From: a virus
Length of the DNA stretch: 64,000 nucleotides
UHGV virus genome: UHGV-0018639
Strand: one strand, 5' to 3'
In this document: positions 1-64,000 of the stretch, in pieces
Layout of the letters: each line of letters starts with the position of its first letter
How positions within the stretch are numbered: position 1 is the stretch's first letter
Position numbers and translations under genes: made by a program
Notes under the pieces: model-generated
What the model was told of the DNA's origin: nothing
Seen by the model: the letters and a program-made list of their open reading frames with translations, nothing else
The model's database searches: none

Positions 1-802
1 CCTTTGAAAGTAAACATCCACAAGATAATACTTTTCCATAGTTAAGATTTCCGGGAGTGGCATAATGAGTTCTACCGCAATCACATTTACATTCCCACAA
101 AATCCCACCATTTTTATCGCGCTGGTCTGTAGGCTTTATCGCAACTAATCTGCCAAATCTTTTGCCAGTAATGTCTACAGTGATTTTACACCCGCAAGAT
201 TTTGTTGTGCCATTTCTGAGACTAGCCCCCATTACTACACAAGTATTACCACATTCACATTTACAATTCCAATAAGTATGATTTGAATAAGAATTTTTAA
301 AATTAGATTTAGATATAACTGTTAATTTTCCAAAAACCATTCCCGTCATATCTTTTTCTGATCCACGACAAGAAGCACTGCCACAACTAGACACTTCACC
401 ATATCTTAACGATGTGCCCCTCACATTAACAACTTTCCCACAATCACATTGACACTCCCAAATTACTTGACGATTTGGACCTCGTTCAGATAAAGGCCTT
501 TTTGCTATTAGAGTTCCAAATCTTTGATTGGTAATGTCTTTAAAATTGCATCTTATAATACCATTTTCCCGATTTTCTTCATACGCCTGTAAAGTTAATT
601 CTTGATGTTTACACCCGCAAGAGCGAGTTTTTCCAGACTTTAAATTATCTCCATAAACTTCTCTTCGTGTCCCACACTCACACTCACAAAGCCAAACCAC
701 TTTACCACTACGATTTTTAACTCTGTATAAAACAGTCCAAGCTCCAAACTTTTGCCCTCTTAAATCCTGAGCTTTTCCAACAGGAATCTCATCTTCATGC
801 AT
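1..802 (-). CDS. Cys-rich tandem-repeat protein; the C-terminal part runs off the window start
   Basis: Minus-strand ORF starting ATG at 800-802 (MHEDEIPVGK...). It reads open to position 1 and is absent from the ORF track because no stop is seen. It contains four tandem repeats of about 58 aa, FGxLxV...W-C-C-CG...L-YG...SCGC, which look like zinc ribbons. Confidence 0.5.
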   Translation of the reverse strand, partial: MHEDEIPVGKAQDLRGQKFGAWTVLYRVKNRSGKVVWLCECECGTRREVYGDNLKSGKTRSCGCKHQELTLQAYEENRENGIIRCNFKDITNQRFGTLIAKRPLSERGPNRQVIWECQCDCGKVVNVRGTSLRYGEVSSCGSASCRGSEKDMTGMVFGKLTVISKSNFKNSYSNHTYWNCKCECGNTCVVMGASLRNGTTKSCGCKITVDITGKRFGRLVAIKPTDQRDKNGGILWECKCDCGRTHYATPGNLNYGKVLSCGCLLSK

Positions 803-803
803 T

Positions 804-1025
804 TTATTCAACCTCTACTAAAATTATTATATTGTTATTTTCATTATTGAAACTAACATTTTTAACAATTTTATTATAATAAGGCTCTAATTTATCTAGG
901 AGTCTTCCAATTTTAGGGTTATTATCCATAATAATACGCCAGCAATATTCTCTTTCCTCAATTGAGGTAAAGAAATATATGCCATCTAAATTACAGAGAG
1001 AAATAAATTGCTCTAAATTAATCAT
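804..1025 (-). CDS. hypothetical protein (73 aa)
   Basis: ORF track entry, tightly packed in the minus-strand operon with start/stop overlaps. Confidence 0.4.
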   Translation of the reverse strand: MINLEQFISLCNLDGIYFFTSIEEREYCWRIIMDNNPKIGRLLDKLEPYYNKIVKNVSFNNENNNIIILVEVE

Positions 1026-1177
1026 GTATCTAGATTATCCTTTTCTTTATTTTCCTCAATTAACTCTTTAAAATATTTATACCAATAGCAGGACTTATCT
1101 GGTAGACAAGTCCTACACATAGCAGTTTTGCAATTACAGAATTCAAACAAAGGGCATTTATTCCATTTATTAGTCAT
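1022..1177 (-). CDS. small Cys-rich protein (about 51 aa, approximate coordinates)
   Basis: Minus-strand ORF I translated by eye (MTNKWNKCPLFEFCNCKTAMCRTCLPDKSCYW...). It fills the gap between 1025 and 1174 and overlaps its neighbours by ATGA. Confidence 0.3.
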   Translation of the reverse strand: MTNKWNKCPLFEFCNCKTAMCRTCLPDKSCYWYKYFKELIEENKEKDNLDT

Positions 1178-3036
1178 TCTCTGATCTCCGAAAAGTCTAC
1201 ATTCTGTATAATAAAGTCACGTCTTGGACTTACTTCACTTCCCATTAGGGAATAAAGTAAATCCATTGCTTCTTCATCATACTCTATCACGTCCATACGC
1301 TGATATTCAGGATCAAACATAGATTTACGTGCCTGATTGGGTTCAAGAGAACCGAGGCCCTTATTACGCTGAACTTCGCCCTTCACCTTGGTTTTATTTG
1401 CTTCATATTCTGCATCAGTAAAGAAATAAGACTCAGTTTTTCCATTATTAACAATCCACAAAGGAGAGCGCAGCCAACACAGTCTGCCCTCACGAATAAA
1501 CTGAGGAGCAATATGCGCTAAAGCCGCCATAATAAGCAGGCCAATATGATAGCCGTCACTATCAGCATCGGTACAGATAGCAAGCTTGCCATACCGAAGT
1601 TTTTTTGCATCATACTTTTCGGGTACAATATTCATAGCACTTAATAGCAATTTAATTTCTTCATTCTCATAAACCTTCTCATCAGGATTAGATAAAGCAT
1701 TGATAATTTTACCTCGAATGGCCATAATACCATACTTAGTATAATCACGGCCCTGCGCCAAGCCTCCTAGTGCAGAATCACCCTCAGCAATCAACAGAGT
1801 GGAGTCTTCTCCCAAAAATTCCGCGTCTTTTAATTTATCGCTCGAAAAAACTTTTCGTTTTTGATTTTTTTCAACTTCTTTAGAAGCATTTAAAACTTGC
1901 TGACGAGTGCGCTCAGCCGCTTGATCGGCCTTAGCCTCTTTTGTTAAAAGCTCCATAACCTTATCAAACTCGTCACGGTGCTTTCGCTCAAACTCCTCAA
2001 GCATTTGGCCGGTCGCACGTTGACACAAGCCACGGAGAACAGGATTGTTTACTTTTGTCTTTGTTTGATCACTGAAACTAGGCTGAGGAACTTTGCAGCT
2101 TACTGCATAAAACAAACCTTTTCGAAGAATATCAGGTGGAACTTCACCCTTTATTTTCTTTTTGAAAAAGTTTGTAAGTGCTGTCTTTACGCCTGTAAGA
2201 CTAGTACCACCTGCGGTATTTTCAAGTCCATTAGTAAAAACGTGCCATTCTTCATTGCGTCCATTTGTCCAACACATCACAATTTCAGCTTCTACGTTAT
2301 CTTCTTTCATTATAACGTGGAGAGGGGTTTTGTTTAGCGATTTACCCGCGCAAGTTTTCATAAAGTCAAGCAATCCATTCTTTGCGTGGTACTGAACTGT
2401 TTCCTCTTCCCCTTTTATATGATTATTCAAAATAAAAGTAAGAAATGGATAAAGATAAGACCAGTTGCGACACATTTCTTTTATATCAGAAAATTTGATG
2501 TTTATTGGCTCAAGATTATACACTTCTTGAGAGGGAATGAAATCAACAAACATCCCATGTGCTTTAGGATTATTAGGTTCACCGACTGTAAGTGAAACTT
2601 TATTTCCTTTTTCAAGTATCAATTCACATTCTTTTCCATCTCTCATTGATACCGCGCGAAACTTATCACTCGACAAAGCAGTGCCCTTTGCGCCAATGCC
2701 ATTGAGGCCACCAACATTTTGATAAATTTTATCATTGAATTTGCCACCACTATGAGGTAGTGTATAAATTGCTTCAAGAGCATCAATACTATCATCTCTC
2801 AAACCAAATGGACAGCCTCTTCCATTATCAAGCACGGTAATTCGATTTCCTTCATATAAATCAACAACAATGCGATCACAGTATCCCATAGTTGCTTCAT
2901 CTATTGAATTTGTGACGATTTCGCGCACGCACTGTAAAACACCTTGATTATCTGCACTGCCCATATACATGGCTACGCGAGTTCTTACCGCATCTCGAAA
3001 GTTTAATGTTTCAATTGAATTGGCATCATAACTCAT
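1174..3036 (-). CDS. type IIA DNA topoisomerase ATPase/Toprim subunit (GyrB/ParE, T4 gp39-like)
   Basis: 620 aa. It has a GHKL ATPase N-terminus (VREIVTNSIDE, LDNGRG, GLNGIGAKG) and the Toprim motif EGDSALGG. Confidence 0.85.
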   Translation of the reverse strand: MSYDANSIETLNFRDAVRTRVAMYMGSADNQGVLQCVREIVTNSIDEATMGYCDRIVVDLYEGNRITVLDNGRGCPFGLRDDSIDALEAIYTLPHSGGKFNDKIYQNVGGLNGIGAKGTALSSDKFRAVSMRDGKECELILEKGNKVSLTVGEPNNPKAHGMFVDFIPSQEVYNLEPINIKFSDIKEMCRNWSYLYPFLTFILNNHIKGEEETVQYHAKNGLLDFMKTCAGKSLNKTPLHVIMKEDNVEAEIVMCWTNGRNEEWHVFTNGLENTAGGTSLTGVKTALTNFFKKKIKGEVPPDILRKGLFYAVSCKVPQPSFSDQTKTKVNNPVLRGLCQRATGQMLEEFERKHRDEFDKVMELLTKEAKADQAAERTRQQVLNASKEVEKNQKRKVFSSDKLKDAEFLGEDSTLLIAEGDSALGGLAQGRDYTKYGIMAIRGKIINALSNPDEKVYENEEIKLLLSAMNIVPEKYDAKKLRYGKLAICTDADSDGYHIGLLIMAALAHIAPQFIREGRLCWLRSPLWIVNNGKTESYFFTDAEYEANKTKVKGEVQRNKGLGSLEPNQARKSMFDPEYQRMDVIEYDEEAMDLLYSLMGSEVSPRRDFIIQNVDFSEIRE

Positions 3037-3093
3037 TTTTTCATCTCCAATCTTATTTTTCTTTTTTAATTATAACAAAAATTGAGGAAGAAA

Positions 3094-3384
3094 TCAAATT
3101 TCTTCCTCTAAATTCATTCTGTCGATTTGTCTTTTATCTCTTGGCGAATGATCAACTGCCGCGCCATAGGTTCCTTTATGTCGATATGACGCATGACCAT
3201 TTTTGGTTTTAGTTTTCTTCGATTTTCCCGCCGTTATGTATTTACTTATTTCGCCACTATTGGCAAAATAACCATCCTCCGCCCCGGCAGAGCGCCCCGC
3301 ATGGTCAAGATGGGATAGTAAATGGCGGCGGTGTTTGATTTTTCTTTGGCGAGCTTCGCGCATTTCTTCTTTAGTTCGACTCAT
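3094..3384 (-). CDS. basic hypothetical protein (96 aa)
   Basis: ORF track entry, rich in Lys and Arg. Confidence 0.4.
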   Translation of the reverse strand: MSRTKEEMREARQRKIKHRRHLLSHLDHAGRSAGAEDGYFANSGEISKYITAGKSKKTKTKNGHASYRHKGTYGAAVDHSPRDKRQIDRMNLEEEI

Positions 3385-3787
3385 TTTTTACTTCAATCCT
3401 CATTAGCTCATTTTCACCGAAAGGAAGACTACTAAAAGAAACATTTGTTGTCAATCTTGTTTCAGTGCTCATTCTTGCTATTGCTGAATTTCCAATTCCT
3501 CCGGTGATTGAATTTGTTGAATAAAACTGTTCAATTGTTGTCAGTTTTGGTTTTACAAATTGTGTAATATAACAATCAATACCATTCCATTTTGTCTTTA
3601 TCTTTAAATAAAAAGGCTTTTCATTTTCAAAATCAATACAACTCATATCAAAATAAGTAGTCCCGCAATATGGGCACTTATTTAGTTCGGGTTCGATTGG
3701 AGCCGCGCAATTAGGACAATTTATCTTCAAGGCTTTTCTTCCTCCCAATTTGGTGGAACAAAATTTGTCGCAAAATCCCAAACCCAT
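3371..3787 (-). CDS. zinc-ribbon protein; the N-terminal extent is uncertain
   Basis: CPNCAAP...CPYCG motif. The start may be an internal TTG or ATG preceded by GGAGG, because the 5' end overlaps the next small ORF. Confidence 0.45.
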   Translation of the reverse strand: MGLGFCDKFCSTKLGGRKALKINCPNCAAPIEPELNKCPYCGTTYFDMSCIDFENEKPFYLKIKTKWNGIDCYITQFVKPKLTTIEQFYSTNSITGGIGNSAIARMSTETRLTTNVSFSSLPFGENELMRIEVKNESN

Positions 3788-3902
3788 TTACCACGCCACA
3801 CAAGAAAAAAGGTAGTGCCGCACGTGTTGTCAACATAAGTATCCAAAATGGGTTCAATTTTTTGTGTCTTTACATTTTTTGCTTTGAACATTTATTCCAC
3901 CA
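3738..3902 (-). CDS. small hypothetical protein (about 54 aa)
   Basis: ORF I found by eye (MFKAKNVKTQKIEP...) with RBS AAGGTGG upstream and a class-II promoter just upstream on the minus strand. Confidence 0.3.
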
Positions 3903-3914
3903 CCTTTTACTTTT

Positions 3915-3950
3915 ATTATATTATATCAAAATTTCTTTTCAAAATCAAAT
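3915..3950 (-). promoter_or_regulatory. class-II-like promoter on the minus strand
   Basis: Reverse complement reads TTGATT-N17-TATAATATAATAAAAG, upstream of minus gene 3738-3902. Confidence 0.5.
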
Positions 3951-4007
3951 TTGTAGAGTTTCAGTTATATTGGCCTACTTATATAAGTCAAAGGAGGGAT
4001 GATATCT

Positions 4008-4184
4008 ATGGCTGATACCAAAAAAGCCCCTGAGTGCCGTAATAGAATTATGGCATATGTTATGAATAAACGCATTAACTATCGTGTATTAGAAACTCTG
4101 TTGGACAATCTTGAAGCAGCTATTATTGCTGATAATAAAACCGAAGAAACACCGATTCAACCAGAAGGCCCCTCAGAGGGATAA
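4008..4184 (+). CDS. small hypothetical protein (58 aa)
   Basis: ATG 9 nt after AAGGAGG, followed by a bidirectional intrinsic terminator. Confidence 0.4.
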   Translation: MADTKKAPECRNRIMAYVMNKRINYRVLETLLDNLEAAIIADNKTEETPIQPEGPSEG

Positions 4185-4190
4185 ATTATG

Positions 4191-4224
4191 CGCCAGTCTT
4201 TTAAATAAGACTGGCGTTTTTTAT
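4191..4224. terminator. bidirectional intrinsic terminator
   Basis: Hairpin CGCCAGTCTT-TTAAATAA-GACTGGCG followed by TTTTTTATT; sits between convergent genes. Confidence 0.7.
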
Positions 4225-4466
4225 TTATCTTCAGAACTCCATTTGTTAAGAGTTTTTTGATCGACTCGCAGAATATATAAATCATCGTCCTCCCCATTTT
4301 TCTGAATGAGAAGTGTATTGATACCAAATCTATTCAAATGCGGCATAAACAAATATAGCCCTTCCAAAGTAGTGCCGCAGAAGTTCATATTACGCAGATT
4401 ATGATAAATAAACTGGCGTGTTGCTTCGTTTTCTCTTTCCCAATCTATTCTTTCTATCATTCCCAA
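4221..4466 (-). CDS. hypothetical protein (81 aa)
   Basis: ORF track entry. Its stop overlaps the helicase gene start. Confidence 0.45.
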   Translation of the reverse strand: MGMIERIDWERENEATRQFIYHNLRNMNFCGTTLEGLYLFMPHLNRFGINTLLIQKNGEDDDLYILRVDQKTLNKWSSEDK

Positions 4467-5566
4467 CTCCTAAATTTTTGTTCTTGTTCTTTTTTGACGC
4501 GACGGCGTTTTACCCATAAAAGAAAGTCCTGAGCACGTGTAATAGCGACATAAGCAAGGCGTCCTTCCTCAACCATATCAAGCGGCACTCTGTGGGTATA
4601 ATAATTCGGCTCAGGAATTGTTGCGCCAATTACTACAACCTTCTTTTGTTGAAGTCCCTTTGATGAATGTATTGTGAGGACTTTGACAGTATTCTGCTTC
4701 ATTTTTTCTTGAAGTTGACCAAGATTTACTTCTTTTTGCTTGAAAGTATCGCAAAAAATGCCGCGACTTTCAAGATAAGATTTGACAGTTTCAAGCTGCG
4801 CATTAGTGCGAGTCAATACAAACCATTCACCAAATTTGCCATCTTGAAGTATATAATTTGCAACTGTTTCCAAATTGTAAAGAATTGTAATCTTTTTTCC
4901 CATTTCATCGCGCATTAGAGTAGAATTGTCATAATAACCACAATTCATCCGCTCAATGGCCCATTTTGCGAATTCGTGAATAACACGCGAATTACGGAAA
5001 TTTTCAGATAGTTTATAAGTTGCTACTCCATCAGTCTGGCTCAAATTTACAATAAGGTCAGGATTACTACCCGCAAATGCATAGATTGTTTGCTTTTCAT
5101 CTCCTAATATTGTAAATCGTTTTGGGTTTACCATTTCCAGAATAAACTCAAACTGATGATTATTACTATCTTGTGCTTCATCAAGCAGCAAATGATCGAC
5201 AGGAAAGTTATTTACACAACGTGGGTTCTGTTTTACTAAATTAAATAGTTCATCAAAGTCTTCGCTTTCAATTGTTTCTCTAGTTGCAATTTGTTCAGTG
5301 TGAAGTAAAAAGTTTGCAAATGAATGAACAGTGCCACAAAATCCAATCTGTAAAGGCTCAAGACGATTTATAATTTCTTGCGCCGCATTATTTGTAAATG
5401 TAATAGCCACAATATGTGAGGGCAATGTTCCTTGAGATACAAGCCACTTTATGCGTTCAATAAGGCAAAAAGTCTTTGAAGTGCCTGCACTAGACATTAC
5501 GACAACCTTGTCTTCTGGCGCAGTTATTATTCTATGTTGCTGTTCTGTTATTTTTATTTCGTCCAT
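4457..5566 (-). CDS. UvrD/PcrA-like SF1 DNA helicase (short form)
   Basis: Walker A-like AGTSKT and the UvrD motif Ia AITFTNNAA. 369 aa. Confidence 0.75.
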   Translation of the reverse strand: MDEIKITEQQHRIITAPEDKVVVMSSAGTSKTFCLIERIKWLVSQGTLPSHIVAITFTNNAAQEIINRLEPLQIGFCGTVHSFANFLLHTEQIATRETIESEDFDELFNLVKQNPRCVNNFPVDHLLLDEAQDSNNHQFEFILEMVNPKRFTILGDEKQTIYAFAGSNPDLIVNLSQTDGVATYKLSENFRNSRVIHEFAKWAIERMNCGYYDNSTLMRDEMGKKITILYNLETVANYILQDGKFGEWFVLTRTNAQLETVKSYLESRGIFCDTFKQKEVNLGQLQEKMKQNTVKVLTIHSSKGLQQKKVVVIGATIPEPNYYTHRVPLDMVEEGRLAYVAITRAQDFLLWVKRRRVKKEQEQKFRSWE

Positions 5567-6336
5567 TATCCTACTCTCTCATTTAATCCAAATTTTTTTG
5601 TGTCATAAAATTCAGTCCAATATTTTTCGCGTTCAGTCAGCTTATCTTTTGAAACTTTTTCCAATAATTCAAAAGTAAAATTTTCAATCCCATCTTCCTC
5701 CATTATAGTATGAAGGCGCGAATGACTGATGGTGCCACAATGATAGGCAGACTTAGCGTGTTGAATCCAACGGTCGCGCACATTTGTGGATTTGCCTATA
5801 TAAATTTCGCCTGTTTTTTCGCGTGTGATTTTATAGATGCCACTTGGTTGTTCTCCGTTTAAGACACGGCGTGTCATTTCAAGGACAGGTTTAGCACAAT
5901 AAGTATCATATATCATTTTATCTATATCAATGCGGCGATTAAGTTTAGGGGCTATTTCGCGCAAGACTTGTATGTCATTTAATGCCTCAGGAGACAAATT
6001 GACTTTGAAGAAGGTCTGTTCTTCAATCTTTTTCTTTTCACGGCGTATATCTTCATTTAAAACTTCGCGGCGTTCGCGCAAAGCATCAAGAGCTTTTTGG
6101 ACAATATCACATTGATATTGCGCATCTTGTGTTTCTTGGTTTATTTGTTCTATTCGAGCGTTATATTGAAGTTCAACTTCATCAAGCTCTTGTCGATATT
6201 TCTCCCTTGCTTCTAAAACATTGCGCGCCGCTTCGTCTATAATTTCTTTTTCTTTTTGTAAAACTAAATTTTTTTTATAATAGTGAATGTATATAAAATT
6301 AGCAATTATCAGTGCAACTATTATGAATATGGCCAT
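5566..6336 (-). CDS. GIY-YIG nuclease domain protein with N-terminal TM helix and coiled coil
   Basis: C-terminal GIYKI...GEIYIGKSTNVRDRWIQH (GIY-YIG), a hydrophobic N-terminus and a long coiled coil. The likely true start is MAIFIIV, with AGGAGG 7 nt upstream. Confidence 0.7.
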   Translation of the reverse strand: MAIFIIVALIIANFIYIHYYKKNLVLQKEKEIIDEAARNVLEAREKYRQELDEVELQYNARIEQINQETQDAQYQCDIVQKALDALRERREVLNEDIRREKKKIEEQTFFKVNLSPEALNDIQVLREIAPKLNRRIDIDKMIYDTYCAKPVLEMTRRVLNGEQPSGIYKITREKTGEIYIGKSTNVRDRWIQHAKSAYHCGTISHSRLHTIMEEDGIENFTFELLEKVSKDKLTEREKYWTEFYDTKKFGLNERVG

Positions 6337-6339
6337 TAC

Positions 6340-6400
6340 AATTCCTCCTATATTTCTTACTATATATAAGTATATCATAAAAAATGCTGGAAGTCAAATT
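6340..6400 (-). promoter_or_regulatory. class-II-like promoter on the minus strand, overlapping a terminator hairpin
   Basis: Reverse complement reads TTGACT-N17-TATACTTATATATAGTAAGAAATATAGGAGG. The -35 lies inside the hairpin stem. Confidence 0.5.
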
Positions 6401-6414
6401 TTCTGACTTCCAGC
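6386..6414 (-). terminator. intrinsic terminator hairpin (GCTGGAAGTCA...TGACTTCCAGC)
   Basis: Perfect 11-bp stem followed on the minus strand by ATTTTTTAT. Confidence 0.6.
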
Positions 6415-6421
6415 TTATATA

Positions 6422-6907
6422 TTATGGGTTGGGTTCATCTTCTAATACTTGCCAACATGACATTCGTGTATAATATTTGTCTATATAACTATTACCTTTA
6501 AGCTCTTTATAATCTTTATAAAGAGTATCTAGCTGTTCTTTCACAGACATAGGAAAGGTTCGTGCATCTCGGTATGTATGATATATATCCATTATATTTG
6601 CACGTAATATATTTTTTTGGCTTACGGCTAGTAAATCTATTTGTTCACTTTGGTAGATGTTTGTCTCTTCAATTCTATCCAAGCGCTCATCTATCCCGTC
6701 AAGCCGCGTATCAATATTACCCAACTGCTCTTGTATAGGGGCGAGTTTCTTTTCAATTTCTTCTCCGACTTCTCCTGCTCGTCTCTGTTTTATTTTACTC
6801 CAAAGACCTTGGAAAAAGCCAAATTTTTTACAAATTTTTTCAAACCCATCAGCGACAAGATAAATAGTTATAATCATGCCACCAATAAGTTCTGGTGAAA
6901 GTTCCAT
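6422..6907 (-). CDS. coiled-coil hypothetical protein (161 aa)
   Basis: ORF track entry with a heptad-rich sequence. Confidence 0.5.
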   Translation of the reverse strand: MELSPELIGGMIITIYLVADGFEKICKKFGFFQGLWSKIKQRRAGEVGEEIEKKLAPIQEQLGNIDTRLDGIDERLDRIEETNIYQSEQIDLLAVSQKNILRANIMDIYHTYRDARTFPMSVKEQLDTLYKDYKELKGNSYIDKYYTRMSCWQVLEDEPNP

Positions 6908-6948
6908 TCGCTCACCTCCTCGTCCTATAAAAGTAGCCGTTAGTCAAC

Positions 6949-7359
6949 TTACTCTACAGAACTTTGGTGCGCCCGCCAAACTTCATCATTATGCCAGCGA
7001 GATTTTGCAAGATATTTATCTTTGAATAGTTCGTGTGCGTCAGTAAGCGAATAAATATCCCAAAATGGGATAATGTATAAGGGAATATGATTAGCTAGCG
7101 CATAACTGATTTTGCGGCGGTCGTGCTCTTGTTGCTTCAACAGGCCGCTACGCCCCCCGAAAACTTCATAATAATGCTGCTGGCCATTTACTTCAATAAG
7201 GCCAAATGGTGTTTTGAAGTCATAGCGGAAGCGTCCGCCGCGCAAGTCTGTGTAAGATACTTCCTTCTGGTAGTAAATGTGCGCCTTTTGAAGTAAATCG
7301 CCAATATAGTTCTCATAATGGCTAGGCATTACATTTCCTCTATCTGACGCCACAGGCAC
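6949..7359 (-). CDS. hypothetical protein (136 aa)
   Basis: ORF track entry that overlaps the ligase gene stop. Confidence 0.5.
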   Translation of the reverse strand: MPVASDRGNVMPSHYENYIGDLLQKAHIYYQKEVSYTDLRGGRFRYDFKTPFGLIEVNGQQHYYEVFGGRSGLLKQQEHDRRKISYALANHIPLYIIPFWDIYSLTDAHELFKDKYLAKSRWHNDEVWRAHQSSVE

Positions 7360-8438
7360 TCAGATTTATCCTTATCATCACGGAAACGCACAAATTTGGG
7401 GTGTCTGAGCATCTTATCATCTGTAAGTTGCATAGCACTTACTTCAATAACCCGCCCTGCATAGGTATCAGGATGGGATTTTATCTCTTCAGTAAGACCG
7501 CTAAGGAAGCCAATGGGATGAATCTTGTCATCATTATACACAGCAATTTCAAGACTACCAGCCATTCCATAGAAGAAAGATTTTGTAACTGGTTCATATT
7601 GCGCGCCCTTTGTAAATTCTTTATAGAAATTGCCTTTCTTGAACTCGTTTGTCTTAGTATCAAGCCAATATTCCCAAGTTTCAATTTCCTTACCAGTATA
7701 AGTCCGTGTAGGCTTTGTGTAACGTCCAGTAAAGAAACAATCTATTGTGTCTTCCAGCTCTTTCTTTATTTTGAGAGAAATCTTAGTGGAACGCTTGCCC
7801 GGTTGATAAAGCCCATTTTCATTTAGAATGACACCGCCTTCACCGCCAGCCGCGAGAGTATCAGCTATCATATTCCATAATTCCTGTCCCCAAAAATATT
7901 TGGCAGTTGAAACATAAAGGTGTCTATTATCTTGAATTATATTGTCTATGTAATACATATACGACATACGAACTTTTGCGGGACTGCCCATAAGGGACTT
8001 GCCATTCCAAGCTAGCACATCAAAAATATAGAAGTGGAGCTTGTCATCTTTCTGGCGTGCAATTGCTTTATCAGTAAGAGCGCCCATTACTTTAGTAACT
8101 TCACTAGATCCTTCGTGTGTCGGAAAATAAATTTCGCCAAGAGCACAAGTTCCAATCGGCAAGGCATCAAAAAATGATTGAAGTTGCGGAACGTGGTCGA
8201 GCTTATCAGCAAAATCACCACTTACACCACGAGAGCGGCTAAGTAGCATTATATTGTTATCTTCGTCTTTTACAAATTTAGAGAAGTAACCATCCATTTT
8301 TCGAGCGCCCATCCATTCACCAGAAAATACACGCTTACGTGCCTCTTCTTTTGGATCGCCTTTATAGGACTTTGGATGAGCATAATAACGCATCGGCTCC
8401 ATCTCTTTGAAATTAAATCCATCTATATAGCCAAGCAT
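7329..8438 (-). CDS. ATP-dependent polynucleotide ligase (DNA or RNA ligase, KxDG nucleotidyltransferase superfamily)
   Basis: Motif I ARKMDGY (KxDG), motif IV EGGVILNENG and motif V LKIKK. 369 aa, about the size of T7-type DNA ligase. Confidence 0.7.
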   Translation of the reverse strand: MLGYIDGFNFKEMEPMRYYAHPKSYKGDPKEEARKRVFSGEWMGARKMDGYFSKFVKDEDNNIMLLSRSRGVSGDFADKLDHVPQLQSFFDALPIGTCALGEIYFPTHEGSSEVTKVMGALTDKAIARQKDDKLHFYIFDVLAWNGKSLMGSPAKVRMSYMYYIDNIIQDNRHLYVSTAKYFWGQELWNMIADTLAAGGEGGVILNENGLYQPGKRSTKISLKIKKELEDTIDCFFTGRYTKPTRTYTGKEIETWEYWLDTKTNEFKKGNFYKEFTKGAQYEPVTKSFFYGMAGSLEIAVYNDDKIHPIGFLSGLTEEIKSHPDTYAGRVIEVSAMQLTDDKMLRHPKFVRFRDDKDKSECLWRQIEEM

Positions 8439-8507
8439 TTTGTAGCCTCCTATCTTTTCTTTTTTAGAAAGATTCTTTTTGTTTATTTTTCTTGAAGTAA
8501 TTTTTTC

Positions 8508-8566
8508 TTTTCTTGACTTATAAGTATTACTTATAAGTAAGACACATACATATCTTACCTATAAGT
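8508..8566. repeat. three ACTTATAAGT-type palindromic boxes upstream of the ligase gene
   Basis: GACTTATAAGTATTACTTATAAGTAAG....CCTATAAGTATAAC; the same motif recurs in the iteron field at 53.7-54.3 kb. Confidence 0.55.
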
Positions 8567-8608
8567 ATAACTTACATTTTATATTATATTTTTATAATAC
8601 GCTTTGGC

Positions 8609-9184
8609 TTACGTGTTTACTATACCAGAATTTTGGAAAGAAGTCAAATTTTTAATGAATCGCTTTGCTTCAACTTCCAAGTCCTCAAAAGTTTGATTGT
8701 TGTCTATTACATAATCATATTTGTAGTTAAGGACATTTGCATCAGCATGATTTGATGCCTTTGAAGCTTCTGCTGAATCGCGCCGTATAAGTAAGGTCGT
8801 ACCATTTGTGGCCTTCTTGAGCTTGTCAATTTCGGCAGGTTCGCGCACATCTACAAAAATGAAGCCTTTTCGCGGATCGATTTGATAGGACAGCAATTCA
8901 TCTTCAAACTCGCGCACGTATTTCATTATATCACGGAAAGGCGCATTGTTGTATGCACTCATTAGATCTTTTAAGTCTGACAGGAATTTACGATCACGTG
9001 GCTCTTTTACACCTTGCCAACCAACTTTCGCGGCAACCTCCTTTACCAAATCTACACTACTGCGCGCCCTATAATATGGACCAAGAATAAAGCTACACAT
9101 TTGTTCAAATGTAGTTTTACCACTACTGGGCGCGCCATTTACTATAACCACATTTACGTGGTTCTCAACTATGTTTGTGTCCAT
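8609..9184 (-). CDS. P-loop nucleotide/polynucleotide kinase
   Basis: Walker A GAPSSGKTT near the N-terminus. 191 aa. It lies between ligase and RNase H, so it could be a PNK-like 5'-kinase or a dNMP kinase. Confidence 0.6.
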   Translation of the reverse strand: MDTNIVENHVNVVIVNGAPSSGKTTFEQMCSFILGPYYRARSSVDLVKEVAAKVGWQGVKEPRDRKFLSDLKDLMSAYNNAPFRDIMKYVREFEDELLSYQIDPRKGFIFVDVREPAEIDKLKKATNGTTLLIRRDSAEASKASNHADANVLNYKYDYVIDNNQTFEDLEVEAKRFIKNLTSFQNSGIVNT

Positions 9185-9662
9185 TTTCTATTTCTCCTTG
9201 AATTTTCTTGCGGGCTTGCACTGCCATTTTATCAACTTCTTCATTATAAGCAATGCCAACGTGCCCACGCACTTTTTCCCATTTGAAGCGTTCATTCTCA
9301 AAATAAGGGATAAGTTCTTGCCAAAGTCTTTTGTTTGCGACAGGCTTTTTCTGTGAATTCAACCAGTTGTATTTCTGCCACGAGCAATACCATTTCTGGT
9401 CATAGCAGTTATGAATGTAGGCGCTGTCTGTAAATACCACACATTCATCAAAGCCAGTGAAGGGAGTTTGTTCGGTAAGATATTTCAGCCCCTCAATAAT
9501 GCTGCGCATTTCCATCTGATTGTTAGTTGCACCAACCTCACCGCCGCTCTGTCGAGTGATTATTCCTTTTCCTTTTTGAATAATCATGAAGGCCCAACCG
9601 CCAACAGCGCCTTCTTTTCCATTTTTACTGCAGGCGCCATCAGCCCATAGCTCATATGTCAT
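9165..9662 (-). CDS. rnhA: ribonuclease H (RNase HI family)
   Basis: ADGAC...TNNQMEM...KVRGHVGIAYNEEVDKMA, the classic RNase HI catalytic motifs. The start is taken at MTYELW and overlaps the upstream gene by 11 nt. Confidence 0.8.
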   Translation of the reverse strand: MTYELWADGACSKNGKEGAVGGWAFMIIQKGKGIITRQSGGEVGATNNQMEMRSIIEGLKYLTEQTPFTGFDECVVFTDSAYIHNCYDQKWYCSWQKYNWLNSQKKPVANKRLWQELIPYFENERFKWEKVRGHVGIAYNEEVDKMAVQARKKIQGEIENGHKHS

Positions 9663-10182
9663 AGATGGTTGCCCCTTTCGCAAAGTAGGCATCATAAATG
9701 TCAGAAAAAATATTGACATTTTCGACGCGATTGGCGTGAAGCTCGAAAGCAATCAAGTCAAGCGGATCGACTTTAACATCACCGCGTGGCTTAGCAAATG
9801 CACCCGCATAGCGGAAGTAATGAAACGCTTTTGGCCCAAACTCGCGCCAGACGAATTTGATATACGCGAACCAATTTTTTGCGGAAAGATAAATTTTTGC
9901 ATCCTTTGTAAAGATAACGGTCTTGAGAGCTAAATGTAGTATTGCTTTATAGTTACGGTCAGCCGTATCTACATTAATTGTAAATTGCAGGTCGCCACCC
10001 TGTATGTAATGCGCGAAATTGAGGTAAGTTATTTGGCAGAGATAATCATAGTAGCCGAACTTATCATTTACATCGACGAATTCATCAGAGCGCTCTTCTC
10101 CCGTTTTGAAATCATACATAATAGAAAACCTCCTTTTCCATTTTACTATATATAGTATAACATAAAACGCCCAAAATTTCAA
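9652..10182 (-). CDS. hypothetical protein (176 aa)
   Basis: ORF track entry, first gene of the minus-strand replication operon. Confidence 0.5.
   Translation of the reverse strand: MKFWAFYVILYIVKWKRRFSIMYDFKTGEERSDEFVDVNDKFGYYDYLCQITYLNFAHYIQGGDLQFTINVDTADRNYKAILHLALKTVIFTKDAKIYLSAKNWFAYIKFVWREFGPKAFHYFRYAGAFAKPRGDVKVDPLDLIAFELHANRVENVNIFSDIYDAYFAKGATIYDI
10128..10180 (-). promoter_or_regulatory. class-II-like promoter for the minus-strand replication operon
   Basis: Reverse complement reads TTGAAA-N17-TATACTATATATAGTAAAATGGAAAAGGAGG. Confidence 0.5.
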
Positions 10183-10269
10183 GTTTTCTCTCTTTTTTAG
10201 AGGATAGCTCGCACAAATTTACTTTATAATGGATAGAAATATTCAAATAATTTTAGGAGGTTTAACATA

Positions 10270-10554
10270 ATGGATATGTTAGCTCTTTTGCTTGCCGTTT
10301 CTATGATTGAGTGGTATATTATCGACAGAGCCAAGTCTGCGATTTGGGACCAGTTTTCTTTCGGTAAATACATCACTATGGCGGTCAGCCTGATTGCGTC
10401 CTTCTGTCTCGCCTTTGCTTTCAAGCTCGATGTGCTTGTTGCTGTTGGCCTTGTTGAGGAAGTTTCCAATGCGGGCATTATCCTGACTGGTTTTGCACTG
10501 TCCAGCGGCAGTTCTGCTATCGCTGAGATTGTTGGTGGAATTAGCGGTAAGTGA
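10270..10554 (+). CDS. small membrane protein (94 aa, 2-3 TM)
   Basis: Hydrophobic ORF followed by an intrinsic terminator. The antisense ORFs 10224-10605 are rejected. Confidence 0.5.
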   Translation: MDMLALLLAVSMIEWYIIDRAKSAIWDQFSFGKYITMAVSLIASFCLAFAFKLDVLVAVGLVEEVSNAGIILTGFALSSGSSAIAEIVGGISGK

Positions 10555-10564
10555 TATGATAAAT

Positions 10565-10597
10565 GGGAGTAGAATTTTTCTACTCCCAATTTTTTCT
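10565..10597 (+). terminator. intrinsic terminator
   Basis: GGGAGTAGAATTTTTCTACTCCC followed by AATTTTTTCT. Confidence 0.75.
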
Positions 10598-10718
10598 ATC
10601 CACACCTTTTATTATAATTATATAAAATATTTTGGGTTACGCTTTTAGCATAATCCATTTTTTTTATTTTTTCAAGTTTTTGAAAATTGCTTATCCATTG
10701 GATTTTATGAAAAAAAAT

Positions 10719-10758
10719 TTGATTTTTCAAAAAAATGATGATATAATAAATGTATAAA
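10719..10758 (+). promoter_or_regulatory. class-II promoter (TTGATT-N17-TATAAT + ATAAATG)
   Basis: -35 at 10719-24, -10 at 10742-47. Confidence 0.6.
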
Positions 10759-10772
10759 ATGAGAAAGGAGAT

Positions 10773-12125
10773 ATGTCAATGGTTAAAGTAGGATTGCGTT
10801 TTCTTGATAAAAATAATGACATTGGTAATAAAACATATTGGTATATTGTAAAAGATAAAAAGGTTTGGGCGGATTTAAATAAGGCCGCAATGATAAGCAT
10901 TTCGACTCAAAATTCAACGGCATTTAAAATTACAAATGAGACTGGATACGGATATAGAGATGCTTGGGTTGTTTGGGTTGATATTGATACAATAAAAGAG
11001 GGCGATGAAAAAGAACTCGTTGCTATAAGTGAAATTAGAGGATATGATGAAACAAGACCCAGAAAGAAGGTTTCTTTTCCTGTTTGGGGGATTTGTAGAA
11101 CAAATAGACCTGAGTGTTATGATAATTGTTTTTCCGAGCCTGTGTCGTATAACTTTGATGCCTCTTTAAATGATTCTGCTATAAGTAATGGTACATTTTA
11201 TCTTAATACTCCTGACAGTTATAAACCGCTCAAGGTTTCATTTGATGGTTCAATGTCTAATACGACAAACACTTGCGAGTCAGAGAATTCCAAACTTCAA
11301 TCTGTTTTTGCCAGCTCTAATACTACTTGTACACTAACTAATACTCTCACGACGTCTAATCTTGAAGACTTGAAAAATTTGATTTATAAAGAAAATTCAT
11401 CTATAATAAATATACAAAATAAAAAGGAGAAAAATGAAATGAATATGAAAATTTTTGATACCCAGTTTGGTAAAGTTGATGATGTAGCAATGTCCATTTA
11501 TGGCGCAACCTTCAAGACCGTTGGCACTGATGGTCTTGCGCGTTCTATCGCATATGATCCAAATACTCAGGAGTATATTGACGTCCCCAATGAGATGATT
11601 ATCGCAAAAGGCTCTTATTGCTATGCTATGCCTTGCACTGCTGATAATCTTCATATTGGCGAGTATATTCGTCATAATGGCGCATGGGCACGTGTAATTG
11701 ATGTTGATGATGCCGCGCGCATCGTTGTTGAAAAGATTGCTACTCGTGAGGTTGCAACCATTCTTCCCGTGCGTTCTATTTTTGGCTATTCGTTTTACAC
11801 TAAGCTTATTACGCCGTTTCAGAGTGGCTTTATGACGGCTGACGCAGAACATCCTTTCGGCAATATTCTTCCACTTCTTATGATGGGTGATGGTAAGATG
11901 GATGAAATGCTTCCGCTAATGTTTATGATGGGTCAGGGTAGTACCGCTCAGTTTGATATGTCAAACCCTATGATGCTTATGATGTTTATGGGTGATAAGA
12001 CTGATAAGGACTCTGATATGTTCAAGATGATGATGATGGCTTCTCTGTTTAATCAGGTGAAGTCCAAGTCTGACGCACATTTTTGTGAGTGTGATTGCTG
12101 TGATACAGAAAGGAAGTCTTACTAA
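10773..12125 (+). CDS. hypothetical two-domain protein with Met-rich C-terminal tail
   Basis: 450 aa. It has a low-complexity Ser/Thr/Asn linker containing an in-frame AAGGAG+ATG, and a C-terminus of MMGDGKMDEMLPLMFMMGQG...MMMMASLF. Confidence 0.55.
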   Translation: MSMVKVGLRFLDKNNDIGNKTYWYIVKDKKVWADLNKAAMISISTQNSTAFKITNETGYGYRDAWVVWVDIDTIKEGDEKELVAISEIRGYDETRPRKKVSFPVWGICRTNRPECYDNCFSEPVSYNFDASLNDSAISNGTFYLNTPDSYKPLKVSFDGSMSNTTNTCESENSKLQSVFASSNTTCTLTNTLTTSNLEDLKNLIYKENSSIINIQNKKEKNEMNMKIFDTQFGKVDDVAMSIYGATFKTVGTDGLARSIAYDPNTQEYIDVPNEMIIAKGSYCYAMPCTADNLHIGEYIRHNGAWARVIDVDDAARIVVEKIATREVATILPVRSIFGYSFYTKLITPFQSGFMTADAEHPFGNILPLLMMGDGKMDEMLPLMFMMGQGSTAQFDMSNPMMLMMFMGDKTDKDSDMFKMMMMASLFNQVKSKSDAHFCECDCCDTERKSY

Positions 12126-12595
12126 TGGATAGCCGTATTCAGTATTCAGTTGACTATGAAAATGGGGTTGTACTTGCTCGGTTCAATCCCGATGAAATAA
12201 TGGACGATCTTCTCAAGGAAACAATGTATCTTTCAAATAAGATGAATAATATAAATTTCCGCTGGAATAAGATTTTTGAATTATTTGAAAAGTTTCGCAA
12301 GGATAATAAGACGTCTCTTGATAATCTATGTAGCAAGGCTAAGTGCAATATGGATGCCGGTGATAAGTTTGACCTTGAGGTCGGTAAAGGGCTTGCGAGG
12401 CGTAGGCTTCTCGTCAAGGTAGCATCACTGCGCGCACGTTGGTTTTGGACACTTGAAATGGCAATGATGGATAACCTGTTCCGTCTGATGGATAGATATT
12501 GTCATCATCAGCAAATTGCTTGCGACTATGATGAGGAACTTGTCAATTATACTCTGTCCGGTGAGTTTTGCTCTGACCACGAACCGAAGTTCTGA
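12125..12595 (+). CDS. hypothetical protein (156 aa)
   Basis: ORF track entry, ATGA start/stop overlap. Confidence 0.5.
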   Translation: MDSRIQYSVDYENGVVLARFNPDEIMDDLLKETMYLSNKMNNINFRWNKIFELFEKFRKDNKTSLDNLCSKAKCNMDAGDKFDLEVGKGLARRRLLVKVASLRARWFWTLEMAMMDNLFRLMDRYCHHQQIACDYDEELVNYTLSGEFCSDHEPKF

Positions 12596-12609
12596 AAGGA
12601 GTGAGTGCT

Positions 12610-13149
12610 ATGCGAATTGCAAAGAACTTAGATAATTATGACTATACGAATCGACTGAAAATCCGTAACCTTGATAATACTGATATGCTTGATTTCAATT
12701 GCGGCGGAGCTGCTTTGATGACGTTCGATGGATTCGTTCCTGACCATGAGCGTGATTCGTATGAAGAAGGCATTGACGACGATATTGAAATGGGGCTTGA
12801 GTCTTGGGAAGTCATTGACAGACTTCTTTGGCGCGATGTTGATGAAATGCTGCATCTTTTTGCAGGTCGTCTTCGACTGGCTGACGCGGGAGAACAGCCG
12901 CAAGAAAATGAACGTCTTATCGCATATCGCGTAGCACTCTCTTATGAAGAAGATGATGGTTGTGGCACGCTGATTGATACTGACTTTCACTTTAAGTATA
13001 TGGATAGTGATGGGCAGTGGTATCAAAAAAGAGGTTTCTTCAACCCGATTGAGAAGTGTGATTTGTCTGCTGATTCAATTTGGGAATGTGGGCCTTTGTG
13101 CCCGCCTTATACATCAGATATTGTGTTTATGATGCTTACGAAAATTTGA
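12610..13149 (+). CDS. hypothetical acidic protein (about 179 aa)
   Basis: ATG 8 nt after AAGGAG; the ORF track's 12601 is an alternative start. Confidence 0.5.
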   Translation: MRIAKNLDNYDYTNRLKIRNLDNTDMLDFNCGGAALMTFDGFVPDHERDSYEEGIDDDIEMGLESWEVIDRLLWRDVDEMLHLFAGRLRLADAGEQPQENERLIAYRVALSYEEDDGCGTLIDTDFHFKYMDSDGQWYQKRGFFNPIEKCDLSADSIWECGPLCPPYTSDIVFMMLTKI

Positions 13150-13185
13150 TTTTCTTTCAGATTTTTTATATAATATATATAGAAA
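13146..13185 (+). promoter_or_regulatory. class-II promoter TTGATT-N17-TATAATATATATAGAAAG
   Basis: -35 at 13146-51, -10 at 13169-74, conserved ATATATAGAAA downstream. Confidence 0.7.
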
Positions 13186-13205
13186 GTTGAGAGAGGAGCT
13201 TGAAA

Positions 13206-13499
13206 ATGGCTAATCGTATAACCCCTGAACAAATAAAACAAATCAATTTAGCTTATCTTTCGTGCCATACATATAATGGCGCGGCAAAAGCAGCGGGTGT
13301 TAGCCCGTCAACAGCAAAGAAATATATCGATCCAAATTTTCAAGCTCCGGATACGAATATTGTAGCTAAAGTAGTAGAGCCGCTACCTATGAATACAATC
13401 AATCCGTTTGTGTGCGCGAGTGAAATTTTTGAAGCAACTCAGTTATCTGACGCAGAAAAATCTGAAATGCCATTGTTTTGGAAGGAGATTTTGATATGA
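13206..13499 (+). CDS. small helix-turn-helix DNA-binding protein
   Basis: YNGAAKAAGVSPSTAKKY is HTH-like. Class-II promoter immediately upstream. Confidence 0.55.
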   Translation: MANRITPEQIKQINLAYLSCHTYNGAAKAAGVSPSTAKKYIDPNFQAPDTNIVAKVVEPLPMNTINPFVCASEIFEATQLSDAEKSEMPLFWKEILI

Positions 13500-13777
13500 A
13501 AACTTGGTTTATGTATCGAGAGAATCCAGATGGGAAATTTACAATAGTTCCTATTTATAAAAACTTTGGTGAAGATTGGAAAATAATGGGATCTTGGGCG
13601 GTGCTTCCCGCACGGCTGTTTGGATTGAGTTGGGCCGATTATCTGCGTTATTGCAGACAGTGCGGCGCCGATGTGCGAGGTAAGGCGCACCAGTATCCTA
13701 TTATTGCGTGGGATAAGAAGAATGATGAGTTCTTGAATGAGTTGAATAAGCGCGCGAATGAGTTGATTAAAATTTGA
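13496..13777 (+). CDS. hypothetical protein (about 93 aa)
   Basis: ATG after GGAAGGAG; overlaps the previous stop (ATATGA). Confidence 0.5.
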   Translation: MKTWFMYRENPDGKFTIVPIYKNFGEDWKIMGSWAVLPARLFGLSWADYLRYCRQCGADVRGKAHQYPIIAWDKKNDEFLNELNKRANELIKI

Positions 13778-13813
13778 TTTTGGCTGAAATTTTTTGTATA
13801 ATATATACAGAAA
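13774..13813 (+). promoter_or_regulatory. class-II promoter driving tRNA-Leu(TAA) and the SPFH gene
   Basis: TTGATT 13774-79, N17, TATAAT 13797-802, ATATACAGAAAG. Confidence 0.7.
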
Positions 13814-13821
13814 GTTGAAAT

Positions 13822-13907
13822 GCGGGACTGGTGTAATTGGTAGCCACATTTGATTTAAGCTCAAATGGCCTTTGGTCGTAAGGGTTCGAGTCCCTTGTCC
13901 CGCACCA
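13822..13907 (+). tRNA. tRNA-Leu (anticodon TAA), type II
   Basis: Cloverleaf GCGGGAC..GTGTAATTGGTAGCCAC..anticodon loop TTTAAGC..long variable arm..AAGGGTTCGAGTCCCTT..GTCCCGCACCA. Sits directly behind a class-II promoter. Confidence 0.85.
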
Positions 13908-13974
13908 ATTGCCGTTTTCAGTGGCGGCTTAGAAACAGTTCTCAAAGAAGTATCAAAAAGAAAGGAGAAAATGA

Positions 13975-14877
13975 ATGTCATTTTTCGTAAGAACAGTAAC
14001 TGATCGGTATGGGGATACAAATACTTATCCTCGTTGGGGCAGAATAGTGGGGTGCGCTATAGGGGCACTACTTGTTCTAATTATAATTCTCTCTTGTTTT
14101 ACTAAAGTTCCTACTGGCAATACTGGTATTGTCACTACATTTGGTAAGGTTGAGAATTATACATTGGATTCAGGCTTTCATCTAAAAGCTCCGTGGCAGA
14201 AGATAGTTAAGATGGATAATCGAGTACAGAAGCAGAGTATTGATTTGATGTGTTTCTCTTCTGATATTCAGGAAGTCTCTATGACTTATACAATTAACTT
14301 CCAGATTAGTAAGAGCGATGCAATGACGATTTATTCTACCATCGGCACTCATTATTATGAAACCGTTATTATGCCTTGTATTACCGAGTCAGTTAAGACA
14401 GTTTGTGCACGATATACCGCAGAAGAGCTAGTGGGCATGAGAAGTGAACTTGCTTCAGCAATAGAGGAAGATCTTTCTGAGAAATTAATTAATTACAACA
14501 TAGAGCTTGTTTCTACTTCTGTTGAGAACATGGATTTCACTGATGTCTTTACTGATGCTGTTGAAGCAAAGCAGGTTGCAGCACAGAATAAGCTCACCGC
14601 ACAGACTCGTGCTGAGCAGGAAGTTATTGAAGCCGAAGCAGCGGCTAAGGTTCAGGTAATTCAGGCACAGGCTGATGCAGATGCAATGGTGGCTAAGGCT
14701 CAGGCCGAAGCAGAAGCGACTCGAATTCGTGCAGAAGCCGAAGCAGAAGCCAACGCGAAGGTTGCCGCGTCTCTAACAAATGCGCTAATTGATTATACTT
14801 ATGCACAGCATTGGGATGGTAAGTATCCTACCTATTATGGTGGTAATGGTACGACTCCTGTTATCGATCTTAGATAA
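13975..14877 (+). CDS. SPFH/band-7 (prohibitin/HflK-like) membrane protein
   Basis: N-terminal TM helix, an SPFH core (PTGNTGIVTTFGKV...) and a C-terminal Ala/Glu-rich coiled coil (AEAEAAAKVQVIQAQADADAMVAKAQAEAEA). 300 aa. Confidence 0.75.
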   Translation: MSFFVRTVTDRYGDTNTYPRWGRIVGCAIGALLVLIIILSCFTKVPTGNTGIVTTFGKVENYTLDSGFHLKAPWQKIVKMDNRVQKQSIDLMCFSSDIQEVSMTYTINFQISKSDAMTIYSTIGTHYYETVIMPCITESVKTVCARYTAEELVGMRSELASAIEEDLSEKLINYNIELVSTSVENMDFTDVFTDAVEAKQVAAQNKLTAQTRAEQEVIEAEAAAKVQVIQAQADADAMVAKAQAEAEATRIRAEAEAEANAKVAASLTNALIDYTYAQHWDGKYPTYYGGNGTTPVIDLR

Positions 14878-14915
14878 ATAAATGAGCTGGCATCTCAATA
14901 AACTGCCATTAATAT

Positions 14916-15000
14916 GGGTCAGTAGCGAATCGGCAAACGCAACGGGCTGTAAACCCGTCTCCTTCGGGAATAATTGGATCGACACCAATCTGACTCACCA
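14916..15000 (+). tRNA. tRNA-Tyr (anticodon GTA), type II
   Basis: GGGTCAG acceptor pairs CTGACTC-A-CCA. Anticodon stem ACGGG/CCCGT with loop CTGTAAA. T-loop ATCGACA (A54). Confidence 0.75.
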
Positions 15001-15116
15001 AGACGCAGCGGGTGTTAGATTTTCTACTGGGGAATACTGTGTCTAATATAGAGAAAATCATTTTTGTGAAATTCAAGTATATTCTAGCTAAATATACCGT
15101 AAAAGCCGGATTATAT

Positions 15117-15192
15117 GCCCAGATAGCTCAGTTGGTAGAGCAGGGGACTGAAAATTCCCGTGTCGCTGGTCCAATTCCAGCTCTGGGCACCA
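15117..15192 (+). tRNA. tRNA-Phe (anticodon GAA)
   Basis: GCCCAGA..GCTCAGTTGGTAGAGC..loop CTGAAAA..GCTGGTCCAATTCCAGC..TCTGGGCACCA. Canonical cloverleaf. Confidence 0.9.
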
Positions 15193-15364
15193 TTTTGGGA
15201 TTGTTTACTGCTTCTTGTTCCCTTGATCGTGAAAATGCATGAGTAGCGATTAAAAAACATCTAAGCGGCGTGCATCGTTGGCCATCTGAGGGCTGCGTTA
15301 AGGCTTAAAAGGCCACAATCGATTGGGGTTGGTAAACCTCCTGCGGGGAAGCTTCCATTATTAT

Positions 15365-15447
15365 GGGCAAGTGGTGGAACTGGTAGACACAACAGTCTTA
15401 GACGCTGTCGCTTCGGTATAGGGGTTCGAGTCCCCTCCTGCCCACCA
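15365..15447 (+). tRNA. tRNA-Leu (anticodon TAG), type II
   Basis: D arm GTGGAACTGGTAGACAC, anticodon loop CTTAGAC, T arm AGGGGTTCGAGTCCCCT, CCA end. One A-C mismatch in the acceptor stem. Confidence 0.75.
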
Positions 15448-15567
15448 TAAGTCTCCAAGAGGATGGATTTCGGCTAAACTACCACCGGCGCACAATGTGT
15501 GATATGTGGCTTTGTCATTTGTGGAGACTATAATAAATAAAAACGAAAGTAAGCCGACTTTTGAAAT

Positions 15568-15651
15568 GCAGGATTGGTGGAATTGGCAGACACGGTGGAT
15601 TCAAGTCCCACTGCTTTTAGCATAAGAGTTCAAGTCTCTTATCCTGCACCA
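15568..15651 (+). tRNA. tRNA-Leu (anticodon CAA), type II
   Basis: GCAGGAT acceptor, D arm GTGGAATTGGCAGACAC, loop TTCAAGT, variable hairpin TGCTTTTAGCA, T arm AAGAGTTCAAGTCTCTT, ATCCTGCACCA. Confidence 0.8.
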
Positions 15652-15780
15652 TTGGTGGTCACTAGGGTTGTATTCTTCTCAAGCCAAGTGAGTAGTGTTG
15701 ATGAAACGAAATAGATGGTAAACAAATAATTGAGATTAAGTATGCAACCCGTTGTATTATTTTAATGAAAGGAGATAAAA

Positions 15781-16365
15781 ATGTCAGCAAATTTTTATAT
15801 TAGCGATATCCATTTTGGGCATAAAAATATAATAAAATTTGATCATCGTCCTTTTAGTAGTGTTGATGAAATGAACAGCATACTTATTGCAAATTGGAAT
15901 GATATAGTTGGTCACAATGATAATATCTACGTTCTTGGTGATTTTTGCTGGGGTAAATCTGATGAGTGGATTGATATTCTGTCTCAACTCAAAGGTAATA
16001 AGTATCTCATTGCTGGTAATCACGACTTGCGTAATCCTCCTTCAGATGTGCGGCGTTTCTTTCAGGATTGGCGCGACTACAAAGAAATTTTTGACAATGG
16101 CCGCAAGGTTATAATGTGCCATTATCCAATTCCGTTCTATAAGTCAGACTATAATTCAGATACTTATATGTTGTTTGGTCATTTGCACACAACATTTGAG
16201 AATGGGTATATTGAGGATTTGCGCGAACGGATAGAGCACGATCCATATGAGCGTTCAGCAAAAAATCTTTGCCAGTTTTATAACGTTGGTTGTATGATGC
16301 CTTGGATGGAATACAAGCCGCACACGTTGGATGAGATTGTTGAGGGGTTTGGTAAATATCACTAA
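15781..16365 (+). CDS. calcineurin-like metallophosphoesterase
   Basis: DIHFGH, GDF and GNHD motifs. 194 aa. Confidence 0.75.
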   Translation: MSANFYISDIHFGHKNIIKFDHRPFSSVDEMNSILIANWNDIVGHNDNIYVLGDFCWGKSDEWIDILSQLKGNKYLIAGNHDLRNPPSDVRRFFQDWRDYKEIFDNGRKVIMCHYPIPFYKSDYNSDTYMLFGHLHTTFENGYIEDLRERIEHDPYERSAKNLCQFYNVGCMMPWMEYKPHTLDEIVEGFGKYH

Positions 16366-16375
16366 ACCCACATAT

Positions 16376-16464
16376 GCGGGATGAACTCAGACGGCTCTGA
16401 GACCGGTCTTGAAAACCGTGGGCAGGTGAAAGCTTGTGGGGATCGACACCTCCGTCCCGCGCCA
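16376..16464 (+). tRNA. tRNA-Ser (anticodon TGA), type II
   Basis: Anticodon arm CCGGT-CTTGAAA-ACCGT is near-identical to E. coli serT. Long variable arm, T-loop ATCGACA, GTCCCGC-G-CCA. Confidence 0.7.
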
Positions 16465-16468
16465 GTAT

Positions 16469-16556
16469 GCGGAGTCAACCAGTAAGGTGCTGGACTCGCC
16501 TGCTAAGCGATGTGTAGCTATTCGGCTATTTGGTTCGTGTCCAAGGCTCCGCGCCA
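16469..16556 (+). tRNA. tRNA-Ser (anticodon GCT), type II
   Basis: GCGGAGT acceptor, anticodon loop CTGCTAA, variable hairpin TAGCTATTCGGCTA, T arm TTTGGTTCGTGTCCAAG, GCTCCGC-G-CCA. Confidence 0.65.
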
Positions 16557-16560
16557 ATAT

Positions 16561-16636
16561 GTGTCCTTAGTCCAATCGGTAGAACAACAGACTGTTAATC
16601 TGTAGGGTATAGGTTCAAATCCTATAGGACACGCCA
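16561..16636 (+). tRNA. tRNA-Asn (anticodon GTT)
   Basis: GTGTCCT..anticodon stem ACAGA/TCTGT, loop CTGTTAA..T arm ATAGGTTCAAATCCTAT..AGGACAC-G-CCA. Confidence 0.85.
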
Positions 16637-16639
16637 TAT

Positions 16640-16716
16640 GCGCCATTAGCTCAGTTGGTAGTAGCACTTGATTTTTAATCAAGGAGTCCGCGGTTCAAGT
16701 CCGCGATGGCGCACCA
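16640..16716 (+). tRNA. tRNA-Lys (anticodon TTT)
   Basis: GCGCCAT..GCTCAGTTGGTAG..CTTGA-TTTTTAA-TCAAG..CGCGGTTCAAGTCCGCG..ATGGCGC-A-CCA. Confidence 0.9.
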
Positions 16717-16736
16717 TAATTTTTGGAGGAAGTAAA

Positions 16737-17858
16737 ATGAAATTAACAGAAAAGGGGGTTGCCGCGTTTGCCGCAGCGTTAGAGCACTGCCCCAATGAAT
16801 CTTTTTCAGCGGCCAGCCTTTCAGCAAAGTGCGGCGCCTCTATTTCTGCAGCTACACTCAATGGTATTGTCAATCAGGGACTTATGACTCGACTTGGTGG
16901 TTCGCCTGTCAAGTTTGAATTAGTGCCTAACGCGAAAGACTTGTATAGCAAGGCGCGCGAAGATAAGCCAGCCAACGAAAATCTTCGTAAAGCACAGGCC
17001 GCGAAAAATGATGAGTTTTATACTCGGTATCAGGATATCGAAAAAGAAGTCTTACAGTATGACTTGCGTGGCAAAAAGATTCTGTGCAATTGCAATGATG
17101 GGTTAGATAGTGAATTTACAAATTTCTTTATGGCAAATTTTGAAGCACTTGGACTCGCCGAAGTCGTTTGTCTGAGTTATGAGAAAGAAAAGCTTGCTTT
17201 CAAAACGGTTAGGCGCACACCCACAAAGCCCGATATAAAAGTTGAAGTAGCACGGATTCCCCTTAAAGGAAACGGGGCTTTTGATTCATGCGAAGGTCGA
17301 GAAGCTTTAGCGGCCTGTGATGTTGTTATCACTAATCCGCCGTTCAGTCGGTTTCGTGAATTTGTCAATTTGATTTTGTCTTACAAGAAAGACTTTTTGA
17401 TAATTGGCAGTAAAAACGCTATTACTTATAAAGAGTTCTTTCCTCTTCTAATGAATGGCAAAGTTCATATTGGCAATTATAATGTTTCTACTTTTAAACA
17501 GCCCGATGATACTGAGAAGAGATTTGGAAACATTGGTTGGTTTACGACCCTTCCTGTCGCAAAGGCCACACAGCCAATTCCTTTAACAGCAACCTACGAT
17601 TCCGTCAATTATCCTGCCTATGATAATTTTCATGCAATCGAGGTAAGCCGCACAGCTAACATTCCAAAAGATTATGATGGTGTGATGGGCGTTCCTATTT
17701 CATTCCTTGATAAGTTTTGTCCTACTCAATTTAAAATTGTTGGATGGAGCAGACATAATGATGAAGGAATGGACGGCGGATATTGGACGGGCGGTTGTGC
17801 AGATGCTACTATAAATGGTAAACGAGTTTATCGTAGAATTTTGATTCAGAAAATTTGA
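16737..17858 (+). CDS. N6-adenine DNA methyltransferase (NPPF motif)
   Basis: Motif IV VVITNPPFS with a SAM-binding region upstream. About 373 aa from the ATG 7 nt after GGAGG; the track's 16668 start would overlap tRNA-Lys. Its stop codon lies inside the -35 box of the next promoter. Confidence 0.7.
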   Translation: MKLTEKGVAAFAAALEHCPNESFSAASLSAKCGASISAATLNGIVNQGLMTRLGGSPVKFELVPNAKDLYSKAREDKPANENLRKAQAAKNDEFYTRYQDIEKEVLQYDLRGKKILCNCNDGLDSEFTNFFMANFEALGLAEVVCLSYEKEKLAFKTVRRTPTKPDIKVEVARIPLKGNGAFDSCEGREALAACDVVITNPPFSRFREFVNLILSYKKDFLIIGSKNAITYKEFFPLLMNGKVHIGNYNVSTFKQPDDTEKRFGNIGWFTTLPVAKATQPIPLTATYDSVNYPAYDNFHAIEVSRTANIPKDYDGVMGVPISFLDKFCPTQFKIVGWSRHNDEGMDGGYWTGGCADATINGKRVYRRILIQKI

Positions 17859-17894
17859 TTTTTATCAAAATTTTCGATATAATATATATAGAAA
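17855..17894 (+). promoter_or_regulatory. class-II promoter (its -35 contains the methyltransferase gene's TGA stop)
   Basis: TTGATT 17855-60, TATAAT 17878-83, ATATATAGAAAG. Confidence 0.7.
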
Positions 17895-18026
17895 GTTGAG
17901 AGAAATGGTTCTAACAAGCCAGCGTGCGCGCGAGTAAAAGTTGTTAGTAAGCGGTTGGCATACGTGATAAGCCATTGCCCCAGCGAGAAGATTTAATAAA
18001 TCTTCTTTGTTGGCGGTGTTCAATTT

Positions 18027-18100
18027 CGGGGATGTGGTGTAATGGTAGCACACTTGATTTGGGGTCAAGAAGAGTGGTTCAAATCCAACATTTCCGGCCA
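18027..18100 (+). tRNA. tRNA-Pro (anticodon TGG)-like, irregular stems
   Basis: Perfect anticodon arm CTTGA-TTTGGGG-TCAAG, D loop TAATGGTAG, T loop GGTTCAAATCC, 3' GCCA. The acceptor and D stems cannot both be made canonical. Confidence 0.5.
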
Positions 18101-18107
18101 TAAAAAT

Positions 18108-18194
18108 GCTGAGTTCCCATAGTGGTCGATTGGAGCGGTTTTGTAAGCCGCAGACTTCGTGTCCGCATCAGTTCGAATCTGATACTCAGCTCCA
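18108..18194 (+). tRNA. tRNA with anticodon TGT (Thr-like) and an unusual long variable arm
   Basis: Perfect acceptor GCTGAGT/ACTCAGC-T-CCA, anticodon arm GCGGT-TTTGTAA-GCCGC, T arm ATCAGTTCGAATCTGAT, and a 15-nt variable arm. 87 nt. Confidence 0.6.
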
Positions 18195-18198
18195 CTAT

Positions 18199-18274
18199 AA
18201 GAGAGTAGCCCAATAGGTAAGGCAGCAGTCTCCAAAACTGAAGATTAAAGGTTCAATTCCTTTCTCTCTTGCCA
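18199..18274 (+). tRNA. tRNA-Trp (anticodon CCA)
   Basis: AAGAGAG..CAGT-CTCCAAA-ACTG..AAAGGTTCAATTCCTTT..CTCTCTT-G-CCA. Confidence 0.8.
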
Positions 18275-18316
18275 ACAATTTCATTTTTTCATTTTTCAAA
18301 TTTCCTTTCTTAAAAT

Positions 18317-18356
18317 TTGACTTTTTCAAAAAATCTTGATATAATATATACATAAG
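18317..18356 (+). promoter_or_regulatory. class-II promoter driving ORF-free region A
   Basis: TTGACT 18317-22, N17, TATAAT 18340-45, ATATACATAAGATAAAG. Confidence 0.65.
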
Positions 18357-19089
18357 ATAAAGAAAAGAAAAAGTCAAAAGGAGGACGATGCTAGTGCCAC
18401 CTACACGTGGTATCCTCTGTTTTCGCTAAGAGCGCTGGCATATATTCAATTAAATAATACTAACTCAGTGAAGACGGAATTCGATGTTCCGGCTGAGAAA
18501 TTCTAGCTAGCACAGCAGAAACGAAACAAGGATACTTGTGGATACTGGACTGGGAGGCCATCGAGAGATGAGCCGAAGTAGAGCGGTTGCTCAAGTGGGA
18601 AGAAGAGCAGGAATTGTGCTGAGTGAATCGCAAGTAAACGCAGCCGTGGAGTGGCGGGCGCAATAGATAGCTTGGTGAATAGCCAAGCCGAATCCAAGTT
18701 AGGTTTTAGTTGGTGACTGTGACAATCCTTGGAAAAGCCAATAAGCTCGTTCCGTTGAGACGACAGGGAATGTGAAATCTGTCTTTGACACTCTACAGTA
18801 TCCGAGTAGCGGAACACAACGGGGACTTTAGATTAAAAAGATGTTGACAGTAATAGAAATTACTACTTTCTGAACATCCCGTGAAAGGTAGAGGTAATCA
18901 ATCCTCTGGCGGATTAGGCGACATTAGACACTTGGGGTTATCCAAGACTAACAAGTCAATGTTGTTGCTGGGGTAAGAAGTGTATGGGCGACGGCCTGTA
19001 TGCTCAGACTTATCTCCCGCGTGGCAGAATATGCTTGAAGGTTTATCGAGGTAGGGCGAAGGCCCAGTAATATTTAGTTGGATTTATAT
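18346..19089 (+). ncRNA. ORF-free transcribed region A (candidate structured RNA) between a class-II promoter and tRNA-Met
   Basis: About 745 nt with no ORF of 60 aa or more on the sense strand. GC is higher than in flanking DNA. It opens with AAAGGAGG plus a 13-codon ORF (MLVPPTRGILCFR) and ends in a tRNA followed by a terminator. Confidence 0.35.
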
Positions 19090-19162
19090 GGCAGGAAGAG
19101 AAGGTTCTCCGTTTGGCCTCATAAGCCAGACTTCGTAGGTTCGATTCCTACTCCTGCAACCA
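19090..19162 (+). tRNA. tRNA-Met (anticodon CAT), non-canonical, initiator-like
   Basis: Anticodon arm TTGGC-CTCATAA-GCCAG, T arm GTAGGTTCGATTCCTAC, TCCTGCA-A-CCA. G1-A72 mismatch, shortened D arm, terminator hairpin directly after. Confidence 0.6.
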
Positions 19163-19163
19163 A

Positions 19164-19192
19164 GGAAGATGCTTCTTCCTCCGTTTTAAAAA
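19164..19192 (+). terminator. intrinsic terminator after tRNA-Met
   Basis: GGAAGATGCTTCTTCC followed by TCCGTTTT. Confidence 0.55.
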
Positions 19193-19330
19193 ATGTCTTG
19201 AACGACAGGAGGTTTTGCTTATGGACATAACAAAATCTAATGAGGACTTTAGTCCAACGAACAAGGCAAAGAGTTGGGCTTCTCTATAAAAAAGCCCTCG
19301 TTTAAAAAAAATGAAAGGAAGTAAGAAAAA

Positions 19331-19759
19331 ATGAAGTATTATAGTGATGTTCTTCATAGTTTATTTGATACTCAGGATGCGCTCGAAAAAGCCGAAGCTG
19401 AGAAGAAAGAAAAAGATGACGAAAAAGTTCGTCAGAAGGAAAATGCTGATAAGCTCAAGGCCGAGGATAAGAAGCGTTTTCTTGAGCTAAGAGAGAGGTA
19501 TTTTAAAGCAAGTGTTGAGTATGAAGCATATTTTGATAAATTGCTGAATAACTACTCATTTAACACCATAATGGGCTGGGTGTCTGAAGCGGCTACTAAA
19601 AAGACCCAGACCCAGACCCAGATTAAGACGATAGATCAGACGGCTGAAAGTATTTTTGATGCTTGCAAGTCAGCTAAAACTGTCAAAACCGCAAAAACGG
19701 CGCGTGAGCCTGAAAATTTGGGAGAAATTCTTATTCGTATTTTTGAGGATATGCAGTAA
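19331..19759 (+). CDS. hypothetical protein (142 aa), Lys/Glu-rich coiled coil
   Basis: ORF track entry with RBS GAAAGGAAG upstream. Confidence 0.5.
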   Translation: MKYYSDVLHSLFDTQDALEKAEAEKKEKDDEKVRQKENADKLKAEDKKRFLELRERYFKASVEYEAYFDKLLNNYSFNTIMGWVSEAATKKTQTQTQIKTIDQTAESIFDACKSAKTVKTAKTAREPENLGEILIRIFEDMQ

Positions 19760-19762
19760 GAA

Positions 19763-20320
19763 TTTTAAATAAATCAGGTTACTTGATCATCGGGTTTCCT
19801 GCGGAGTTAAAGCTAAAACGTTAGCGGTGAATATGGCCATTCCCGCAAGCTCGGCGACTTGTTAGGCAATCGCGCTGATGTAAATTATTGATAAGGGAGC
19901 TTTGGTATAATTTATTCACTGGGGCTTTCCAAAAGTCGGACTCAAGCCTAAACTGAGTTCGCAGTGCTGAGGTCGGTATTCGCTCGGAGAGGATGCGTTA
20001 TTGAGCTAATTAGATTAGCATCAATGTGAGGCAACGGTGGCCAACTCTTAGAGAGCCACGCGATAGAGTTATGTTAAAAGGCAATACTCAGTATCGGTGC
20101 TACTAGGGTTGATAGACAAGTAGTAAAAGTCAGGTGAAGATAATACCGGCTGACATAATTGGGACGTAGCTATAGGCGTAGGCCGTGCCAGAACTAAAGT
20201 GTGCGGCACACGAAACCCAAGTCAGATGCGGGCGATTGAAACGGCGCCCTCAACCCATATAAGGTTTTACAAGAGATTTTCCTTGCGTTAGGCTAAAAAA
20301 TCTCTTTTCTATATAAATTT
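19763..20320 (+). ncRNA. ORF-free region B (candidate structured RNA) preceding tRNA-Gln
   Basis: About 560 nt with no ORF, higher GC and many local hairpins. Ends with tRNA-Gln and an intrinsic terminator. Confidence 0.3.
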
Positions 20321-20395
20321 AGAGGTATAGTGTAATTGGCAACACATCGGCCTTTGACGCCGTATTTATAGGTTCAAGTCCTGTTACCTCTGCCA
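20321..20395 (+). tRNA. tRNA-Gln (anticodon TTG)
   Basis: AGAGGTA..GTGTAATTGGCAACAC..CGGC-CTTTGAC-GCCG..ATAGGTTCAAGTCCTGT..TACCTCT-G-CCA. Confidence 0.8.
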
Positions 20396-20400
20396 ACAGC

Positions 20401-20434
20401 TCCACATTAGAAAAGCCTAATGTGGACTTTTTTA
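20401..20434 (+). terminator. intrinsic terminator after tRNA-Gln
   Basis: TCCACATTAGAAAAGCCTAATGTGGA followed by CTTTTTTAT. Confidence 0.7.
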
Positions 20435-20502
20435 TATATATCAGCTACAAAAAATCTACTTAGAAATGCGGGCAACCGCAAAACGTATCAAAGGAGGAGC
20501 CT

Positions 20503-21126
20503 ATGGAAGAATTAGGTCTGTTATTGGGTTTGGGAGATGATGCTAACTATCAGCTTGCTAATCCAAGCCTGTTAGCGTATTATAAAGAACTCAATGAGCG
20601 TCGTCTCTGGCTCGATTGCGAGGTAGATGATGAAGCGATAGGTGATATGTGCCGCCAGATTATTCATTGGAATAAGGAGGATGACACAATAGAGCCTTCG
20701 AAGAGGAAAAAGATTATTATCTATTTTGTCAGCCCCGGTGGTAGTTTAGACAGCTATCTATGGCTCAAAGACGTAATAAATCTGAGTATTACTCCAATAG
20801 TTGGCATTATGATGAGCCGCACAGCTAGCGCGGCTGCTCTTATTTACCTTCATTGTCACGAGCGTTATGCTCTTGAAAGCGCAAAGATTTTGTTCCACTA
20901 CGGTTCAATTTCTCTTGCACAGGACGCCGCGAATGCGATTGAATCGATGAAGAAGTATGAGCAAGAAGTTGGGAAGTTTGTTGATGTAATTCGTGAGCAC
21001 TCTGACTTTTCAGGCGAATATATTCGTGATAAGTTGGTAAAGGATTGGGAGCTTACGGCTGATGAAGCTCTTGAGCACGGCATTGTTCAAAAGATTGTAA
21101 GTGATATCAGCGAACTTTGGAACTAA
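20503..21126 (+). CDS. ClpP-family serine protease
   Basis: FVSPGGSLDS and GIMMSRTASAAALIY resemble ClpP INSPGG and GxAASMG. 207 aa. Confidence 0.7.
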   Translation: MEELGLLLGLGDDANYQLANPSLLAYYKELNERRLWLDCEVDDEAIGDMCRQIIHWNKEDDTIEPSKRKKIIIYFVSPGGSLDSYLWLKDVINLSITPIVGIMMSRTASAAALIYLHCHERYALESAKILFHYGSISLAQDAANAIESMKKYEQEVGKFVDVIREHSDFSGEYIRDKLVKDWELTADEALEHGIVQKIVSDISELWN

Positions 21127-21138
21127 AGGAGGACTCCT

Positions 21139-21453
21139 ATGGATAAATATACTGGCTATTACGAATGGCGCCCATCAGAGCAAGGGCTTGAGGACTTTTA
21201 TTCTGGCTTTTTTACTCCTGCGGGGATGGGTCTGGTAGAAAACCAGTATTTGATTATCTATGACGCTGATGGCAAAGTTATAGATAAATATTTTTGTAAG
21301 AACAACGAGTTTGAGAAAGTTCATTATATGACACTCCAAAGCGATTACTGCGGCGTTATCAAACCGCGCAATGTGTATCAGGAACTAGCAATTCACGCAC
21401 TGTTAGATAGGCGTGTTCCTGTAAAGGCGCTGGGTGGTGTTTTTGGTTCGGGT
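21139..21453 (+). CDS. phoH: PhoH-like ATPase, exon 1 (N-terminal part up to the Walker A glycines)
   Basis: Ends ...RVPVKALGGVFGSG, the PhoH P-loop start. The in-frame TAA at 21457 lies inside the intron. Confidence 0.65.
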
Positions 21454-21680
21454 AAATAACTTGCCCCTTCTTAGGGCGACCTAAGAATGAAAATCGCGTG
21501 AATTGCTGGAAACCTAAGCCGCGAGGTATGGTAATCAGCAGCCAAGCCGTTTAACAACGGAAGGTTCAACGACTATCCCGACAGGGAGTAGGGAGCAATC
21601 CCGAAGTGCGCGACAACTTTCAAAGTTGATGATATAGTCTAATCCCCTTTTGAAATATCGGGAAACCGAGGGTATAAATG
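21454..21680 (+). ncRNA. group I self-splicing intron (no homing-endonuclease ORF, about 227 nt; boundaries approximate)
   Basis: Core elements P GAATTGCTGGAAACC (21500), Q AATCAGCAGCC (21533), R GTTCAACGACTAT (21564) and S GATGATATAGTCT (21628). P4 shows compensatory pairing TGCTG/CAGCA and P7 pairs GACTAT/ATAGTC. A P1 is possible between the exon end CGGGT and GCCC, and the omega-G is G21680. Confidence 0.7.
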
Positions 21681-22211
21681 AAGGACTTCCTAATGAGCGG
21701 TGCCTGTTTCAGTCTTATCGAAAAAGGCATCTTTGAAAAACTCGTATATATACGCCCTAACATTACACTTGAAGGTGTGCCTGACATCGGCTATCTCAAG
21801 GGTGGAATGGATGAAAAACTTGAATGGACTTTAGCTCCATTATGGGATAAGTTCGGTGGCCGCGAAGCTACTCAAAATCTTGTTGCTTCTGGCAAGATTG
21901 AACTTGTGGCTTTGCCTTTTATTAAAGGTCGTAGCTTTGAGAACAGTATTATCTATGTAAGTGAAGGTCAAAATATAACCCGCAAAGTAGCTGGTAATAT
22001 TATAAGCCGCGCTGGTGAAAACACTGAGATTTGGATAAATGGCGACTATCACAGTCAAACTGACCGTAGAATGTTTGAGATTGATAATGGTATGCGCGCA
22101 ATGGAAGAGACTCTGAAGGGTAATTCATTATATGAAACCCTTTATCTCCCAATCACGGAACGTTCGGCTGTTGCACAGCTTGCTGGAATTGTTTGCAATA
22201 CTGAAAATTGA
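21681..22211 (+). CDS. phoH: PhoH-like ATPase, exon 2
   Basis: KDFLMSGA...RPNITLEGVPDIGYLKGGMDEKLEWTLAPLWD...VALPFIKGRSFENSIIYVSEGQNIT...INGDYHSQTD aligns with the PhoH Walker B and C-terminal blocks. Confidence 0.65.
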   Translation, partial: KDFLMSGACFSLIEKGIFEKLVYIRPNITLEGVPDIGYLKGGMDEKLEWTLAPLWDKFGGREATQNLVASGKIELVALPFIKGRSFENSIIYVSEGQNITRKVAGNIISRAGENTEIWINGDYHSQTDRRMFEIDNGMRAMEETLKGNSLYETLYLPITERSAVAQLAGIVCNTEN

Positions 22212-22317
22212 ACACTCTTTTTTAGAATGAAATTTCACTAAATCTACTTACTATTGCCACAGGCCAGTTAGTTCCGTAGTGGCAGCGGCGTTGAAAGGCT
22301 AACTGTTTATATATCGT

Positions 22318-22345
22318 GAGGGGCAATTGCCCCTCTTTTTTTATA
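22318..22345 (+). terminator. intrinsic terminator after phoH
   Basis: GAGGGGCAATTGCCCCTC followed by TTTTTTTAT. Confidence 0.75.
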
Positions 22346-22365
22346 TCTAAAAGGAGGGCTTGTAG

Positions 22366-24057
22366 ATGGGATCGGTTTATAATGATGTATTACATACTTA
22401 TTCGCCTTACGGCCCAAACAATTATATGCCGCGCACAGGCCGCTACAAATTCAAACAGCGACACAATTATGAGAGTAATATAAGAGCTTTGCGAGAAAAA
22501 GAGAATACTTTTTATAGCGCCATATTAGGGACAACAGTTTCCTCTTTTGGAGAATTTGTGCGGCAAGTCAAAGAAAAACTATCAAAATTTCAACAAGATA
22601 CAAATGCTTTGCGGCAATTGGATAATGACAGGCTTACTCAAGCACTTTATCGTAAATATGGTTTTTCTACAAAAGGGCAATGGGATCAAGATGCCACTTT
22701 TTCTCGTCTTGTCGTTAAATTGGATGCTTCTGTTGCTGAGAACACCTTAGATACTTACATTAAAAAGATAGAAAAAACTGTTATTGCTGAACTTCAAAAA
22801 ATAGGTCAAGTTGGAAAAACTGATTTAAAGCTATCAGTTAGTGGCAATTTGAAGACTGGCACACTTACTATAGACTTTGGTCTTGAAAAGGGTGCGATTG
22901 AGAAAAAACTAGACGAAACTGGCTTGTTAAAAGGTGTTGTCAATGCCACAATGGGGCGTAAGTTAAAAGTTGAAGCGCAAAGTCTTGAATGGTTTAAAAA
23001 CCAAATTTTGAATGATCCAAATTTGATAAGCTTGACAACTAATAAAAAAGAATTTGTTTGGGAGGCTAATTCAAAACTTAGGACGAAAGATAGAGAAGGC
23101 AATGCAAATCCTTTTGCGATAAGTAAAAAAGGTTTAGCAAAAAAGAATATTAGTCAACAACAGCAAATAGAGGAAGAAATCAAATCTTTTATAATGACTA
23201 CGATTGGTTATAGTCAAACATCGCAAGATTTTCAAAACGTTTTTCAAGAAGCTTGGCGCACGCAAATTTCTAGTCGGAAATTAGGTATTGCAGGATATAC
23301 TTGGAACGGCGCGATAGCTAATATAGTTGGTGCTTTTGGCGAGTTTCAAACTTATGTTTTATTCCAATACATTTCGCATTTGTTTGGGAAAAAAGCACAA
23401 GGTAAAATAGCTGATGCTTTTGCTAGTGGCGAGCAAATGAAAGCTGATATTCAGTTTTTCCAAGGGTTTGGCATCCAAGTAAAAAATTATTCTGGCTATG
23501 GCTCTGAACTAAAGGAGCTCAAATTTAATATTCATCCAAATAAGCTTATTCAATATCCACAAATCAGTGAATGGATTGGCTCAAGTTTTTCAGAATATAT
23601 TGCGAATTATTATTTCAATAAAGATATCAATCGCGCGCCATTTGCAAGCATTATTGATGGACTAAAGCGAGCTTTCGCTGAAATAGCTTCAATGGGGACA
23701 GCAGATGATGTGCCCGACACCGTCTGTCTTTATAATTTAGGTGGTGGTTATCTAATCCCAGCATCAGATTTACTTGAGCAAGTTTATTTACAGTCTTATC
23801 GCTTAGACGATACTCAAGTTGCGATTACATCCGCTTTTGAAGGCTCTACAAATAAGGAGTTTCATAAAAAGAAAAAAGGAAAAGATGGAAAACAACAAGA
23901 GCCAACTTTTCTGAAATACTGGGAAAAGGATGGAGAAAGTTGGAAGCCAAAGGATGAGAACAGAAACCTCTACGCACAAATGCTCAATTCAAAAATTTCA
24001 ATCCGCGCGGTTGTCCCTTATGAACAATTTCTCCGCGAGGGTTATAAATTATGGTGA
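22366..24057 (+). CDS. large hypothetical protein (563 aa)
   Basis: ORF track entry with a GGAGG RBS and a terminator upstream. Confidence 0.55.
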   Translation: MGSVYNDVLHTYSPYGPNNYMPRTGRYKFKQRHNYESNIRALREKENTFYSAILGTTVSSFGEFVRQVKEKLSKFQQDTNALRQLDNDRLTQALYRKYGFSTKGQWDQDATFSRLVVKLDASVAENTLDTYIKKIEKTVIAELQKIGQVGKTDLKLSVSGNLKTGTLTIDFGLEKGAIEKKLDETGLLKGVVNATMGRKLKVEAQSLEWFKNQILNDPNLISLTTNKKEFVWEANSKLRTKDREGNANPFAISKKGLAKKNISQQQQIEEEIKSFIMTTIGYSQTSQDFQNVFQEAWRTQISSRKLGIAGYTWNGAIANIVGAFGEFQTYVLFQYISHLFGKKAQGKIADAFASGEQMKADIQFFQGFGIQVKNYSGYGSELKELKFNIHPNKLIQYPQISEWIGSSFSEYIANYYFNKDINRAPFASIIDGLKRAFAEIASMGTADDVPDTVCLYNLGGGYLIPASDLLEQVYLQSYRLDDTQVAITSAFEGSTNKEFHKKKKGKDGKQQEPTFLKYWEKDGESWKPKDENRNLYAQMLNSKISIRAVVPYEQFLREGYKLW

Positions 24058-24063
24058 TTCAAA

Positions 24064-24318
24064 ATGCTTTATTTCGCACAATGCGGCAGCCCTGTCAACT
24101 ATGAATCCTTTATTGTTGATGCCGAAAGCCTTTCGGATGTTGTGGAATGGATAAAGGACTTCTCTTCAATTGATGAGGAGCCGCAGGACGAAGACCAAAC
24201 ATATGCTTCTGCTATATCTGGACATTTGTGGTATAACATTGAACAGTTTGATTCTCGTAATGAGGAACATTCTGATGTTTTATCACAAATGAATGGAATC
24301 CCACTCTGTATAGAGTAA
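24064..24318 (+). CDS. acidic hypothetical protein (84 aa)
   Basis: ORF track entry. Confidence 0.45.
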   Translation: MLYFAQCGSPVNYESFIVDAESLSDVVEWIKDFSSIDEEPQDEDQTYASAISGHLWYNIEQFDSRNEEHSDVLSQMNGIPLCIE

Positions 24319-24323
24319 AAACT

Positions 24324-24362
24324 TGATTTTCGACGAAATTTTCGTTATAATAAATTGTAAAA
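24324..24362 (+). promoter_or_regulatory. class-II promoter variant
   Basis: TTGATT 24324-29, N16, TATAAT 24346-51. Confidence 0.55.
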
Positions 24363-24369
24363 AGTTTTA

Positions 24370-24711
24370 TTGGGAGAGATACATATGGAAACTAAAAAAG
24401 ACATAAACGTTTCAATATCCAAAGAAGATTTTATTGGCTTGTTGATTTCAGCCGTTGAATATGATGATTGGATAGATATGCTGGACAAAAATGGAATTTC
24501 TCTCAACGCTCCTGCACTCGATGGCGTAACTCGTAAGATAATAGACTTCTTCGAGAGAGTGCTGGATGACGATGAGGGAGCAATAAAATACTACCTTTGG
24601 GGTATTGCTGGTGGGCATTATAAATCTGAAAAGAGAATGATAACCCACACAGGAAAACCCATACTTATTGAAAGCGCGGAAGATGTTTGGAATTATCTTA
24701 CAAATAAATAA
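24370..24711 (+). CDS. hypothetical protein (113 aa)
   Basis: Preceded by a class-II promoter and followed by an intrinsic terminator. Confidence 0.5.
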   Translation: MGEIHMETKKDINVSISKEDFIGLLISAVEYDDWIDMLDKNGISLNAPALDGVTRKIIDFFERVLDDDEGAIKYYLWGIAGGHYKSEKRMITHTGKPILIESAEDVWNYLTNK

Positions 24712-24719
24712 GACACTTA

Positions 24720-24751
24720 CAGGTCGTGAGAAATCACGGCCTGTTTTTATT
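24720..24751 (+). terminator. intrinsic terminator
   Basis: CAGGTCGTGAGAAATCACGGCCTG followed by TTTTTATT. Confidence 0.75.
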
Positions 24752-24809
24752 GGACTAAAGAACAGTTTTAGCTACTTTACAGAAGAGAAAATCTGTGAGG
24801 TGAGAAACA

Positions 24810-25139
24810 ATGGTTCGTGGTGGTACACACCGTCATAATTTCTATATTCCATTCGACGCGGCACAAATTGAAAAAGTATTTGTGTCTTACTCTCAGAATG
24901 GAGAAATAATTTTGGAAAAATCAACAGATGATTGCGTATTCAACTCTACCAAAAATTGCCTTCAAGTTGATTTATCCCAAGAAGATACTTTGTCTTTTGC
25001 CGCGCCCGGAATTATTACGACACCAGAACGGAGCCTCGTGATTATTCAACTCAGAGTCTTATTGGCAAATGGACACAGTTATGTATCCGCACCAATCAAA
25101 GAAAGATTGTTTGATGTTCTGAAAGGAGGACAAATCTAA
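24810..25139 (+). CDS. hypothetical (structural?) protein (109 aa)
   Basis: ORF track entry, first gene of the tail-fibre block. Confidence 0.5.
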   Translation: MVRGGTHRHNFYIPFDAAQIEKVFVSYSQNGEIILEKSTDDCVFNSTKNCLQVDLSQEDTLSFAAPGIITTPERSLVIIQLRVLLANGHSYVSAPIKERLFDVLKGGQI

Positions 25140-25306
25140 TGCTTAGAACTATTGATGAAATAGAGCACATTAGTGAGGACTATCAAGTCAAGTTCTATGA
25201 TTATGAGAAGACTTTCTATGGCTCAACCTCCAATCCTGATGAATCCGATGATAATGTCATTATATATGATGGCGGTGGCGTCTCTGGCTGGACGAAGGAG
25301 AAATGA
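25139..25306 (+). CDS. small hypothetical protein (about 55 aa)
   Basis: ORF I found by eye, MLRTIDEIEHISEDYQVKFYDYEK..., with TAATG and ATGA overlaps to its neighbours. Confidence 0.35.
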   Translation: MLRTIDEIEHISEDYQVKFYDYEKTFYGSTSNPDESDDNVIIYDGGGVSGWTKEK

Positions 25307-25686
25307 TGGCAAGAGTAATAAAAATCACATTTCAACTACGTCGCGGTCTGCACGATAAATGGATTGAAGAGAACCCAATACTCAGTGAAGGAGAGCCAGC
25401 CTTTGAGACAGATACCTTCCGTCTGAAAATTGGCGATGGCAAAACCGCGTATCAGGCTTTACCTTATATTGGTGGAGATGGGAGTGAGGATGACGCCCGC
25501 GTGGTAAATGCGGATACTCACTATGATTTTCCATCTATAGGCAAGGCCAATACGATATATAAGGCAGATAAAGAAAGAACTCTCTATCAATGGGATGAAG
25601 AAACATTGACTTATGTTTCACTAAATTCTTTTGAAAATGTAAAAATTATCCACGGAGGGAACGCTGATGGCTACAACTACATTTAA
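25303..25686 (+). CDS. short tail-fibre-like protein carrying only the HylP-type N-terminal domain
   Basis: N-terminus ...WIEENPILSEGEPAFETDTFRLKIGDGKTAYQALPYIGG is shared with three downstream fibre genes. Confidence 0.55.
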   Translation: MMARVIKITFQLRRGLHDKWIEENPILSEGEPAFETDTFRLKIGDGKTAYQALPYIGGDGSEDDARVVNADTHYDFPSIGKANTIYKADKERTLYQWDEETLTYVSLNSFENVKIIHGGNADGYNYI

Positions 25687-26920
25687 TACCCGCATAGTCC
25701 TGCGCAATGATAGTACAGCAAAGTGGCTTGAGAATAAAGATCAAGTCTTGCTCAAGGGCGAACTTGGTGTCGAATTCGAAGCTGATGGCGGCGTCAAGAT
25801 AAAAATTGGCGACGGCGCGAAAACTTGGGAGCAACTTGAATATTTCGGTGGAGCAAGCGCCGCACAAGTCTTTCAAGCCGAGTCCGCTGATGCAGCAGGC
25901 GATATTGCAGCAATTACTACCGCAGTAGGTGATGCGAAACTTCAATCTGGCGATTTCGCTATTGTAAGCCACGATATTGATGGCACGCATAAATCTTATA
26001 CAGCTTATGTTTATGATGGTAAAAACTGGAAAGCAATGGACGGCAACTATGATGCGTCCAATGTTTATTTCGGCGATAACATTACAATGGCTGGCTCTTA
26101 CAGCCAAATCGGGAATTTGACCAAAACTCAAAATGGTACAGCAACTTTTGCTGTCAAAGGTAAGTCTGTTGCTGAAGCTTTTACTCAAATTTTCTCTAAA
26201 AGACTTCAGCCCGGTGCTCCTACTCAGCCGTCTGTTAGCTTGACCTTTAGCCAAGCAAAAGCTTATGAAGTCGGTACTACTGTTACTCCGACTTGGAGCG
26301 CGACTTTGAGCACTGGTTCTTATACTTATGGCCCTGCTACTGGTATTACCGCTACGGCTTGGGAAATTAGTGATACGGCTGGCAATACTGCTACTACAGC
26401 AAGCGGCTCTTTTGATGCTATTACTGTTGCTGATGGTACTAACTACAAAATAACCGCTAAAGCAACTCATGGAGCTGGCGCAGTTGCAAATGATAATCTT
26501 GGTAGTCCGTCTAGCCCAGAAGTCAAAATTGCGGCTGGTTCTAAGAGTAAAACTTCTGATGCAATCACTGGCTACCGCAATACTTTCTATGGCACTAAAA
26601 CTACAAAGGATGCACTTGATAGTGCGGCGATTCGTAGCTTGTCTAACAAATCCAATACTGCTTGGGCCAATGGTAAGTCTTTCACCGTGCAAATTCCCGT
26701 TGGCGCTGTTCGTGTTGTTTTTGCTTATCCTGCGACGCTGCGTGATGTCAACTCCGTAAAGGATGTTAATGGCTTGAACGCGGAAATCAAGAGTGCATTT
26801 GCTAAATCCACTATTGCTGTTGAAGGCGCAAATGGTGCGACTGCAATTGACTATAAAGTTTATACGACTGATTTTGCTGAGCCTGTCGCAAAGGCAAACA
26901 GCTACACTATCACAATTTGA
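25667..26920 (+). CDS. tail fibre protein (HylP-like N-terminal domain)
   Basis: MATTTFNTRIVLRNDSTAKWLENKDQVLLKGELGVEFEADGGVKIKIGDGAKTWEQLEYFGG, then a Thr/Ser/Gly/Ala-rich beta-rich body. Confidence 0.65.
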   Translation: MATTTFNTRIVLRNDSTAKWLENKDQVLLKGELGVEFEADGGVKIKIGDGAKTWEQLEYFGGASAAQVFQAESADAAGDIAAITTAVGDAKLQSGDFAIVSHDIDGTHKSYTAYVYDGKNWKAMDGNYDASNVYFGDNITMAGSYSQIGNLTKTQNGTATFAVKGKSVAEAFTQIFSKRLQPGAPTQPSVSLTFSQAKAYEVGTTVTPTWSATLSTGSYTYGPATGITATAWEISDTAGNTATTASGSFDAITVADGTNYKITAKATHGAGAVANDNLGSPSSPEVKIAAGSKSKTSDAITGYRNTFYGTKTTKDALDSAAIRSLSNKSNTAWANGKSFTVQIPVGAVRVVFAYPATLRDVNSVKDVNGLNAEIKSAFAKSTIAVEGANGATAIDYKVYTTDFAEPVAKANSYTITI

Positions 26921-26938
26921 TAAAGGAGGGAAAACATA

Positions 26939-28234
26939 ATGGCATTGACATTTGGTACTCTTGATTTTGCTGTTGCTTTTAGCCGTCAGACGGCATTCCC
27001 TCTGGACGCTAAAAGTTATTTTGAAAGTTTAGAACTTGCTCAAGCAGCCGCGGCAACCGCGCAAGAAGCAGGCAGTTCTGAAACCGTTTATTATTTTGGC
27101 CAAACTATTGCTGTTGTTGAAAATAGCAAGGCTACTCTTTATGTAATTCAGCCTGACAAAACTCTCAAAGAGGTTGGCGGCAATATTGCCATCAATGAGA
27201 ACGTTTTTGTTAAAACTGATGATAAGCTTGACCTTCTTGGATTTGCTGGCGCTGTTGCTGGTGCGCAACTTGTTAAAAGCGCCGATGGTAAACTTAGCTG
27301 GGTAAAGCCAGACACTACTACAGTTGAGGGGCTTTCAACAAGCGTAACGGCTCTCGAACATACCGTTAATGGTTATACTGATGATGATGGTGTTGTTCAC
27401 GAAGGTCTTGGCACTAAGGTTTCTACTTTGGAAACTAAAGTGGGTAATGTCTATACAAAGTCTGAAGTTGATGCAAAAGTTTCCAGTGTTATGCGCTATA
27501 AAGGTAGCAAAGATACCTACGCCGAGCTGCCTTCTGAGGGGAACGAAATCGGTGATGTTTGGAATGTTGTAGGCGCTGATACCACAAATGGCGTGCGCGC
27601 CGGTGATAACTTTGCTTGGAATGGCACTGGTTGGGATAACCTTGGCGGCGCAGTTGTTCTTGATGGTTATGCGACCAAAGATGACCTCATTGGAAAAGTT
27701 GATAAGGTTGAAGGCTCTCGTTTGATGACTTCAGCCGAAGGCGAAAAACTGGCTGGTATAGCGGCTGGCGCGGAAGTCAATGTTGTAAAGTCTGTCGATG
27801 ATGCAGAATTTACACTTGATGAGAATGGTAAGCTCAACATTAAGGCTCTTGGTCAAAGTAAGATAACTGGCTTGGCCGATGCACTTGCTGGTAAGGTTTC
27901 TACTGAAGCTGGCAAGGGACTGTCCTCTAATGACTATACTGACGCTGAAAAGGAAAAATTGGGCGCAATTGAAGCTGGTTCTCAAGTGAACATCCTTGAA
28001 GCCATCTCCATTGGCGGCACTGATGCTCCTATTTCCGACAAGAAAGTTGATATTCCTGTTGCTACTGCCGAGAAGCTTGGTGTTGTTAAGAGTTCTTCTG
28101 AGAAAGACCAAATTGCGGTTGGTGCAGACGGTATTATGTCTATCAATACAGTAAGTCTTTCTAAGATAGTTCAGGCAGCTGATGAAACTCTCATCATAAA
28201 TGGCGGCAATAGTGGCCTTACTATAGGAGAGTGA
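26939..28234 (+). CDS. tail fibre / structural protein with (T/S)xxEKxKLxxIxAGxxVN repeats
   Basis: TDAEKEKLGAIEAGSQVNILEAI...KKVDIPVATAEKLGVVKSS, the phage side-fibre repeat motif. Confidence 0.6.
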   Translation: MALTFGTLDFAVAFSRQTAFPLDAKSYFESLELAQAAAATAQEAGSSETVYYFGQTIAVVENSKATLYVIQPDKTLKEVGGNIAINENVFVKTDDKLDLLGFAGAVAGAQLVKSADGKLSWVKPDTTTVEGLSTSVTALEHTVNGYTDDDGVVHEGLGTKVSTLETKVGNVYTKSEVDAKVSSVMRYKGSKDTYAELPSEGNEIGDVWNVVGADTTNGVRAGDNFAWNGTGWDNLGGAVVLDGYATKDDLIGKVDKVEGSRLMTSAEGEKLAGIAAGAEVNVVKSVDDAEFTLDENGKLNIKALGQSKITGLADALAGKVSTEAGKGLSSNDYTDAEKEKLGAIEAGSQVNILEAISIGGTDAPISDKKVDIPVATAEKLGVVKSSSEKDQIAVGADGIMSINTVSLSKIVQAADETLIINGGNSGLTIGE

Positions 28235-28239
28235 TATAA

Positions 28240-29715
28240 ATGGCAAACACTACATTCAATACAAGAATACAGAATAAGATAGACACTTTTGCAAATTGGC
28301 AAACCAACAACCCCAAGTTGCTGAATGGTGAAATTGCAATTGTTGTCGTCCCCGCAAAAGCTGGCGCGGTTGCTCAAGAGCCAGCCATCCTGTTCAAGGT
28401 TGGCGATGGTGTTAAGTTATTCAAAGAGCTTAGTTGGGCTAGCAGCATTGCAGCCGACGTTTATGACTGGGCGAAAGCATCTACTAAACCGTCTTACACC
28501 GCCGATGAAATTGATGGTTTGGAAGGCTACATTGCTGGCCAGATTCAGGATACCGATACTCAATATAAGATTGAAGTTGATGCTGAAGATGCGCGCAAGT
28601 ATTACCTGTATTCCAAAGATAAGGGCGGCGCTTGGGGCACTACTCCTGTAAGCACCATTACCATTCCTGCCGATAAGGTCTATACACTTGTCGAAGGCGC
28701 AACTAATGGTACTGTAAAGTTTGATGGCACTGATGTTAAGGTCCACGGGCTTGGCTCCGCGGCTTATACTGAATCTACTGCATATGACGAGGCTGGTGCG
28801 GCTAACACTGCACTGCAAAATGCAAAGGTCTATGCAGACGGCAAAGATGATGCGATTGCTGAAGCTAAAACCGCAGGCGATAATGCGCAAGCCGCTGTTG
28901 ATGCACTGAGTGGCAAAGTTGGCACTGTTCCTGATGATAAGACTGTTGTCCAAATGATTGCTGATGCGCAAACCGCGGCAACTTATGATGATACAACCAT
29001 CAAGGCATCCATTAAAGCTAACACTGATGCTATCGCCAAACTAAATGGCGCGAATACTGTTGACGGTTCTGTCGATAAAAAGATAAAAGATGCAATCAAT
29101 AAATTTGCGACTGATGTCAGCGACAATAATACTGTTGACACTTTCAAAGAATTGATTGATTATGCGGCCAGCCACCAAGGTGAATATTCTACTCTTTCTG
29201 GTGAAGTTCAAAAGAACACGACCGCAATAGCAACTTTGAATGGCACTGGCGCTGGCTCTGTCAGCAAGACCGTTAGTGATGCAGTTGATGCCGCAAAAAC
29301 TGAGCTTCAGGGCAATATTGACAATAAAGTTGATAAGGTTGATGGCAAGGGCCTCTCCACTAATGACTATACGACAACTGAGAAGACCAAGCTTTCTGGA
29401 ATTGCCGAAGGTGCTCAGGTCAATGTCATTGAAGAAATTCAAGTCAATGGGACAAAAGTCGCTCCTTCTGGTAAGAAGGTCAATATTCCTGTCCCGACTG
29501 GCGCGCTGGCAAGTAAGAGCGAAGTAGCTAAAACGGACTTGGCCGCGGCTCTTAAAACTGAAATTGAAGGGAAGGTCAATTCAGCCGATTGTGGCGACAT
29601 TATTTCTCATAACGCAAGTGAGTTTGCTGTCGCTAATCACAATCACAAAATTGAAGATCTAACTCAAACAGATTATATAATTTTTAACTGCGGTTCTTCT
29701 TCTACGGTAATATAA
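28240..29715 (+). CDS. tail fibre protein (HylP-like N-terminal domain, long coiled-coil shaft)
   Basis: MANTTFNTRIQNKIDTFANWQTNNPKLLNGEIAIV...KVGDGVKLFKELSWAS, plus TTEKTKLSGIAEGAQVNVIEEI. Confidence 0.65.
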   Translation: MANTTFNTRIQNKIDTFANWQTNNPKLLNGEIAIVVVPAKAGAVAQEPAILFKVGDGVKLFKELSWASSIAADVYDWAKASTKPSYTADEIDGLEGYIAGQIQDTDTQYKIEVDAEDARKYYLYSKDKGGAWGTTPVSTITIPADKVYTLVEGATNGTVKFDGTDVKVHGLGSAAYTESTAYDEAGAANTALQNAKVYADGKDDAIAEAKTAGDNAQAAVDALSGKVGTVPDDKTVVQMIADAQTAATYDDTTIKASIKANTDAIAKLNGANTVDGSVDKKIKDAINKFATDVSDNNTVDTFKELIDYAASHQGEYSTLSGEVQKNTTAIATLNGTGAGSVSKTVSDAVDAAKTELQGNIDNKVDKVDGKGLSTNDYTTTEKTKLSGIAEGAQVNVIEEIQVNGTKVAPSGKKVNIPVPTGALASKSEVAKTDLAAALKTEIEGKVNSADCGDIISHNASEFAVANHNHKIEDLTQTDYIIFNCGSSSTVI

Positions 29716-29723
29716 ATCTACGA

Positions 29724-29770
29724 AAACCCGCCTCGTTTTTAAAACGAACGGGGCGGGTATTTCTATTTTA
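29724..29770 (+). terminator. intrinsic terminator after the long fibre gene
   Basis: AAACCCGCCTCGTTTTTAAAACGAACGGGGCGGGT followed by ATTTCTATTTT. Confidence 0.65.
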
Positions 29771-29782
29771 GGAGGTTTTTCA

Positions 29783-30208
29783 ATGGCTCGTGAATTTCTT
29801 TCAAGAATACAAAATAAACGAGACACCAGTACGAACTGGACAAAAAACAACCCCATAATTCTCAATGGCGAAATTATTCTGGTTGACACAGCGGAAGGTG
29901 AACTCCGCGCAAAAATTGGTGATGGAACTAAAACTTATAAACAGCTGCCATTTTCGGATGAGGTATTGAAAAGCCTCATAAATACGGTGGCGCAAAATGC
30001 AGAGAAAAATGTAATTGTTGGTATTCAGAAAAATGGAACGGATATTAGTGTAAATACCTCTACTCGTAAGGCAAATATCACCGTTCCAACAAAGACGTCT
30101 GAGCTAACTAATGACAGCAGTTTTATCAAAGGTCCTTTTCTAACAGAAGATGAGGTCGATATGATTTGTGGAACGGCTGTGGCAAATGCTTCTAATTTGA
30201 CTTACTAA
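29783..30208 (+). CDS. tail fibre protein (HylP-like N-terminal domain, 141 aa)
   Basis: MAREFLSRIQNKRDTSTNWTKNNPIILNGEIILVDTAEGELRAKIGDGTKTYKQLPF. Confidence 0.6.
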   Translation: MAREFLSRIQNKRDTSTNWTKNNPIILNGEIILVDTAEGELRAKIGDGTKTYKQLPFSDEVLKSLINTVAQNAEKNVIVGIQKNGTDISVNTSTRKANITVPTKTSELTNDSSFIKGPFLTEDEVDMICGTAVANASNLTY

Positions 30209-30230
30209 TTGGAGTAAAGGAGGAATACAA

Positions 30231-31094
30231 ATGGCGCAAACTGAAAAACCCGTAGGCACTCAAGGCATAACACGTCTATGGTATAATTTTATACAGAAAT
30301 TAAATACTACGAAAACTGAACTTCAAGCGGATATTGGCAATAAGGTTGATAAAGAAACTGGCAAAGGGTTGTCATCCAATGACTATACTTCTGGTGAAAA
30401 ATCTAAGCTTGCTGGTATTGCGGCGGGTGCAAATAATTATAGTCTGCCCAAAGCTGGAAGTTCTCTTGGCGGTGTCCAAAGTGGTGGTGACGTGTCTATT
30501 GCAAATGGCTTGATTTCTTATAAATCCACAATGCCCATAGCAAAAGGTGGCACTGGAGCAACCACAGCGGCACAAGCCTGTACGAATTTAGGAGCTTTAC
30601 CTACGGCTGGTGGTACAATGACTGGCCCACTCAAGCTGACAAAAAATGTTCACTATGGCACGACTGAACCTTCTAACCCAGCCGCCGGTCAAATGTTTTT
30701 GAAAGAAGTTAATGTGGCGCAACTTGTATACCCAGTTGGTGCGATTTATATGTCAACTGTTGCAACTAATCCAAAGACGCTTTTTGGCTTTGGTACATGG
30801 GAACAGATTAAGGATACATTTTTACTGGCCGCTGGCTCAACTTATAATGCTGGTTCGACAGGTGGTGAAGCGGAGGTAACATTAGCAACAAAGCAAATAC
30901 CCTCGCACAACCACGCAATCTTTTATCCGAATGCAGGCGCCGGAAATAACTATGCCCCGATTGGTTATCCGAATGTCGGTAGCAAGAGCACATATTGGGC
31001 AGTAGGTTCCTATACAGGTGATGTTGGTGGCGGAGAAGCTCATAACAATATGCCACCTTATTTGGCGGTTTATGTTTGGAAGAGAACAGCATAA
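30231..31094 (+). CDS. tail fibre protein with phage tail-collar domain
   Basis: GEKSKLAGIAAGANNY, KGGTGATTAAQACTNLGA, and the C-terminal GGEAEVTLATKQIPSHNHA...HNNMPPYLAVYVWKRTA collar-domain signature. Confidence 0.75.
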   Translation: MAQTEKPVGTQGITRLWYNFIQKLNTTKTELQADIGNKVDKETGKGLSSNDYTSGEKSKLAGIAAGANNYSLPKAGSSLGGVQSGGDVSIANGLISYKSTMPIAKGGTGATTAAQACTNLGALPTAGGTMTGPLKLTKNVHYGTTEPSNPAAGQMFLKEVNVAQLVYPVGAIYMSTVATNPKTLFGFGTWEQIKDTFLLAAGSTYNAGSTGGEAEVTLATKQIPSHNHAIFYPNAGAGNNYAPIGYPNVGSKSTYWAVGSYTGDVGGGEAHNNMPPYLAVYVWKRTA

Positions 31095-31108
31095 GGTAGG
31101 TGTTCTAA

Positions 31109-32164
31109 ATGGCGCAGATATCTTATCGTGTTGAAAATACGATTTATAACTGGAGCACAACATCGTATCTAAACTATACAACATCATATAATTCACTAAC
31201 CAATCAAACTACAGTTAATTTTGAAAGTTGCGACCAGTCCTATTGGGGCACAGCGAATTATGGTACAAGTGTCACAACAAATATTACAGTCACAGCGGTC
31301 GATAATACTTCTAGCGTGGAGACTTCTTATCTTAAAATTGACGGGCATACGAATGGTGGTACAAAACAATTTATTGGAACCCCATCTCCTGTTTCTGTCG
31401 TGGTGACGCACTCATCAGTAAGTGGTGCAAAACGTGTTAAGATTGACGTTTCTACAGCAATTTTCGTAGCAATGAGTGGTAGTATCCAGAAAACAGCAAA
31501 TGGTTCTGGTACAGCAACCGCTACTTCTGGCACTCATTATCCTAAGCGAACTTTATCAATCAGCGCTGAAAATGCGACTGTAACTTGCCAACGCACAAGC
31601 TCACCTGCTGGTGCGGGAACTGGTATATTGACAAATGGCGCAACGATTTATGATAATGATGTTTTGAAATTTACCTTTACTCCAGCAGCTAATTATACAA
31701 TCAAGACTCACACCGTAAATGGAACTACATTTACATCTGGTCATTCACATACTGTTAGTGGCAATGTCACTGTTGTCGTAGTTGCCGAGCCATCAATTTT
31801 TACATTGTCTCTCAACTATGATAGTGGTGTAAATTTAACGGTTAAACGAAATGGTACAACCTTAGCGAACGGAGCCGTATTGAATAAAGGAGAAGTTTTG
31901 ACTATTACTTATAGTTTAAAAGATGATAGTACAACCTCCATTCAAGAAGCGACTTTAAACGGTATCACAATTTCGTCTGGTGCAACTCATACTGTTAATA
32001 GTAGTGTTATTGTTCGAGTTTATTCTCAAACGAAACAAACTCAATGTATGGTTTATCAAGCTAAAGTGTATAACGGCTCAAGCTGGGTAAATGTGGGCTT
32101 AGTTGAATTCTATGACTCGAAGTGGAAGTATTATGGATACTTGGGTGCCGGGTCTGGTATGTGA
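31109..32164 (+). CDS. Ser/Thr-rich tail fibre or receptor-binding-like protein (351 aa)
   Basis: Low-complexity Thr/Ser/Asn/Gly beta-rich sequence, placed between the fibres and the lysin. Confidence 0.5.
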   Translation: MAQISYRVENTIYNWSTTSYLNYTTSYNSLTNQTTVNFESCDQSYWGTANYGTSVTTNITVTAVDNTSSVETSYLKIDGHTNGGTKQFIGTPSPVSVVVTHSSVSGAKRVKIDVSTAIFVAMSGSIQKTANGSGTATATSGTHYPKRTLSISAENATVTCQRTSSPAGAGTGILTNGATIYDNDVLKFTFTPAANYTIKTHTVNGTTFTSGHSHTVSGNVTVVVVAEPSIFTLSLNYDSGVNLTVKRNGTTLANGAVLNKGEVLTITYSLKDDSTTSIQEATLNGITISSGATHTVNSSVIVRVYSQTKQTQCMVYQAKVYNGSSWVNVGLVEFYDSKWKYYGYLGAGSGM

Positions 32165-32212
32165 ATAAGAAATATAAACCAATTGAGGTTTTACAAAAGG
32201 AGATCAATTCAA

Positions 32213-33194
32213 ATGATAGGTGTAGATCTAAATCAATATCGTAATCTACCCGATTACACACAACTTAAAAAGGATGGCTATGAGTTTGCTATTATAAAAT
32301 TGGCAACTGGTGTATCCTTTACTAATCCTTTATTTCAAACCCAGTTTAGTGGTTGTAAGTCAGCCGGCCTCAACATTGGCGTTTATACTCGTGCCGACAA
32401 GCAACCTACAAGCGGTGCACAGGAAGCTGCCTATGCACTTAATATACTGGGTAATCGTCACGTAGATTTCCCCATTTACTATGACGTAGAGGGAGAAACA
32501 CTAAATCTTTCAAAAGACAAACTGACTCAGCTGATTCTTGATTTTGGTGAAGCAATAAAACGTGCAGGATATCGTTGGGGTATTTATACATCCCGCGCAC
32601 ATTTCAAGTGCTTTGACCTTGACAAGCTAAAAGAGGCTGGCGCATCTATATGGTGTGCCGCCTATGACACACAAGCTGGAATGGAGTGCGACATTTGGCA
32701 AAAGTCAGATAAAGGCTCTATTACAGGATATTCTGGACCAGTTGATGTGGATGTTTTATATAATGAAAGCATAATACAGAAGGAGGAAAATAAAATGAGT
32801 TTGAATTTGATAAAATGTTTTCAAACACAGGGCGCGTGGTATAATCAAACCACAAATGGTACTCCTGTTGGGGTATGTTGGCATGATACTGGCGCTGGTA
32901 ATCCAACATTGAAGCGTTATGTTCAGCCATCTACTAATGACCCTGATTATAATTATTTTATAAATCTTATCGGTAAGAACAATAATGGCAATCACTGGAA
33001 TCGTATGGCTGCAAATCAGGCAGGGTTAAATGCTTGGATTGGTCAGCTTGCAGACGGTAGCGTTGCTACTATTCAAGCTGGCCCTTGGGAGAAACGTCCT
33101 TGGGGCGTTGGCTCTGGTAAATATGGTTCACTCAATGGTGATAAGAATGTACCTAATGATAAGTTTTGGATCCAGTTTGAGATTACATCATCGT
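32213..33194 (+). CDS. endolysin exon 1: GH25 muramidase plus the first half of an amidase-like domain
   Basis: GH25 blocks GVDLNQY..DGYEFAIIKLATG..GLNIGVYTRA..FPIYYDVEG..WGIYTS..IWCAAY. The second domain begins VGVCWHDTGAG. There is an internal in-frame AGGAGG-N8-ATG at about 32789. The ORF-track stop at 33206 lies in the intron. Confidence 0.65.
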
Positions 33195-33525
33195 TAGTCT
33201 CCGCGTAAAGCGATTTGCGTGTAAAAATACATATCGAATTGCTGGGAAACTGTAAAGCTATTCTTGCTACAACGTAAGGATGAAATAAGCCTAAGCGTGA
33301 AAGCCGCGAAAGCAGAAAGAAAAGAATAGATGGCGTATGGTCAAATCCTAAGCGCCGTATAATTGGCAATCAGCAGCTAAGCCTTGAATAGAGGAAAGTT
33401 CAACGACTAAGTGCCTTGCAAGCGATTGGCAAGGACAGTGGTATGTGGCTCATTGAGCTAAAGATATAGTCTGTGCTTCGAGAGAAATCCGAAGGAGCGA
33501 AAGCTCAGTGCGGGGTAGCGACCCG
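33195..33525 (+). ncRNA. group I self-splicing intron (no ORF, about 331 nt; boundaries approximate)
   Basis: Core elements P GAATTGCTGGGAAAC (33236), Q AATCAGCAGC (33368), R GTTCAACGACTAA (33398) and S AAGATATAGTCT (33461), nearly identical to the phoH intron. P1 pairs exon ATCGT with GCGAT (33210), and omega-G is G33525. Confidence 0.65.
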
Positions 33526-34604
33526 TTCTAAACACAAACAGATGCGATGATTACGCACACAACCAGCCTTGCCGCAAGGCTTACTTCGAGCAAGCTTATC
33601 AACAAGCTGTCGAATTTACCGCCTACATTTGCCAACTCTACAATATAGATCCGTTTGGCACTGTCAACTATCGCGGCCACGATGTCCCGACAATTTGTTG
33701 CCACTATGACAGCTATAAGCTCGGCTTCGGCTCTAACCACGGCGACGTCTATCTTTGGTTTAATCGTTTCGGCAAGACAATGGATGACGTTAGACGTGAT
33801 GTCGGCGCACTGATGGGTAAGGTTGTTGTTCCTGACACTCCTGGCCCCGTCATTCCGACTCAACCGTCTAAGCCTTCTAACCCCTATCCGACTCTCAGAG
33901 TTGGCACGCACAGCTCAGCCGTCAAAACTGCACAGCAGCGCCTTATCGCGCACGGTTATAGTGTAGGTTCTGCTGGCGCTGATGGTTGGTTTGGTGAGGG
34001 CACTCTTAATGCCGTCAAGAAATTCCAGTCCGCCAAAGGTTTGACCGTTGATGGTATAATTGGTTCTGCTACTTGGACAGCACTCAATAAGGAGCCAGAG
34101 AAAAAGGAAGAACCCGTCAAGCCTGTGCAACCAAGTGAGCCAGCTAAGCCTGTCCAACCATCCACTAACCGCCCGACAATCGGCGTTGGTGATAGTGGAG
34201 CTTACGTAAAAGAAGCTCAAACAATGTTGAAAAAGCTCGGCTATGACATTGGTAAATATGGTGCCGATGGTGTATTTGGCAACTCTACTAAAGCAGCAGT
34301 TCTCAATTTCCAAAAGAAAAACAATCTTGCCGCTGACGGTATTGTTGGCCCAAATACTTGGGTCGAACTTGACAAGCAAGTTGCCGCACTGTCAAAAAAG
34401 TCTGACAGCTCTAATGGTGTCCCATTCCTTGTCCGAGTAAACTCCAACGCTCTCAATATTCGCAAAGGCCCCGGCACTAACTATGCGATAGCTCGTGTGA
34501 TTACTGACCGCGGCACTTATACAATTATTGAGGTGTCTGGTGAATGGGGTAAACTCAAGAGCGGCGCTGGCTGGATAAATCTGAATTATACTACTAGAGT
34601 TTGA
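33526..34604 (+). CDS. endolysin exon 2: amidase-like C-half, two PG_binding_1 domains, C-terminal SH3b
   Basis: The frame is open from 33519 and joins the 33780 ORF. It contains ...AYQQAVEFTAYICQLYNIDPFGTVNYRGHDVP..., two AVKTAQQRLIAHGY...DGWFG...TW motifs and NIRKGPGTNYAIARVITDRGTYTIIEVSGEWGKLKSGAGWINLNY. The spliced product is about 686 aa. Confidence 0.6.
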
Positions 34605-34609
34605 TACAT

Positions 34610-34641
34610 GACACTCCTGTTTATCAGGAGTGTCTTTTTTA
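34610..34641 (+). terminator. intrinsic terminator after the endolysin
   Basis: GACACTCCTGTTTATCAGGAGTGTC followed by TTTTTTAT. Confidence 0.8.
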
Positions 34642-34648
34642 TGCAAAA

Positions 34649-34689
34649 TTTGATTTTTTTGAAACGATATGTTATAATATATATAGAAA
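34649..34689 (+). promoter_or_regulatory. class-II promoter
   Basis: TTGATT, N18, TATAATATATATAGAAAATGAG. Confidence 0.65.
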
Positions 34690-34707
34690 ATGAGAAAAGG
34701 AGCTAAC

Positions 34708-34962
34708 AAAATGACTTCAAAAGAACTGGTAATAAAAGTGCTCGATAATCACGGTTGTCAGGATGTGTATGCAATCGCGCGTGATGCTAAAAGATTGTTC
34801 AAGGAAGATATAACTCCTTCGTCTGCTGGCGCGGCGCTCCGTTCACTGGCAAAAGAAGGAGAGGTTGGCTCCTCACGAGATGGCAACGGCCGCACAATTT
34901 ATTGGCTGGCCCGCACGAATGGATATCATTGGGACGGCTATTTGAAAGGAGAGGATGAATAA
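34708..34962 (+). CDS. small hypothetical protein (84 aa)
   Basis: ATG after AAAGGAG, class-II promoter upstream. Confidence 0.5.
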   Translation, partial: KMTSKELVIKVLDNHGCQDVYAIARDAKRLFKEDITPSSAGAALRSLAKEGEVGSSRDGNGRTIYWLARTNGYHWDGYLKGEDE

Positions 34963-35346
34963 GTGGATGATAAGAATCGTGGCTATGATGTTTGGGAAAA
35001 CGGTAAGATAATTTATGAGAATGTTCCAATGGATTTTGTTGTCAAGCTGATAAATCAGAGTGGCTCGTCGCTTACAATAATGCCACGCAGTGAGATAATA
35101 GAGCTTGGAACTGGACGGTGGCCACATAATCTGTCGAATGAAGAGCTGATTCAGGAGAATTCGTCTCTTCTTGATGACCTGATGAAGGTTTCAGATGAGC
35201 TAGCCGATACTCGCGCACAGCTTGGTGAGGCGCAGGCGGCTCTTCACTATATGCGGCATTTGTATGAGCAGTTGGAAAGTAAGTATGCAGAGGTCAAACG
35301 TGTGTATAAGCAAATGGAAGGAGCGTTAGAAAAATGCGAACTCTAA
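34963..35346 (+). CDS. hypothetical protein with C-terminal coiled coil (127 aa)
   Basis: ORF track entry. Confidence 0.5.
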   Translation: MDDKNRGYDVWENGKIIYENVPMDFVVKLINQSGSSLTIMPRSEIIELGTGRWPHNLSNEELIQENSSLLDDLMKVSDELADTRAQLGEAQAALHYMRHLYEQLESKYAEVKRVYKQMEGALEKCEL

Positions 35347-35690
35347 ACCGTAAGAAGGCACTTCGCCGTGTAAATAAAGTCGTGCGCGAACTTAATGAAG
35401 GAATAAAACAAGACAATCTTTGGCATGGGCGTTTTTGGATTAGACAGAAGGAATTCTATGTCAGGCCCTATCCTGACAATTCGGGGCTTGAGGGTGTTGT
35501 TGTGCTTGAGTTTCATGACCTCAAGACTGGTTATACAAGCGACAAAATTTTCGACCTGATAAATTTTGAAGCTCCTTTCACTTGGCACATCTGGCGCGAC
35601 CTCAACAATTTCATCGTCGAAGAGTGTGACGTATGGCGTAAGGAAGGCCGCGATGCCCTTTACTCTGATACTACGGTTTATAGACCGTAA
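35334..35690 (+). CDS. hypothetical protein (118 aa)
   Basis: ORF track entry. Confidence 0.5.
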   Translation: MRTLNRKKALRRVNKVVRELNEGIKQDNLWHGRFWIRQKEFYVRPYPDNSGLEGVVVLEFHDLKTGYTSDKIFDLINFEAPFTWHIWRDLNNFIVEECDVWRKEGRDALYSDTTVYRP

Positions 35691-35693
35691 AAT

Positions 35694-35733
35694 TTGATTT
35701 TTCACAAAATTTTAGCTATAATATATATAGAAA
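35694..35733 (+). promoter_or_regulatory. class-II promoter
   Basis: TTGATT 35694-99, N17, TATAAT 35717-22, ATATATAGAAAATGA. Confidence 0.7.
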
Positions 35734-35755
35734 ATGAAAGTGAGGGAAAGAATAA

Positions 35756-36100
35756 ATGAAGAAAATTCTGATACTTACAGCCGAAGGTGCGACTCAGTAT
35801 TTTATTCGCCAGAACACAACAGTGCGGCGGTGTGATAAGAGTGAGGTTCTTTCCCTTATGCTTAAGCCGCATCTCTTCAAAGTAGAGCGACGCCGCATCA
35901 ACGGTGGGGACTTGTGTGCAAATGTTTCGCGCGATGTGGATAGGACGTCGAAGCGTCGATTCGACAAGACATGGTATGCGGCCTATCTTCTGACTTGTTT
36001 CAACTGTTTGTTCCTTGGGTTCAATAGTTCGTTGCCTGATGAAGATTGCGAACATTTCGACACACTGTGGGAATATGCTAAAACTGGAAAAGTTTCGTAA
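35756..36100 (+). CDS. hypothetical protein (114 aa)
   Basis: Class-II promoter upstream. Confidence 0.5.
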   Translation: MKKILILTAEGATQYFIRQNTTVRRCDKSEVLSLMLKPHLFKVERRRINGGDLCANVSRDVDRTSKRRFDKTWYAAYLLTCFNCLFLGFNSSLPDEDCEHFDTLWEYAKTGKVS

Positions 36101-36114
36101 AGGAGGAATGTCTA

Positions 36115-36357
36115 ATGGGTAAAAGTCCAATGCTTGTTCACCAGATACTGCGTGATTGGCGCGAAGAAAGTAAAAGCCCTCCTTTTTCATACAGCTTTGA
36201 TTGGGTGAAAAGACAGATTGATATCTATACGGCGCGGCCCGGCCTTTTGATTGGTAAGGGTGGTTCATTAGCTGAGAAGTATATTGGGGAAATGAAAGCG
36301 GCATATCCTTCTTTCAATATTCGGTTTCACGAACTTGAATTGCATTATGTCAAATAA
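36115..36357 (+). CDS. small KH-domain-like RNA-binding protein
   Basis: IGKGG (the GXXG loop) in PGLLIGKGGSLAEKYIGEM. 80 aa. Confidence 0.5.
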   Translation: MGKSPMLVHQILRDWREESKSPPFSYSFDWVKRQIDIYTARPGLLIGKGGSLAEKYIGEMKAAYPSFNIRFHELELHYVK

Positions 36358-36372
36358 GAAAGGAGCATATCA

Positions 36373-37212
36373 ATGATAAATCCGCAGGAATATGTGAATA
36401 AGGCATATCAGCTTGGTGAAAAGGTTTATGGTAATCGTCTTATATTTGCCGCGCATTATGGTTCTTTCAATTATGGCCTTGCTGATGAAGAAAGCGATTG
36501 TGATGTTATGCTGATTGTAATGCCGTCAATGGATGAGATTATACGATGTGATGTTACTGATACGACGCTGAGATGTGCTCCTGAAGGCGACATCAAAGTA
36601 ATTGATGTGCGCACTTTTGTCAAGCGCCTTTGTGATGCTGACCTTAATTCCCTTCAGTGTCTCTATGCGCCCTATCATAAGTGGGATGAATATTGGGATG
36701 ATATTTTTGCATCTCTGCGCAATGGTGAGTTCCTTTGGGACGTTACAATGATGAATCCGACCGAACTTTTCTACAATATGCGGGGTGTAATAGCCCGCGC
36801 GAGTAAGCGAATGGAAAGAGTCAGTGAGGAAAAGCCTTTCAGTCCATCAGATTCTAAGATGATTTATAACGCAATGAGAATGATTGATCTTGCTGATCTT
36901 TTGTCAGATGAGATTGAGGATGATGGACTTGGCGTTTGTAACGATATCAATTTGTTTTCTTGGGAATATGGTATTCATAGTAAACATGATTTGATGGCAA
37001 TGAAACGTGGTCTTTATTCCTATCAAGCTGCGCATAGTTGCATCGACGGCTGTTTGGAACAGATTGATGAATATCGGGATATATTCATCAATGACAGTAT
37101 GTTAGAGAAAGTTGAGGATGGCCGTATATGTCAGCGCCTTGAGCGAATGATAGAGGCCGCGATTTATAAGCTTTATTTTGAGGGAAAATCTTTTCCGCAA
37201 TTTTGGTCATAA
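36373..37212 (+). CDS. minimal Pol-beta-fold nucleotidyltransferase
   Basis: GSFNYGLADEESDCDVMLIV is a GS-x10-DxD NTase signature. 279 aa with a helical C-terminal domain. Confidence 0.6.
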   Translation: MINPQEYVNKAYQLGEKVYGNRLIFAAHYGSFNYGLADEESDCDVMLIVMPSMDEIIRCDVTDTTLRCAPEGDIKVIDVRTFVKRLCDADLNSLQCLYAPYHKWDEYWDDIFASLRNGEFLWDVTMMNPTELFYNMRGVIARASKRMERVSEEKPFSPSDSKMIYNAMRMIDLADLLSDEIEDDGLGVCNDINLFSWEYGIHSKHDLMAMKRGLYSYQAAHSCIDGCLEQIDEYRDIFINDSMLEKVEDGRICQRLERMIEAAIYKLYFEGKSFPQFWS

Positions 37213-37215
37213 AAA

Positions 37216-37255
37216 TTTGATTTTCTCTCAAATTTTATGTATAATATATATAGAA
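37216..37255 (+). promoter_or_regulatory. class-II promoter driving a tRNA and ORF-free region C
   Basis: TTGATT, N17, TATAAT 37239-44, ATATATAGAAAGTGAG. Confidence 0.7.
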
Positions 37256-37272
37256 AGTGAGAGAAAGATATG

Positions 37273-37347
37273 AGCTGGATAGCTCAGTTGGTAGAGAGCT
37301 AACATTTGGAAGGTTAGAGGGCGATGGTTCGAATCCATCTCTGGCTC
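37273..37347 (+). tRNA. tRNA, anticodon uncertain (TGG/Pro-like), possibly with a 9-nt anticodon loop; no encoded CCA
   Basis: AGCTGGA..GCTCAGTTGGTAGAGAGC..CTAAC-ATTTGGAAG-GTTAG..GATGGTTCGAATCCATC..TCTGGCT-C. Good acceptor, D and T arms. The anticodon stem is either 5 bp with a 9-nt loop, or a 7-nt loop TTTGGAA closed by an A-G pair. Confidence 0.55.
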
Positions 37348-38195
37348 AATTATTTAAATAAGACAGTAGATGAACTAAAATGAAATTCTACTGTCGGATG
37401 CTTCGCTCCATCCATTACGAACAGAGCGAACCCCGCAAGTCTGAGGGTGAGAGACTGAGTTTTTTGGTAATCTTAAACCAACGTCGGGATAAGTGGCGTT
37501 ACATCTTATCAAAAAATCCGTCTGACTGCAGTAAGGGCGGTTGGTTTGTAGGTTTGCCAACAGGTATAAGTCTGGATATCAATAAATACCTACCAAAGAG
37601 GAGTCGGGTTGGAGTCCTCCGGTGCGGTTGATGACCTAGGCCGCACACATATGTTAGGTTAGTTCAGTAGGAAGAATTACTCCCGTCAAGGAGAGAGTTG
37701 AGTTCGAATCTCAAACCTATCCTTGGTTTGATAAGCCAAGAATTTTATCAGGTGCGGCCCTTTGTCGTCGGTCGAGACTCCGTCCGGAAATGAGCTACGT
37801 CTAAGTAAGAAGCGTAAACTTAGCGCTGATGTGCGTGATGCATTGGTTGCGTGTCCAAAACACGATAGGTTTAGTTGGGTTTTCTACACAAAATTCAACT
37901 GAGTCAGACCGCTCACATGAAGGTCGAGGGTTCCACTCCCCTGACGAAAAGCCAATCGGAAAATCTCTTGGTTTTCTCAATTTTGTCAGTAGTTAGTCGC
38001 ACTGATGAAATTGCTTTTTAGAGTAAGGTGTGTAAGTAGCTAAAGAGATGACGCCTCTTTTCTACTTAAAAACCAAGTTATCCGCCTCTGCTTGGCCGCC
38101 CTAACATTTTAAATGAGGGTGAAATGCGTGGAAGGTAGTCAAAAATGGGGACTGCCGCATAGTTGGTTTTGGAGCGTTGCCAGCTACGGAAAGAT
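37348..38195 (+). ncRNA. ORF-free region C (candidate structured RNA / pseudo-tRNA) between two tRNAs
   Basis: About 850 nt with no ORF of 60 aa or more. It contains at least one degenerate tRNA-like element (about 37646-37725, with T arm TTGAGTTCGAATCTCAA) and many GC-rich hairpins. Confidence 0.3.
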
Positions 38196-38275
38196 GGTGC
38201 GTTAGGCGAATTGGTAGAGCCGCTACCCTTTCAAGGTAGAGTTTTTTGGGAGTTCAAGCCTCCCACGCATCACCA
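38196..38275 (+). tRNA. tRNA-Glu (anticodon TTC)
   Basis: GGTGCGT..CTACC-CTTTCAA-GGTAG..GGGAGTTCAAGCCTCCC..ACGCATC-A-CCA, followed by a terminator hairpin. Confidence 0.7.
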
Positions 38276-38310
38276 CTATATTTCTTTTTTATATTTCCTT
38301 TTCTTAGAGT

Positions 38311-38345
38311 CCCGCGTAGATTAGCTACGCGGGATTTGATTTTTT
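38311..38345 (+). terminator. intrinsic terminator after tRNA-Glu
   Basis: CCCGCGTAGATTAGCTACGCGGG followed by ATTTGATTTTTT. Confidence 0.65.
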
Positions 38346-38375
38346 AAAGAATTTTTATTATAATATATATAGAAA
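38336..38375 (+). promoter_or_regulatory. class-II promoter
   Basis: TTGATT 38336-41, N17, TATAAT 38359-64, ATATATAGAAAGTGA. Confidence 0.7.
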
Positions 38376-38399
38376 GTGAAAAGAAAGGAATTTTAAAAA

Positions 38400-38696
38400 A
38401 TGATAAAAGCAATTATTCTTGATGATGGTTATCATTCCAATGATGTGGTAATAAAGTTCGGGGAAAATTATAAGAGTGTTTCTCTTGTATATTTTTTGAA
38501 TCTGCTCTGTAAGCGTCATGACTCTGATTATGAAGTAAAGACCATTCACTTTGAGGATATTGGGGATGATGCCGCGGCGGAATGGTTTGAAATTCTAAAC
38601 AATATGAGCTATTGTTCGTCTACTGTTCAGTCTTGCGAAGAGTTTGAGAAGCTCTGGGAGTCTGACGAGGTTGTAGATGGAATAGATGTGTATTGA
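38400..38696 (+). CDS. hypothetical protein (98 aa)
   Basis: ORF track entry, class-II promoter upstream. Confidence 0.5.
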   Translation: MIKAIILDDGYHSNDVVIKFGENYKSVSLVYFLNLLCKRHDSDYEVKTIHFEDIGDDAAAEWFEILNNMSYCSSTVQSCEEFEKLWESDEVVDGIDVY

Positions 38697-38711
38697 AAAA
38701 GGAGAACTTCA

Positions 38712-39029
38712 ATGAATCTTTGGGTTGATGATATTAGAACTCCGCCTTTTGATAGCTATATATGGGCACGTTCTGTGAATGAAGCTATTACCGCCATCAA
38801 ATCCTATGAGAGGAACTTTGCTGGTGGCGGCACTATTTTTATTAGCCTCGATCATGATGCAGGCGATTTTGCAGAGGATGGAGGAAATTATATTCGCGTT
38901 TTGGACTGGCTTGAGCAGACAGGAATTGTAGATACTGGATACTTTTTCCATCTTCATACTCAAAACCCCGTAGGAAGAGAAAATATGGAGAGAATTATTA
39001 GAAAAAATGGATGGAGGTTAGTAAAATAA
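38712..39029 (+). CDS. hypothetical protein (105 aa)
   Basis: ORF track entry. Confidence 0.5.
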   Translation: MNLWVDDIRTPPFDSYIWARSVNEAITAIKSYERNFAGGGTIFISLDHDAGDFAEDGGNYIRVLDWLEQTGIVDTGYFFHLHTQNPVGRENMERIIRKNGWRLVK

Positions 39030-39370
39030 TGGATGCTTTGGAATTTATTCGTGAGAGAAGGCGTATGTGTAAGTCTTTTGGCGACAGTTGTCATGATTGC
39101 CCTGCTCATCCAAAGGGCTATTGCATAGCCTTTGATGGGGAGGAGGCAATTCCTATTGTCAAAAAGTGGTCTGCTGAACACTCGCATAAGACACGGCAGA
39201 GTATTTTTCTGGAGCAATATCCAGAAACAGAACTTGACGGATTTGGTGTAATGACGCTTTGCCCGGCTATGATTTCTAAAGCTTATAGGGGTAGTTATGG
39301 AGGGTGTAGGAACCCAGATGATAATTGTAATGATTGCTGTCATAAATTTTGGGAACAGGAGGTAGAATAA
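39029..39370 (+). CDS. Cys-rich protein, paralog 1 of a tandem pair
   Basis: MDALEFIRERRRMCKSFGDSCHDCPA...KWSAEHSHKTRQSIFL...FWEQEVE. Confidence 0.55.
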   Translation: MDALEFIRERRRMCKSFGDSCHDCPAHPKGYCIAFDGEEAIPIVKKWSAEHSHKTRQSIFLEQYPETELDGFGVMTLCPAMISKAYRGSYGGCRNPDDNCNDCCHKFWEQEVE

Positions 39371-39696
39371 TGGACGCTGTGGAATTTATTAAGGAACGCA
39401 ACCGAATGTGTAAATCTTTTGGTGATTGCTCTAATTGTCCTGCTGGTAAGAATATCTGCTGTAATACTTATGAATGGCAAGAGGAACTTGCCGCCGTTGT
39501 TGAAAAGTGGTCTACTGAACATCCTCGCAAGACGCGCCAAAGCGAGTTTTTGAAACAATTTCCTTATGCGAGTTGCTTTGATGGTGTCGTGGTAATTTGT
39601 CCTAAAGTAGTTGATACTTATTTTTCTTGCCCTGCTGATGCTAATATTAATTGTTCCGCTTGTAAGTATGGATTCTGGCTGCAGGAGGTAAAATGA
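39370..39696 (+). CDS. Cys-rich protein, paralog 2 of a tandem pair
   Basis: MDAVEFIKERNRMCKSFGDCSNCPA...KWSTEHPRKTRQSEFL...FWLQEVK, colinear with the upstream gene. Confidence 0.55.
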   Translation: MDAVEFIKERNRMCKSFGDCSNCPAGKNICCNTYEWQEELAAVVEKWSTEHPRKTRQSEFLKQFPYASCFDGVVVICPKVVDTYFSCPADANINCSACKYGFWLQEVK

Positions 39697-39697
39697 T

Positions 39698-40168
39698 ATG
39701 GAAACAGTAAATTGCCTTCGTTGTGATTTTCATCATAAGGATAATGGAAACTGTACCGCTGTTGGGGGATTTTGTACGGCGGTACCGGCTGCACATTGCC
39801 CGATGTTGCGGAAATATTTAGATACGGGGCTGACGCCGGAACTTGTGCAAGAAACTGCAGAATTAGCAATATGGGTACATGAAAATGGACTTGAAAAGAT
39901 TAAAGAATGGATTAAAGCCGACAGGGACGGGAGATTAGTGGTATTGTCCTCTAACAAAGCGTTGACCAATGCAGATCGTATGCGAACCGCGACAAATCAG
40001 CAGTTGGCGGAACTGTTATATGACAATCAAAAAGAACTTTGTAGATTAATATATAAAACTCTTGGGTTTAAGAACGAGCTAAAGTTTTCAGAGGACTATT
40101 CGGATATTTTAGCGTGGCTGAACGCTTCTGAAAAAGGCGAAGAAAACCTTGGAGGAGACAAAGGATGA
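39698..40168 (+). CDS. hypothetical Cys-containing protein (156 aa)
   Basis: ORF track entry. Confidence 0.5.
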   Translation: METVNCLRCDFHHKDNGNCTAVGGFCTAVPAAHCPMLRKYLDTGLTPELVQETAELAIWVHENGLEKIKEWIKADRDGRLVVLSSNKALTNADRMRTATNQQLAELLYDNQKELCRLIYKTLGFKNELKFSEDYSDILAWLNASEKGEENLGGDKG

Positions 40169-40245
40169 TTGAATTAATACCTTGCCCGTTTTGCGGCGGT
40201 AAAGCAGAATGGAATAAAAAGAACAAAGCACCCCAGTGTTCATAG
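40165..40245 (+). pseudogene. truncated Lar-like zinc-ribbon ORF (26 aa)
   Basis: MIELIPCPFCGGKAEWNKKNKAPQCS* resembles the Lar restriction-alleviation N-terminus (M.ELKPCPFCG) but stops early. Confidence 0.3.
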
Positions 40246-40350
40246 TGTAAAGCAACAATACCATCTGCTGGGGTGTATTTCAAAAATATTTTGATAAGAA
40301 TTATAGATATCGCCAATATATGGTTGGGCTTTGGAATAGGAGGGTTGACA

Positions 40351-40674
40351 ATGGCTAAATACATCGAACTCGAAAGAGCACTTGCATTAATACGACCGGA
40401 TGCGCCAGAGGATGAAAAAGTCGCTATCACAATCACAACTGCCAAAAAACTCCTTCGGAATCTTTTGGATCGTGCACCGGCCGCTGATGCTGCGCGAGTG
40501 ATGCATGGGAAATGGATATCATTAACCGATTGTTCGAACGCAGGGGTATATTGCTCAATTTGTCATAAGAAAGTATATAAGGAAGATTACGCTTGGTGTA
40601 ATAAAAAAAATAAAGTAAGGTCATCATATTGTCCTAACTGTGGCGCGAAAATGGACGGAGGCATAAATGGCTGA
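40351..40674 (+). CDS. zinc-ribbon protein (C-terminal CxxCGAKMDG), paralog a
   Basis: ...VMHGKWISLTDCSNAGVYCSICHKK...YCPNCGAKMDGGING. The start is taken at MAKYIELE. Confidence 0.5.
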   Translation: MAKYIELERALALIRPDAPEDEKVAITITTAKKLLRNLLDRAPAADAARVMHGKWISLTDCSNAGVYCSICHKKVYKEDYAWCNKKNKVRSSYCPNCGAKMDGGING

Positions 40675-40918
40675 CTATATTGAACGTAAAGTTGTTAAGG
40701 AGCTACTCAATATTAACTATGGCGGCTATCTTGATGCCGTAGATCGTATCCCTGCTGCAGACGTTGTCCCGGTGGTGCATGGGCGGTGGGCGCATCTTGG
40801 CGGAGACGAATGGTGTTGTTCTGCTTGTGGCTTTGTTCTTACCACTGAGGGTAGCTGGGATAAGCCTACTAAAAAATACTGCGAGGATTGCGGCGCGAAG
40901 ATGGATGGAGACAAATAA
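40667..40918 (+). CDS. zinc-ribbon protein (C-terminal CxxCGAKMDG), paralog b
   Basis: ...VVHGRWAHLGGDEWCCSACGF...YCEDCGAKMDGDK. Confidence 0.5.
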   Translation: MADYIERKVVKELLNINYGGYLDAVDRIPAADVVPVVHGRWAHLGGDEWCCSACGFVLTTEGSWDKPTKKYCEDCGAKMDGDK

Positions 40919-41092
40919 ATGACACGTAAGAAATTTATGAAACTTTGTATGGCTAATTTTGGCTATTCTCGAAATGAGGCTGAGGAATCGGCCAGTCATA
41001 TTATTGAACTCAATAAAAATTATATTGCCTCATATAAAGAAAGATATAATTTTATTTTAAGGCTTCGCCAGTCAAGGGAAATGTTTAAATGA
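40919..41092 (+). CDS. small hypothetical protein (57 aa)
   Basis: ORF I found by eye, MTRKKFMKLCMANFGYSRNEAEE...; TAAATG junction. Confidence 0.35.
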   Translation: MTRKKFMKLCMANFGYSRNEAEESASHIIELNKNYIASYKERYNFILRLRQSREMFK

Positions 41093-41134
41093 TGCACTTT
41101 GTATGATAAAAGGAAATGTATCAAGGAGGAATTA

Positions 41135-41440
41135 ATGAGTAAATGTAATTGTTATCACGAAAGGTCAGAACGTAGATATATTTTTAATACTTTTACTGGG
41201 ATACCAGAAACCTCATATCTTAGCACATATGGAGTCTGCTATGGCACAAAAGAATGTGATGTGTGCGGCTGTGAAGGTGATGAAACTAAATGTAGTTTCT
41301 ATCCTGAAAAGCGCGAAAAAGCCATTCAAGCTAATACTATGGCTTTTGAAAAACCAGCGTGTGTTAACTGCCCATCTAATCCTAAGAATGGTGGAGATGG
41401 AATTTGTTTTTGTATCTTGGGACAAGATTTGATTTATTGA
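41135..41440 (+). CDS. Cys-rich hypothetical protein (about 101 aa)
   Basis: ATG after AAGGAGG; CNCYHERSE...CDVCGCEGDETKC...CVNCPSN. Confidence 0.5.
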   Translation: MSKCNCYHERSERRYIFNTFTGIPETSYLSTYGVCYGTKECDVCGCEGDETKCSFYPEKREKAIQANTMAFEKPACVNCPSNPKNGGDGICFCILGQDLIY

Positions 41441-41448
41441 GGTAAAAT

Positions 41449-41613
41449 ATGAAACAAACAATTGAATTAAATGCAAAAGATATCGAGCGGCTAATTGCAA
41501 AAGAGTTTAATGTTAAAGAAGAGCAAGTAATTGTCTCGCTCGGTAAAGTATATAGTGGAGATGGAATTGGCGAGAATAAGGATTATAAGATTTATGCTAT
41601 TGTGAATAAGTAA
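41449..41613 (+). CDS. small hypothetical protein (54 aa)
   Basis: ORF I found by eye, MKQTIELNAKDIERLIAKEF... Confidence 0.35.
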   Translation: MKQTIELNAKDIERLIAKEFNVKEEQVIVSLGKVYSGDGIGENKDYKIYAIVNK

Positions 41614-41633
41614 CTTTGGAATGAGGTGTAAGT

Positions 41634-41882
41634 ATGATTTGTTATCATTGTAAAAATGTAGACGCTTGTCCTTTATTTAGACATGCGTATTCTATGTCTG
41701 AAGATTTTGAGATTCTCAAATGCAAGAATTATGATGAAGTAAGTAAATATAAATACAGACTTATTGCGAAGAATGACGATCTTTTGCATTTAATTTATGA
41801 TTACTTTACAGATAACGTTAGTGGAGAGCATAGTGACGAAGAAGTAAAAGAAGCAATTACAAGTGCTATATGGAGTTTGTGA
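41634..41882 (+). CDS. hypothetical protein (82 aa)
   Basis: ORF track entry. Confidence 0.5.
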   Translation: MICYHCKNVDACPLFRHAYSMSEDFEILKCKNYDEVSKYKYRLIAKNDDLLHLIYDYFTDNVSGEHSDEEVKEAITSAIWSL

Positions 41883-41892
41883 GGCGAAAGTT

Positions 41893-42249
41893 ATGACAGA
41901 AACAATAAACTGTGTATATGAAACCCCTTGTGAATGGTGTTCAAAATGGGACAAGAAGTGTGATAAAAAGGCACCAGAGCGCGGGCAAAGAGTCAAGTGT
42001 CATCCTATTGATGATGCATTCGCTAATAAAATGTGCCAATCAGAATTTGATCACGAATGGGTATGTATTGGAATATCTACGGTAGGAACGGAATATATAT
42101 GTAGAAAATGCTTTGCTCGAAAAAATATTATGTATGAATTAGGGACAGAGGGTATTCCAACACTGACTACTACAACCGCAAAACAAGCGGCTTGTGTCAA
42201 TTATTTAGTAAATACAAAAAATGATGGAGAAAAGAAAGTAGATAGATGA
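41893..42249 (+). CDS. Cys-rich hypothetical protein (118 aa)
   Basis: ATG after GAGG; CVYETPCEWCSKWDKKCD... Confidence 0.5.
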   Translation: MTETINCVYETPCEWCSKWDKKCDKKAPERGQRVKCHPIDDAFANKMCQSEFDHEWVCIGISTVGTEYICRKCFARKNIMYELGTEGIPTLTTTTAKQAACVNYLVNTKNDGEKKVDR

Positions 42250-42386
42250 CAAGACTTGAATGTGCAATGGAACTTTTGAAGATATATCATAGATATGATT
42301 ATCCTAATTTGGAGGATACGAAAGCAATTGCCTATGCGATTATGGAAATTGGTAAAAGTGAGCTAAGAGAAGAAATAAAAGATTAA
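42246..42386 (+). CDS. small hypothetical protein (46 aa)
   Basis: ATGA overlap; MTRLECAMELLKIY... Confidence 0.35.
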   Translation: MTRLECAMELLKIYHRYDYPNLEDTKAIAYAIMEIGKSELREEIKD

Positions 42387-42483
42387 GCTGGCAAGATAAA
42401 ACAAGGTAATAGCGCGAACTATTGTAAAATTTGAAAAATGATATTTGACAAATCAATATTTTATAATATAATGACAATACAAA

Positions 42484-42590
42484 ACTAAAGTTCCACACAT
42501 AATAAGTTAAATTTATCAATTGACTTAGAAGCGTGGAACTTGTTTTTTTATAAAAATTGAGTTATAATATATATAGAAAATGAGGAAAAG
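42484..42590 (+). repeat. terminator-promoter cassette copy 1
   Basis: Inverted repeat GTTCCACAC...GTGGAAC, then CTTGTTTTTTTATAAAAATTGAGTTATAATATATATAGAAAATGAGGA. About 85% identical to copies 2 and 3. Confidence 0.65.
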
Positions 42591-42603
42591 GAGATTAGAA
42601 ATT

Positions 42604-42951
42604 ATGAATGAACATTTGGAGAACATTATATACTCAATCAATCATGCGGTGGCTAAAGCGGCGATTCATCGGTCGAATGGACTGAAACCTGAAGATACCA
42701 CCTACCATCGTGGGATAGATATCGCATATGACCTTCATTCAATATGCGAAATTATCAATAAAGACGCTGGCGAAGATTTTGTGGGAGTGGAAGCAACAAA
42801 AGTTTACGAAGTAGAGTTTTTCGATATGCACGACGATTCTTTCGGTAATACAATTCAAGGCAACAAATCTACTATTTGTATTGGGATGTTGCCTCTTATC
42901 AGATATAAGAATGATGGAATACGCGGTGCGTGGTATATTTATAAGGATTGA
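42604..42951 (+). CDS. hypothetical protein (115 aa)
   Basis: First gene after terminator-promoter cassette 1. Confidence 0.5.
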   Translation: MNEHLENIIYSINHAVAKAAIHRSNGLKPEDTTYHRGIDIAYDLHSICEIINKDAGEDFVGVEATKVYEVEFFDMHDDSFGNTIQGNKSTICIGMLPLIRYKNDGIRGAWYIYKD

Positions 42952-42962
42952 GAGGGCTGTAA

Positions 42963-43466
42963 ATGAAAATATTACTCTTTTTGCTGGGTTTCGCTGTGGT
43001 TTTTGCTATTGCTGTAATAGCAATAGCAAAAATAGTAAACTACTTCCGCGGTAAGCGGCCTGTTGATTACGAATATACACTTGAGAAGATCAAAGTCTTT
43101 TTAGATTTTTCTACTTTTAAGTCTTTTTATCTCGCGGCACCAGAAAATTTCAATCTTAAAGATGAAACTGTCTATTTTAACGAGAAGGGTTATGGAAGTT
43201 CAAGTTATCGTACTCGTATAGGGTTCAAAACACTTGCTGACTTGTGGGCCTATCAGGATTGGAAAGAGGAGATTGACTCCAAAAAAGAGAATGCTGAAAA
43301 TGATGAAGCAACCCTCAAATTTTGTCAGTCAATGACGCGCGTTTTGGAAAAGAAAAAGCAGGCTGAACTCAAGAAAGCACAGAACGCTGCGCAAGATAGT
43401 ATCAATATTATTGACAACCTTATGAGAGAAGAGCGTCCTTTACCGCCACGACAGATTCAATTTTAG
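42963..43466 (+). CDS. membrane-anchored hypothetical protein (167 aa)
   Basis: N-terminal TM helix LLFLLGFAVVFAIAVIAIA. Confidence 0.5.
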   Translation: MKILLFLLGFAVVFAIAVIAIAKIVNYFRGKRPVDYEYTLEKIKVFLDFSTFKSFYLAAPENFNLKDETVYFNEKGYGSSSYRTRIGFKTLADLWAYQDWKEEIDSKKENAENDEATLKFCQSMTRVLEKKKQAELKKAQNAAQDSINIIDNLMREERPLPPRQIQF

Positions 43467-43478
43467 GAGGTAAATAAA

Positions 43479-43718
43479 ATGTTCCAAAATTTTTACAAGT
43501 GCGAGTATGGACACGGCTTGTGTAAAGCTCCAGAGACACAGTGCCCGCACTGGCAGGGTGTATTCTGTGAGTTAGACGAACAGAGAAAAAGGTCTATTTC
43601 TCAGGAACATTTTGTGCGGGATTGCCATAAATGTGTTTATGAACTTGTATGTGATGGTAATCCTGTAGATTGTAAGAAATATAGGAGAGACGCGCTGGAT
43701 GGAGGGTATTATGGATAA
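43479..43718 (+). CDS. Cys-rich hypothetical protein (79 aa)
   Basis: ORF track entry. Confidence 0.5.
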   Translation: MFQNFYKCEYGHGLCKAPETQCPHWQGVFCELDEQRKRSISQEHFVRDCHKCVYELVCDGNPVDCKKYRRDALDGGYYG

Positions 43719-44031
43719 GTATAATTTTCTTGAGGCGAAAGATGCTATTTTTAGACTTTTGGCCGACTACTGCATACCTATTGAAAAAGATGGGGTATAT
43801 TATATGTCTCATAAATATCACAGCTCCTATCAAAAGGCTTTTCAGGCTCTTGGCATAGAGCAGGATGAAGTTCCACTTATGGATTTTTGTCAGATGTGGG
43901 AAGAGAATAACCGTGATACTTGGGGTCTTTGGAACTTCGGATATATTTATTATGGAGCAACCGCACAGATGTATTATGATACAATTGTTGAGAATTATCT
44001 TGCGCGAGTTGATGGAGTGGAGGATGACTGA
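43711..44031 (+). CDS. hypothetical protein (about 106 aa)
   Basis: Start at MDKYNF. Confidence 0.5.
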   Translation: MDKYNFLEAKDAIFRLLADYCIPIEKDGVYYMSHKYHSSYQKAFQALGIEQDEVPLMDFCQMWEENNRDTWGLWNFGYIYYGATAQMYYDTIVENYLARVDGVEDD

Positions 44032-44208
44032 TGGGCGGCGAAGAAATACTTTGGCGCAATACTTATAGAATGAGTCATTGTATTGATTGCCCAAATTCAT
44101 TGTGTGGGCGTTGCACTGATGATATGATAGTTTGTCAGTGGCGTAGGCTTTTGGATAACTTGGGAGATTGGTTTGAAAGTGAGGAGAATAAAAATGAGTC
44201 TAACTGAA
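44032..44208 (+). CDS. small Cys-rich protein (about 58 aa, coordinates +/-1)
   Basis: ORF I found by eye, MGGEEILWRNTYRMSHCIDCPNSLCGRCTDD... Confidence 0.3.
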
Positions 44209-44547
44209 TATGCATCAATTGACGAAATCAAGCGTTGCTTAGAGGACGCTTGTGAGCCTTTTCTCGTAAGCCCACTTAGCGCTTGGAACGGCCATTGCCT
44301 TTATGAGTGGTATGACATAGAGAACATTTTGGACACGGCGTCTACGGTTGATTTGACGGACAGTCGCGCGAAAGGTGAGTGGCTTGACTTGGACAAGAAT
44401 TTTGAAACAAAGCATCCGCCTCTCGCAATATGTAGTTGTTGTGAGAGTGCAAACTATGTCAATGCCATTCGTCTCAAAGATAAGGTAAGAATACTGACAA
44501 GATTCTGCGGACGTTGCGGCGCGGAATTGGAATATAAGGGGAATTAA
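44194..44547 (+). CDS. zinc-ribbon hypothetical protein (about 117 aa)
   Basis: ...CSCCESANY...CGRCGAELEYKGN. Confidence 0.5.
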   Translation: MSLTEYASIDEIKRCLEDACEPFLVSPLSAWNGHCLYEWYDIENILDTASTVDLTDSRAKGEWLDLDKNFETKHPPLAICSCCESANYVNAIRLKDKVRILTRFCGRCGAELEYKGN

Positions 44548-44549
44548 AA

Positions 44550-44879
44550 ATGGCGTGTAAATATTTTGATACAGTAAAAAAGCAGCATTATGTCTATGAT
44601 CGTGTGAATGGTTCGTTCAGCGGCCAGATTGCGGATATGGAATATTATGTCTGCAAAGCCACAAACGACCGTGCAATCTGCACGTGCGGCGGTTGTGTAG
44701 ATAAGTGCGATTATTATAGGCCGAGTGCAGTCAAGCAATTGGAAGCGCTAAGTATCAGTCGAGATGCAATTAATCTGCTTTATCATGATGGAATCATTGA
44801 TGAGGAAGATAATGATGCGCTGAATATCGTATGGCGGTGTGCTGAGCGAGAGATAAGGAGTGCCGAATGTCTGGAATGA
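44550..44879 (+). CDS. Cys-rich hypothetical protein (109 aa)
   Basis: ORF track entry. Confidence 0.5.
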   Translation: MACKYFDTVKKQHYVYDRVNGSFSGQIADMEYYVCKATNDRAICTCGGCVDKCDYYRPSAVKQLEALSISRDAINLLYHDGIIDEEDNDALNIVWRCAEREIRSAECLE

Positions 44880-45211
44880 CGATTCTTACACAACATCCGA
44901 TTGTTGAATATGCTGGACAAGTTTGGGTTGTTTTGGCAGCTATTGCTTTTAGTCTTACAGTTAGTTTTTTGATAGTGGCGCTAATTTGTCGTTCGACCGA
45001 ATCCTTGGGTCTGTGTGTTATTTTTCTTCTTGCTCTTTTCGCTTTTTGTGTGATTGGAAAAGTGCATTATAAAGAAGTCGAAACTGGCCGCTATGAATAT
45101 CAAGTTCTTCTTGATGAAACCTGCGACATAAACGAGCTTGCCTCCCACTATGATATAATAGGTCAAGACGGTCTAATCTGGACAATTCAAGATAAAGAAC
45201 CCATTGAATAA
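44867..45211 (+). CDS. membrane protein (114 aa, 2 TM)
   Basis: Hydrophobic N-terminal half. Confidence 0.5.
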   Translation: MSGMTILTQHPIVEYAGQVWVVLAAIAFSLTVSFLIVALICRSTESLGLCVIFLLALFAFCVIGKVHYKEVETGRYEYQVLLDETCDINELASHYDIIGQDGLIWTIQDKEPIE

Positions 45212-45216
45212 ATTTA

Positions 45217-45311
45217 TTAGTTCCGCACACTTTTAAGTTGAACTTATCATTCTACTTAGAGGGCGCGGAACTTGTTTTTTTATAAAAATTACGTTATAAT
45301 ATATATAGAAA
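45217..45311 (+). repeat. terminator-promoter cassette copy 2
   Basis: GTTCCGCAC...GCGCGGAAC, then CTTGTTTTTTTATAAAAATTACGTTATAATATATATAGAAAATGAG. Confidence 0.65.
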
Positions 45312-45325
45312 ATGAGAAAGGGAGT

Positions 45326-45760
45326 ATGAATAAAATGAAGATTTGGAGTGTTAGTGTTCCGAATACGTTCAATGGACTGAGCAATACTTCTTTGTTTATA
45401 AATGAAGAAGATGCTAAGGATAAATTCAATAGGTTCAAAGACCGTGGCGCGACGATGGGGCAGGTTGATGACATTTGGAATTTCTGTGCGCGCAATTTTG
45501 ACGATGTTCTTATTGATGTGATTGAATCGTTCTATGATGAGCGTGGTCGTTTCAATCCAGGGAAAGAAACTGAGGATGGCGAGTCTATTGACATTGACAG
45601 CGCGCTGATGGATGTATGTTATGATGTATTTGGAAATTCGGATTATTTCAATGTTGATACTCATTGGGGTGATGACTATAGTAGCCGCTGCTTTATCGCA
45701 GTAAGCTGGAATTGTGAGGGCGAAAATCGCCTGTTCACCGATGTGGAGTTAATAGACTAA
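45326..45760 (+). CDS. acidic hypothetical protein (about 144 aa)
   Basis: First gene after cassette 2; start at MNKMKIW after GGGAG. Confidence 0.5.
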   Translation: MNKMKIWSVSVPNTFNGLSNTSLFINEEDAKDKFNRFKDRGATMGQVDDIWNFCARNFDDVLIDVIESFYDERGRFNPGKETEDGESIDIDSALMDVCYDVFGNSDYFNVDTHWGDDYSSRCFIAVSWNCEGENRLFTDVELID

Positions 45761-45761
45761 G

Positions 45762-46001
45762 ATGTTAGTTGATGATGTAGTTCAGAATGGATATGAGGTT
45801 TGCGCCTTTACTTTTTTCAATAATTCGTGTGAGGCAATTGGCGAAGAATTTTTGGAATGCTTCGATGCTATGGCGTTCAAAGCTCATTTTGGATTTCAGT
45901 TTCGCGTAGCATTATACAATTGGGATAATGAATACTACATTGTGCTGTTTCGTGATGGGATAGCTGTTGAAGCACATAAGGAGGAAAAGAAAAATGGATA
46001 G
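45762..46001 (+). CDS. hypothetical protein (79 aa)
   Basis: ORF track entry. Confidence 0.45.
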   Translation: MLVDDVVQNGYEVCAFTFFNNSCEAIGEEFLECFDAMAFKAHFGFQFRVALYNWDNEYYIVLFRDGIAVEAHKEEKKNG

Positions 46002-46191
46002 GACAAATGATTGTTCGAGATTTCCCAAACTTCTGATGCGGTATGGCAATAGGATGCATCGTATTGATGTGACTGATAAGGATAATCATTCCATTGAGGT
46101 AAGTGTGTGGGATCTGGATGGAGAGATATTTCTGATGAAGCGCACAGATGGCGGCGTTGATATATGTGAGAAAATTGGGATGAGGATGTGA
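45994..46191 (+). CDS. hypothetical protein (about 65 aa)
   Basis: Start at MDRTNDC. Confidence 0.4.
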   Translation: MDRTNDCSRFPKLLMRYGNRMHRIDVTDKDNHSIEVSVWDLDGEIFLMKRTDGGVDICEKIGMRM

Positions 46192-46195
46192 ATAA

Positions 46196-46678
46196 ATGAG
46201 TAAACTTGGTTGGATTTGTTTGATAAGATTTGATGATAAAGGAGACGCGTCTAAGGATATATTCCCTGTGGTTTATGAAAATAAAACTTATTGGTGGTGT
46301 AAGCGTTATGGGTCTGATATGATTACTTTTTATGTAAAACCTGACATTGCTTATCAAGACCCTTATATCGGTAAAGTGTTAACTTACACTGAATTTTTCA
46401 ATTTTTATAGGACATCACCACATCCTAAGAATAAATCTTATCTTGTATATGTCGCGGGGAATGAACAGAAAAATTTCTCTTGGATAAAGACACGCTTGCC
46501 TGCTGAGAGAAAACTTGAAAAAACTCTTGCTGATATTGAAAGATATAACAGGCAGCTAGGCGCATATGAACGCCAAAGAGATAATACGATAAGAGAGATT
46601 GAAAAGCTTGAGCTTTCTCTTAAACAAGCCAAGGAAGAGTTGGAAGAACTGGAGAAGGAGGTCGCGCAGAATGAGTAG
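46196..46678 (+). CDS. hypothetical protein with C-terminal coiled coil (160 aa)
   Basis: ORF track entry. Confidence 0.5.
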   Translation: MSKLGWICLIRFDDKGDASKDIFPVVYENKTYWWCKRYGSDMITFYVKPDIAYQDPYIGKVLTYTEFFNFYRTSPHPKNKSYLVYVAGNEQKNFSWIKTRLPAERKLEKTLADIERYNRQLGAYERQRDNTIREIEKLELSLKQAKEELEELEKEVAQNE

Positions 46679-47189
46679 ACTTATCATAATGACCGGCCCG
46701 TGTTGTGCGGGTAAAACAACTTTTGTCAACAAGATGAAAGAGGAAGGCAAACTTGATGGCTTTGTCATTATAAGCCCTGAAGATGTTTATGAGGCCATAA
46801 ATGGCAGCGCGGCAGACCGTTCTAATAGAGAATGGGCTTGGCTTTTGATTTGGCATAGAATTCTGGCCAATATGCAGAGCGGCATTGATACGCTTGTTGA
46901 TGCGAACGCACCGACTGAATGCGCGCGAACTCAGTATTTAGAGTGGTTTAGGGGTTTTACATCTCACGAGCTTATTTATATTGACACTAATGTTTCAACT
47001 CTTTGTCAGCATAATGAAAAGCGCGCTGAGCGTAAATTGTGCGGCTGGGACTTGATAACTCAGTGGCGCAACTATGAAAATCCAGCAAATGACTGCCACA
47101 TAGATGAGTGGGATTCTTTTATGTGTTGGACTTCAAATGAAGATGGTAGTTTTACTTTGACTAAGAAGCATAAGAAAGGAGAATTCTAA
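46671..47189 (+). CDS. P-loop kinase / AAA_33-like NTPase
   Basis: Walker A MTGPCCAGKTT at the N-terminus. About 172 aa. Overlaps the next gene with ATGA. Confidence 0.6.
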   Translation: MSRLIIMTGPCCAGKTTFVNKMKEEGKLDGFVIISPEDVYEAINGSAADRSNREWAWLLIWHRILANMQSGIDTLVDANAPTECARTQYLEWFRGFTSHELIYIDTNVSTLCQHNEKRAERKLCGWDLITQWRNYENPANDCHIDEWDSFMCWTSNEDGSFTLTKKHKKGEF

Positions 47190-47917
47190 TGAACATACAG
47201 ATTTCCGCGCCGTATCAGCCTTGTGCATATCATTGCCCGTTTTGCGTGGCGCGTGGGCATAAACACGGTTATAAATTTGATGACCTTTATAGCGCTGATG
47301 AACAGCGTTATTTCAATCGTCTGTCTAATTTTCTCACTAACTATTGTGATAAGACTAACACGTGGCCTACTGTCATAATTACAGGTGAGTGCGACCCTTC
47401 TCAGAATATGAGATGGGCAACTAAAGTGGCAAACCTGTGTAGTGATTTGGGTTGCAAAGTTGAGTTTCAGACGCATAACCTGTCTTTGAAAGAAAGCGAT
47501 ATACCGCACGCAATTGACGTTTTGTCTTATTCAATAACGAATGTTCGCGAATATCTGTCGGCTTGGCGCTATGTAAAGCCAAAATGGTGCGTCAATCGTA
47601 TGGTGATGATATTACGCGATGGTTTTGAGTTCTTGGACAAGGACAACTTCTCTCCGATGGGCTTTGACCAGATTACATTCAAGGCGCTAAATTATGGTGA
47701 GAGTGATGTAATCAACAAGTGGATTGATGAACACACTCCTGCATCTATCGACAATTTCTACGACATAATGGAAAGTCGCAATGGTTCGACCCTTTCTGTC
47801 CGTGTTGATACCACGTGCCAGCAGGCCGAGGGACGCTATTATGTGTTCAGAACTGACGGTTATGTCTACGACAGTTGGGAAGCATCAATTCCTCTCGCTG
47901 AGTGCCATATTCATTAA
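47189..47917 (+). CDS. radical SAM domain protein
   Basis: CAYHCPFC (CxxxCxxC) near the N-terminus, then IITGE. 242 aa. Translationally coupled to the kinase. Confidence 0.6.
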   Translation: MNIQISAPYQPCAYHCPFCVARGHKHGYKFDDLYSADEQRYFNRLSNFLTNYCDKTNTWPTVIITGECDPSQNMRWATKVANLCSDLGCKVEFQTHNLSLKESDIPHAIDVLSYSITNVREYLSAWRYVKPKWCVNRMVMILRDGFEFLDKDNFSPMGFDQITFKALNYGESDVINKWIDEHTPASIDNFYDIMESRNGSTLSVRVDTTCQQAEGRYYVFRTDGYVYDSWEASIPLAECHIH

Positions 47918-47938
47918 AAATAATAAGAATATTTAAAT

Positions 47939-47978
47939 TTGAAATTCCTCAAAATTTTTGCTATAATTATTATAGAAA
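47939..47978 (+). promoter_or_regulatory. class-II promoter variant (TTGAAA-N17-TATAAT)
   Basis: TATAATTATTATAGAAAATAAGG. Confidence 0.5.
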
Positions 47979-47998
47979 ATAAGGAAAGGAAATATAAA

Positions 47999-48238
47999 AT
48001 GAACAAGAATGATTGGATTCGATATCAAAAGGCGCAGCCGCTCAATGGAGAAAGAGTTTGGGTTTTGCCTTATAGCCCCTATGTGCCGTGGCCTTATCTT
48101 GATTTGGTAGAGCTGTGTGAGTATCAGTGGAATCAGTTGGTATGTGATTTTGAGTGGGTAGTTCTCCGCACTGGAGAGAGGCTGAAAACAAGTGAAATGG
48201 ATTATTGGTGCACAGTTAGTGTGCCAGAAAGGTGGTAA
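47999..48238 (+). CDS. hypothetical protein (about 79 aa)
   Basis: Start at MNKNDWIRYQ after AAGGAAAGGA. Confidence 0.45.
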   Translation: MNKNDWIRYQKAQPLNGERVWVLPYSPYVPWPYLDLVELCEYQWNQLVCDFEWVVLRTGERLKTSEMDYWCTVSVPERW

Positions 48239-48242
48239 AATA

Positions 48243-48503
48243 ATGCTGAGATTCAAGGCAACTTATTGGGACGAATTTATAGACGGAAATGGCGGAAATG
48301 GCGATGAGCATACCGTTTGGGGTGTTTGCGAAGGGCCATCTTTCGTTGAAGCAACAAGGCGCATTGAGGATGCGTTTGGTAAGGACCTTCTGAGTGTTGA
48401 AGTTATGGCTGGGGACGATTATGATGACGAGATTTTTCTGATTGACCCCGATAGTGAAGGCTGGCTCCGCACGGCGCTTTCAAATATTCAGAGAAATAAG
48501 TAA
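48243..48503 (+). CDS. hypothetical protein (about 86 aa)
   Basis: ORF track frame; start at MLRFKAT. Confidence 0.45.
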   Translation: MLRFKATYWDEFIDGNGGNGDEHTVWGVCEGPSFVEATRRIEDAFGKDLLSVEVMAGDDYDDEIFLIDPDSEGWLRTALSNIQRNK

Positions 48504-48539
48504 AACGAATACAAAACAAAATTGAAAGGAATTTGTAAA

Positions 48540-49007
48540 ATGAAGAAGATTATATCTACGATTTGTCTAATTCTTTTGTGCGGAGTTATGCTTGCACTGA
48601 TGACTGGTTGTGGTGCGACCGCCGCACAGACTGTTGAAACAAAAAGTACGGCAACGTCTGCCCCTATTACACCTGTCCCCATAACGCCAGAACCGACACC
48701 TTCTACTACGCTTAAATCTCTCAATGACCCTATTGCTGGTAATTGGATTATGTATCAGGCTGAGGTAAATGGCGTCGCTGTTGGCCCTGAAATAATTGTT
48801 GATTGGGGCTATACTCTGACAATTGATTCTGACGGTTATGCAGTTCTTATAACAAGTGATGATACCATTTATAGTGTTGCTGAATATACAAAGAGTGATG
48901 GCCAGTTTGATTGGTATGATATTGGTGCGATGGCTATTATTTATGATACTAAGAATGATGTACTTGCACTAACTAACTACTCTGATGTATTTTACTACGC
49001 TAGATAA
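48540..49007 (+). CDS. lipoprotein (signal peptide and lipobox LMTGC)
   Basis: MKKIISTICLILLCGVMLALMTGCGAT. Confidence 0.6.
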   Translation: MKKIISTICLILLCGVMLALMTGCGATAAQTVETKSTATSAPITPVPITPEPTPSTTLKSLNDPIAGNWIMYQAEVNGVAVGPEIIVDWGYTLTIDSDGYAVLITSDDTIYSVAEYTKSDGQFDWYDIGAMAIIYDTKNDVLALTNYSDVFYYAR

Positions 49008-49016
49008 TCTCTTTTA

Positions 49017-49106
49017 TACGGTTCCCGCACAAGTAAGTCTTTTTGTAGGACAGAAAGTGCGGGAACTTGTTTTTTTATAAAAATTGAGTTATAATATATA
49101 TAGAAA
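49017..49106 (+). repeat. terminator-promoter cassette copy 3
   Basis: GTTCCCGCAC...GTGCGGGAAC, then CTTGTTTTTTTATAAAAATTGAGTTATAATATATATAGAAAATGAGGAG. Confidence 0.65.
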
Positions 49107-49123
49107 ATGAGGAGGGAAGTAAA

Positions 49124-49348
49124 ATGAAGTATAGAATGACAGTGTATGATAGAGAAGGTAAGTTTTATACATCTACTATCTTGCGCCCCAATATTGGGAC
49201 ACTTGGTCAGTATTATACATTTAGAGAATTGGTTGAGAATGAAACGATACGCACTATTTGCCCTAAGATGATGCGTGCTTTCACACCGATAAATGATGAT
49301 GGATATGATGAAGTTGAAGAATCTTTTGTGCTAATGGCGGAGGGTTGA
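49124..49348 (+). CDS. hypothetical protein (74 aa)
   Basis: First gene after cassette 3. Confidence 0.5.
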   Translation: MKYRMTVYDREGKFYTSTILRPNIGTLGQYYTFRELVENETIRTICPKMMRAFTPINDDGYDEVEESFVLMAEG

Positions 49349-49350
49349 GT

Positions 49351-49506
49351 AATGAAAGAGAATTTATCCAAGTCTGAAACAGCAATGCCGCACGATCAGT
49401 TAGCTCAGTGGTGCGCGCTCCGTAAGAAATGCCAGAAATTCACAAACAAGAAAACTTACACGCGGAAAGAGAAACATCGTAAGCGAATTGAAGATAGCGA
49501 AGCTTG
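49351..49506 (+). CDS. small basic protein (51 aa)
   Basis: ORF I found by eye, MKENLSKSETAMPHDQLAQWCALRKKCQK... Confidence 0.3.
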
Positions 49507-49543
49507 AAAAAATAAAAAATTTTTGATATAATATATATAGAAA
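49504..49543 (+). promoter_or_regulatory. class-II promoter (TTGAAA-N17-TATAAT)
   Basis: -10 at 49527-32, ATATATAGAAAGTGAGG. Confidence 0.6.
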
Positions 49544-49556
49544 GTGAGGGAAGAGA

Positions 49557-50114
49557 ATGAAACATTACAAGATTTACGGCGCGACTTGCTACAGTTTTGA
49601 AGCTCCAGTAGGCAAAGACCAGATTGTCAGAGTTGAATTTATGCCGGAGGAGGACGATACGGAGGACGTTTCGACTTTCTATATTGGGCTGCTCGTTTAT
49701 GATAAGCGCAAACGCAATCATGCCCTTAATCGCTGGATTGGCCTTGTCAATTTGGATGAAGATGGGTATGTGCGTGGCGATGAATATCCGATAACTGGAA
49801 AACATCAGTTTGAAACCTTTGCTGTCGCACGCAAGCTATTTCTTGAAGGAATTGAAAATGTGCGGCATATGTATTGTTCTTCTTCTCTTACCTTTATTGT
49901 TGGAACGAGCGAGGAAAAACGCGCGCGAGTGTATGATAGATTTTTGAGTCGTTATGGATGGCGGGCGCATGGTGCCAATGATTACGCCGCTCAGTTTGGA
50001 TATAGTTGGAAATGGAGTAAGTATTACCTTCCCAAAGGCTGGGATGAGTTTTTGGAATGTGAAAACAGTTTGGCTAAAAAGGAGAATGAGTATGTTGAAC
50101 TCGCATTTGATTGA
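49557..50114 (+). CDS. hypothetical protein (185 aa)
   Basis: Class-II promoter upstream. Confidence 0.5.
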   Translation: MKHYKIYGATCYSFEAPVGKDQIVRVEFMPEEDDTEDVSTFYIGLLVYDKRKRNHALNRWIGLVNLDEDGYVRGDEYPITGKHQFETFAVARKLFLEGIENVRHMYCSSSLTFIVGTSEEKRARVYDRFLSRYGWRAHGANDYAAQFGYSWKWSKYYLPKGWDEFLECENSLAKKENEYVELAFD

Positions 50115-50150
50115 AACCGCATCTGAACGAAATAAGATTGGAGTAGCAAG

Positions 50151-50471
50151 ATGATAAATGAGTCTGAAAGATGTTATACGGCAGCTGAAGTTGGTAATAT
50201 GATTTCTACCGTTGAATGGCATTATGGTGATGAATGGGGACCGAATGGAATTACGGCACTAGAGGATATGCTAGGTATTGATCATTTTGGTGATGAAGTA
50301 GCTGAATGGGCGCGCACTGACCATTCGCCGCAAGGTTATATTAGTATCAGTGAATTGCTCAAAAAGATGATAGAAATTAAACAGCAAGATTTGGATGTAA
50401 AAAACTTTGTAAAAATATTGACGACTTGGGTTCTAACAAACCAAGATAACACGGTGGTGATAATGAAATGA
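50151..50471 (+). CDS. hypothetical protein (106 aa)
   Basis: ORF track entry. Confidence 0.5.
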   Translation: MINESERCYTAAEVGNMISTVEWHYGDEWGPNGITALEDMLGIDHFGDEVAEWARTDHSPQGYISISELLKKMIEIKQQDLDVKNFVKILTTWVLTNQDNTVVIMK

Positions 50472-50926
50472 CAAGGGAAGTCCGAGAAGTCCTCGCGGAG
50501 GCCCTCGCAATCGCATCTGCATTATTGCTATTTTCTACCCTTGCAGTTTGTCTAATAATGGCAAGTCGCGGCGGGCAGCCTGAAGAAAAGAATTGGCTTG
50601 TTCAGTCATGGGCACAGGTTCAAGGCGTTTGGGAAAGTGAGTCTTATACCGATCAGAATGGTGAGATACATTCATTAGCTTATAGTGAAATGCACGAACT
50701 AATAATAAGTGGAGATTCAATTGTTTCAACTTATTGTGGTAGTTCAAACACTGGCCGCATTTGGCTGTGGGCGATTGACGATGAAACATATATTTATCAT
50801 ACGACTATTGGCTTGACAATTGGATTTACAAAAGATACCTTTGGTGCGACGCCTGATGGTGGAAATGTTGTATGGTATTGCCGCGCGAGTGAGTCAGAAA
50901 TTGGATTTGAGATGTCTAATAAGTAG
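50468..50926 (+). CDS. membrane-anchored hypothetical protein (152 aa)
   Basis: N-terminal TM ALAIASALLLFSTLAVCLIMA. Confidence 0.5.
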   Translation: MTREVREVLAEALAIASALLLFSTLAVCLIMASRGGQPEEKNWLVQSWAQVQGVWESESYTDQNGEIHSLAYSEMHELIISGDSIVSTYCGSSNTGRIWLWAIDDETYIYHTTIGLTIGFTKDTFGATPDGGNVVWYCRASESEIGFEMSNK

Positions 50927-50961
50927 GGCGAGCGTCCAAATGAAAATTATAAGTTGAAAAT

Positions 50962-51001
50962 TTGATTTTCTCTCAAATTTTCGATATAATATATATGTAA
51001 G
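50962..51001 (+). promoter_or_regulatory. class-II promoter
   Basis: TTGATT 50962-67, N17, TATAAT 50985-90, ATATATGTAAGATAAAG. Confidence 0.65.
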
Positions 51002-51068
51002 ATAAAGAAAGAAACAAAACAAAAACAAATGGCGCGTGCGGCCCTACCGACGAGAAGGAGAAAATAGA

Positions 51069-51443
51069 ATGACTATTAGAGAGCTTTATGTTGCAGTTAT
51101 CAATGGCGAGATGAATGATGAGATGGTTGAGAAGGCTACTGCGCTTCTGGCCACGATGGACAAGGCGAAGGAAACCGCGAAGAACAAGCCCAGTAAGGCC
51201 GCTCTGACCAATGAGAAGTATCTGGCTTACCTCAAGGCCAATGTGCTTACCAGTGAGGGTAAGATTGGTTCTGAGCTGGCTGATGCGCTGACCAATGCGT
51301 TTGCTGAGGACTTCAGCGAGAAGTCCTGCTCTGCTACCAAGGTTGCAAGTATTCTGAAGGCTAGCATCGCTGATGGTTCTGTTGTCAAGGGCAAGACCAA
51401 GATTGACAAGAGCGAGCGCACTACCTATGCGCTTGCTGAGTAA
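51069..51443 (+). CDS. hypothetical Lys/Ala-rich protein (about 124 aa)
   Basis: Start at MTIRELYV; GC-richer than its neighbours; followed by hairpins. Confidence 0.5.
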   Translation: MTIRELYVAVINGEMNDEMVEKATALLATMDKAKETAKNKPSKAALTNEKYLAYLKANVLTSEGKIGSELADALTNAFAEDFSEKSCSATKVASILKASIADGSVVKGKTKIDKSERTTYALAE

Positions 51444-51668
51444 GGCAGGCAAGCAAGTCAGTTGAACTGACAGGACGCGTCGTCCTGAAAAACCAATAAG
51501 ACTTACGCCCCGTTGGACATACCGACGGGGCGCTTTCACTATAAAGGAAGGCAAGGCCGCACAAATTTGCGGACGCACGTGTGAGTTTGAAAAAATCGTC
51601 GCTAGGAGCCACGAAAAATTTGAGAAAAACGTATATGTGAAGAACTACATTCTGGGAGGTATTTTGGA

Positions 51669-52064
51669 ATGAATTTGACTGATAAAACTGATGCTGGAGT
51701 GAATGGAATAATAGAAAAAGAAAGTGATGAAATAGAAATATCTACATATAAAAGTCGCCGCGTAGACCGATTACCAGAAATAAATATGAAGAGATTTTTA
51801 CTAGACAAAGGGCCATCTTTTGAAACAAATAATGATTGGTATTATGCGATGCGAGAATTGAGCTATAATGCTTTCAAGCTTTGGATGTGGATGGCTAGCG
51901 GAGATTCTCAAAAATATATCACTGTGAGATATTTAAAACGACTTTTTAGTTTATCTGATAGTGGCTATAATATAGCTATCACAGAATTGAAAGAAAAAAA
52001 TTATTTACAAGAAGTTGGAGATGGGAAATTTTTCTTTGCGCGGGCAAAAGATTGGAGGACGTAA
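51669..52064 (+). CDS. Rep-like winged-helix protein (N-terminal domain paralog of the downstream initiator)
   Basis: ...AFKLWMWMASGDSQKYITVRYLKRLFSLSDSGYNIAITELKEKNYL is colinear with LYLYLASNADGFNLELSPAAILEKLDIKKSTYYNAINTLEELGYI in the next Rep-like gene. Confidence 0.55.
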   Translation: MNLTDKTDAGVNGIIEKESDEIEISTYKSRRVDRLPEINMKRFLLDKGPSFETNNDWYYAMRELSYNAFKLWMWMASGDSQKYITVRYLKRLFSLSDSGYNIAITELKEKNYLQEVGDGKFFFARAKDWRT

Positions 52065-52125
52065 AGGAGGCGATGTTTAACTAATATAGTTGTATTAAGC
52101 GCCAATTTGAAAGGAGAAATACGGA

Positions 52126-52404
52126 ATGAGCCAAAAAATATTCGAGTGCTACAGTTTACGATTGGCTATGTATCTTATTGATCAAGGGTTTATAGTAATA
52201 AGACTGCGCCCTGACATTAAGAAAAGTGGCAATATGGTTTACTTTTTCAATGAAACTTCTGCTCTTAGAAAAGCGGTAGGGGATTTTAAGAGCACTCATT
52301 CAAAATTGTCTACAAAGGAGTCTACATATGAGTGTGCCAAATCAGAAAATAATACGTATATCAAAGAAGAAATACAAGGAGAACTTTCTCCAAATAGGGA
52401 TTGA
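52126..52404 (+). CDS. small hypothetical protein (92 aa)
   Basis: Strong RBS GAAAGGAGAAA; 77-nt overlap with the next gene in the +1 frame. Confidence 0.45.
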   Translation: MSQKIFECYSLRLAMYLIDQGFIVIRLRPDIKKSGNMVYFFNETSALRKAVGDFKSTHSKLSTKESTYECAKSENNTYIKEEIQGELSPNRD

Positions 52405-53179
52405 TGAATGGATGGAAGCCGCGCGAGTATTGAATCCGGGCGGTTTGAAATTATATCTCTATTTAGCGTCTAATGCTGACGGGTTTAATTTGGAATTGAG
52501 TCCTGCGGCAATTCTTGAAAAGTTAGATATAAAGAAATCAACATATTATAATGCGATAAATACCCTTGAGGAGTTAGGGTATATCAACTTAGTTCAAGGG
52601 AATATTTATCAGTTTACTACAACCCCTGTTTCCAAAAATTTGGAAAAAGAGGTTGATTCCAAGAATTTGGAAAAGACAGCCAATTCCAAAAAATTGGAAA
52701 ATGGAGATAAGAAGCCACCAATTTTTTCCAAAAATTTGGAAGCTGCGGAGGTAAGTAAGCCAAAAATTGATAAAAAGAATGAAAATACTAATTTTGACAT
52801 TTCCAAAAACTTGGAAAGTGATTCCAATTCTTTGGAAAGTGATTCCAAAAAATTAGACCAAACTTTCCAAAAAATTACTATAGAAATAGATAAAATAGAT
52901 AATATAGATAAAATAAATAATGTTCGGCCTTTTGATGAAAAAAGAAAAGAAGAGTTGAGAGAAGATATTTCAGATGGTGGCTATATAAAGTCAAAGAAGG
53001 AATGGGTTATAGACAGGTTTCATCATTTTAGGCAGGAGCCACATGATATGCAAATTCATCGGTTATCTTTTTATGGCTATTCCATAGAAGAGGCTGAGTT
53101 TATTGTTAAAGAAATTTTGAGCGAAGAAAAGATGAAAAGAGTAGAAAGAAGTTTAGGGATAATGCCGCTTGAACCCTAA
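52328..53179 (+). CDS. putative replication initiator (wHTH N-terminal domain, SKNLE repeats)
   Basis: The N-terminal winged-helix block is typical of plasmid/phage Rep proteins. Its central region has 5 or more copies of the peptide (S)KNLE(K/S), encoded by the same TTCCAAAAATTTGGAA palindromes that recur in the downstream iteron field. Confidence 0.55.
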   Translation: MSVPNQKIIRISKKKYKENFLQIGIDEWMEAARVLNPGGLKLYLYLASNADGFNLELSPAAILEKLDIKKSTYYNAINTLEELGYINLVQGNIYQFTTTPVSKNLEKEVDSKNLEKTANSKKLENGDKKPPIFSKNLEAAEVSKPKIDKKNENTNFDISKNLESDSNSLESDSKKLDQTFQKITIEIDKIDNIDKINNVRPFDEKRKEELREDISDGGYIKSKKEWVIDRFHHFRQEPHDMQIHRLSFYGYSIEEAEFIVKEILSEEKMKRVERSLGIMPLEP

Positions 53180-53254
53180 AAACCAGAAAATCTCCTAAGA
53201 ACCAACCCTTTTCGGTTTTTCGGTTCGCGCGTCTTTAGGTAGGGTAAGTAAGTT

Positions 53255-53625
53255 AGTTGAATTTTCCAAAAATTTGGAAAGACTATAAGTCTAGCTTGCT
53301 CTATGACCTCGCGCGAAGGCAACGCCGCATCCGTAAGTAGGACAGTTGTGTAAGTCAAGTCAAATGTCAAGAAAGTAAAACAAAATGTCAAGCCTTTCAA
53401 CAGACTTGACATTTGACTTGACACATTTGACATTTGACTTGACATTTATCTTACTTACAATCTTACCTACACGTGCGCCTTCACCAATTTTGGTAGGAAC
53501 GCCGCCCTGTAAGTAAGACAGGAATTTTGGGACGTTAGAATTTTCCAAAAATTTGGTAAGTGCGGCGTGCTAGAAAAATTCTAGAAATTTTGGGGCGAGA
53601 GAATTTTCCAAAAATTCCACCGTTG
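53255..53625. repeat. TTTTCCAAAAATTTGGAAAG palindromes (3 or more copies), also embedded within the rep-like gene 52328-53179
   Basis: Copies at about 53263, 53533 and 53603; related TTCCAAAATTTGGAAG copies at about 54625, 54768 and 54990; at least 5 copies inside the Rep ORF, where they encode the SKNLE repeats. Confidence 0.55.
53368..53452. repeat. TTGACATTTGAC direct-repeat cluster (5 or more copies)
   Basis: CAAATGTCAAG...AAATGTCAAG...GACTTGACATTTGACTTGACACATTTGACATTTGACTTGACATTT. Confidence 0.6.
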
Positions 53626-53754
53626 ATGGAGTAAGAAAAATTGTGAAAAATTTGTGAATTTTTCAGTTGGACAGAAAATTTTAGGACTGTGAATTTTAGG
53701 AGAGTAAGTAAATCTCCTACACTTTATATTGTAAGTAAGGCATATAAGTAAGGT

Positions 53755-54075
53755 AGATAAGTTAACTTATAAGTAGGACTTATAAGTAAGACTTATAAGT
53801 TAACTGTGTGTTTTACTTATAAGTTAACTGATAATTCAATCTATAAGTTAACTGACAGTCCAACCTATAAGTTAACTGATAACTCAACCGACTCCAAACC
53901 GCCTCGCGGGAGAGAGCACAAGTTCCACCTATAAGTCAACTGAACCCCAAACTATGCGTCCTACCTATAAGTTAACGGGAGGTTTGCGTGTGGGGGAAAG
54001 CGACCGACTCAGCGGGCGTATGCTGTTGTACCGTAGCTCTCAACTGCGTAGCCAACCTATAAGTCAACGAACACA
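53755..54075. repeat. iteron array: 11 or more copies of (A/C)CTATAAGT(T/C)AAC(T/G) at about 24-bp spacing
   Basis: ACTTATAAGTAGGACTTATAAGTAAGACTTATAAGTTAACTG...CTTATAAGTTAACTGA x4...CCTATAAGTCAACTG...CCTATAAGTTAACGG...CCTATAAGTCAACGA, with further copies at 54255-54285. Confidence 0.7.
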
Positions 54076-54784
54076 CAAGCGAACGCCCACTCCACATCGC
54101 TCGGTCATGTAATGGTCGAGGCCTTGTGCGGGGTATGGGGGGAGGCGTTTTTATGTAATTTTTTGGATATAATGTCAAATTTTATGCAAAATCAAGTTTC
54201 TTTTTTATAGAAAATATACAAAAAAATGAATAAATATGCATTTTCTCATGAGGCCGCGACTATACGTTTAACCTATAAGTAATACTTATAAGTAGGGCCT
54301 ACCTAACCTCTCCTCCAATTTTGGGGGGGAATTTTTTATGCCAAATGTGACAATGTCAAGTTTTACTTACACAACCAGCGCGGCCGTCGTTTTAACTAAC
54401 TTATTTTCTAACTTACTGGTAATCCCACAATTATAAACACCACTGGTTTTATTCTCCCAAACATTTGTAAGTTCTTTCTTGAAAAGACTTGCGCGCACAC
54501 AATTTTTTCGTGGCTCAGAATGAATAAATTACGGTTGGATGGTGCGACTTGCCCTACTTACAGGTGCGCCCGCCCAGAATTTCCCAGTTTTTCCAAAATT
54601 TTCCAACTTTTTTAGATTTTGTCAATTTTCCAAAATTTGGAAGTCGCGCACGGTTGAACGGCATACCTGACGGTCAGAAAAGTTGTTTTTTTTTACAATG
54701 TAGAGTTTTGTGACTTACTATACAATAAAAACAGAAATCGCGCTGGAAGAAATTTCCAGCTTATGTAAAAATTTGGAAGCGCCG

Positions 54785-54945
54785 CTGTGTAGGTTCCAGC
54801 TTATATAGGTTGGAAAAATTTTCCAGCTGCTGGTTTATTCTTCTAATTTTCCAGCTGGGCATTGTCGTAGTTGCTGCGTTTCAGTTTTTCTCCAGCTGCT
54901 ACGCTTTCCAGCTTTTCCAGCTGCTATATGTTTCAGCTGCTGGGA
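54785..54945. repeat. TTCCAGCTGCT direct repeats (6 or more copies)
   Basis: TTCCAGCTTAT, TTCCAGCTGCTGG, TTCCAGCTGGG, TCCAGCTGCTACGCTTTCCAGCTTTTCCAGCTGCTATATGTTTCAGCTGCTGG. Confidence 0.6.
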
Positions 54946-55107
54946 CCGATGGTGAGTGGAGGCGACCGCACGTGTGGGTTGGTAAAATTTGGAATTACTT
55001 CCAAAATTTGGAAGGCGGGCAAATGGAAGAAATTTACATTCTTCCGACTGGAAGGAAACTGACAATAAAACCCAATTTTTGGAAACTGAAAAATTTGAAA
55101 ATAATAA

Positions 55108-55127
55108 TTTAGACTAAAGTAGTCTAA
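55108..55127. promoter_or_regulatory. isolated copy of the palindrome (TTTAGACTAAAGTAGTCTAA) at the distal end of the early cluster
   Basis: Same half-sites. It lies just beyond the terminator of the last minus-strand gene, with no promoter attached. Confidence 0.45.
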
Positions 55128-55166
55128 TTTTTTATAAAATACAGAAAAGGGAGATTATCCCTTTTC
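55128..55166 (-). terminator. intrinsic terminator of the early cluster (its stem contains the exonuclease stop codon)
   Basis: Minus strand reads GAAAAGGGATAATCTCCCTTTTC followed by TGTATTTTAT. Confidence 0.6.
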
Positions 55167-56039
55167 TGACATTTTCTGCAAAAAAGCTTCAACTGTGCCA
55201 AGTTCACGGAATGGAAAATACAGTATGCCAAACTGATAATTGCCTTTTGTTCGCTTGTGAATTTCCGCAAAGATTTTACTTTCTATTTCTGCGTCAGAAA
55301 GTGCGGTATGCTCTTCATCAAAATCAAAATCTTTTGCAAGGAATCGAAACGACGTTTCCGCGCTTGTCTTGAAATATTTCCCGCTTGCCGTTATCCATTC
55401 ATTATCTACACAAGCCTGCTTATATTCATCATTGTTGAGCAAATGCCGCGCCGACAGTCCCCACAAATCAAACAGGGGATAAGCAACGCCGTGAAAACGA
55501 AATACATCACCTTCAAATTCGCGGCGGCTTTCGTGCGTTCTGCCGCTTGCAATGTTTTCACAAATGCGTTCCTGCAAGGCAAGCCACGAATGAAACTGCG
55601 GGGAATAAAGATTGTTTATATAAAGCTCTGTAAATGGAATTGCTTTCTTGAAGTCAAACATTGAGTTATACGCACCTACGGCGGAAACTTCGGACAAATC
55701 ACGCTCAAGAACGGTAATAGCGTGCTTCCAGTCGGTCAGCTTGATTTCGCCGCGCTCAAGGCGTTCAAGGTAAATCGGGCGTTTGCTTGCATAATATGCA
55801 GTGTCAAAGATTTCCGGAACGCTGAAAATTTCGCTTATCAGGAAAGAGCGGCGGCGATATACACGGCCTTTCGCGTCAATTATCTGCCAGCCTAAATCAT
55901 ATATCAGCGGCTTAGCAATAGCAACTTTCTGCTTCGCGGCGGCGTCTAACTTTGCGGCGTAGGGCAGTGTAGCAGTCTCACAGTCAAGAACCATGTAATA
56001 CTTGCGGCGGCGGTCGAGTCTCTTTTCCATTTTTATCAA
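55155..56039 (-). CDS. DEDDh 3'-5' exonuclease (DnaQ/RNase T-like)
   Basis: Exo I MVLDCETAT, Exo II YNSMFDFKKA, Exo III HTALSDAEIESKIF. 294 aa. Confidence 0.75.
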   Translation of the reverse strand: MIKMEKRLDRRRKYYMVLDCETATLPYAAKLDAAAKQKVAIAKPLIYDLGWQIIDAKGRVYRRRSFLISEIFSVPEIFDTAYYASKRPIYLERLERGEIKLTDWKHAITVLERDLSEVSAVGAYNSMFDFKKAIPFTELYINNLYSPQFHSWLALQERICENIASGRTHESRREFEGDVFRFHGVAYPLFDLWGLSARHLLNNDEYKQACVDNEWITASGKYFKTSAETSFRFLAKDFDFDEEHTALSDAEIESKIFAEIHKRTKGNYQFGILYFPFRELGTVEAFLQKMSEKG

Positions 56040-56099
56040 TTCCTTTTTTTGTTAATGTCAAGGGTCTGCCTTCGCTCCCTTGCAAGTATTATTATAGCA

Positions 56100-56167
56100 C
56101 CGCCGCGCAAGAAAGTCAATTGTTAGTTTTTTCACAAGGCTTGTTTTTTAGACTAACTTAGTCTAAA
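56100..56167 (-). promoter_or_regulatory. early-class operator and promoter: palindrome TTTAGACTAACTTAGTCTAAA plus TTGAC(A/T)-N17 -10
   Basis: Palindrome 56147-67. Confidence 0.6.
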
Positions 56168-56193
56168 AAAGCCTATAAAAAATGGGAACTTTT

Positions 56194-56529
56194 TCAAGTT
56201 CCCTTCTTTTCTGCCGCTTTTGCTTCGCGGCGTGCCTTGTCGCGTGCAATCTTCTTTTCCTTTTCGGCGGCTTTCGCGGCGGCCTTTTCTTTCTTGTCAT
56301 TCAGCTTGATTGCGTAATCCTCGCGGCGGCTATAACAGTCATCGCCTTCAAGCTCCTTTGGAACTTTTATAACTACCTGAATACAGCCTTCTTCGCCGTC
56401 ATCAGCAGCAACGGGGAAAGAAAAAGTATTCGCGGCTTCCAGCCCCACATCTTCGCCGTTTTCCTTCGCACAATTCATAAAGAATTCAACGAACTTCGCG
56501 CGCATAGCATTAGCATTTTTAACTGTCAT
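56194..56529 (-). CDS. hypothetical protein with Lys/Ala-rich basic tail (111 aa)
   Basis: GC-richer than flanking DNA; own operator-promoter. Confidence 0.5.
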   Translation of the reverse strand: MTVKNANAMRAKFVEFFMNCAKENGEDVGLEAANTFSFPVAADDGEEGCIQVVIKVPKELEGDDCYSRREDYAIKLNDKKEKAAAKAAEKEKKIARDKARREAKAAEKKGT

Positions 56530-56557
56530 TTTTCATATCTCCTTTTCATTTGGTAAT

Positions 56558-56627
56558 TGTATTTTATCATATAAACTGCGAATTGTCAATATCTTTTTTC
56601 TAGAAATTTAGACTAACTTAGTCTAAA
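56558..56627 (-). promoter_or_regulatory. early-class operator and promoter
   Basis: Palindrome 56607-27; minus strand reads TTGACA-N17-TAAAAT. Confidence 0.65.
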
Positions 56628-56654
56628 ATTTTGGCGGCGGGATTGCTCCCGCAT

Positions 56655-56891
56655 TTAAATCTCTTCGATTGAATTGTAATTTTCTTCCCAAAAGACTTCC
56701 ATATCTTCCTGCTTCAGTTCATTAAGAAGGCAGTCGATATTGTCTCTTGCCTGCCGAAAATCATCCTCATATGTACCACGCTCTTCGCTGCTGGTATAAA
56801 GGTCGTCAAGCAGTGCGGCGGCGTCTTTAAGAATTTTCTCGTCATAGTCATCCAGAACATAACGCTTCTTAGTGCAAGTCTTAATTATCAT
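56655..56891 (-). CDS. acidic hypothetical protein (78 aa)
   Basis: ORF track entry; own operator-promoter. Confidence 0.5.
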   Translation of the reverse strand: MIIKTCTKKRYVLDDYDEKILKDAAALLDDLYTSSEERGTYEDDFRQARDNIDCLLNELKQEDMEVFWEENYNSIEEI

Positions 56892-56924
56892 TTTTAAAAT
56901 CTCCTTTTCTTATTTTGTAAATAA

Positions 56925-56992
56925 AGTATAACATAATTTTTTTGAAAAGTCAAGTTTTTTTGTGCTGTGGTTTTAGACTAACTTAGTCTAAA
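56925..56992 (-). promoter_or_regulatory. early-class operator and promoter
   Basis: Palindrome 56972-92. Confidence 0.6.
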
Positions 56993-57021
56993 TGACGTGA
57001 GAGACATTGGTCTCTCAAGTT

Positions 57022-57198
57022 TCAATCTTTTTTGGTTCCAAACATCTGTTCCCAGCGCCAGTCATTGAATGAAATGTTCTGATGTTCACACCTATCACAG
57101 ATTGCCCCATTGTCGCAAGGGCGATTGCCATTTTCATCGGCATAGCAGTGACAAACTTCACTTAAATAACGACTGTATAAATAAACCATTTTATCCAT
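57022..57198 (-). CDS. small Cys-rich protein (about 58 aa)
   Basis: ORF I found by eye, MDKMVYLYSRYLSEVCHCYADENGNRPCDNGAICDRCEHQ...; own operator-promoter. Confidence 0.4.
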   Translation of the reverse strand: MDKMVYLYSRYLSEVCHCYADENGNRPCDNGAICDRCEHQNISFNDWRWEQMFGTKKD

Positions 57199-57224
57199 TG
57201 TTTTTTCTCCTTTTTTTATTGTGT

Positions 57225-57284
57225 TTGTATTATAACACCATAGTGTGCATTTGTCAACTCTGTTTTAGACTACAATAGTCTAAA
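57225..57284 (-). promoter_or_regulatory. early-class operator and promoter
   Basis: Palindrome TTTAGACTACAATAGTCTAAA 57264-84; TTGACA-N17-TATAAT. Confidence 0.65.
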
Positions 57285-57301
57285 AACCCAAAACGGGAAA
57301 A

Positions 57302-57769
57302 TCAATTTGACTTTCCCAGAATCTTCAAAATTCCATACATTTCTTTTTCATTGAATGCATTGATGCCCCATTCTTCACGGTTACGCGCTTCATCGTCAAA
57401 GAGAATTGCTTCATCATCATAGAATGAGCAGACCGTTGATTTCGGCGTTCCATAAGGAACAACACGAATTTCATCAAACTGGACACTTTTCAAATGAGTT
57501 GCAAGCCATTCTTTTTTTGCTTGCTCAATTAGAGCAAGATACGCTGCACTTGCTGTTTTACTTCCCCAAGAGACAATACAAATTTTATATCCCATTTTCT
57601 TCAGCTTATTCAACTGCCGCGCGAGTGTGCGCATATTGCCGAGCGGGTCAGCATATAAATATGGAGTGGGAATACTTTTCTGCAGACACTCAAGCCATTG
57701 CGGATATGAATAAAAATCAACTATTGTTCCGTCCATATCAAAGACGATTGCGGGCTTGTGGTTATACAT
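57302..57769 (-). CDS. HAD-superfamily hydrolase / phosphatase
   Basis: Motif I FDMDGTIVD. 155 aa. Confidence 0.7.
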   Translation of the reverse strand: MYNHKPAIVFDMDGTIVDFYSYPQWLECLQKSIPTPYLYADPLGNMRTLARQLNKLKKMGYKICIVSWGSKTASAAYLALIEQAKKEWLATHLKSVQFDEIRVVPYGTPKSTVCSFYDDEAILFDDEARNREEWGINAFNEKEMYGILKILGKSN

Positions 57770-57789
57770 AAATCATAATTTCCTTTCTT

Positions 57790-57868
57790 ATTTTGTAAAA
57801 TAAGTATAACATAAATGCGCGGCATTGTCAAGTTTTTTTGTGAGTGGTTTTAGACTAACTTAGTCTAA
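57790..57868 (-). promoter_or_regulatory. early-class operator and promoter
   Basis: Palindrome 57848-68; TTGACA-N17-TATACT. Confidence 0.6.
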
Positions 57869-57896
57869 AAAAGAAAAAACTGGTAAAAATTACCAG

Positions 57897-58094
57897 TCAA
57901 AGATATGTAAATTCTTTTGTTGGCTCATAAGGCACGATTGTGTATGATGAATTTTTGAAGCCCAACTGCCGTGAAAGCCGTTTATTTTCTTCCACTATGC
58001 GCTTGCACTCTTTTTCATCAGTAGAAGCTCCGATTATAACTCCATTATCATAATAGTAATCGGTTGCGCGGTGATATACAAAATAGATTGTCAT
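57897..58094 (-). CDS. hypothetical protein (65 aa)
   Basis: ORF track entry. Confidence 0.45.
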   Translation of the reverse strand: MTIYFVYHRATDYYYDNGVIIGASTDEKECKRIVEENKRLSRQLGFKNSSYTIVPYEPTKEFTYL

Positions 58095-58107
58095 TCTTTC
58101 GCTCTCC

Positions 58108-58338
58108 TTACATTATAATTCTAAAATCAATTTTTGGAATTTTTACTACTTCGTTTTGCTCAAAGGAAAACGGTTCACCTGAACTCAAGTCAATGGCATT
58201 GAAATCATCTCCATCATCTAAACTCATAAACTTTTGAGTTTTTAAGTAAATGGCCATATCTTCACCTATGATTACTTCACTAACAGGAACATCACAAAAA
58301 TTTTTTTCTTCCCATTGAAAATCTTTAGTTATTTTCAT
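58108..58338 (-). CDS. hypothetical protein, family A copy 1 (76 aa)
   Basis: Paralog of 60050-60283, sharing DD(L)FNAI(A/D)LS(D/S)GE...I(P/V)...(E/D)...I.M. Confidence 0.5.
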   Translation of the reverse strand: MKITKDFQWEEKNFCDVPVSEVIIGEDMAIYLKTQKFMSLDDGDDFNAIDLSSGEPFSFEQNEVVKIPKIDFRIIM

Positions 58339-58359
58339 TATATTTAATTCCTTTCTTTT

Positions 58360-58425
58360 AGTGTCTATATTATATCATAATGTGCCAATTTTGTCAACTA
58401 TTGTTTTAGACTATGGTAGTCTAAA
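58360..58425 (-). promoter_or_regulatory. early-class operator and promoter
   Basis: Palindrome TTTAGACTATGGTAGTCTAAA 58405-25; TTGACA-N17-TATAAT. Confidence 0.65.
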
Positions 58426-58453
58426 ACGCCCTAAAAGAGCGAGAAAATCTCGC

Positions 58454-58675
58454 TCAATTTTCAAGAATAAATCTATATTTTACTTTACAACATGGCGTGT
58501 CGTCACCTACCCAGAATAACTCTCCATTATCGAGATAAACCGCGTTGCCTTCATCGGTCGTATCTGTTTTTATAAAGATATTGGCAGGGTCAATTTCTTT
58601 ATAAAGAACTTCACCGCGCGAAAAACCACAAAAGGGAGAACTTTCCTTACCATTGCGCAAATCTTCAATATACAT
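58454..58675 (-). CDS. hypothetical protein, family B copy 1 (73 aa)
   Basis: Paralog of 59813-60034 (MYIEDLRNGKESSPF...DEGNAVYLDNGELF...KYRFILEN). Confidence 0.5.
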   Translation of the reverse strand: MYIEDLRNGKESSPFCGFSRGEVLYKEIDPANIFIKTDTTDEGNAVYLDNGELFWVGDDTPCCKVKYRFILEN

Positions 58676-58711
58676 TTTTGTTTCCTCCTTAAATTCTTTT
58701 CAATAAATGCC

Positions 58712-58849
58712 AAGAGCCAATGCGAAAAACTACACGGTAAATAGCGCGGCCTATACGGACTTCTTCGCCCCTCTGGAATTTGTTATTTGACGCTTTGCCG
58801 AAATCCCATCCGCAATAGCCGAAAATTTCATTCATTACGCTTGCCTCCC
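58712..58849 (-). CDS. small hypothetical protein (about 45 aa)
   Basis: ORF I found by eye, MNEIFGYCGWDFGKASNNKFQRGEEVRIGRAIYRVVF... Confidence 0.3.
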
Positions 58850-58854
58850 TTTCT

Positions 58855-58928
58855 TGACTACATCATATCATATTTTTTAGGAAATGTCAATAAAAATTTT
58901 AGAAACTTTTAGACTAACTTAGTCTAAA
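58855..58928 (-). promoter_or_regulatory. early-class operator and promoter
   Basis: Palindrome 58908-28, plus an extra half-site TTTGTCTAAA at 58930. Confidence 0.6.
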
Positions 58929-58972
58929 ATTTGTCTAAAAAAGAAATGGGATTTTCTCCCATTTCTCTCGGT

Positions 58973-59344
58973 TTACTTCTCTATGAAGTAAACCTTGCGC
59001 TTGCCCACCTTCGGGAACTTACGCTCTTCCACGCTGATAAGGCCATCCTTCACAAGTCCGCGGGCAATCGCGCCTGCCTTGTTATGTGTGATTTCAAGAG
59101 CTTCGCCCAGCTCCGTCTCGGTCAGGCCGTCACAGCCGTCCGCGTTCAGCGTCTCCATGATTGCGGCGCGGATAGGCGCGTTCTCCTTCTCTGACTTCTC
59201 TGCGGCCTTGCTCTTGCGCTGGTCGTTGCGGCGGTCAAGATTGGACAGAGCTTCCACACAATAGGCGTTCAGCTCGTCGGTCAGGTCATACTTCTCCATC
59301 ATGGTGGTGAAAAACTCGCGTGCGGTCATCTTCTTGTCGTTCAT
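58973..59344 (-). CDS. putative winged-helix DNA-binding protein (GC-rich, about 57% GC)
   Basis: ...GLTETELGEALEITHNKAGAIARGLVKDGLISVEE...KVGKRKVYF has a wHTH-like C-terminal half. Its strikingly higher GC than the AT-rich neighbours suggests horizontal acquisition. Confidence 0.5.
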   Translation of the reverse strand: MNDKKMTAREFFTTMMEKYDLTDELNAYCVEALSNLDRRNDQRKSKAAEKSEKENAPIRAAIMETLNADGCDGLTETELGEALEITHNKAGAIARGLVKDGLISVEERKFPKVGKRKVYFIEK

Positions 59345-59409
59345 AGCATTTCCTTTCTAAATGGCGCTAAGGTCGCCGCCCTTATTAGTGCGGGGCTTTA
59401 TCTCCCCTT

Positions 59410-59485
59410 CACGATTATTATTATAGCACAATATCGCGGAAAGTCAACAATTATTTTTTGGATTTTTAGACTATCTTAGTCTAAA
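59410..59485 (-). promoter_or_regulatory. early-class operator and promoter (upstream of the GC-rich wHTH gene)
   Basis: Palindrome TTTAGACTATCTTAGTCTAAA 59465-85. Confidence 0.6.
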
Positions 59486-59503
59486 AGCAAAAAAGAAGAT
59501 TTA

Positions 59504-59689
59504 TTAATCTTCTTCATCCCATTCTTTTATAAGGGCGAGCGAACCATCTTCTAAAATTTTCCAAATTTCATAGTATTTGGTTTCATCAAGAGGCGCAGTT
59601 CTCCAATCATCAACTATACGCTCAGGAATAATTGCGGCGTCACATTCCCATTGGTCACTTAAAGGGCGTGCTTCGCATATAAGATACAT
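59504..59689 (-). CDS. acidic hypothetical protein (61 aa)
   Basis: ORF track entry. Confidence 0.45.
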   Translation of the reverse strand: MYLICEARPLSDQWECDAAIIPERIVDDWRTAPLDETKYYEIWKILEDGSLALIKEWDEED

Positions 59690-59714
59690 TTTTAAAATCT
59701 CCTTTTCTTTTTTT

Positions 59715-59780
59715 AGTAATTGTATTATATCTCAAAGTTTCTAAAAAGTCAAGTCGTGTTTTAGACCAACTTAGTCTAAA
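59715..59780 (-). promoter_or_regulatory. early-class operator and promoter
   Basis: Palindrome TTTAGACCAACTTAGTCTAAA 59760-80. Confidence 0.6.
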
Positions 59781-59812
59781 AAAGTTTTTCTGAAAAAGAG
59801 CGGGAGAACCGC

Positions 59813-60034
59813 TCAATTTTCAATGGTGAATGTATATTTTACGGGAAAACAAAGTTCTTGCGGACTTACTTTAAAAACCTCCCCATTGTCAACGTAAACG
59901 GCGTTACCTTCGTCAGTTTCGTCTATTTTCATAAAAAATTCATTGGGGTCGCATTTTTTGACAAGTAAGGCTCCTTTTTCAAAAGAGTCAAAAGGAAATA
60001 CCGTCTTTGAATTGCGTAAATCCTGTACATACAT
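59813..60034 (-). CDS. hypothetical protein, family B copy 2 (73 aa)
   Basis: MYVQDLRNSKTVFPF...DEGNAVYVDNGEVF...KYTFTIEN. Confidence 0.5.
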   Translation of the reverse strand: MYVQDLRNSKTVFPFDSFEKGALLVKKCDPNEFFMKIDETDEGNAVYVDNGEVFKVSPQELCFPVKYTFTIEN

Positions 60035-60049
60035 TTTTTCAAATCTCCT

Positions 60050-60283
60050 TTACATTTCAATTTCAAGGTTATATTCTGTGGGAATCCAAACAATTTCATC
60101 TATGTCAAAAAGTCGGAGTTCTCCATCAGAAAGTGCGATTGCATTGAAGAGGTCATCTTCATCTTCTCGGCGTATTGTTGTAGTAGAAATATAAGGCTTG
60201 CCGCAGTCATCGAGAAAAAGCTGACCATAATCAACAAAACCATAACTCGTTCCGAAATTGCCTGTCTTAACTTTGTAATTCAT
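60050..60283 (-). CDS. hypothetical protein, family A copy 2 (77 aa)
   Basis: Paralog of 58108-58338. Confidence 0.5.
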   Translation of the reverse strand: MNYKVKTGNFGTSYGFVDYGQLFLDDCGKPYISTTTIRREDEDDLFNAIALSDGELRLFDIDEIVWIPTEYNLEIEM

Positions 60284-60299
60284 TTTTAATTCCCCCTTT

Positions 60300-60376
60300 A
60301 GTGTCTATATTGTATCATATACCGCACGAATTGTCAATAAAAATTTCAGAAACTTTTTAGACTAACGTAGTCTAAA
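60300..60376 (-). promoter_or_regulatory. early-class operator and promoter
   Basis: Palindrome TTTAGACTAACGTAGTCTAAA 60356-76; TTGACA upstream. Confidence 0.6.
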
Positions 60377-60398
60377 ATTTTAGAAAAAGGAAGATTTT

Positions 60399-60707
60399 TC
60401 AACCTTCCTCTTCGTCATGCTGGAATATGAGAGTAAAAGACATATACTCATCGAGATACCGCGCGGTCTGTGGATTAATGTCAAAGTCGTCACATACATC
60501 CGCGGCGCTTTCTTCCTTGCTATAATAACGACAAGTCTGGAGCGGGCTAGTCAAATCAATGACTGGAACATTAACATTAGCCGTGGTTGCTGGCCGTCCT
60601 ATGACAAGAAGTCGGGTGCGGCCTTCATGGTTTTCGCCATAAATTGCGTAAAGATTGCCAATTTCAACCAGTCCGCTTATCACTGTACCAATATCAAATT
60701 CAACCAT
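60399..60707 (-). CDS. hypothetical protein (about 102 aa)
   Basis: Start at MVEFDIGTV after AAAGGAG. The ORF-track start at 60770 would overlap the promoter. Confidence 0.5.
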   Translation of the reverse strand: MVEFDIGTVISGLVEIGNLYAIYGENHEGRTRLLVIGRPATTANVNVPVIDLTSPLQTCRYYSKEESAADVCDDFDINPQTARYLDEYMSFTLIFQHDEEEG

Positions 60708-60734
60708 TTTTTTAAATCTCCTTTTTTTATTTTG

Positions 60735-60808
60735 TAAATATATAATACCATACCCCGCATGATTTGTCAATGTATTTTTTCACAAAATTTAGACCAACTT
60801 AGTCTAAA
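60735..60808 (-). promoter_or_regulatory. early-class operator and promoter
   Basis: Palindrome 60788-808. Confidence 0.6.
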
Positions 60809-60833
60809 AATTCCAAAAACCAAAAAGTGGAAA

Positions 60834-61223
60834 TTACTTTCCACTCATTGGACACACGGCTAAGCCGCGCTCAGTTAAATATTTGATTGCTTTTTCGCCG
60901 TCGTGGTAGTTTAAAATGTCTTGAATTGATGGATGTGCTTTATCATACTTAAAGCAAAAAGAAATATCAATATCTTTTTGTTTCTTCTCATTTGCTATCG
61001 GGAGACAATCTTCCCATTTAGCAAAACGGCGAAAGCCTTTTCTATTTTTTTCAACGCTGACACCGCTAGTATATCCTTTGTTAAAATACTCTTCTAATAA
61101 ATCCCAACTGCCGTGAACTTCTTTATCTTTGGGAATTTCATCATCAAGGTGGAAGCCCTTCGACGTGATATCTATAAGTTTATTGTTATAATATGTATAA
61201 ACCCATCCATAAAATGCCTTCAT
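60834..61223 (-). CDS. hypothetical protein (about 129 aa)
   Basis: Start at MKAFYGWVY after GGAAGG, abutting the upstream membrane-protein gene. Confidence 0.45.
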   Translation of the reverse strand: MKAFYGWVYTYYNNKLIDITSKGFHLDDEIPKDKEVHGSWDLLEEYFNKGYTSGVSVEKNRKGFRRFAKWEDCLPIANEKKQKDIDISFCFKYDKAHPSIQDILNYHDGEKAIKYLTERGLAVCPMSGK

Positions 61224-61441
61224 TTCGCCACTTCCTTCCCCACGCCAAGAACAATTTTTGTAATCCACAGAATAAGCCACATTAGAAACGCGGTTTTTGC
61301 GCTGAACGCAAAAGCAATAACGCCCAACTTAGTGAGCGCCCACCACAATACCCAAATCAGGCCGAGAGTAAATCCCGCGCTTATCGCGCTAAGCAGGGCA
61401 ACAATGATAATTCCAAGAATGACTGCGAAAGTTTTATTCAT
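61220..61441 (-). CDS. small membrane protein (73 aa, 2 TM)
   Basis: VILGIIIVALLSAISAGFTLGLIWVLWWAL... Confidence 0.5.
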   Translation of the reverse strand: MNKTFAVILGIIIVALLSAISAGFTLGLIWVLWWALTKLGVIAFAFSAKTAFLMWLILWITKIVLGVGKEVAK

Positions 61442-61464
61442 TTTTTATCAATTCCTTTCCGGTT

Positions 61465-61541
61465 TTGTAAGACAAGTATAACATATAAATTTTGGTTTGT
61501 CAACCAATTTTCTAAGAATTTTTAGACTAAGATAGTCTAAA
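61465..61541 (-). promoter_or_regulatory. early-class operator and promoter
   Basis: Palindrome TTTAGACTAAGATAGTCTAAA 61521-41. Confidence 0.6.
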
Positions 61542-61569
61542 TTTGGTAGAAATTCCAAAAAAGCGGGGC

Positions 61570-61806
61570 TTAAAAGCCCCGCCCGAACATTTTTTCTAGT
61601 TTTCTTTCATATTCAAGCTGTGCGAGCCGTTCCTCTTCTTCCTCTTGCTCAGCTTCCTCTTCCTCTTCGAGCCGCAGGTCGTTATACCAAGCGTAATCAT
61701 CACATTCTTCAGCGGGATTGCCGTCTATACAGCAATAACCATTCTTATAATAGGGGCAATCAATATCGCCTTCAGCAGGGCAAGTATAAGATGAAAATTC
61801 CTTCAT
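61570..61806 (-). CDS. Cys-rich protein with poly-Glu tail (about 78 aa)
   Basis: MKEFSSYTCPAEGDIDCPYYKNGYCCIDG...EEEEEAEQEEEEE; start after AAGGAG. Confidence 0.5.
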   Translation of the reverse strand: MKEFSSYTCPAEGDIDCPYYKNGYCCIDGNPAEECDDYAWYNDLRLEEEEEAEQEEEEERLAQLEYERKLEKMFGRGF

Positions 61807-61829
61807 TGTGGTATCTCCTTCACTCAATT

Positions 61830-61904
61830 TCTGTACCAAGTATAACACATAACCGCGCACTTGTCAATAAGAAATTTTGGCAATTTTAGACTAAGATAGT
61901 CTAA
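61830..61904 (-). promoter_or_regulatory. early-class operator and promoter
   Basis: Palindrome 61884-904. Confidence 0.6.
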
Positions 61905-61922
61905 ATTTTGAGCGGGAACTTT

Positions 61923-62234
61923 TCAGTTCCCTTTGTTCCAATCTTCAGAAATGCGATCAAAGACTTCTTCAGATGTAAGCCAACCCTCAACAGAATCGCC
62001 ATTGCGAGTCAGACCCATTATTTCGAGAAGCCCTTCTTCATGTCCATAACTGCCGCTATGACAAATTGCATCACAAATCAAATTCTTTCCGTGGCCGTAA
62101 TATCGCACAGAAGGCATCCCTATAACATAGTCTATTCGATAGGGAATTTTTGCCTCTTGCAGAAGCCACTCAAGTTTGCCCATTTCAATATATTTTATTT
62201 CAATTCCGCATGAGTCCTTCTTTATCAGTTCCAT
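61923..62234 (-). CDS. hypothetical protein (103 aa)
   Basis: ORF track entry. Confidence 0.5.
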   Translation of the reverse strand: MELIKKDSCGIEIKYIEMGKLEWLLQEAKIPYRIDYVIGMPSVRYYGHGKNLICDAICHSGSYGHEEGLLEIMGLTRNGDSVEGWLTSEEVFDRISEDWNKGN

Positions 62235-62254
62235 TTTTCAAAAACTCCTTTTCT

Positions 62255-62332
62255 TATTGTATTTATATAATATCACAAAATTTTCGTAAGTCAACCCACA
62301 AAAAATTCCAATTTAGACTATGATAGTCTAAA
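62255..62332 (-). promoter_or_regulatory. early-class operator and promoter
   Basis: Palindrome TTTAGACTATGATAGTCTAAA 62312-32. Confidence 0.6.
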
Positions 62333-62362
62333 ATTCTGAAAAAGTTTGAGCTTTATCAGCTC

Positions 62363-62542
62363 AAACAAATTCTGCAAAAGAGCGCTCCACAGCTCTTGCA
62401 TCTTCGCGGCGACACTCAACCCTTATCAGGTTATCGCCTAGATGCTCTACAAAGCAGGGAATATTAGCCTCTAGCAGATTCATCGCTCGAATAAATTCGG
62501 GCGCGTTCGCATCTTCAACATAAATTTCCTTTATATACATTT
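62363..62542 (-). CDS. small hypothetical protein (about 59 aa)
   Basis: ORF I found by eye, MYIKEIYVEDANAPEFIRAMNLLEANIPCFVEHL... Confidence 0.35.
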
Positions 62543-62559
62543 GGTAATCAATTCCTTTC

Positions 62560-62643
62560 TCTCAATTTCTGTATTTATTATATCACAAATTTTCTATAAT
62601 GTCAAATCCATTTTCTTTCCAATTTAGACTATAATAGTCTAAA
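62560..62643 (-). promoter_or_regulatory. early-class operator and promoter
   Basis: Palindrome TTTAGACTATAATAGTCTAAA 62623-43. Confidence 0.6.
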
Positions 62644-62684
62644 ACAAAAATTTTCGTAAAAAAAGGAGCGGGAAATAATCCCGC

Positions 62685-62966
62685 TCAATTCCAGCCGCGC
62701 ATTTTCCAGCACAGAGCATCGCCCGGCTGCCCGTAGCAGATGTTCGGGTGCAGAATAACCTCACCTTCGAGGATTCCGAGCTTTTCGCAGAACTCCTCGA
62801 TCAGCACGTCGGTAGCTTCAATGCGCGCCTGCTCCAGCGTGTCGGCTGACGGAGCTTCCAGCTCTCCCCAGCTAATAAGGACACTATTCACAATCGGCGG
62901 CAGGCGGTGAGCGTTCGCGGCAACGTAGGCGCAGAGTTCACGGTAATTTATGGCGGTAGTAGTCAT
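62685..62966 (-). CDS. hypothetical protein (about 93 aa, GC-rich; weak HicB-antitoxin-like N-terminus)
   Basis: Start at MTTTAINYREL after AAGGGGGA. About 55% GC. Confidence 0.45.
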   Translation of the reverse strand: MTTTAINYRELCAYVAANAHRLPPIVNSVLISWGELEAPSADTLEQARIEATDVLIEEFCEKLGILEGEVILHPNICYGQPGDALCWKMRGWN

Positions 62967-62989
62967 TGGAAAATCCCCCTTTTCAAGTA

Positions 62990-63062
62990 TGACTAATTTT
63001 ACCACGGATTCACGGAAATGTCAATGGCCAAGGATTTCCATTTTAGACTATGATAGTCTAAA
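62990..63062 (-). promoter_or_regulatory. early-class operator and promoter
   Basis: Palindrome 63042-62. Confidence 0.6.
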
Positions 63063-63161
63063 TTTTTTTGTTTGTGAAATAACTAACGAATTTCGGTAAA
63101 ATTTTCACAAAGCGTAATCGTTTGTGAAATAACAAACAAACTTTTTCAAAAAAAGGAACGG

Positions 63162-63518
63162 TCAAATGACCGCTCCAATTTTTCCCATTTTCTGCCATTT
63201 TGTAATTATTTTCCAATTTTCGGACGCCTGCCGCACAAGCGATGAAGGCGCGGTTTTGCCGTGCGCGTTGAATATGTCATTGATTTGCTTGACTGTCGCA
63301 GGATAGAATGTTATCAGAACGCCGCGTTTCCCGCGCACAAAAGCAATAGCATTGTCAGTTATATCAATGTGCGCGGCGCGTTCAGCGTCGTAGAATGTGG
63401 CATAGGTCTGCCCTATGCCAAGTTCAGATATAAGAAGCGCGCGGTCGACACGCTCTGAACTAACGTGCCGACTCGCGCGCCGTGCCTTATACATTGTGTG
63501 TCTGGTCGTAGACCGCAC
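63162..63518 (-). CDS. hypothetical basic protein (118 aa)
   Basis: ORF track entry, GC-rich. Confidence 0.45.
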   Translation of the reverse strand: MRSTTRHTMYKARRASRHVSSERVDRALLISELGIGQTYATFYDAERAAHIDITDNAIAFVRGKRGVLITFYPATVKQINDIFNAHGKTAPSSLVRQASENWKIITKWQKMGKIGAVI

Positions 63519-63580
63519 CAGCTATCAGGCCGACAGCTCCAAGGAAAGCGAAGAGAGCGAATCCAAGCGTAAAGTACATA

Positions 63581-63856
63581 TCACTCATCCTCCTTCAACA
63601 TCTGGAACTGGTCATACAGTTCCCAGCGCACATACACGACCAGCTCCGGCCAGCGGGGGCTGTCGTAGCTCAAGCGGGCGCAAAAGCTCACGACTGTCGC
63701 AGTGTCCAGCTCATCTTCAGACCACCAACGGCGGTGTACGGCGTAACCGTCCTTTCCGTTGTGGGTCGCGTACTCCAGCCGATAGCCCGTTGTGGCTTCG
63801 TAAAGCGCAATGTGGTTGTCCTGCTGGTTCAGGCTTTTCAATTGTCCAAGTGTCAT
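63581..63856 (-). CDS. hypothetical protein (91 aa)
   Basis: RBS AGGAAGGAG; a GC hairpin lies upstream. Confidence 0.45.
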   Translation of the reverse strand: MTLGQLKSLNQQDNHIALYEATTGYRLEYATHNGKDGYAVHRRWWSEDELDTATVVSFCARLSYDSPRWPELVVYVRWELYDQFQMLKEDE

Positions 63857-63913
63857 TTTAATGTTCTCCTTCCTAAAATTGGAGCGGCTTGTTAGGCCGC
63901 TCCGTTGTTGTTG

Positions 63914-64000
63914 TCAGATTGTTTCCGGCAGGGTCATGCCGTCAAATTCGCGGATATCATACACGGTTTCAGGGTCATAAACGTAGCCGTAGTTTTCAGC
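63914..64000 (-). CDS. C-terminal end of a gene that continues past the window end
   Basis: Open minus-strand frame ...AENYGYVYDPETVYDIREFDGMTLPETI*. Confidence 0.35.
   Translation of the reverse strand, partial: AENYGYVYDPETVYDIREFDGMTLPETI

Follow-up and report, generated by a model that had tools for sequence, protein, structure and literature searches.

Sequence evidence for an ORF-less group I intron in the endolysin gene of an uncultured large phage

Results

Organization of the interrupted lysin gene

The window analysed here is the whole 64,000-nucleotide stretch of virus genome UHGV-0018639. On its + strand lies an endolysin gene that, judged from comparisons with related phages, is very probably interrupted by an ORF-less group I intron and encodes a predicted spliced product of 677 aa. 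The GH25 frame that begins at ATG 32213, with AAAGGAG 9 nt upstream, stops at TAA 33206-33208, and a second frame is open from 33519 into the ORF that starts at 33780; both observations had been made in an earlier sequence-only reading of the locus, and both were confirmed. The features of the gene are as follows.

32213..33183, + strand: exon 1, residues 1-323 plus the AT of codon 324
32222..32728, + strand: GH25 muramidase domain, residues 4-172 (PF01183, 80.4 bits, cut-off 27)
32780..32797, + strand: in-frame AAGGAGG (32780-86), 8 nt, then ATG 32795 (Met195), at the GH25/amidase boundary
32795..33806, + strand: Amidase_2 domain, residues 195 to about 412, interrupted by the intron (PF01510, 31.6 bits when spliced, cut-off 26)
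33184..33541, + strand: group I intron, 358 nt, without an ORF (RF00028, intron-less alleles, covariation)
33206..33208, + strand: in-frame TAA, 23 nt into the intron, where ribosomes on unspliced RNA would stop ahead of the ribozyme core
33542..34604, + strand: exon 2, third base A of codon 324, residues 325-677 and stop
about 33885-34094 and 34170-34379, + strand: two PG_binding_1 repeats (PF01471, 131.5 bits over two stretches, cut-off 23)
34425..34601, + strand: C-terminal SH3-like domain (SH3_3, 22.1 bits, below the cut-off of 27)
34610..34634, + strand: terminator-like hairpin, with a stem of 10 bp and then a T run, directly after the lysin stop codon

In exon 1 the GH25 domain is followed, after a linker of 11 residues, by the N-terminal two thirds of Amidase_2; exon 2 holds the C-terminal third of Amidase_2, the two PG_binding_1 domains and the SH3-like domain. 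Splicing would join the two catalytic domains to the wall-binding ones. The domain content proposed earlier stood for GH25, Amidase_2 and the two PG_binding_1 domains, as did the proposal that an ORF-less intron interrupts the amidase-like domain; the SH3 assignment fell short of its Pfam cut-off, and a PF08239 match is precomputed for homologues that share this C-terminus. The ATG at Met195 is a possible internal start: five stand-alone homologues (P0001-P0005) begin at its equivalent with MSLNLIKC, and the in-frame GH25-amidase fusion is kept in the related phage contigs L001-L004.

Boundaries of the intron

A covariance-model search, the check that the earlier reading had proposed, matched Rfam RF00028 to 33145-33494 across the full model (positions 1-253) with 65.8 bits and an E-value of 1.8e-14, against a gathering score of 50 bits. 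Rfam also detected the intron in the related contigs L004, L005 and L006 and found none in L001, L002 and L003; in these last three the gene is continuous, with CAGTTTGAGAT followed directly by ATGCGATGATTA. In L001, the sequence CAGTTTGAGAT-ATGCGATGATTA corresponds to exon 1 of the window directly abutting exon 2, and the empty-site junction reads TGGATCCAGTTTGAGATATGCGATGATTATGC. When the window was aligned by blastn with L001 and L002, the alignment stopped exactly at 33183 and restarted at 33542; with L003 the break fell at 33184/33543. Because these three contigs carry the gene uninterrupted, we placed the intron at 33184-33541, with the 5′ splice site after U33183 and G33541 as the terminal G preceding exon 2. 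The predicted joined exons read TTTGAGAT followed by ATGCGATG, or in a longer form CAGTTTGAGAT followed by ATGCGATGATTAC.

The ORF list contained no + strand ORF of at least 40 aa inside 33184-33541, and no convincing + strand terminator-like site was found inside the intron. The phoH-region intron (21444-21662) scored 88 bits with RF00028, and no third intron emerged when the whole window was scanned with Rfam at permissive settings.

Ribozyme structure and covariation

The core strings P, Q, R and S reported earlier were found where they had been placed, GAATTGCTGGGAAAC at 33236, AATCAGCAGC at 33368, GTTCAACGACTAA at 33398 and AAGATATAGTCT at 33461, and the helices could be assigned around them from the Rfam alignment and by hand, the hand-placed helices consisting of standard pairs throughout.

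33179..33201, + strand: P1, exon GAGAU 33179-83 with internal guide GUCUC 33197-201, five standard pairs
33187-33194 with 33544-33551, + strand: P10, guide AUCAUCGU with exon 2 GCGAUGAU, read directly from the sequence
33202-33212, + strand: P2 (tentative), a 3-bp CGC/GCG hairpin whose loop holds the in-frame TAA 33206-33208
33229..33446, + strand: P3, 33229-33 with 33442-46 and 33235-36 with 33439-40, standard pairs in the Rfam alignment
33240..33375, + strand: P4, 33240-45 with 33370-75, and inside it a branched P5 extension of about 100-120 nt
33258-65 with 33322-29, + strand: P5a, 7 of 8 pairs changing on both sides, 100% of cells paired
33330-35 with 33353-58, + strand: hairpin of the P5 extension (Rfam alignment and hand-placed helices)
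33376..33399, + strand: P6, 33376-77 with 33398-99 and 33382-84 with 33392-94
33405..33471, + strand: P7, GACUA 33405-09 with UAGUC 33467-71, crossing P3 to form a pseudoknot
33414..33434, + strand: P7.1 hairpin, CCUUGC with GCAAGG, between P7 and the 3′ strand of P3
33447..33459, + strand: P8 hairpin, 5 pairs, 4 of them changing on both sides
33476..33525, + strand: P9-P9.2 region, with P9 (33476-80 with 33490-94, covarying), P9.1 (33495-98 with 33503-06, GAAA loop, covarying) and P9.2 (33511-14 with 33522-25)

P1 is only 5 pairs long, and in the fold P5 is weak at its base. The unconstrained minimum-free-energy fold did not reproduce the group I core, as is expected with a pseudoknot, and was set aside.

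P4-P6, P7.1 and the 5′ strand of P7 all lie within P3, and 4 of the 7 pairs of P3 change on both sides across the relatives. P4, P6 and P7 are invariant in seven aligned introns; by analogy with other group I introns, P7 would hold the guanosine-binding G-C pair. With respect to the P7.1/P7.2 extras of subgroups IA/IA2, one hairpin (P7.1) is present here and covaries: all 6 of its pairs change on both sides with 100% paired, and L004-L006 and the related intron of L025 share its sequence exactly. Subgroup IA2 is itself heterogeneous (PMC11878797). The branched P5 extension is common to L025 and to the introns of an Enterocloster phage and a Bacillus phage. Over the seven related introns, 91.4% of cells were paired as against 36-44% when the partners were slid. 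Changes on both sides affected 31 of 59 pairs, and none of 500 shuffles reached the observed values. The test favours the unslid structure, since the helices were modelled on the sequence of the window itself and only seven sequences, including three near-identical ones, entered the comparison.

The helices that hold the exons bear directly on the splice junction. The wobble U33183·G33197 in P1 marks the 5′ splice site, and the same P1 is present in L004-L006. P10 comprises 8 pairs, G33544·U33194 included. In L004-L006 three guide positions differ from those of the window (A to G, C to U and U to C), and one or two positions on the exon 2 side also differ in L004 and L006; despite these changes, all 8 pairs are kept in the four diverged copies. 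P1 and P10 support the junction 33183/33542. Taken together, these sequence comparisons establish the intron boundaries, a group I architecture running from P1 to P10, and covariation within it.

The amidase domain across the junction

The insertion point lies in codon 324, where the peptide QFEICDD passes from Ile324 to Cys325. This peptide is ungapped in 19 of 19 aligned homologues, which point to the same junction as the intron-less alleles, and its Q, F, E, C and D residues are invariant, also in a set of 45 sequences; His, Cys and Asp residues are likewise invariant across the amidase family. In the first 95 codons of exon 2, codons with synonymous-only changes outnumber codons with replacements by 46 to 5 against L001 and by 53 to 5 against L002, and the comparison of exon 2 with L004 gave 32 and 7. 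By these comparisons, splicing as predicted restores a continuous Amidase_2 domain that is under purifying selection.

An AlphaFold model of the amidase (pLDDT 93.9, pTM 0.92) places the junction at the end of strand 123-130. The best Foldseek matches were AmiA, PlyL, PlyP100, AmiE, the LysGH15 amidase-2 domain, LytA, PlyG and XlyA, with probability 1.00 and E-values from 4e-8 to 3e-5. A sequence profile of the amidase domain gave no match in the PDB at E-values up to 0.01, and with E-values up to 10 it gave only a weak match to PlyL. In that weak alignment (18.1 bits, E 0.013), FEIC aligns with VEIC of PlyL, which reads VAIC in the E90A mutant, and the Glu of FEIC aligns with PlyL E90. On this weak alignment, the intron may sit one codon after the putative catalytic Glu.

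Sister phages and the putative endonuclease gene

The lysin site exists in two states among related phages, being intron-less in L001-L003 and intron-bearing in L004-L006 and the window. The ribozyme parts of the intron in L004-L006 are 96% identical to those of the window, and each of these three sister copies contains an intact 240-aa HNH/NUMOD3 ORF within the intron, which the window copy lacks. The ORF, at 3746-4468 in L004, lies in a 735-nt block after P9.2, at the point matching 33523-33528 of the window. Its NUMOD3 score is 40.8 bits against 20.4, over three stretches, and its HNH score of 20.4 bits is just under the Pfam cut-off of 21.4. A tblastn search of the window with this protein found no relative (best E 1.7).

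Relation to other introns

The lysin and phoH introns, 358 and 227 nt long respectively, had been described as nearly identical. Their alignment gave only 47 nt at 83%, 16 nt at 87.5% and 10 nt exact; the phoH intron lacks the P5 extension and differs in the P7.1 region, P8 and P9. In the sister phages, the lysin intron has the HNH/NUMOD3 ORF after P9.2, and the phoH intron has a LAGLIDADG-motif ORF in a different loop. The lysin intron is 68% identical over 316 nt, with an identical P7.1, to an intron that a sister phage (contig 3300045988_146757) carries in a different gene, and 73-76% identical to introns of Enterocloster, Clostridioides and Bacillus phages. In INPHARED there was no close relative of the phage, only matches to the intron core at 69-77%, and exact-pattern scans of IMG/VR with two intron segments returned only sister contigs and the one related intron of L025.

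Discussion

Which junction, and is the intron alive? The sequence-only reading had predicted splicing at 33194/33526, with a P1 formed by CAUCGU (33189-94) and GCGAU (33210-14), a terminal G at 33525 and a 686-aa lysin reading FEITSS-F-LNTNRCDD. Such a joining is in frame and without stops, and AUCGU could pair with GCGAU over 5 positions, the last of them U·G. The product, however, carries a 9-aa insert, TSSFLNTNR, that is found in no homologue and faces gaps in 19 of 19; the 27 extra bases are missing from the intron-less alleles L001-L003, and the Amidase_2 score falls to 25.8 bits, below the cut-off of 26, as against 31.6. G33525 is the last base of the P9.2 stem, which it closes, and bases 33187-94 are better read as the P10 guide. 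Moreover, that 3′ site is absent in L004-L006, because there the end of the endonuclease ORF occupies the bases before the shared 3′ tail. We therefore regard this junction as effectively refuted by the intron-less alleles and as having next to no chance of being correct. The same locus might also be read as a splicing-dead relic, in which a 331-aa protein of GH25 plus an amidase fragment ends at TAA 33206 and a separate wall-binding protein begins at ATG 33780. Both ORFs are present in the ORF list, but the core helices are all intact, the Rfam score is above threshold, and four diverged copies preserve both P1 and P10. In addition, the stretch 33542-33779, upstream of ATG 33780, is under strong purifying selection in the lysin frame and encodes invariant Amidase_2 residues, while ATG 33780 has no Shine-Dalgarno sequence and its Met is internal in all homologues (GKTMDDVR). 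We consider the relic very improbable, and the reading that we retain is an intron at 33184-33541 joining 33183 to 33542.

We infer splicing from the sequence, and its route would be as follows. The pre-mRNA would fold so that exon GAGAU pairs with the guide GUCUC to give P1, and a free guanosine held at P7 would attack after U33183. P10 (33187-94 with 33544-51) would position exon 2, and the 3′-OH of U33183 would then attack after G33541, joining the exons as GAG AT/A TGC GAT, that is, FEI/CDD. Unspliced RNA would be read only to TAA 33206, giving 331 aa of GH25 and truncated amidase without wall-binding domains, and this TAA may act as a barrier to ribosomes.

How might one site have come to carry the intron with and without an endonuclease gene? 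Comparing four copies, we consider it most likely that the window copy lost the gene that the sister phages keep after P9.2. The intact ORF is present in three of the four known copies, whose ribozyme parts are 96% identical, and deletion derivatives are documented for the lysin intron of Streptococcus thermophilus phages (Foley et al. 2000, as referred to in PMC10980517). An ORF-less ancestor, with the HNH/NUMOD3 gene invading the P9.2 region later in the L004-L006 lineage, is less probable but carries appreciable weight: the window intron has no remnant of the ORF, and the boundary bases differ (ACCCGTTC against CCCAAAAAG), which does not amount to a clean deletion. At the same place, related introns carry endonucleases of other families, a GIY-YIG-motif ORF in L025 and an ORF annotated as 'intron-associated endonuclease 1' in the Enterocloster phage, which suggests repeated invasion. 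A different origin, recent copying between the phoH and lysin introns within this genome, had been proposed on the strength of their shared P, Q, R and S core strings, and both do match RF00028. Their likeness is nevertheless confined to the three short stretches described above, they differ in length and in peripheral structure, their sister copies carry different endonuclease types at different positions, and the lysin intron has closer kin elsewhere, both in contig 3300045988_146757 and in the Enterocloster, Clostridioides and Bacillus phages. Because the two introns appear to have only the universal catalytic core in common, recent movement within the genome is unsupported, and we judge such copying to be exceedingly unlikely.

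If the window copy did lose its endonuclease gene, its intron would spread only through recombination or through cleavage in trans when a sister phage infects the same cell. Conserved sites such as this insertion point are typical homing targets. The dependence on trans machinery proposed earlier for an ORF-less intron is reasonable here, because the sister phages carry the matching endonuclease gene in the same intron. We can further speculate, though we think it improbable, that the ORF-less intron is kept since it splits the target of the sister-phage HNH/NUMOD3 enzyme and so shields the lysin gene in mixed infection; if true, an essential lysin gene would be immune to cutting without the cost of carrying a nuclease gene. 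A comparable case is the competition between phages PhiPA3 and PhiKZ by way of an intron-encoded HNH nuclease, as treated in the discussion of PMC11878797. Equally speculative is that the position past the putative catalytic Glu, together with the early stop, makes the output of active, wall-targeted lysin depend on splicing speed.

These results have practical consequences. Gene callers would report two truncated ORFs where the predicted true product, an endolysin of 677 aa, has two catalytic domains; cloning the lysin requires the junction GAGAT/ATGCGA. Within one group of uncultured large phages, a single site is found in three states, namely empty, with intron and endonuclease gene, and with intron alone, while a related ribozyme occurs in other genes with other endonuclease types. 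These phages offer a small natural collection in which to study how homing introns pass through their life cycle and exchange endonuclease genes. Existing understanding of group I introns and endolysins is unchanged.

Comparison with known systems

The intron is real but ordinary, since phage lysin genes have long been known to harbour introns of this kind. The lysin intron of S. thermophilus phages, with its deletion derivatives, is the nearest precedent; there, in the account given in PMC10980517 of Foley et al. 2000, a group I intron lies in a phage endolysin gene and related phages have intron-less and intron-bearing alleles; the title of Foley et al. 2000 indicates that shortened derivatives circulate. 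That intron lies in a CHAP-type endolysin gene according to PMC10980517, whereas the window intron lies in an Amidase_2 domain; the host gene here fuses GH25 to Amidase_2 and belongs to an uncultured phage of about 125-155 kb, with the insertion one codon after the putative catalytic Glu. No Streptococcus phage was among the blastn matches to the lysin intron.

The introns of Twort-like and K-like Staphylococcus phages (O'Flaherty et al. 2004, as cited in PMC11878797; Lavigne and Vandersteegen 2013, as cited in PMC4124061) form a second parallel. These too are large phages of Gram-positive hosts with several group I introns, some in lysis genes, and some of the introns have HNH endonuclease genes and some no ORF. 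They differ from the present case in the domain of the host gene and in the insertion site, and the window copy has no ORF. The core of the lysin intron is 69-72% identical to the Staphylococcus phage introns. The lysin gene intron of phage K reportedly carries an HNH endonuclease.

The sister-phage ORF resembles the intron-encoded HNH enzymes of PMC11878797 in combining an HNH motif with NUMOD repeats, and it lies in a peripheral ribozyme loop, as in the introns of SPO1/SP82 and of the Bastillevirinae (PMC11878797). The DNA polymerase intron of Bacillus phages SPO1/SP82 encodes the nicking HNH enzyme I-HmuI (Landthaler, Lau and Shub 2004, as cited in PMC7685451), and the core of the lysin intron is 75.8% identical to an intron in a Bastillevirinae portal gene. 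In these systems the host genes are different, and the putative enzyme is absent from the window. Finally, there is a precedent in which a short ORF-less intron divides the gene for a peptidoglycan hydrolase, which had been predicted as two ORFs; the intron was recognised by comparison with an uninterrupted homologue. The gene in that case is a virion-associated hydrolase with a CHAP domain, not an endolysin, and the support is mainly size and weak similarity, whereas for the window intron the boundaries, the structure and the covariation all come from the comparisons presented here.

Identification and boundaries of the intron

The reading frame that opens at ATG 32213 in the endolysin gene stops at TAA 33206-33208. 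A sequence-only reading had placed a group I ribozyme core between the two lysin ORFs, and this was confirmed by a match to the Rfam group I intron model RF00028 (65.8 bits, E 1.8e-14; gathering score, 50); the four core strings it listed were found at 33236, 33368, 33398 and 33461. A second RF00028 match in the window lies at 21444-21662 (88 bits), and a permissive Rfam scan of the whole window found no third intron.

Features of the lysin locus
32213-33183, exon 1
33145-33494, + strand, RF00028 match
33184-33541, lysin intron
33542-34604, exon 2

We considered as junction candidates all in-frame, stop-free pairs of a U-ending 5′ site and a G-ending 3′ site. The candidate 33183|33541 yields a protein reading ...FWIQFEI|CDDYAH..., and QFEICDD is unbroken in an alignment of 19 homologues, with Q, F, E, C and D invariant. 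An amidase-domain search returned 1645 relatives, the best 120 of which span the junction with 94-100% query cover; a larger alignment of 45 sequences agreed with the 19-homologue alignment on this motif. The lysin gene is uninterrupted in three related IMG/VR phage contigs (L001, 146.6 kb; L002, 154.6 kb; and L003), where the Rfam intron match is absent. In blastn comparisons of the window with these contigs, the alignment ends at 33183 and restarts at 33542, and the junction in L001 is CAGTTTGAGAT-ATGCGATGATTA, that is, exon 1 of the window fused directly to exon 2. Because the homologues, the Pfam score and the intron-less alleles agree, we assign the intron to 33184-33541 (358 nt); of these three independent tests, we judge the intron-less alleles to be decisive. 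The lysin intron is real and its boundaries are exact.

The junction 33194|33526 proposed earlier was rejected: its nine extra residues (TSSFLNTNR) lie opposite gaps in every aligned homologue, it lowers the Amidase_2 score to 25.8 bits (cut-off, 26) vs 31.6 bits for 33183|33542, and the intron-less alleles break at 33183|33542. The predicted lysin of 686 residues accordingly becomes one of 677. The G at 33525, taken as the intron terminus, closes the P9.2 stem as its final base, and the strand assigned to P1 is the P10 guide.

Other structured RNAs were observed in the window. A full-length ROOL RNA (RF03087; 18440-19085, 268.9 bits) sits within a cluster of ~13 tRNA genes at 13.8-20.4 kb; outside this cluster, 37273-37347 and 38196-38272 each encode one further tRNA. 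The match of 16375-16461 to the tRNA-Sec model (46.2 bits vs a gathering score of 47) may represent a long-arm tRNA, not a selenocysteine tRNA.

Secondary structure of the intron

Helices placed in the lysin intron
P1: GAGAU 33179-33183 with GUCUC 33197-33201; U33183·G33197 at the splice site
P10: guide AUCAUCGU 33187-33194, just upstream of the P1 guide, with exon 2 GCGAUGAU 33544-33551; 8 pairs
P5 extension: branched, ~120 nt
P9.1: GAAA loop
Also placed: P3, P4, P6, P7, P7.1, P8, P9 and P9.2

Pairing is standard throughout all placed helices. The model was built from the window's own sequence and then applied to an alignment of seven related introns, in which 91.4% of cells were paired vs 36-44% with the partners slid. 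Two-sided changes occurred in 31 of 59 pairs, in a small sample of seven introns that includes three near-identical copies, and support was strongest in P5a (7/8 pairs), P7.1 (6/6), P8 (4/5) and P3 (4/7); P4, P6 and P7 were invariant. None of 500 shuffles reached the observed pairing and covariation values. In P10, the guide of the related contigs L004-L006 carries three substitutions relative to that of the window (A to G, C to U and U to C) and the exon 2 strand differs at one or two positions in L004 and L006; 8/8 pairs are kept in every copy.

The predicted spliced endolysin

Domains of the predicted spliced product
Residues 4-172, GH25 (80.4 bits)
Residues 195 to ~412, Amidase_2
Two PG_binding_1 repeats (131.5 bits)
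C-terminal end, SH3-like (22.1 bits, under the cut-off)

The spliced amidase domain was predicted with high confidence (pLDDT 93.9, pTM 0.92), and its fold matched those of the structurally solved Amidase_2 enzymes AmiA, PlyL, LytA, PlyG, XlyA and the LysGH15 amidase-2 domain (E 4e-8 to 3e-5). In this model, strand 123-130 ends at the junction. In a weak profile alignment (E 0.013), FEIC lies opposite VEIC of PlyL (VAIC in the E90A mutant), which would place the intron one codon 3′ of the probable catalytic Glu.

Might the two ORFs instead encode separate proteins? Over 95 codons of exon 2, codons with synonymous-only changes and codons with replacements numbered 46 and 5 against L001, 53 and 5 against L002, and 32 and 7 against L004; these counts show purifying selection on exon 2 in the lysin frame. 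This argues against separate products, as do the ATG at 33780, which lacks a Shine-Dalgarno sequence and corresponds to an internal Met in every homologue, and the 10-bp terminator-like hairpin 3′ of the lysin stop codon. We infer that the lysin transcript is spliced.

Within the GH25-Amidase_2 ORF, a strong Shine-Dalgarno sequence (AAGGAGG) precedes an in-frame ATG at 32795 (window 32780-32797), and stand-alone homologues begin precisely at this Met. The fusion is kept in L001-L004, with GTG in place of this ATG in L003. Initiation at this internal site could yield a second product comprising the amidase and wall-binding domains.

Allelic states and mobility of the intron

The same intron occupies the same site in L004, L005 and L006 (126-132 kb contigs), where the Rfam match is present and identity is 96% over 33184-33523. 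These introns are 1089 nt long; an extra 735 nt after P9.2 encodes an ORF of 240 aa that is intact in each of them, with Pfam matches to NUMOD3 (40.8 bits) and HNH (20.4 bits, slightly under the cut-off). The window encodes no relative of this ORF. The alleles of L001-L003, of L004-L006 and of the window therefore represent three states of the site in one phage group: no intron, an intron carrying an endonuclease gene, and an intron lacking that gene. We favour loss of the endonuclease gene in the window's lineage. Its gain in the sister lineage would fit the lack of an ORF remnant in the window and the differing boundary bases, and we consider it less likely than loss.

Identity to L004-L006 is 96% in the ribozyme (33184-33523), 92-96% in exon 1 (32213-33183), 92.7% (L005) or 84.7% (L004 and L006) in the 5′-most 150 nt of exon 2 (33542-34604), and just 83-84% in the remainder of that exon. 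This mosaic could reflect recombination or co-conversion around the intron.

The lysin and phoH introns had been described as nearly identical, implying recent mobility within this genome. They differ in length (358 vs 227 nt) and share a 47-nt stretch at 83% plus two short stretches, and the P5 extension is absent from the phoH intron. Near-identity is not supported, and the inference about mobility was wrong. The closer relative (68% over 316 nt; Rfam 89.4 bits) interrupts another gene of contig L025 (IMGVR_UViG_3300045988_146757; span 13091-14254), whose upstream ORF ends ...VSGNHHDIF; its P7.1 is identical to that of the lysin intron, and the lysin of this phage is intron-less. Its P9.2 is followed by an ORF in which GIY-YIG-type motifs are combined with NUMOD-like repeats. 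This L025 intron suggests that ribozyme cores and endonuclease genes are swapped within the phage group. The phoH intron of sister phages carries a 246-aa ORF with LAGLIDADG-type motifs, read by eye, in a different loop from the lysin intron ORF. Phages of Enterocloster, Clostridioides and Bacillus contain related cores (73-76% identity), the Bacillus relative being located in the portal gene.

The phoH-like gene (21139-22211) is interrupted at ~21454-21680. Its intron-less allele in L013 reads GSGK|D, giving a spliced Walker A motif GVFGSGKD with Asp in place of the usual Ser or Thr. The 246-aa ORF is present in L014 and L016, at ~21620 of the window; L015 has the ORF-less form.

Comparison with known introns

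That phage lysis genes can harbour group I introns is established (PMC10980517; PMC11878797), and the lysin intron belongs to this kind. HNH and NUMOD endonucleases are common in the peripheral loops of phage introns (PMC11878797). Specific to the present case are the location of the intron in the Amidase_2 active-site motif of a GH25-Amidase_2 fusion and the occurrence of three allele states together in one phage group.

Follow-up and report, generated by a model that had tools for sequence, protein, structure and literature searches.

A candidate replication origin inside a phage initiator gene, and beside it a conserved repeat field that is probably inherited separately

The locus described here lies in a window of 64,000 nucleotides, one strand, of the virus genome UHGV-0018639, a gut phage of about 130 kb, where two winged-helix genes are followed by a gene-free field packed with repeats. 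Our reading is that this locus combines two separately inherited parts: a candidate origin within the initiator gene itself, and an accessory module that is independent of the initiator and probably linked to replication. On the basis of sequence comparison, we put the probability of this combined reading at about one half. Its first part, that the origin matching the Rep-like initiator is located inside the rep gene, we consider clearly probable, and the best reading by analogy is an in-gene origin of the lambda O, SPP1 or RepA_N kind.

The gene at 52328-53179 (+ strand) encodes a protein of 283 aa that looks like a replication initiator, which agrees with the original prediction. It matched PHROG 270, "replication initiation protein", at 7.8e-10, and gave weaker matches to PHROG O-like families (7.6e-5 to 9e-4) and weak DnaD-like matches. 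In the predicted model, a disordered linker joins a winged helix to a C-terminal helical domain. The start at 52328 is correct, as the N-terminus MSVPNQK...FLQIGIDEW is kept across the family; the structure was predicted from the 255-aa form starting at 52412, with a pLDDT of about 90 for residues 1-75, below 50 for residues 76-170 and about 93 for residues 171-250. A Foldseek search with this model returned only generic winged-helix matches, and its top 50 included neither a RepA_N nor a DnaD structure. A profile search of solved structures gave no matches, and a Pfam search (E <= 0.1) found neither Phage_rep_O nor RepA_N (PF06970). Homologues of the initiator are located within replication modules. 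Obvious peptide repeats occur in only about 15 of 75 homologues, so in-gene iterons are not universal in the initiator family.

Inside this gene, six copies of a 16-bp palindromic iteron, TTCCAAAAATTTGGAA, are found at 52630-52837, with starts 27, 27, 42, 75 and 21 bp apart; the palindrome had been noticed in the gene before, but its count was given as five. The adjoining AT-rich tract (52861-52920), with four copies of AAATAGATA at 52884-52920, is a candidate DNA-unwinding element. Its duplex stability of -58.9 kcal/mol per 60 bp (mean -78.4, sd 6.1) makes it the second least stable site in the 64 kb, and the other extreme low-stability sites are almost all intergenic. Iterons and AT tract together encode the predicted disordered linker between the winged-helix and the C-terminal domains, and the DNA repeats appear in the protein as SKNLE and IDKID peptide repeats. 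A unit of iterons plus AT-rich DNA exists, in line with the iteron interpretation, but within rep and outside the ORF-free field. In operation, initiator dimers would grip the six palindromes through the N-terminal winged helix, the adjoining tract of 9-bp repeats would open, and the C-terminal domain would bring in the helicase machinery.

An exact-protein look-up of Rep and a first viral scan gave no matches, after which relatives were obtained by a large protein search. The INPHARED phages contained no match to the region as DNA or to Rep as protein, and IMG/VR scans with 16-18-mers produced mostly chance matches, for example in the coding sequence of unrelated phage contigs. The iterons of the relatives are specific to the type of initiator and occupy the equivalent place within its gene. 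Type A initiators have the iterons of the window, and type B initiators have GTTCGAAAATCCGAAC together with a different recognition region. The SPbeta-like L009 group has GTTCGCAAATGCGAAC repeats in 22-bp phase and no field; their initiator gene belongs to a replication module and is followed by the next gene after 27 bp. The initiator of L013 is non-homologous, and its gene carries about eight CTTGACAT repeats followed by an AT 12-mer in four copies. Among types A, B and L009, the recognition region and the iterons vary together. The AT tract is the least or nearly the least stable site in the window, L001, L005, L009 and L013, and it is less extreme in L003, L007, L008, L012 and L014. These comparisons suggest that winged helix, iterons and AT tract are transferred between phages as a single cassette.

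Origins within initiator genes are known from few model elements. The lambda origin lies within the O gene, where palindromic iterons are followed by an AT-rich tract; the two together code for the stretch that links the N-terminal DNA-binding domain to the C-terminal one, and among lambda relatives the N-domain and the iterons are swapped together. The initiator gene here is like lambda O in carrying iterons and an AT tract in its inter-domain linker, and in the covariation of DNA-binding domain and iterons among relatives (types A, B and L009). Unlike lambda O, its product lacks a Pfam Phage_rep_O match and matches PHROG O-like families only weakly, its six iterons are irregularly spaced, and a conserved repeat field of 1.9 kb lies downstream, which lambda lacks. 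In the Bacillus phage SPP1, G38P binds repeats of its own gene 38 (oriL), and there is a second site, oriR. The window likewise has repeats in its own initiator gene and extra copies elsewhere (type A, at 53264, 53543, 54628 and 54999). In contrast to SPP1, however, these extra copies remain in phages with other initiators, and therefore the copies are not tied to the initiator.

Weaver is said to have placed the RepA_N origin, in 2009, in the central part of the gene. One article describes the RepA_N initiators (pAD1, pSK41, PLE RepA) as having an N-terminal winged-helix DNA-binding domain and a variable C-terminal domain (PMC7145576). Citing Weaver et al. 2009, it also describes semi-palindromic iterons whose inverted repeats converge on a poly-A tract (PMC7145576). 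The repeats TTCCAAAAATTTGGAA, GTTCGAAAATCCGAAC and GTTCGCAAATGCGAAC are also semi-palindromic and converge on a poly-A tract; on the other hand, PF06970 gave no match, and RepA_N structures were missing from the Foldseek top 50. Our candidates would now place the in-gene design in uncultured large human-gut phages, where one initiator family would show it in at least three specificities and an unrelated initiator would share it. They also suggest a sequence rule for origins of metagenomic phages, namely to look for a disordered linker encoded by palindromic repeats and an AT repeat tract.

The second part, the field, extends over 53180-55154, with a core at 53255-54345. On its left it is bounded by the + strand rep gene, which stops at 53179, and on its right by the stop of the - strand gene at 55155-56039, and its right third (54340-55100) exists in two variants among the relatives. 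It contains no conserved gene. The only ORFs are mechanical ones, the longest of 100 aa with a TTG start (54810-55112), and the equivalent gap of about 2 kb is likewise without gene-caller predictions in five related contigs. The proposal of an ORF-free field with at least four repeat families was thus borne out, and at least six field-specific families were counted, well over chance expectation. With up to two mismatches, TTCCAAAAATTTGGAA has 9 sites (0.28 expected), 6 in the rep gene and 3 in the field, and two 15-bp variants of the palindrome lie at 54628 and 54999. With up to one mismatch, CTATAAGTTAAC has 8 sites (0.25 expected), all within 53761-54068 and four of them strictly 24-bp phased. 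Exact ACTTATAAGT was observed 7 times (0.06 expected), with 5 sites in the field and 2 in the leader of the ligase operon (8516 and 8529). Three exact copies of TTGACATTTGAC make up a perfect 18-bp inverted repeat, and CCAGCTG occurs five times in the field and nowhere in the remainder of the 64 kb. By motif count, the motifs are field-specific. Families absent from the earlier list are GTAAGTAAG, the palindrome TGAAAAATTtgtgAATTTTTCA (53644-53665) and TTTAGACTAAAGTAGTCTAA (55108-55127).

At the left end of the field, a TTTTCGG repeat in two copies (53209-53228) has a reverse complement that, compared by eye, is like the type-B iteron (CCGAAAAACCGAA). A repeat search found three GAATTTTCCAAAAATT units, at 53259, 53538 and 53601 (span 53259-53616), the first of which expands into a full 16-bp palindrome at 53264-53279; their conservation is 0.95-0.99 over 11 relatives with several different initiator types. 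The arrays in the field include these GAATTTTCCAAAAATT units, the TATAAGTTAAC array and the CCAGCTG repeats. A cluster of TTGACA/GTCAA dyads (53354-53443) has perfect 18-bp arms and a variable loop; in the relatives the arms are retained and the loop is divergent, and the motif is similar to the in-gene CTTGACAT repeats of the L013 initiator. Next comes an almost invariant palindrome, TGAAAAATT-tgtg-AATTTTTCA (53644-53665, conservation 0.99).

The TATAAGT-box array (53730-54068) begins with ACTTATAAGT palindromes at 13-bp spacing and grades into YTATAAGTYAAC iterons, seven direct and one inverted, with four in 24-bp phase. The original count of 11 or more iterons holds when all 18 TATAAGT boxes are included but not for the strict iterons, which number 8; the phasing of about 24 bp holds for four of these. 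Among the relatives the iteron cores are conserved at 0.88 and the spacers at 0.49, the direct iterons range from 5 to 8 copies, and iteron number shifts by 24-bp units. Conserved, terminator-like GC-rich hairpins with a T-run follow on the + strand at 54081-54152 (consensus fold of 23 pairs); they show one-sided changes of the G-U type only and no compensatory changes, and the field of L068 has a comparable GGTCGAGG...GGGGGCGTT..TTTT element. Between the direct iterons and an inverted box pair lies an AT-rich segment (54150-54260, -62 to -65 kcal/mol). Unrelated sequence takes its place in L013, L014 and L048, so this segment is not an essential unwinding element. The inverted TATAAGT pair (54268-54293) is oriented toward the main array and identical in nearly all relatives. 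Further right are a + strand hairpin with a T-run (54309-54338), like an intrinsic terminator and retained in the relatives with small changes, and TTCCAGCTG(CT) repeats (54744-54941, from the repeat search); TTCCAGCT-type repeats are found in both variants of the right part. The right edge is marked by the palindrome TTTAGACTAAAGTAGTCTAA at 55108-55127, which recurs near early promoters: most intergenic regions of the early genes at 56-63 kb have it upstream of the consensus promoter.

The TATAAGT motif also occurs outside the field, as three boxes at 8516-8567, flanked by a promoter-like TATAAT and by the ribosome-binding site of a - strand operon. Two are exact ACTTATAAGT copies (8516 and 8529) and one, at 8558, is a variant, and they are conserved in four relatives. 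The gene that follows encodes an ATP-dependent DNA ligase, which upholds the earlier description of three boxes ahead of a DNA-ligase operon.

What distinguishes the field is its constancy. Its identity is 75-95% behind at least five initiator types, with conservation of 0.88-0.99 in motif cores, 0.49 in iteron spacers and 0.80 at non-motif positions, and it invariably adjoins the initiator cassette. Type-B iterons were found in the gene only and were absent from the field in the loci searched. Since the field is unchanged over these initiator types and lacks type-B iterons, its sites track neither winged-helix protein. The short paralogue (51669-52064, + strand), which consists of the N-domain only, has three alleles in the relatives and is missing by deletion from L007, and so it cannot be what binds the conserved field motifs. 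A 124-aa conserved protein (51069-51443) was also rejected as a field binder, having seven close homologues only and a model whose pLDDT of 56 is too low to search for its fold. From the alignments, the field is established as a conserved, initiator-independent block of putative protein-binding sites, which indicates that a large block of this kind can be kept independently of the initiator. Phass-1 and MT835855 were too distant to align with it.

As to its role, we tentatively suggest that the field offers candidate binding-site arrays for proteins other than the two winged-helix proteins; a replication-linked role is plausible. In its favour are the constant position of the field beside the initiator cassette, the repeat-packed DNA behind initiator-like genes in the more distant phages L011 and L068, and the recurrence and conservation of TATAAGT boxes at the ligase operon. 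A TATAAGT-box protein could cover the iterons in 24-bp phase and form a loop with the inverted pair, which lies some 460 bp off, and the same protein would have three putative sites in the leader of the ligase/helicase operon. Because the sites are shared by field and leader, the array may couple genome copy number to the expression of replication genes. Such coupling could work by titration, in the manner of P1 incA or E. coli datA; alternatively, the field could be a second or ancestral origin or an enhancer, like SPP1 oriR or P4 crr. The terminators and the right-edge palindrome may insulate it from two convergent transcription blocks. In P1 incA, P4 crr and E. coli datA, arrays of sites outside the origin control or assist replication. 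The field is like them in holding repeated putative protein sites near but outside the origin, and titration or looping could apply here too; in those systems, however, the sites bind the initiator itself, whereas the field sites do not follow initiator type. If the field governs replication timing, genome entry or competition in co-infection, it would be a tractable case of the little-understood non-coding regions of phages.

We needed to weigh this two-part reading against several others. A rather unlikely one is that the field is a transcription boundary and regulatory hub, in which terminators and operator arrays part the convergent + block from the early - block and bind temporal regulators, with no direct role in replication. 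The two + strand terminator-like elements and one bidirectional hairpin, the early-unit palindrome at the right edge, the TATAAGT boxes in the ligase-operon leader and the two distinct promoter classes on the flanks all fit such a hub. Nevertheless, 2 kb and about 40 sites far exceed the needs of an insulator. No strong conserved promoter was found inside the field, and the + strand candidate TTGACT-16-TACAAT (53433-53460) was rejected as a conserved promoter, being missing from L003 and L008. Nor would a hub account for a field that is tightly linked to the initiator cassette in three lineages.

The original prediction, that the field is a plasmid-type iteron origin for the two Rep-like winged-helix proteins, with external iterons and an AT-rich unwinding element, now appears unlikely. 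Phased direct repeats do adjoin an AT-rich stretch and the initiator gene, and type-A palindrome copies do occur in the field. Moreover, two distant relatives have repeats in ORF-poor DNA just 3' of an initiator-like gene that shows, by eye, no obvious repeat linker: L011 has a 34-bp repeat in three copies, and L068 has 1.45 kb packed with repeats. Against this stand the identical field behind at least five initiator types without type-B iterons, the variable and in L007 deleted paralogue, the substitution of the AT-rich part in L013 and L014, and close initiator homologues in phages entirely without the field. The check for DnaA boxes found one match in the field, which is the chance level and no excess.

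Two further ideas concern the origin of the repeats themselves. Families of the type-A and CTTGACA type in the field resemble iterons belonging to initiators that are absent from most of these phages, and they could be relics of cassette exchange among very close relatives and not working sites. We also consider, as an improbable extension, that a new clade of gut phages of about 130 kb keeps the field as an initiator-independent "landing pad" next to its hypervariable initiator cassette. The field would carry arrays like the iterons of alternative initiators (type A, the type-B-like site and the CTTGACA type) as well as arrays for conserved proteins, and could make any incoming cassette functional. 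It could also permit replication by the initiator of a co-infecting relative, or titrate that of a rival. If true, this would be a cis element moulded by competition between phages and not by one Rep-iteron pair. The field is not a graveyard of decayed initiator genes, as tblastn with all initiator types recovered only iteron-encoded peptides.

A cis site like T5 Repeat Region 3, an injection stop signal governing DNA entry or end processing, is in our view quite unlikely; it would mark the inner boundary of an early region that enters first or is terminally repeated. To our knowledge, the T5 iss region has gone without explanation for decades. The T5 region comprises 1.2 kb of untranslated DNA in which nine direct repeats accompany inverted repeats and nested palindromes, and is better conserved than the flanking ORFs (bioRxiv 10.1101/866236). 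The field fits this architecture, in that nested repeats fill a conserved untranslated stretch on the kilobase scale, next to early genes that have strong promoters: in the neighbouring - block the genes form single-gene units behind consensus promoters, and one of them is HAD nucleotidase-like. Unlike the T5 region, it has no paired DnaA boxes and is linked to the initiator cassette. Contigs of 126-133 kb run through it and end elsewhere, and in L068 a comparable field comes after the initiator, but the exonuclease gene is found elsewhere.

The remaining readings are far less probable. For a partition centromere of a phage-plasmid, a ParB-, ParR- or TubR-type protein would act on the 16-bp palindromes or phased repeats. 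The dispersed palindromes and phased short repeats look of the parS/parC type, and TubR was among the generic winged-helix Foldseek matches of the initiator model. However, ParA, ParM, TubZ, ParB, integrase and repressor families were absent from the window ORFs tested and from the 10 kb on either side in five relatives, and no NTPase or centromere-binding protein gene of a partition locus was found in those ORFs. PLSDB gave no match by DNA or protein. A scan of genome collections with the iteron pattern alone hit only one unrelated Bacteroides MAG, and no isolate genome contained a copy. The genes, among them lysis genes, about 16 tRNAs and an early takeover-like block, are those of a large phage, which looks virulent in the part seen. 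The suggestion of a plasmid-like replicon or phage-plasmid is thus unsupported, and iteron-like repeats alone are insufficient for such a call. The host is possibly a Gram-positive gut bacterium.

It is just as improbable that the field is a pac or cos site with repeats bound by the small terminase subunit: repeat-rich non-coding DNA is typical of such sites and three short contigs end at about 53.58-53.68 kb, but no terminase gene was recognised among the window ORFs screened, and long contigs traverse the field, so that the breaks near 53.6 kb give no clear sign of physical termini. Non-coding RNA genes are equally doubtful. The terminator-like ends at about 54150 and 54338, the one-sided hairpin changes compatible with G-U pairs and a fold z-score of -4.9 would suit them, but the opposite strand folds equally well (z = -5.5), Rfam gave no family at threshold for the field, the hairpin alignment held no compensatory pairs, and the motif families are dyad-symmetric DNA sites.

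Elsewhere in the window, the divergent region at 10.1-10.8 kb was rejected as a competing origin for lack of repeat arrays. Cumulative GC skew has its maximum at the field, which is the convergence point of two gene-orientation arms. As the skew switch coincides with the change of gene orientation, skew cannot tell an origin from a terminus. A maximum at a convergence point would be expected of a terminus over an origin, though transcription could explain the skew.

The genes around the field complete the picture. The short paralogue (131 aa) matched PHROG 270 at 4e-5 and HTH_36 weakly. It shares 27% identity over 73 aa with the initiator N-domain (E = 7e-4), so the two genes are paralogous, as had been stated, if weakly. 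Between them lies a DUF5659 gene (52126-52404, + strand; PF18903 at 1.5e-5), which overlaps the rep start by 77 nt and is present upstream of every initiator type, L009 and L012-L014 included. On the other side of the field, the last gene of the convergent early block (55155-56039, - strand) is DEDD-exonuclease-like (PHROG 20187 at 1e-30), with Exo motifs read by eye. Its product has distant matches in Enterococcus phages, one of them annotated as an exodeoxyribonuclease.

The original prediction read the repeat-packed DNA downstream of the initiator gene (52328-53179, + strand) as an iteron origin or partition locus of a plasmid-like replicon, possibly a phage-plasmid. The absence of genes was confirmed: this field, 53180-55154, contains mechanical ORFs only, and gene callers leave it empty in five related contigs. 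The repeats were also confirmed, with small corrections to details. For the 16-bp palindrome TTCCAAAAATTTGGAA, 9 sites were counted where 0.28 would be expected; the initiator gene contains six and the field three. The counts are 8 for CTATAAGTTAAC (0.25 expected) and 7 for exact ACTTATAAGT (0.06 expected), and four of the CTATAAGTTAAC sites keep a strict 24-bp phase. All five copies of CCAGCTG in the 64 kb fall within the field, and TTGACATTTGAC builds an 18-bp perfect inverted repeat. Further families are GTAAGTAAG and, at 53644-53665, a 22-bp palindrome that is almost invariant.

The 64 kb of the window, taken from a large phage genome, include tail and lysis genes (25-35 kb), a - strand replication module at 1-10 kb (topoisomerase II, UvrD-like helicase, GIY-YIG endonuclease, ATP-dependent ligase, dNMP kinase and RNase H), 16 tRNA genes, one ROOL RNA and two group I introns. 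Relatives were found on 126-133 kb metagenomic contigs, several of human-gut origin, and no cultured phage or plasmid matched the region. Gene orientation is + between ~10.7 and 53.2 kb and - beyond 55.2 kb; therefore, the field sits between two converging blocks, where it coincides with the maximum of cumulative GC skew.

A plasmid-type origin in the field failed the test of co-variation. In an alignment of twelve fields from this and related phage loci (L-numbers), the same field follows initiators of type A (that of the window), type B, the 202-aa L012 type, the L013 type and the L014 type, with the homology break at the initiator stop codon or just after. The short winged-helix paralogue (51669-52064, + strand) has three alleles, and a 39-aa stub stands in its place in L007. 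Neither winged-helix protein thus tracks the field motifs. Judged by these alignments, the field is inherited separately from the initiator. Origins inside genes and the exchange of replication modules as cassettes are both already known; what is unusual here, and worth an experiment, is that a repeat field next to a hypervariable cassette is conserved independently of the initiator. In L012 (reverse strand), a 13-aa fragment of the AAAAGTATAAAAAGTATAATGAAG repeat region of the L014-type initiator survives just after the initiator gene, the footprint of a cassette replacement.

The origin itself quite probably lies inside the initiator gene. The 283-aa protein gave weak but consistent matches to phage replication-initiator families, and its start at 52328 is supported by a conserved N-terminus. 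The first 77 nt from this start (52328-52404) overlap, in a different frame, the end of a DUF5659 gene; the gene callers of relatives took a shorter start at the second Met. In the predicted structure, the winged-helix domain and a C-terminal helical domain are modelled with confidence and the 95 residues between them have pLDDT <50; a fold search with this model returned generic winged-helix proteins only. The low-pLDDT segment is encoded by six palindromes (52630-52837) and a tract of four AAATAGATA repeats. Of all 60-bp duplex windows in the 64 kb, the one with this tract ranks second lowest in stability; the other extreme low-stability windows are nearly all intergenic. In L003, L007 and L008 (type B), the recognition-helix region differs and GTTCGAAAATCCGAAC repeats occupy the corresponding position of the gene; the SPbeta-like L009 group has GTTCGCAAATGCGAAC in-gene repeats in 22-bp phase. 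The AT repeat tract is kept in all of these and in type A. In the non-homologous L013 initiator, about eight CTTGACAT repeats precede four AT-only 12-mers, and this AT tract is the least stable site of that locus. In the loci searched, type-B iterons are confined to the initiator gene, and in L009-type phages the initiator lies inside the replication module, with the next gene 27 bp downstream and no repeat field. Lambda O with ori-lambda, SPP1 gene 38 with oriL and the RepA_N plasmids have a matching design. RepA_N iterons have been described as palindromes converging on an A-tract, a description that the palindromes here fit (PMC7145576). Profile and fold searches did not place the protein in Phage_rep_O or RepA_N; therefore, we describe it as working like the lambda O, SPP1 and RepA_N systems, not as a family member.

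The field is nevertheless not neutral. Iteron cores are conserved at 0.88 versus 0.49 for iteron spacers, and the GAATTTTCCAAAAATT units and the 22-bp palindrome at 0.95-0.99 versus 0.80 at other positions. Iteron copy number varies among relatives in whole 24-bp units, the right third of the field has two variants that each retain TTCCAGCT-type repeats, and no coding remnants of initiator genes were detectable in the field. The AT-rich stretch 54195-54260 is replaced in three relatives, which argues against an essential unwinding element there. The noted recurrence of the TATAAGT box ahead of the DNA-ligase operon was borne out: three boxes (two exact ACTTATAAGT and a variant) lie in the interval from a promoter-like TATAAT to the ribosome-binding site, and four relatives retain them there. 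Whatever protein binds the boxes therefore probably regulates replication genes. In two of the field families, a likeness to in-gene iterons of alternative initiators is seen (type A and a CTTGACA type), and the short TTTTCGG field repeat resembles the type B iteron; given ~90% identity among the phages, such sites could either be traces of recent cassette exchange or be in use. In two more distant loci, ORF-poor repeat DNA directly follows an initiator-like gene: a 34-bp repeat in three copies and other arrays in L011, and 1.45 kb with ACATTTATAA/CTTATAAC repeats in L068. Their translations showed no obvious repeat linker. In L068, the exonuclease homologue is found on the upstream side of the initiator-like gene instead of across the field, and thus the field-like region adjoins the initiator-like gene, not the exonuclease. 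This favours a replication-linked role over an early-block role. Our main reading, at a probability of roughly 0.4, is a replication-linked accessory array with conserved proteins as putative binders.

The remaining probability is shared by a transcription boundary or regulatory hub, a T5-like entry element and others. Most small - strand genes at 56-63 kb (56040-63161) form units of a terminator, the 21-bp palindrome TTTAGACTAnnnTAGTCTAAA and a consensus TTGACA-17-TGnTATAAT promoter, a layout resembling host-takeover regions of large virulent phages. The palindrome (~16 copies in this block) resembles an operator at which a shut-off or activator protein would act, and the field shares it at its right edge, in one more copy without a convincing promoter. 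The + block has another promoter class, with TATAATATATATAGAAA. Given the takeover-like block, the field is architecturally closest to the untranslated Repeat Region 3 of T5 (bioRxiv 10.1101/866236). The T5 region differs in its paired DnaA boxes, which are absent from the field, and the 126-133 kb contigs of relatives cross the field uninterrupted. The weakest alternatives are a partition locus, which has neither plasmid relatives nor supporting genes among the ORFs tested in the window or within 10 kb in five relatives, a packaging site, with no terminase nearby, and an RNA gene in the field, with no family match, strand preference or covariation.

Three short contigs from different assemblies (L006 end, L048 start, L052 end) break within ~100 bp inside the field (about 53578-53676), which could be a palindrome assembly effect or a real DNA feature. 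The three GAATTTTCCAAAAATT units (53260, 53539, 53602) agree in 13 of 15 positions with AATTTTCWGAAAATT, the CodY-box consensus of Firmicutes, with 8 such matches in the window against 1.2 expected; this likeness may point to a host regulator but is no evidence for one. An unrelated element in a Bacteroides MAG contig (L043, CALULP010000040.1, 4068-4170) has five 25-bp iterons GGTATAAGTTAACGAGGTGACAAG adjoining a possible replication gene (read by eye); their TATAAGTTAAC core, common to the field, is probably a coincidence.

Elsewhere, a conserved motif of the + strand promoter class, (G)TTATAATATATATAGAAAATGAG, occurs at 17.8, 18.3, 37.2, 38.3, 42.5, 45.3, 49.1 and 50.9 kb, and the ligase operon carries the related TATAATATAAAATG. 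A HAD-family gene like 5'-3' deoxyribonucleotidase (57302-57769, early block) recalls the T5 pre-early dmp function. The tRNA genes occupy 13.8-20.4 kb, together with the ROOL RNA (269 bits, 18440-19085) and an EcoRI-type adenine methyltransferase (PF13651, 2.6e-83, 16668-17858), and 37.2-38.3 kb, where one predicted tRNA (37653-37722) has an odd two-base anticodon call. A cREC_REC (cyclic-phosphate processing receiver) domain protein (PF20274, 1.3e-20, 38712-39029) in the + block has a homologue in L007. The group I introns lie at 21444-21662, just upstream of a PhoH-like ORF, and at 33145-33494, between two endolysin-like ORFs, positions that suggest split genes.
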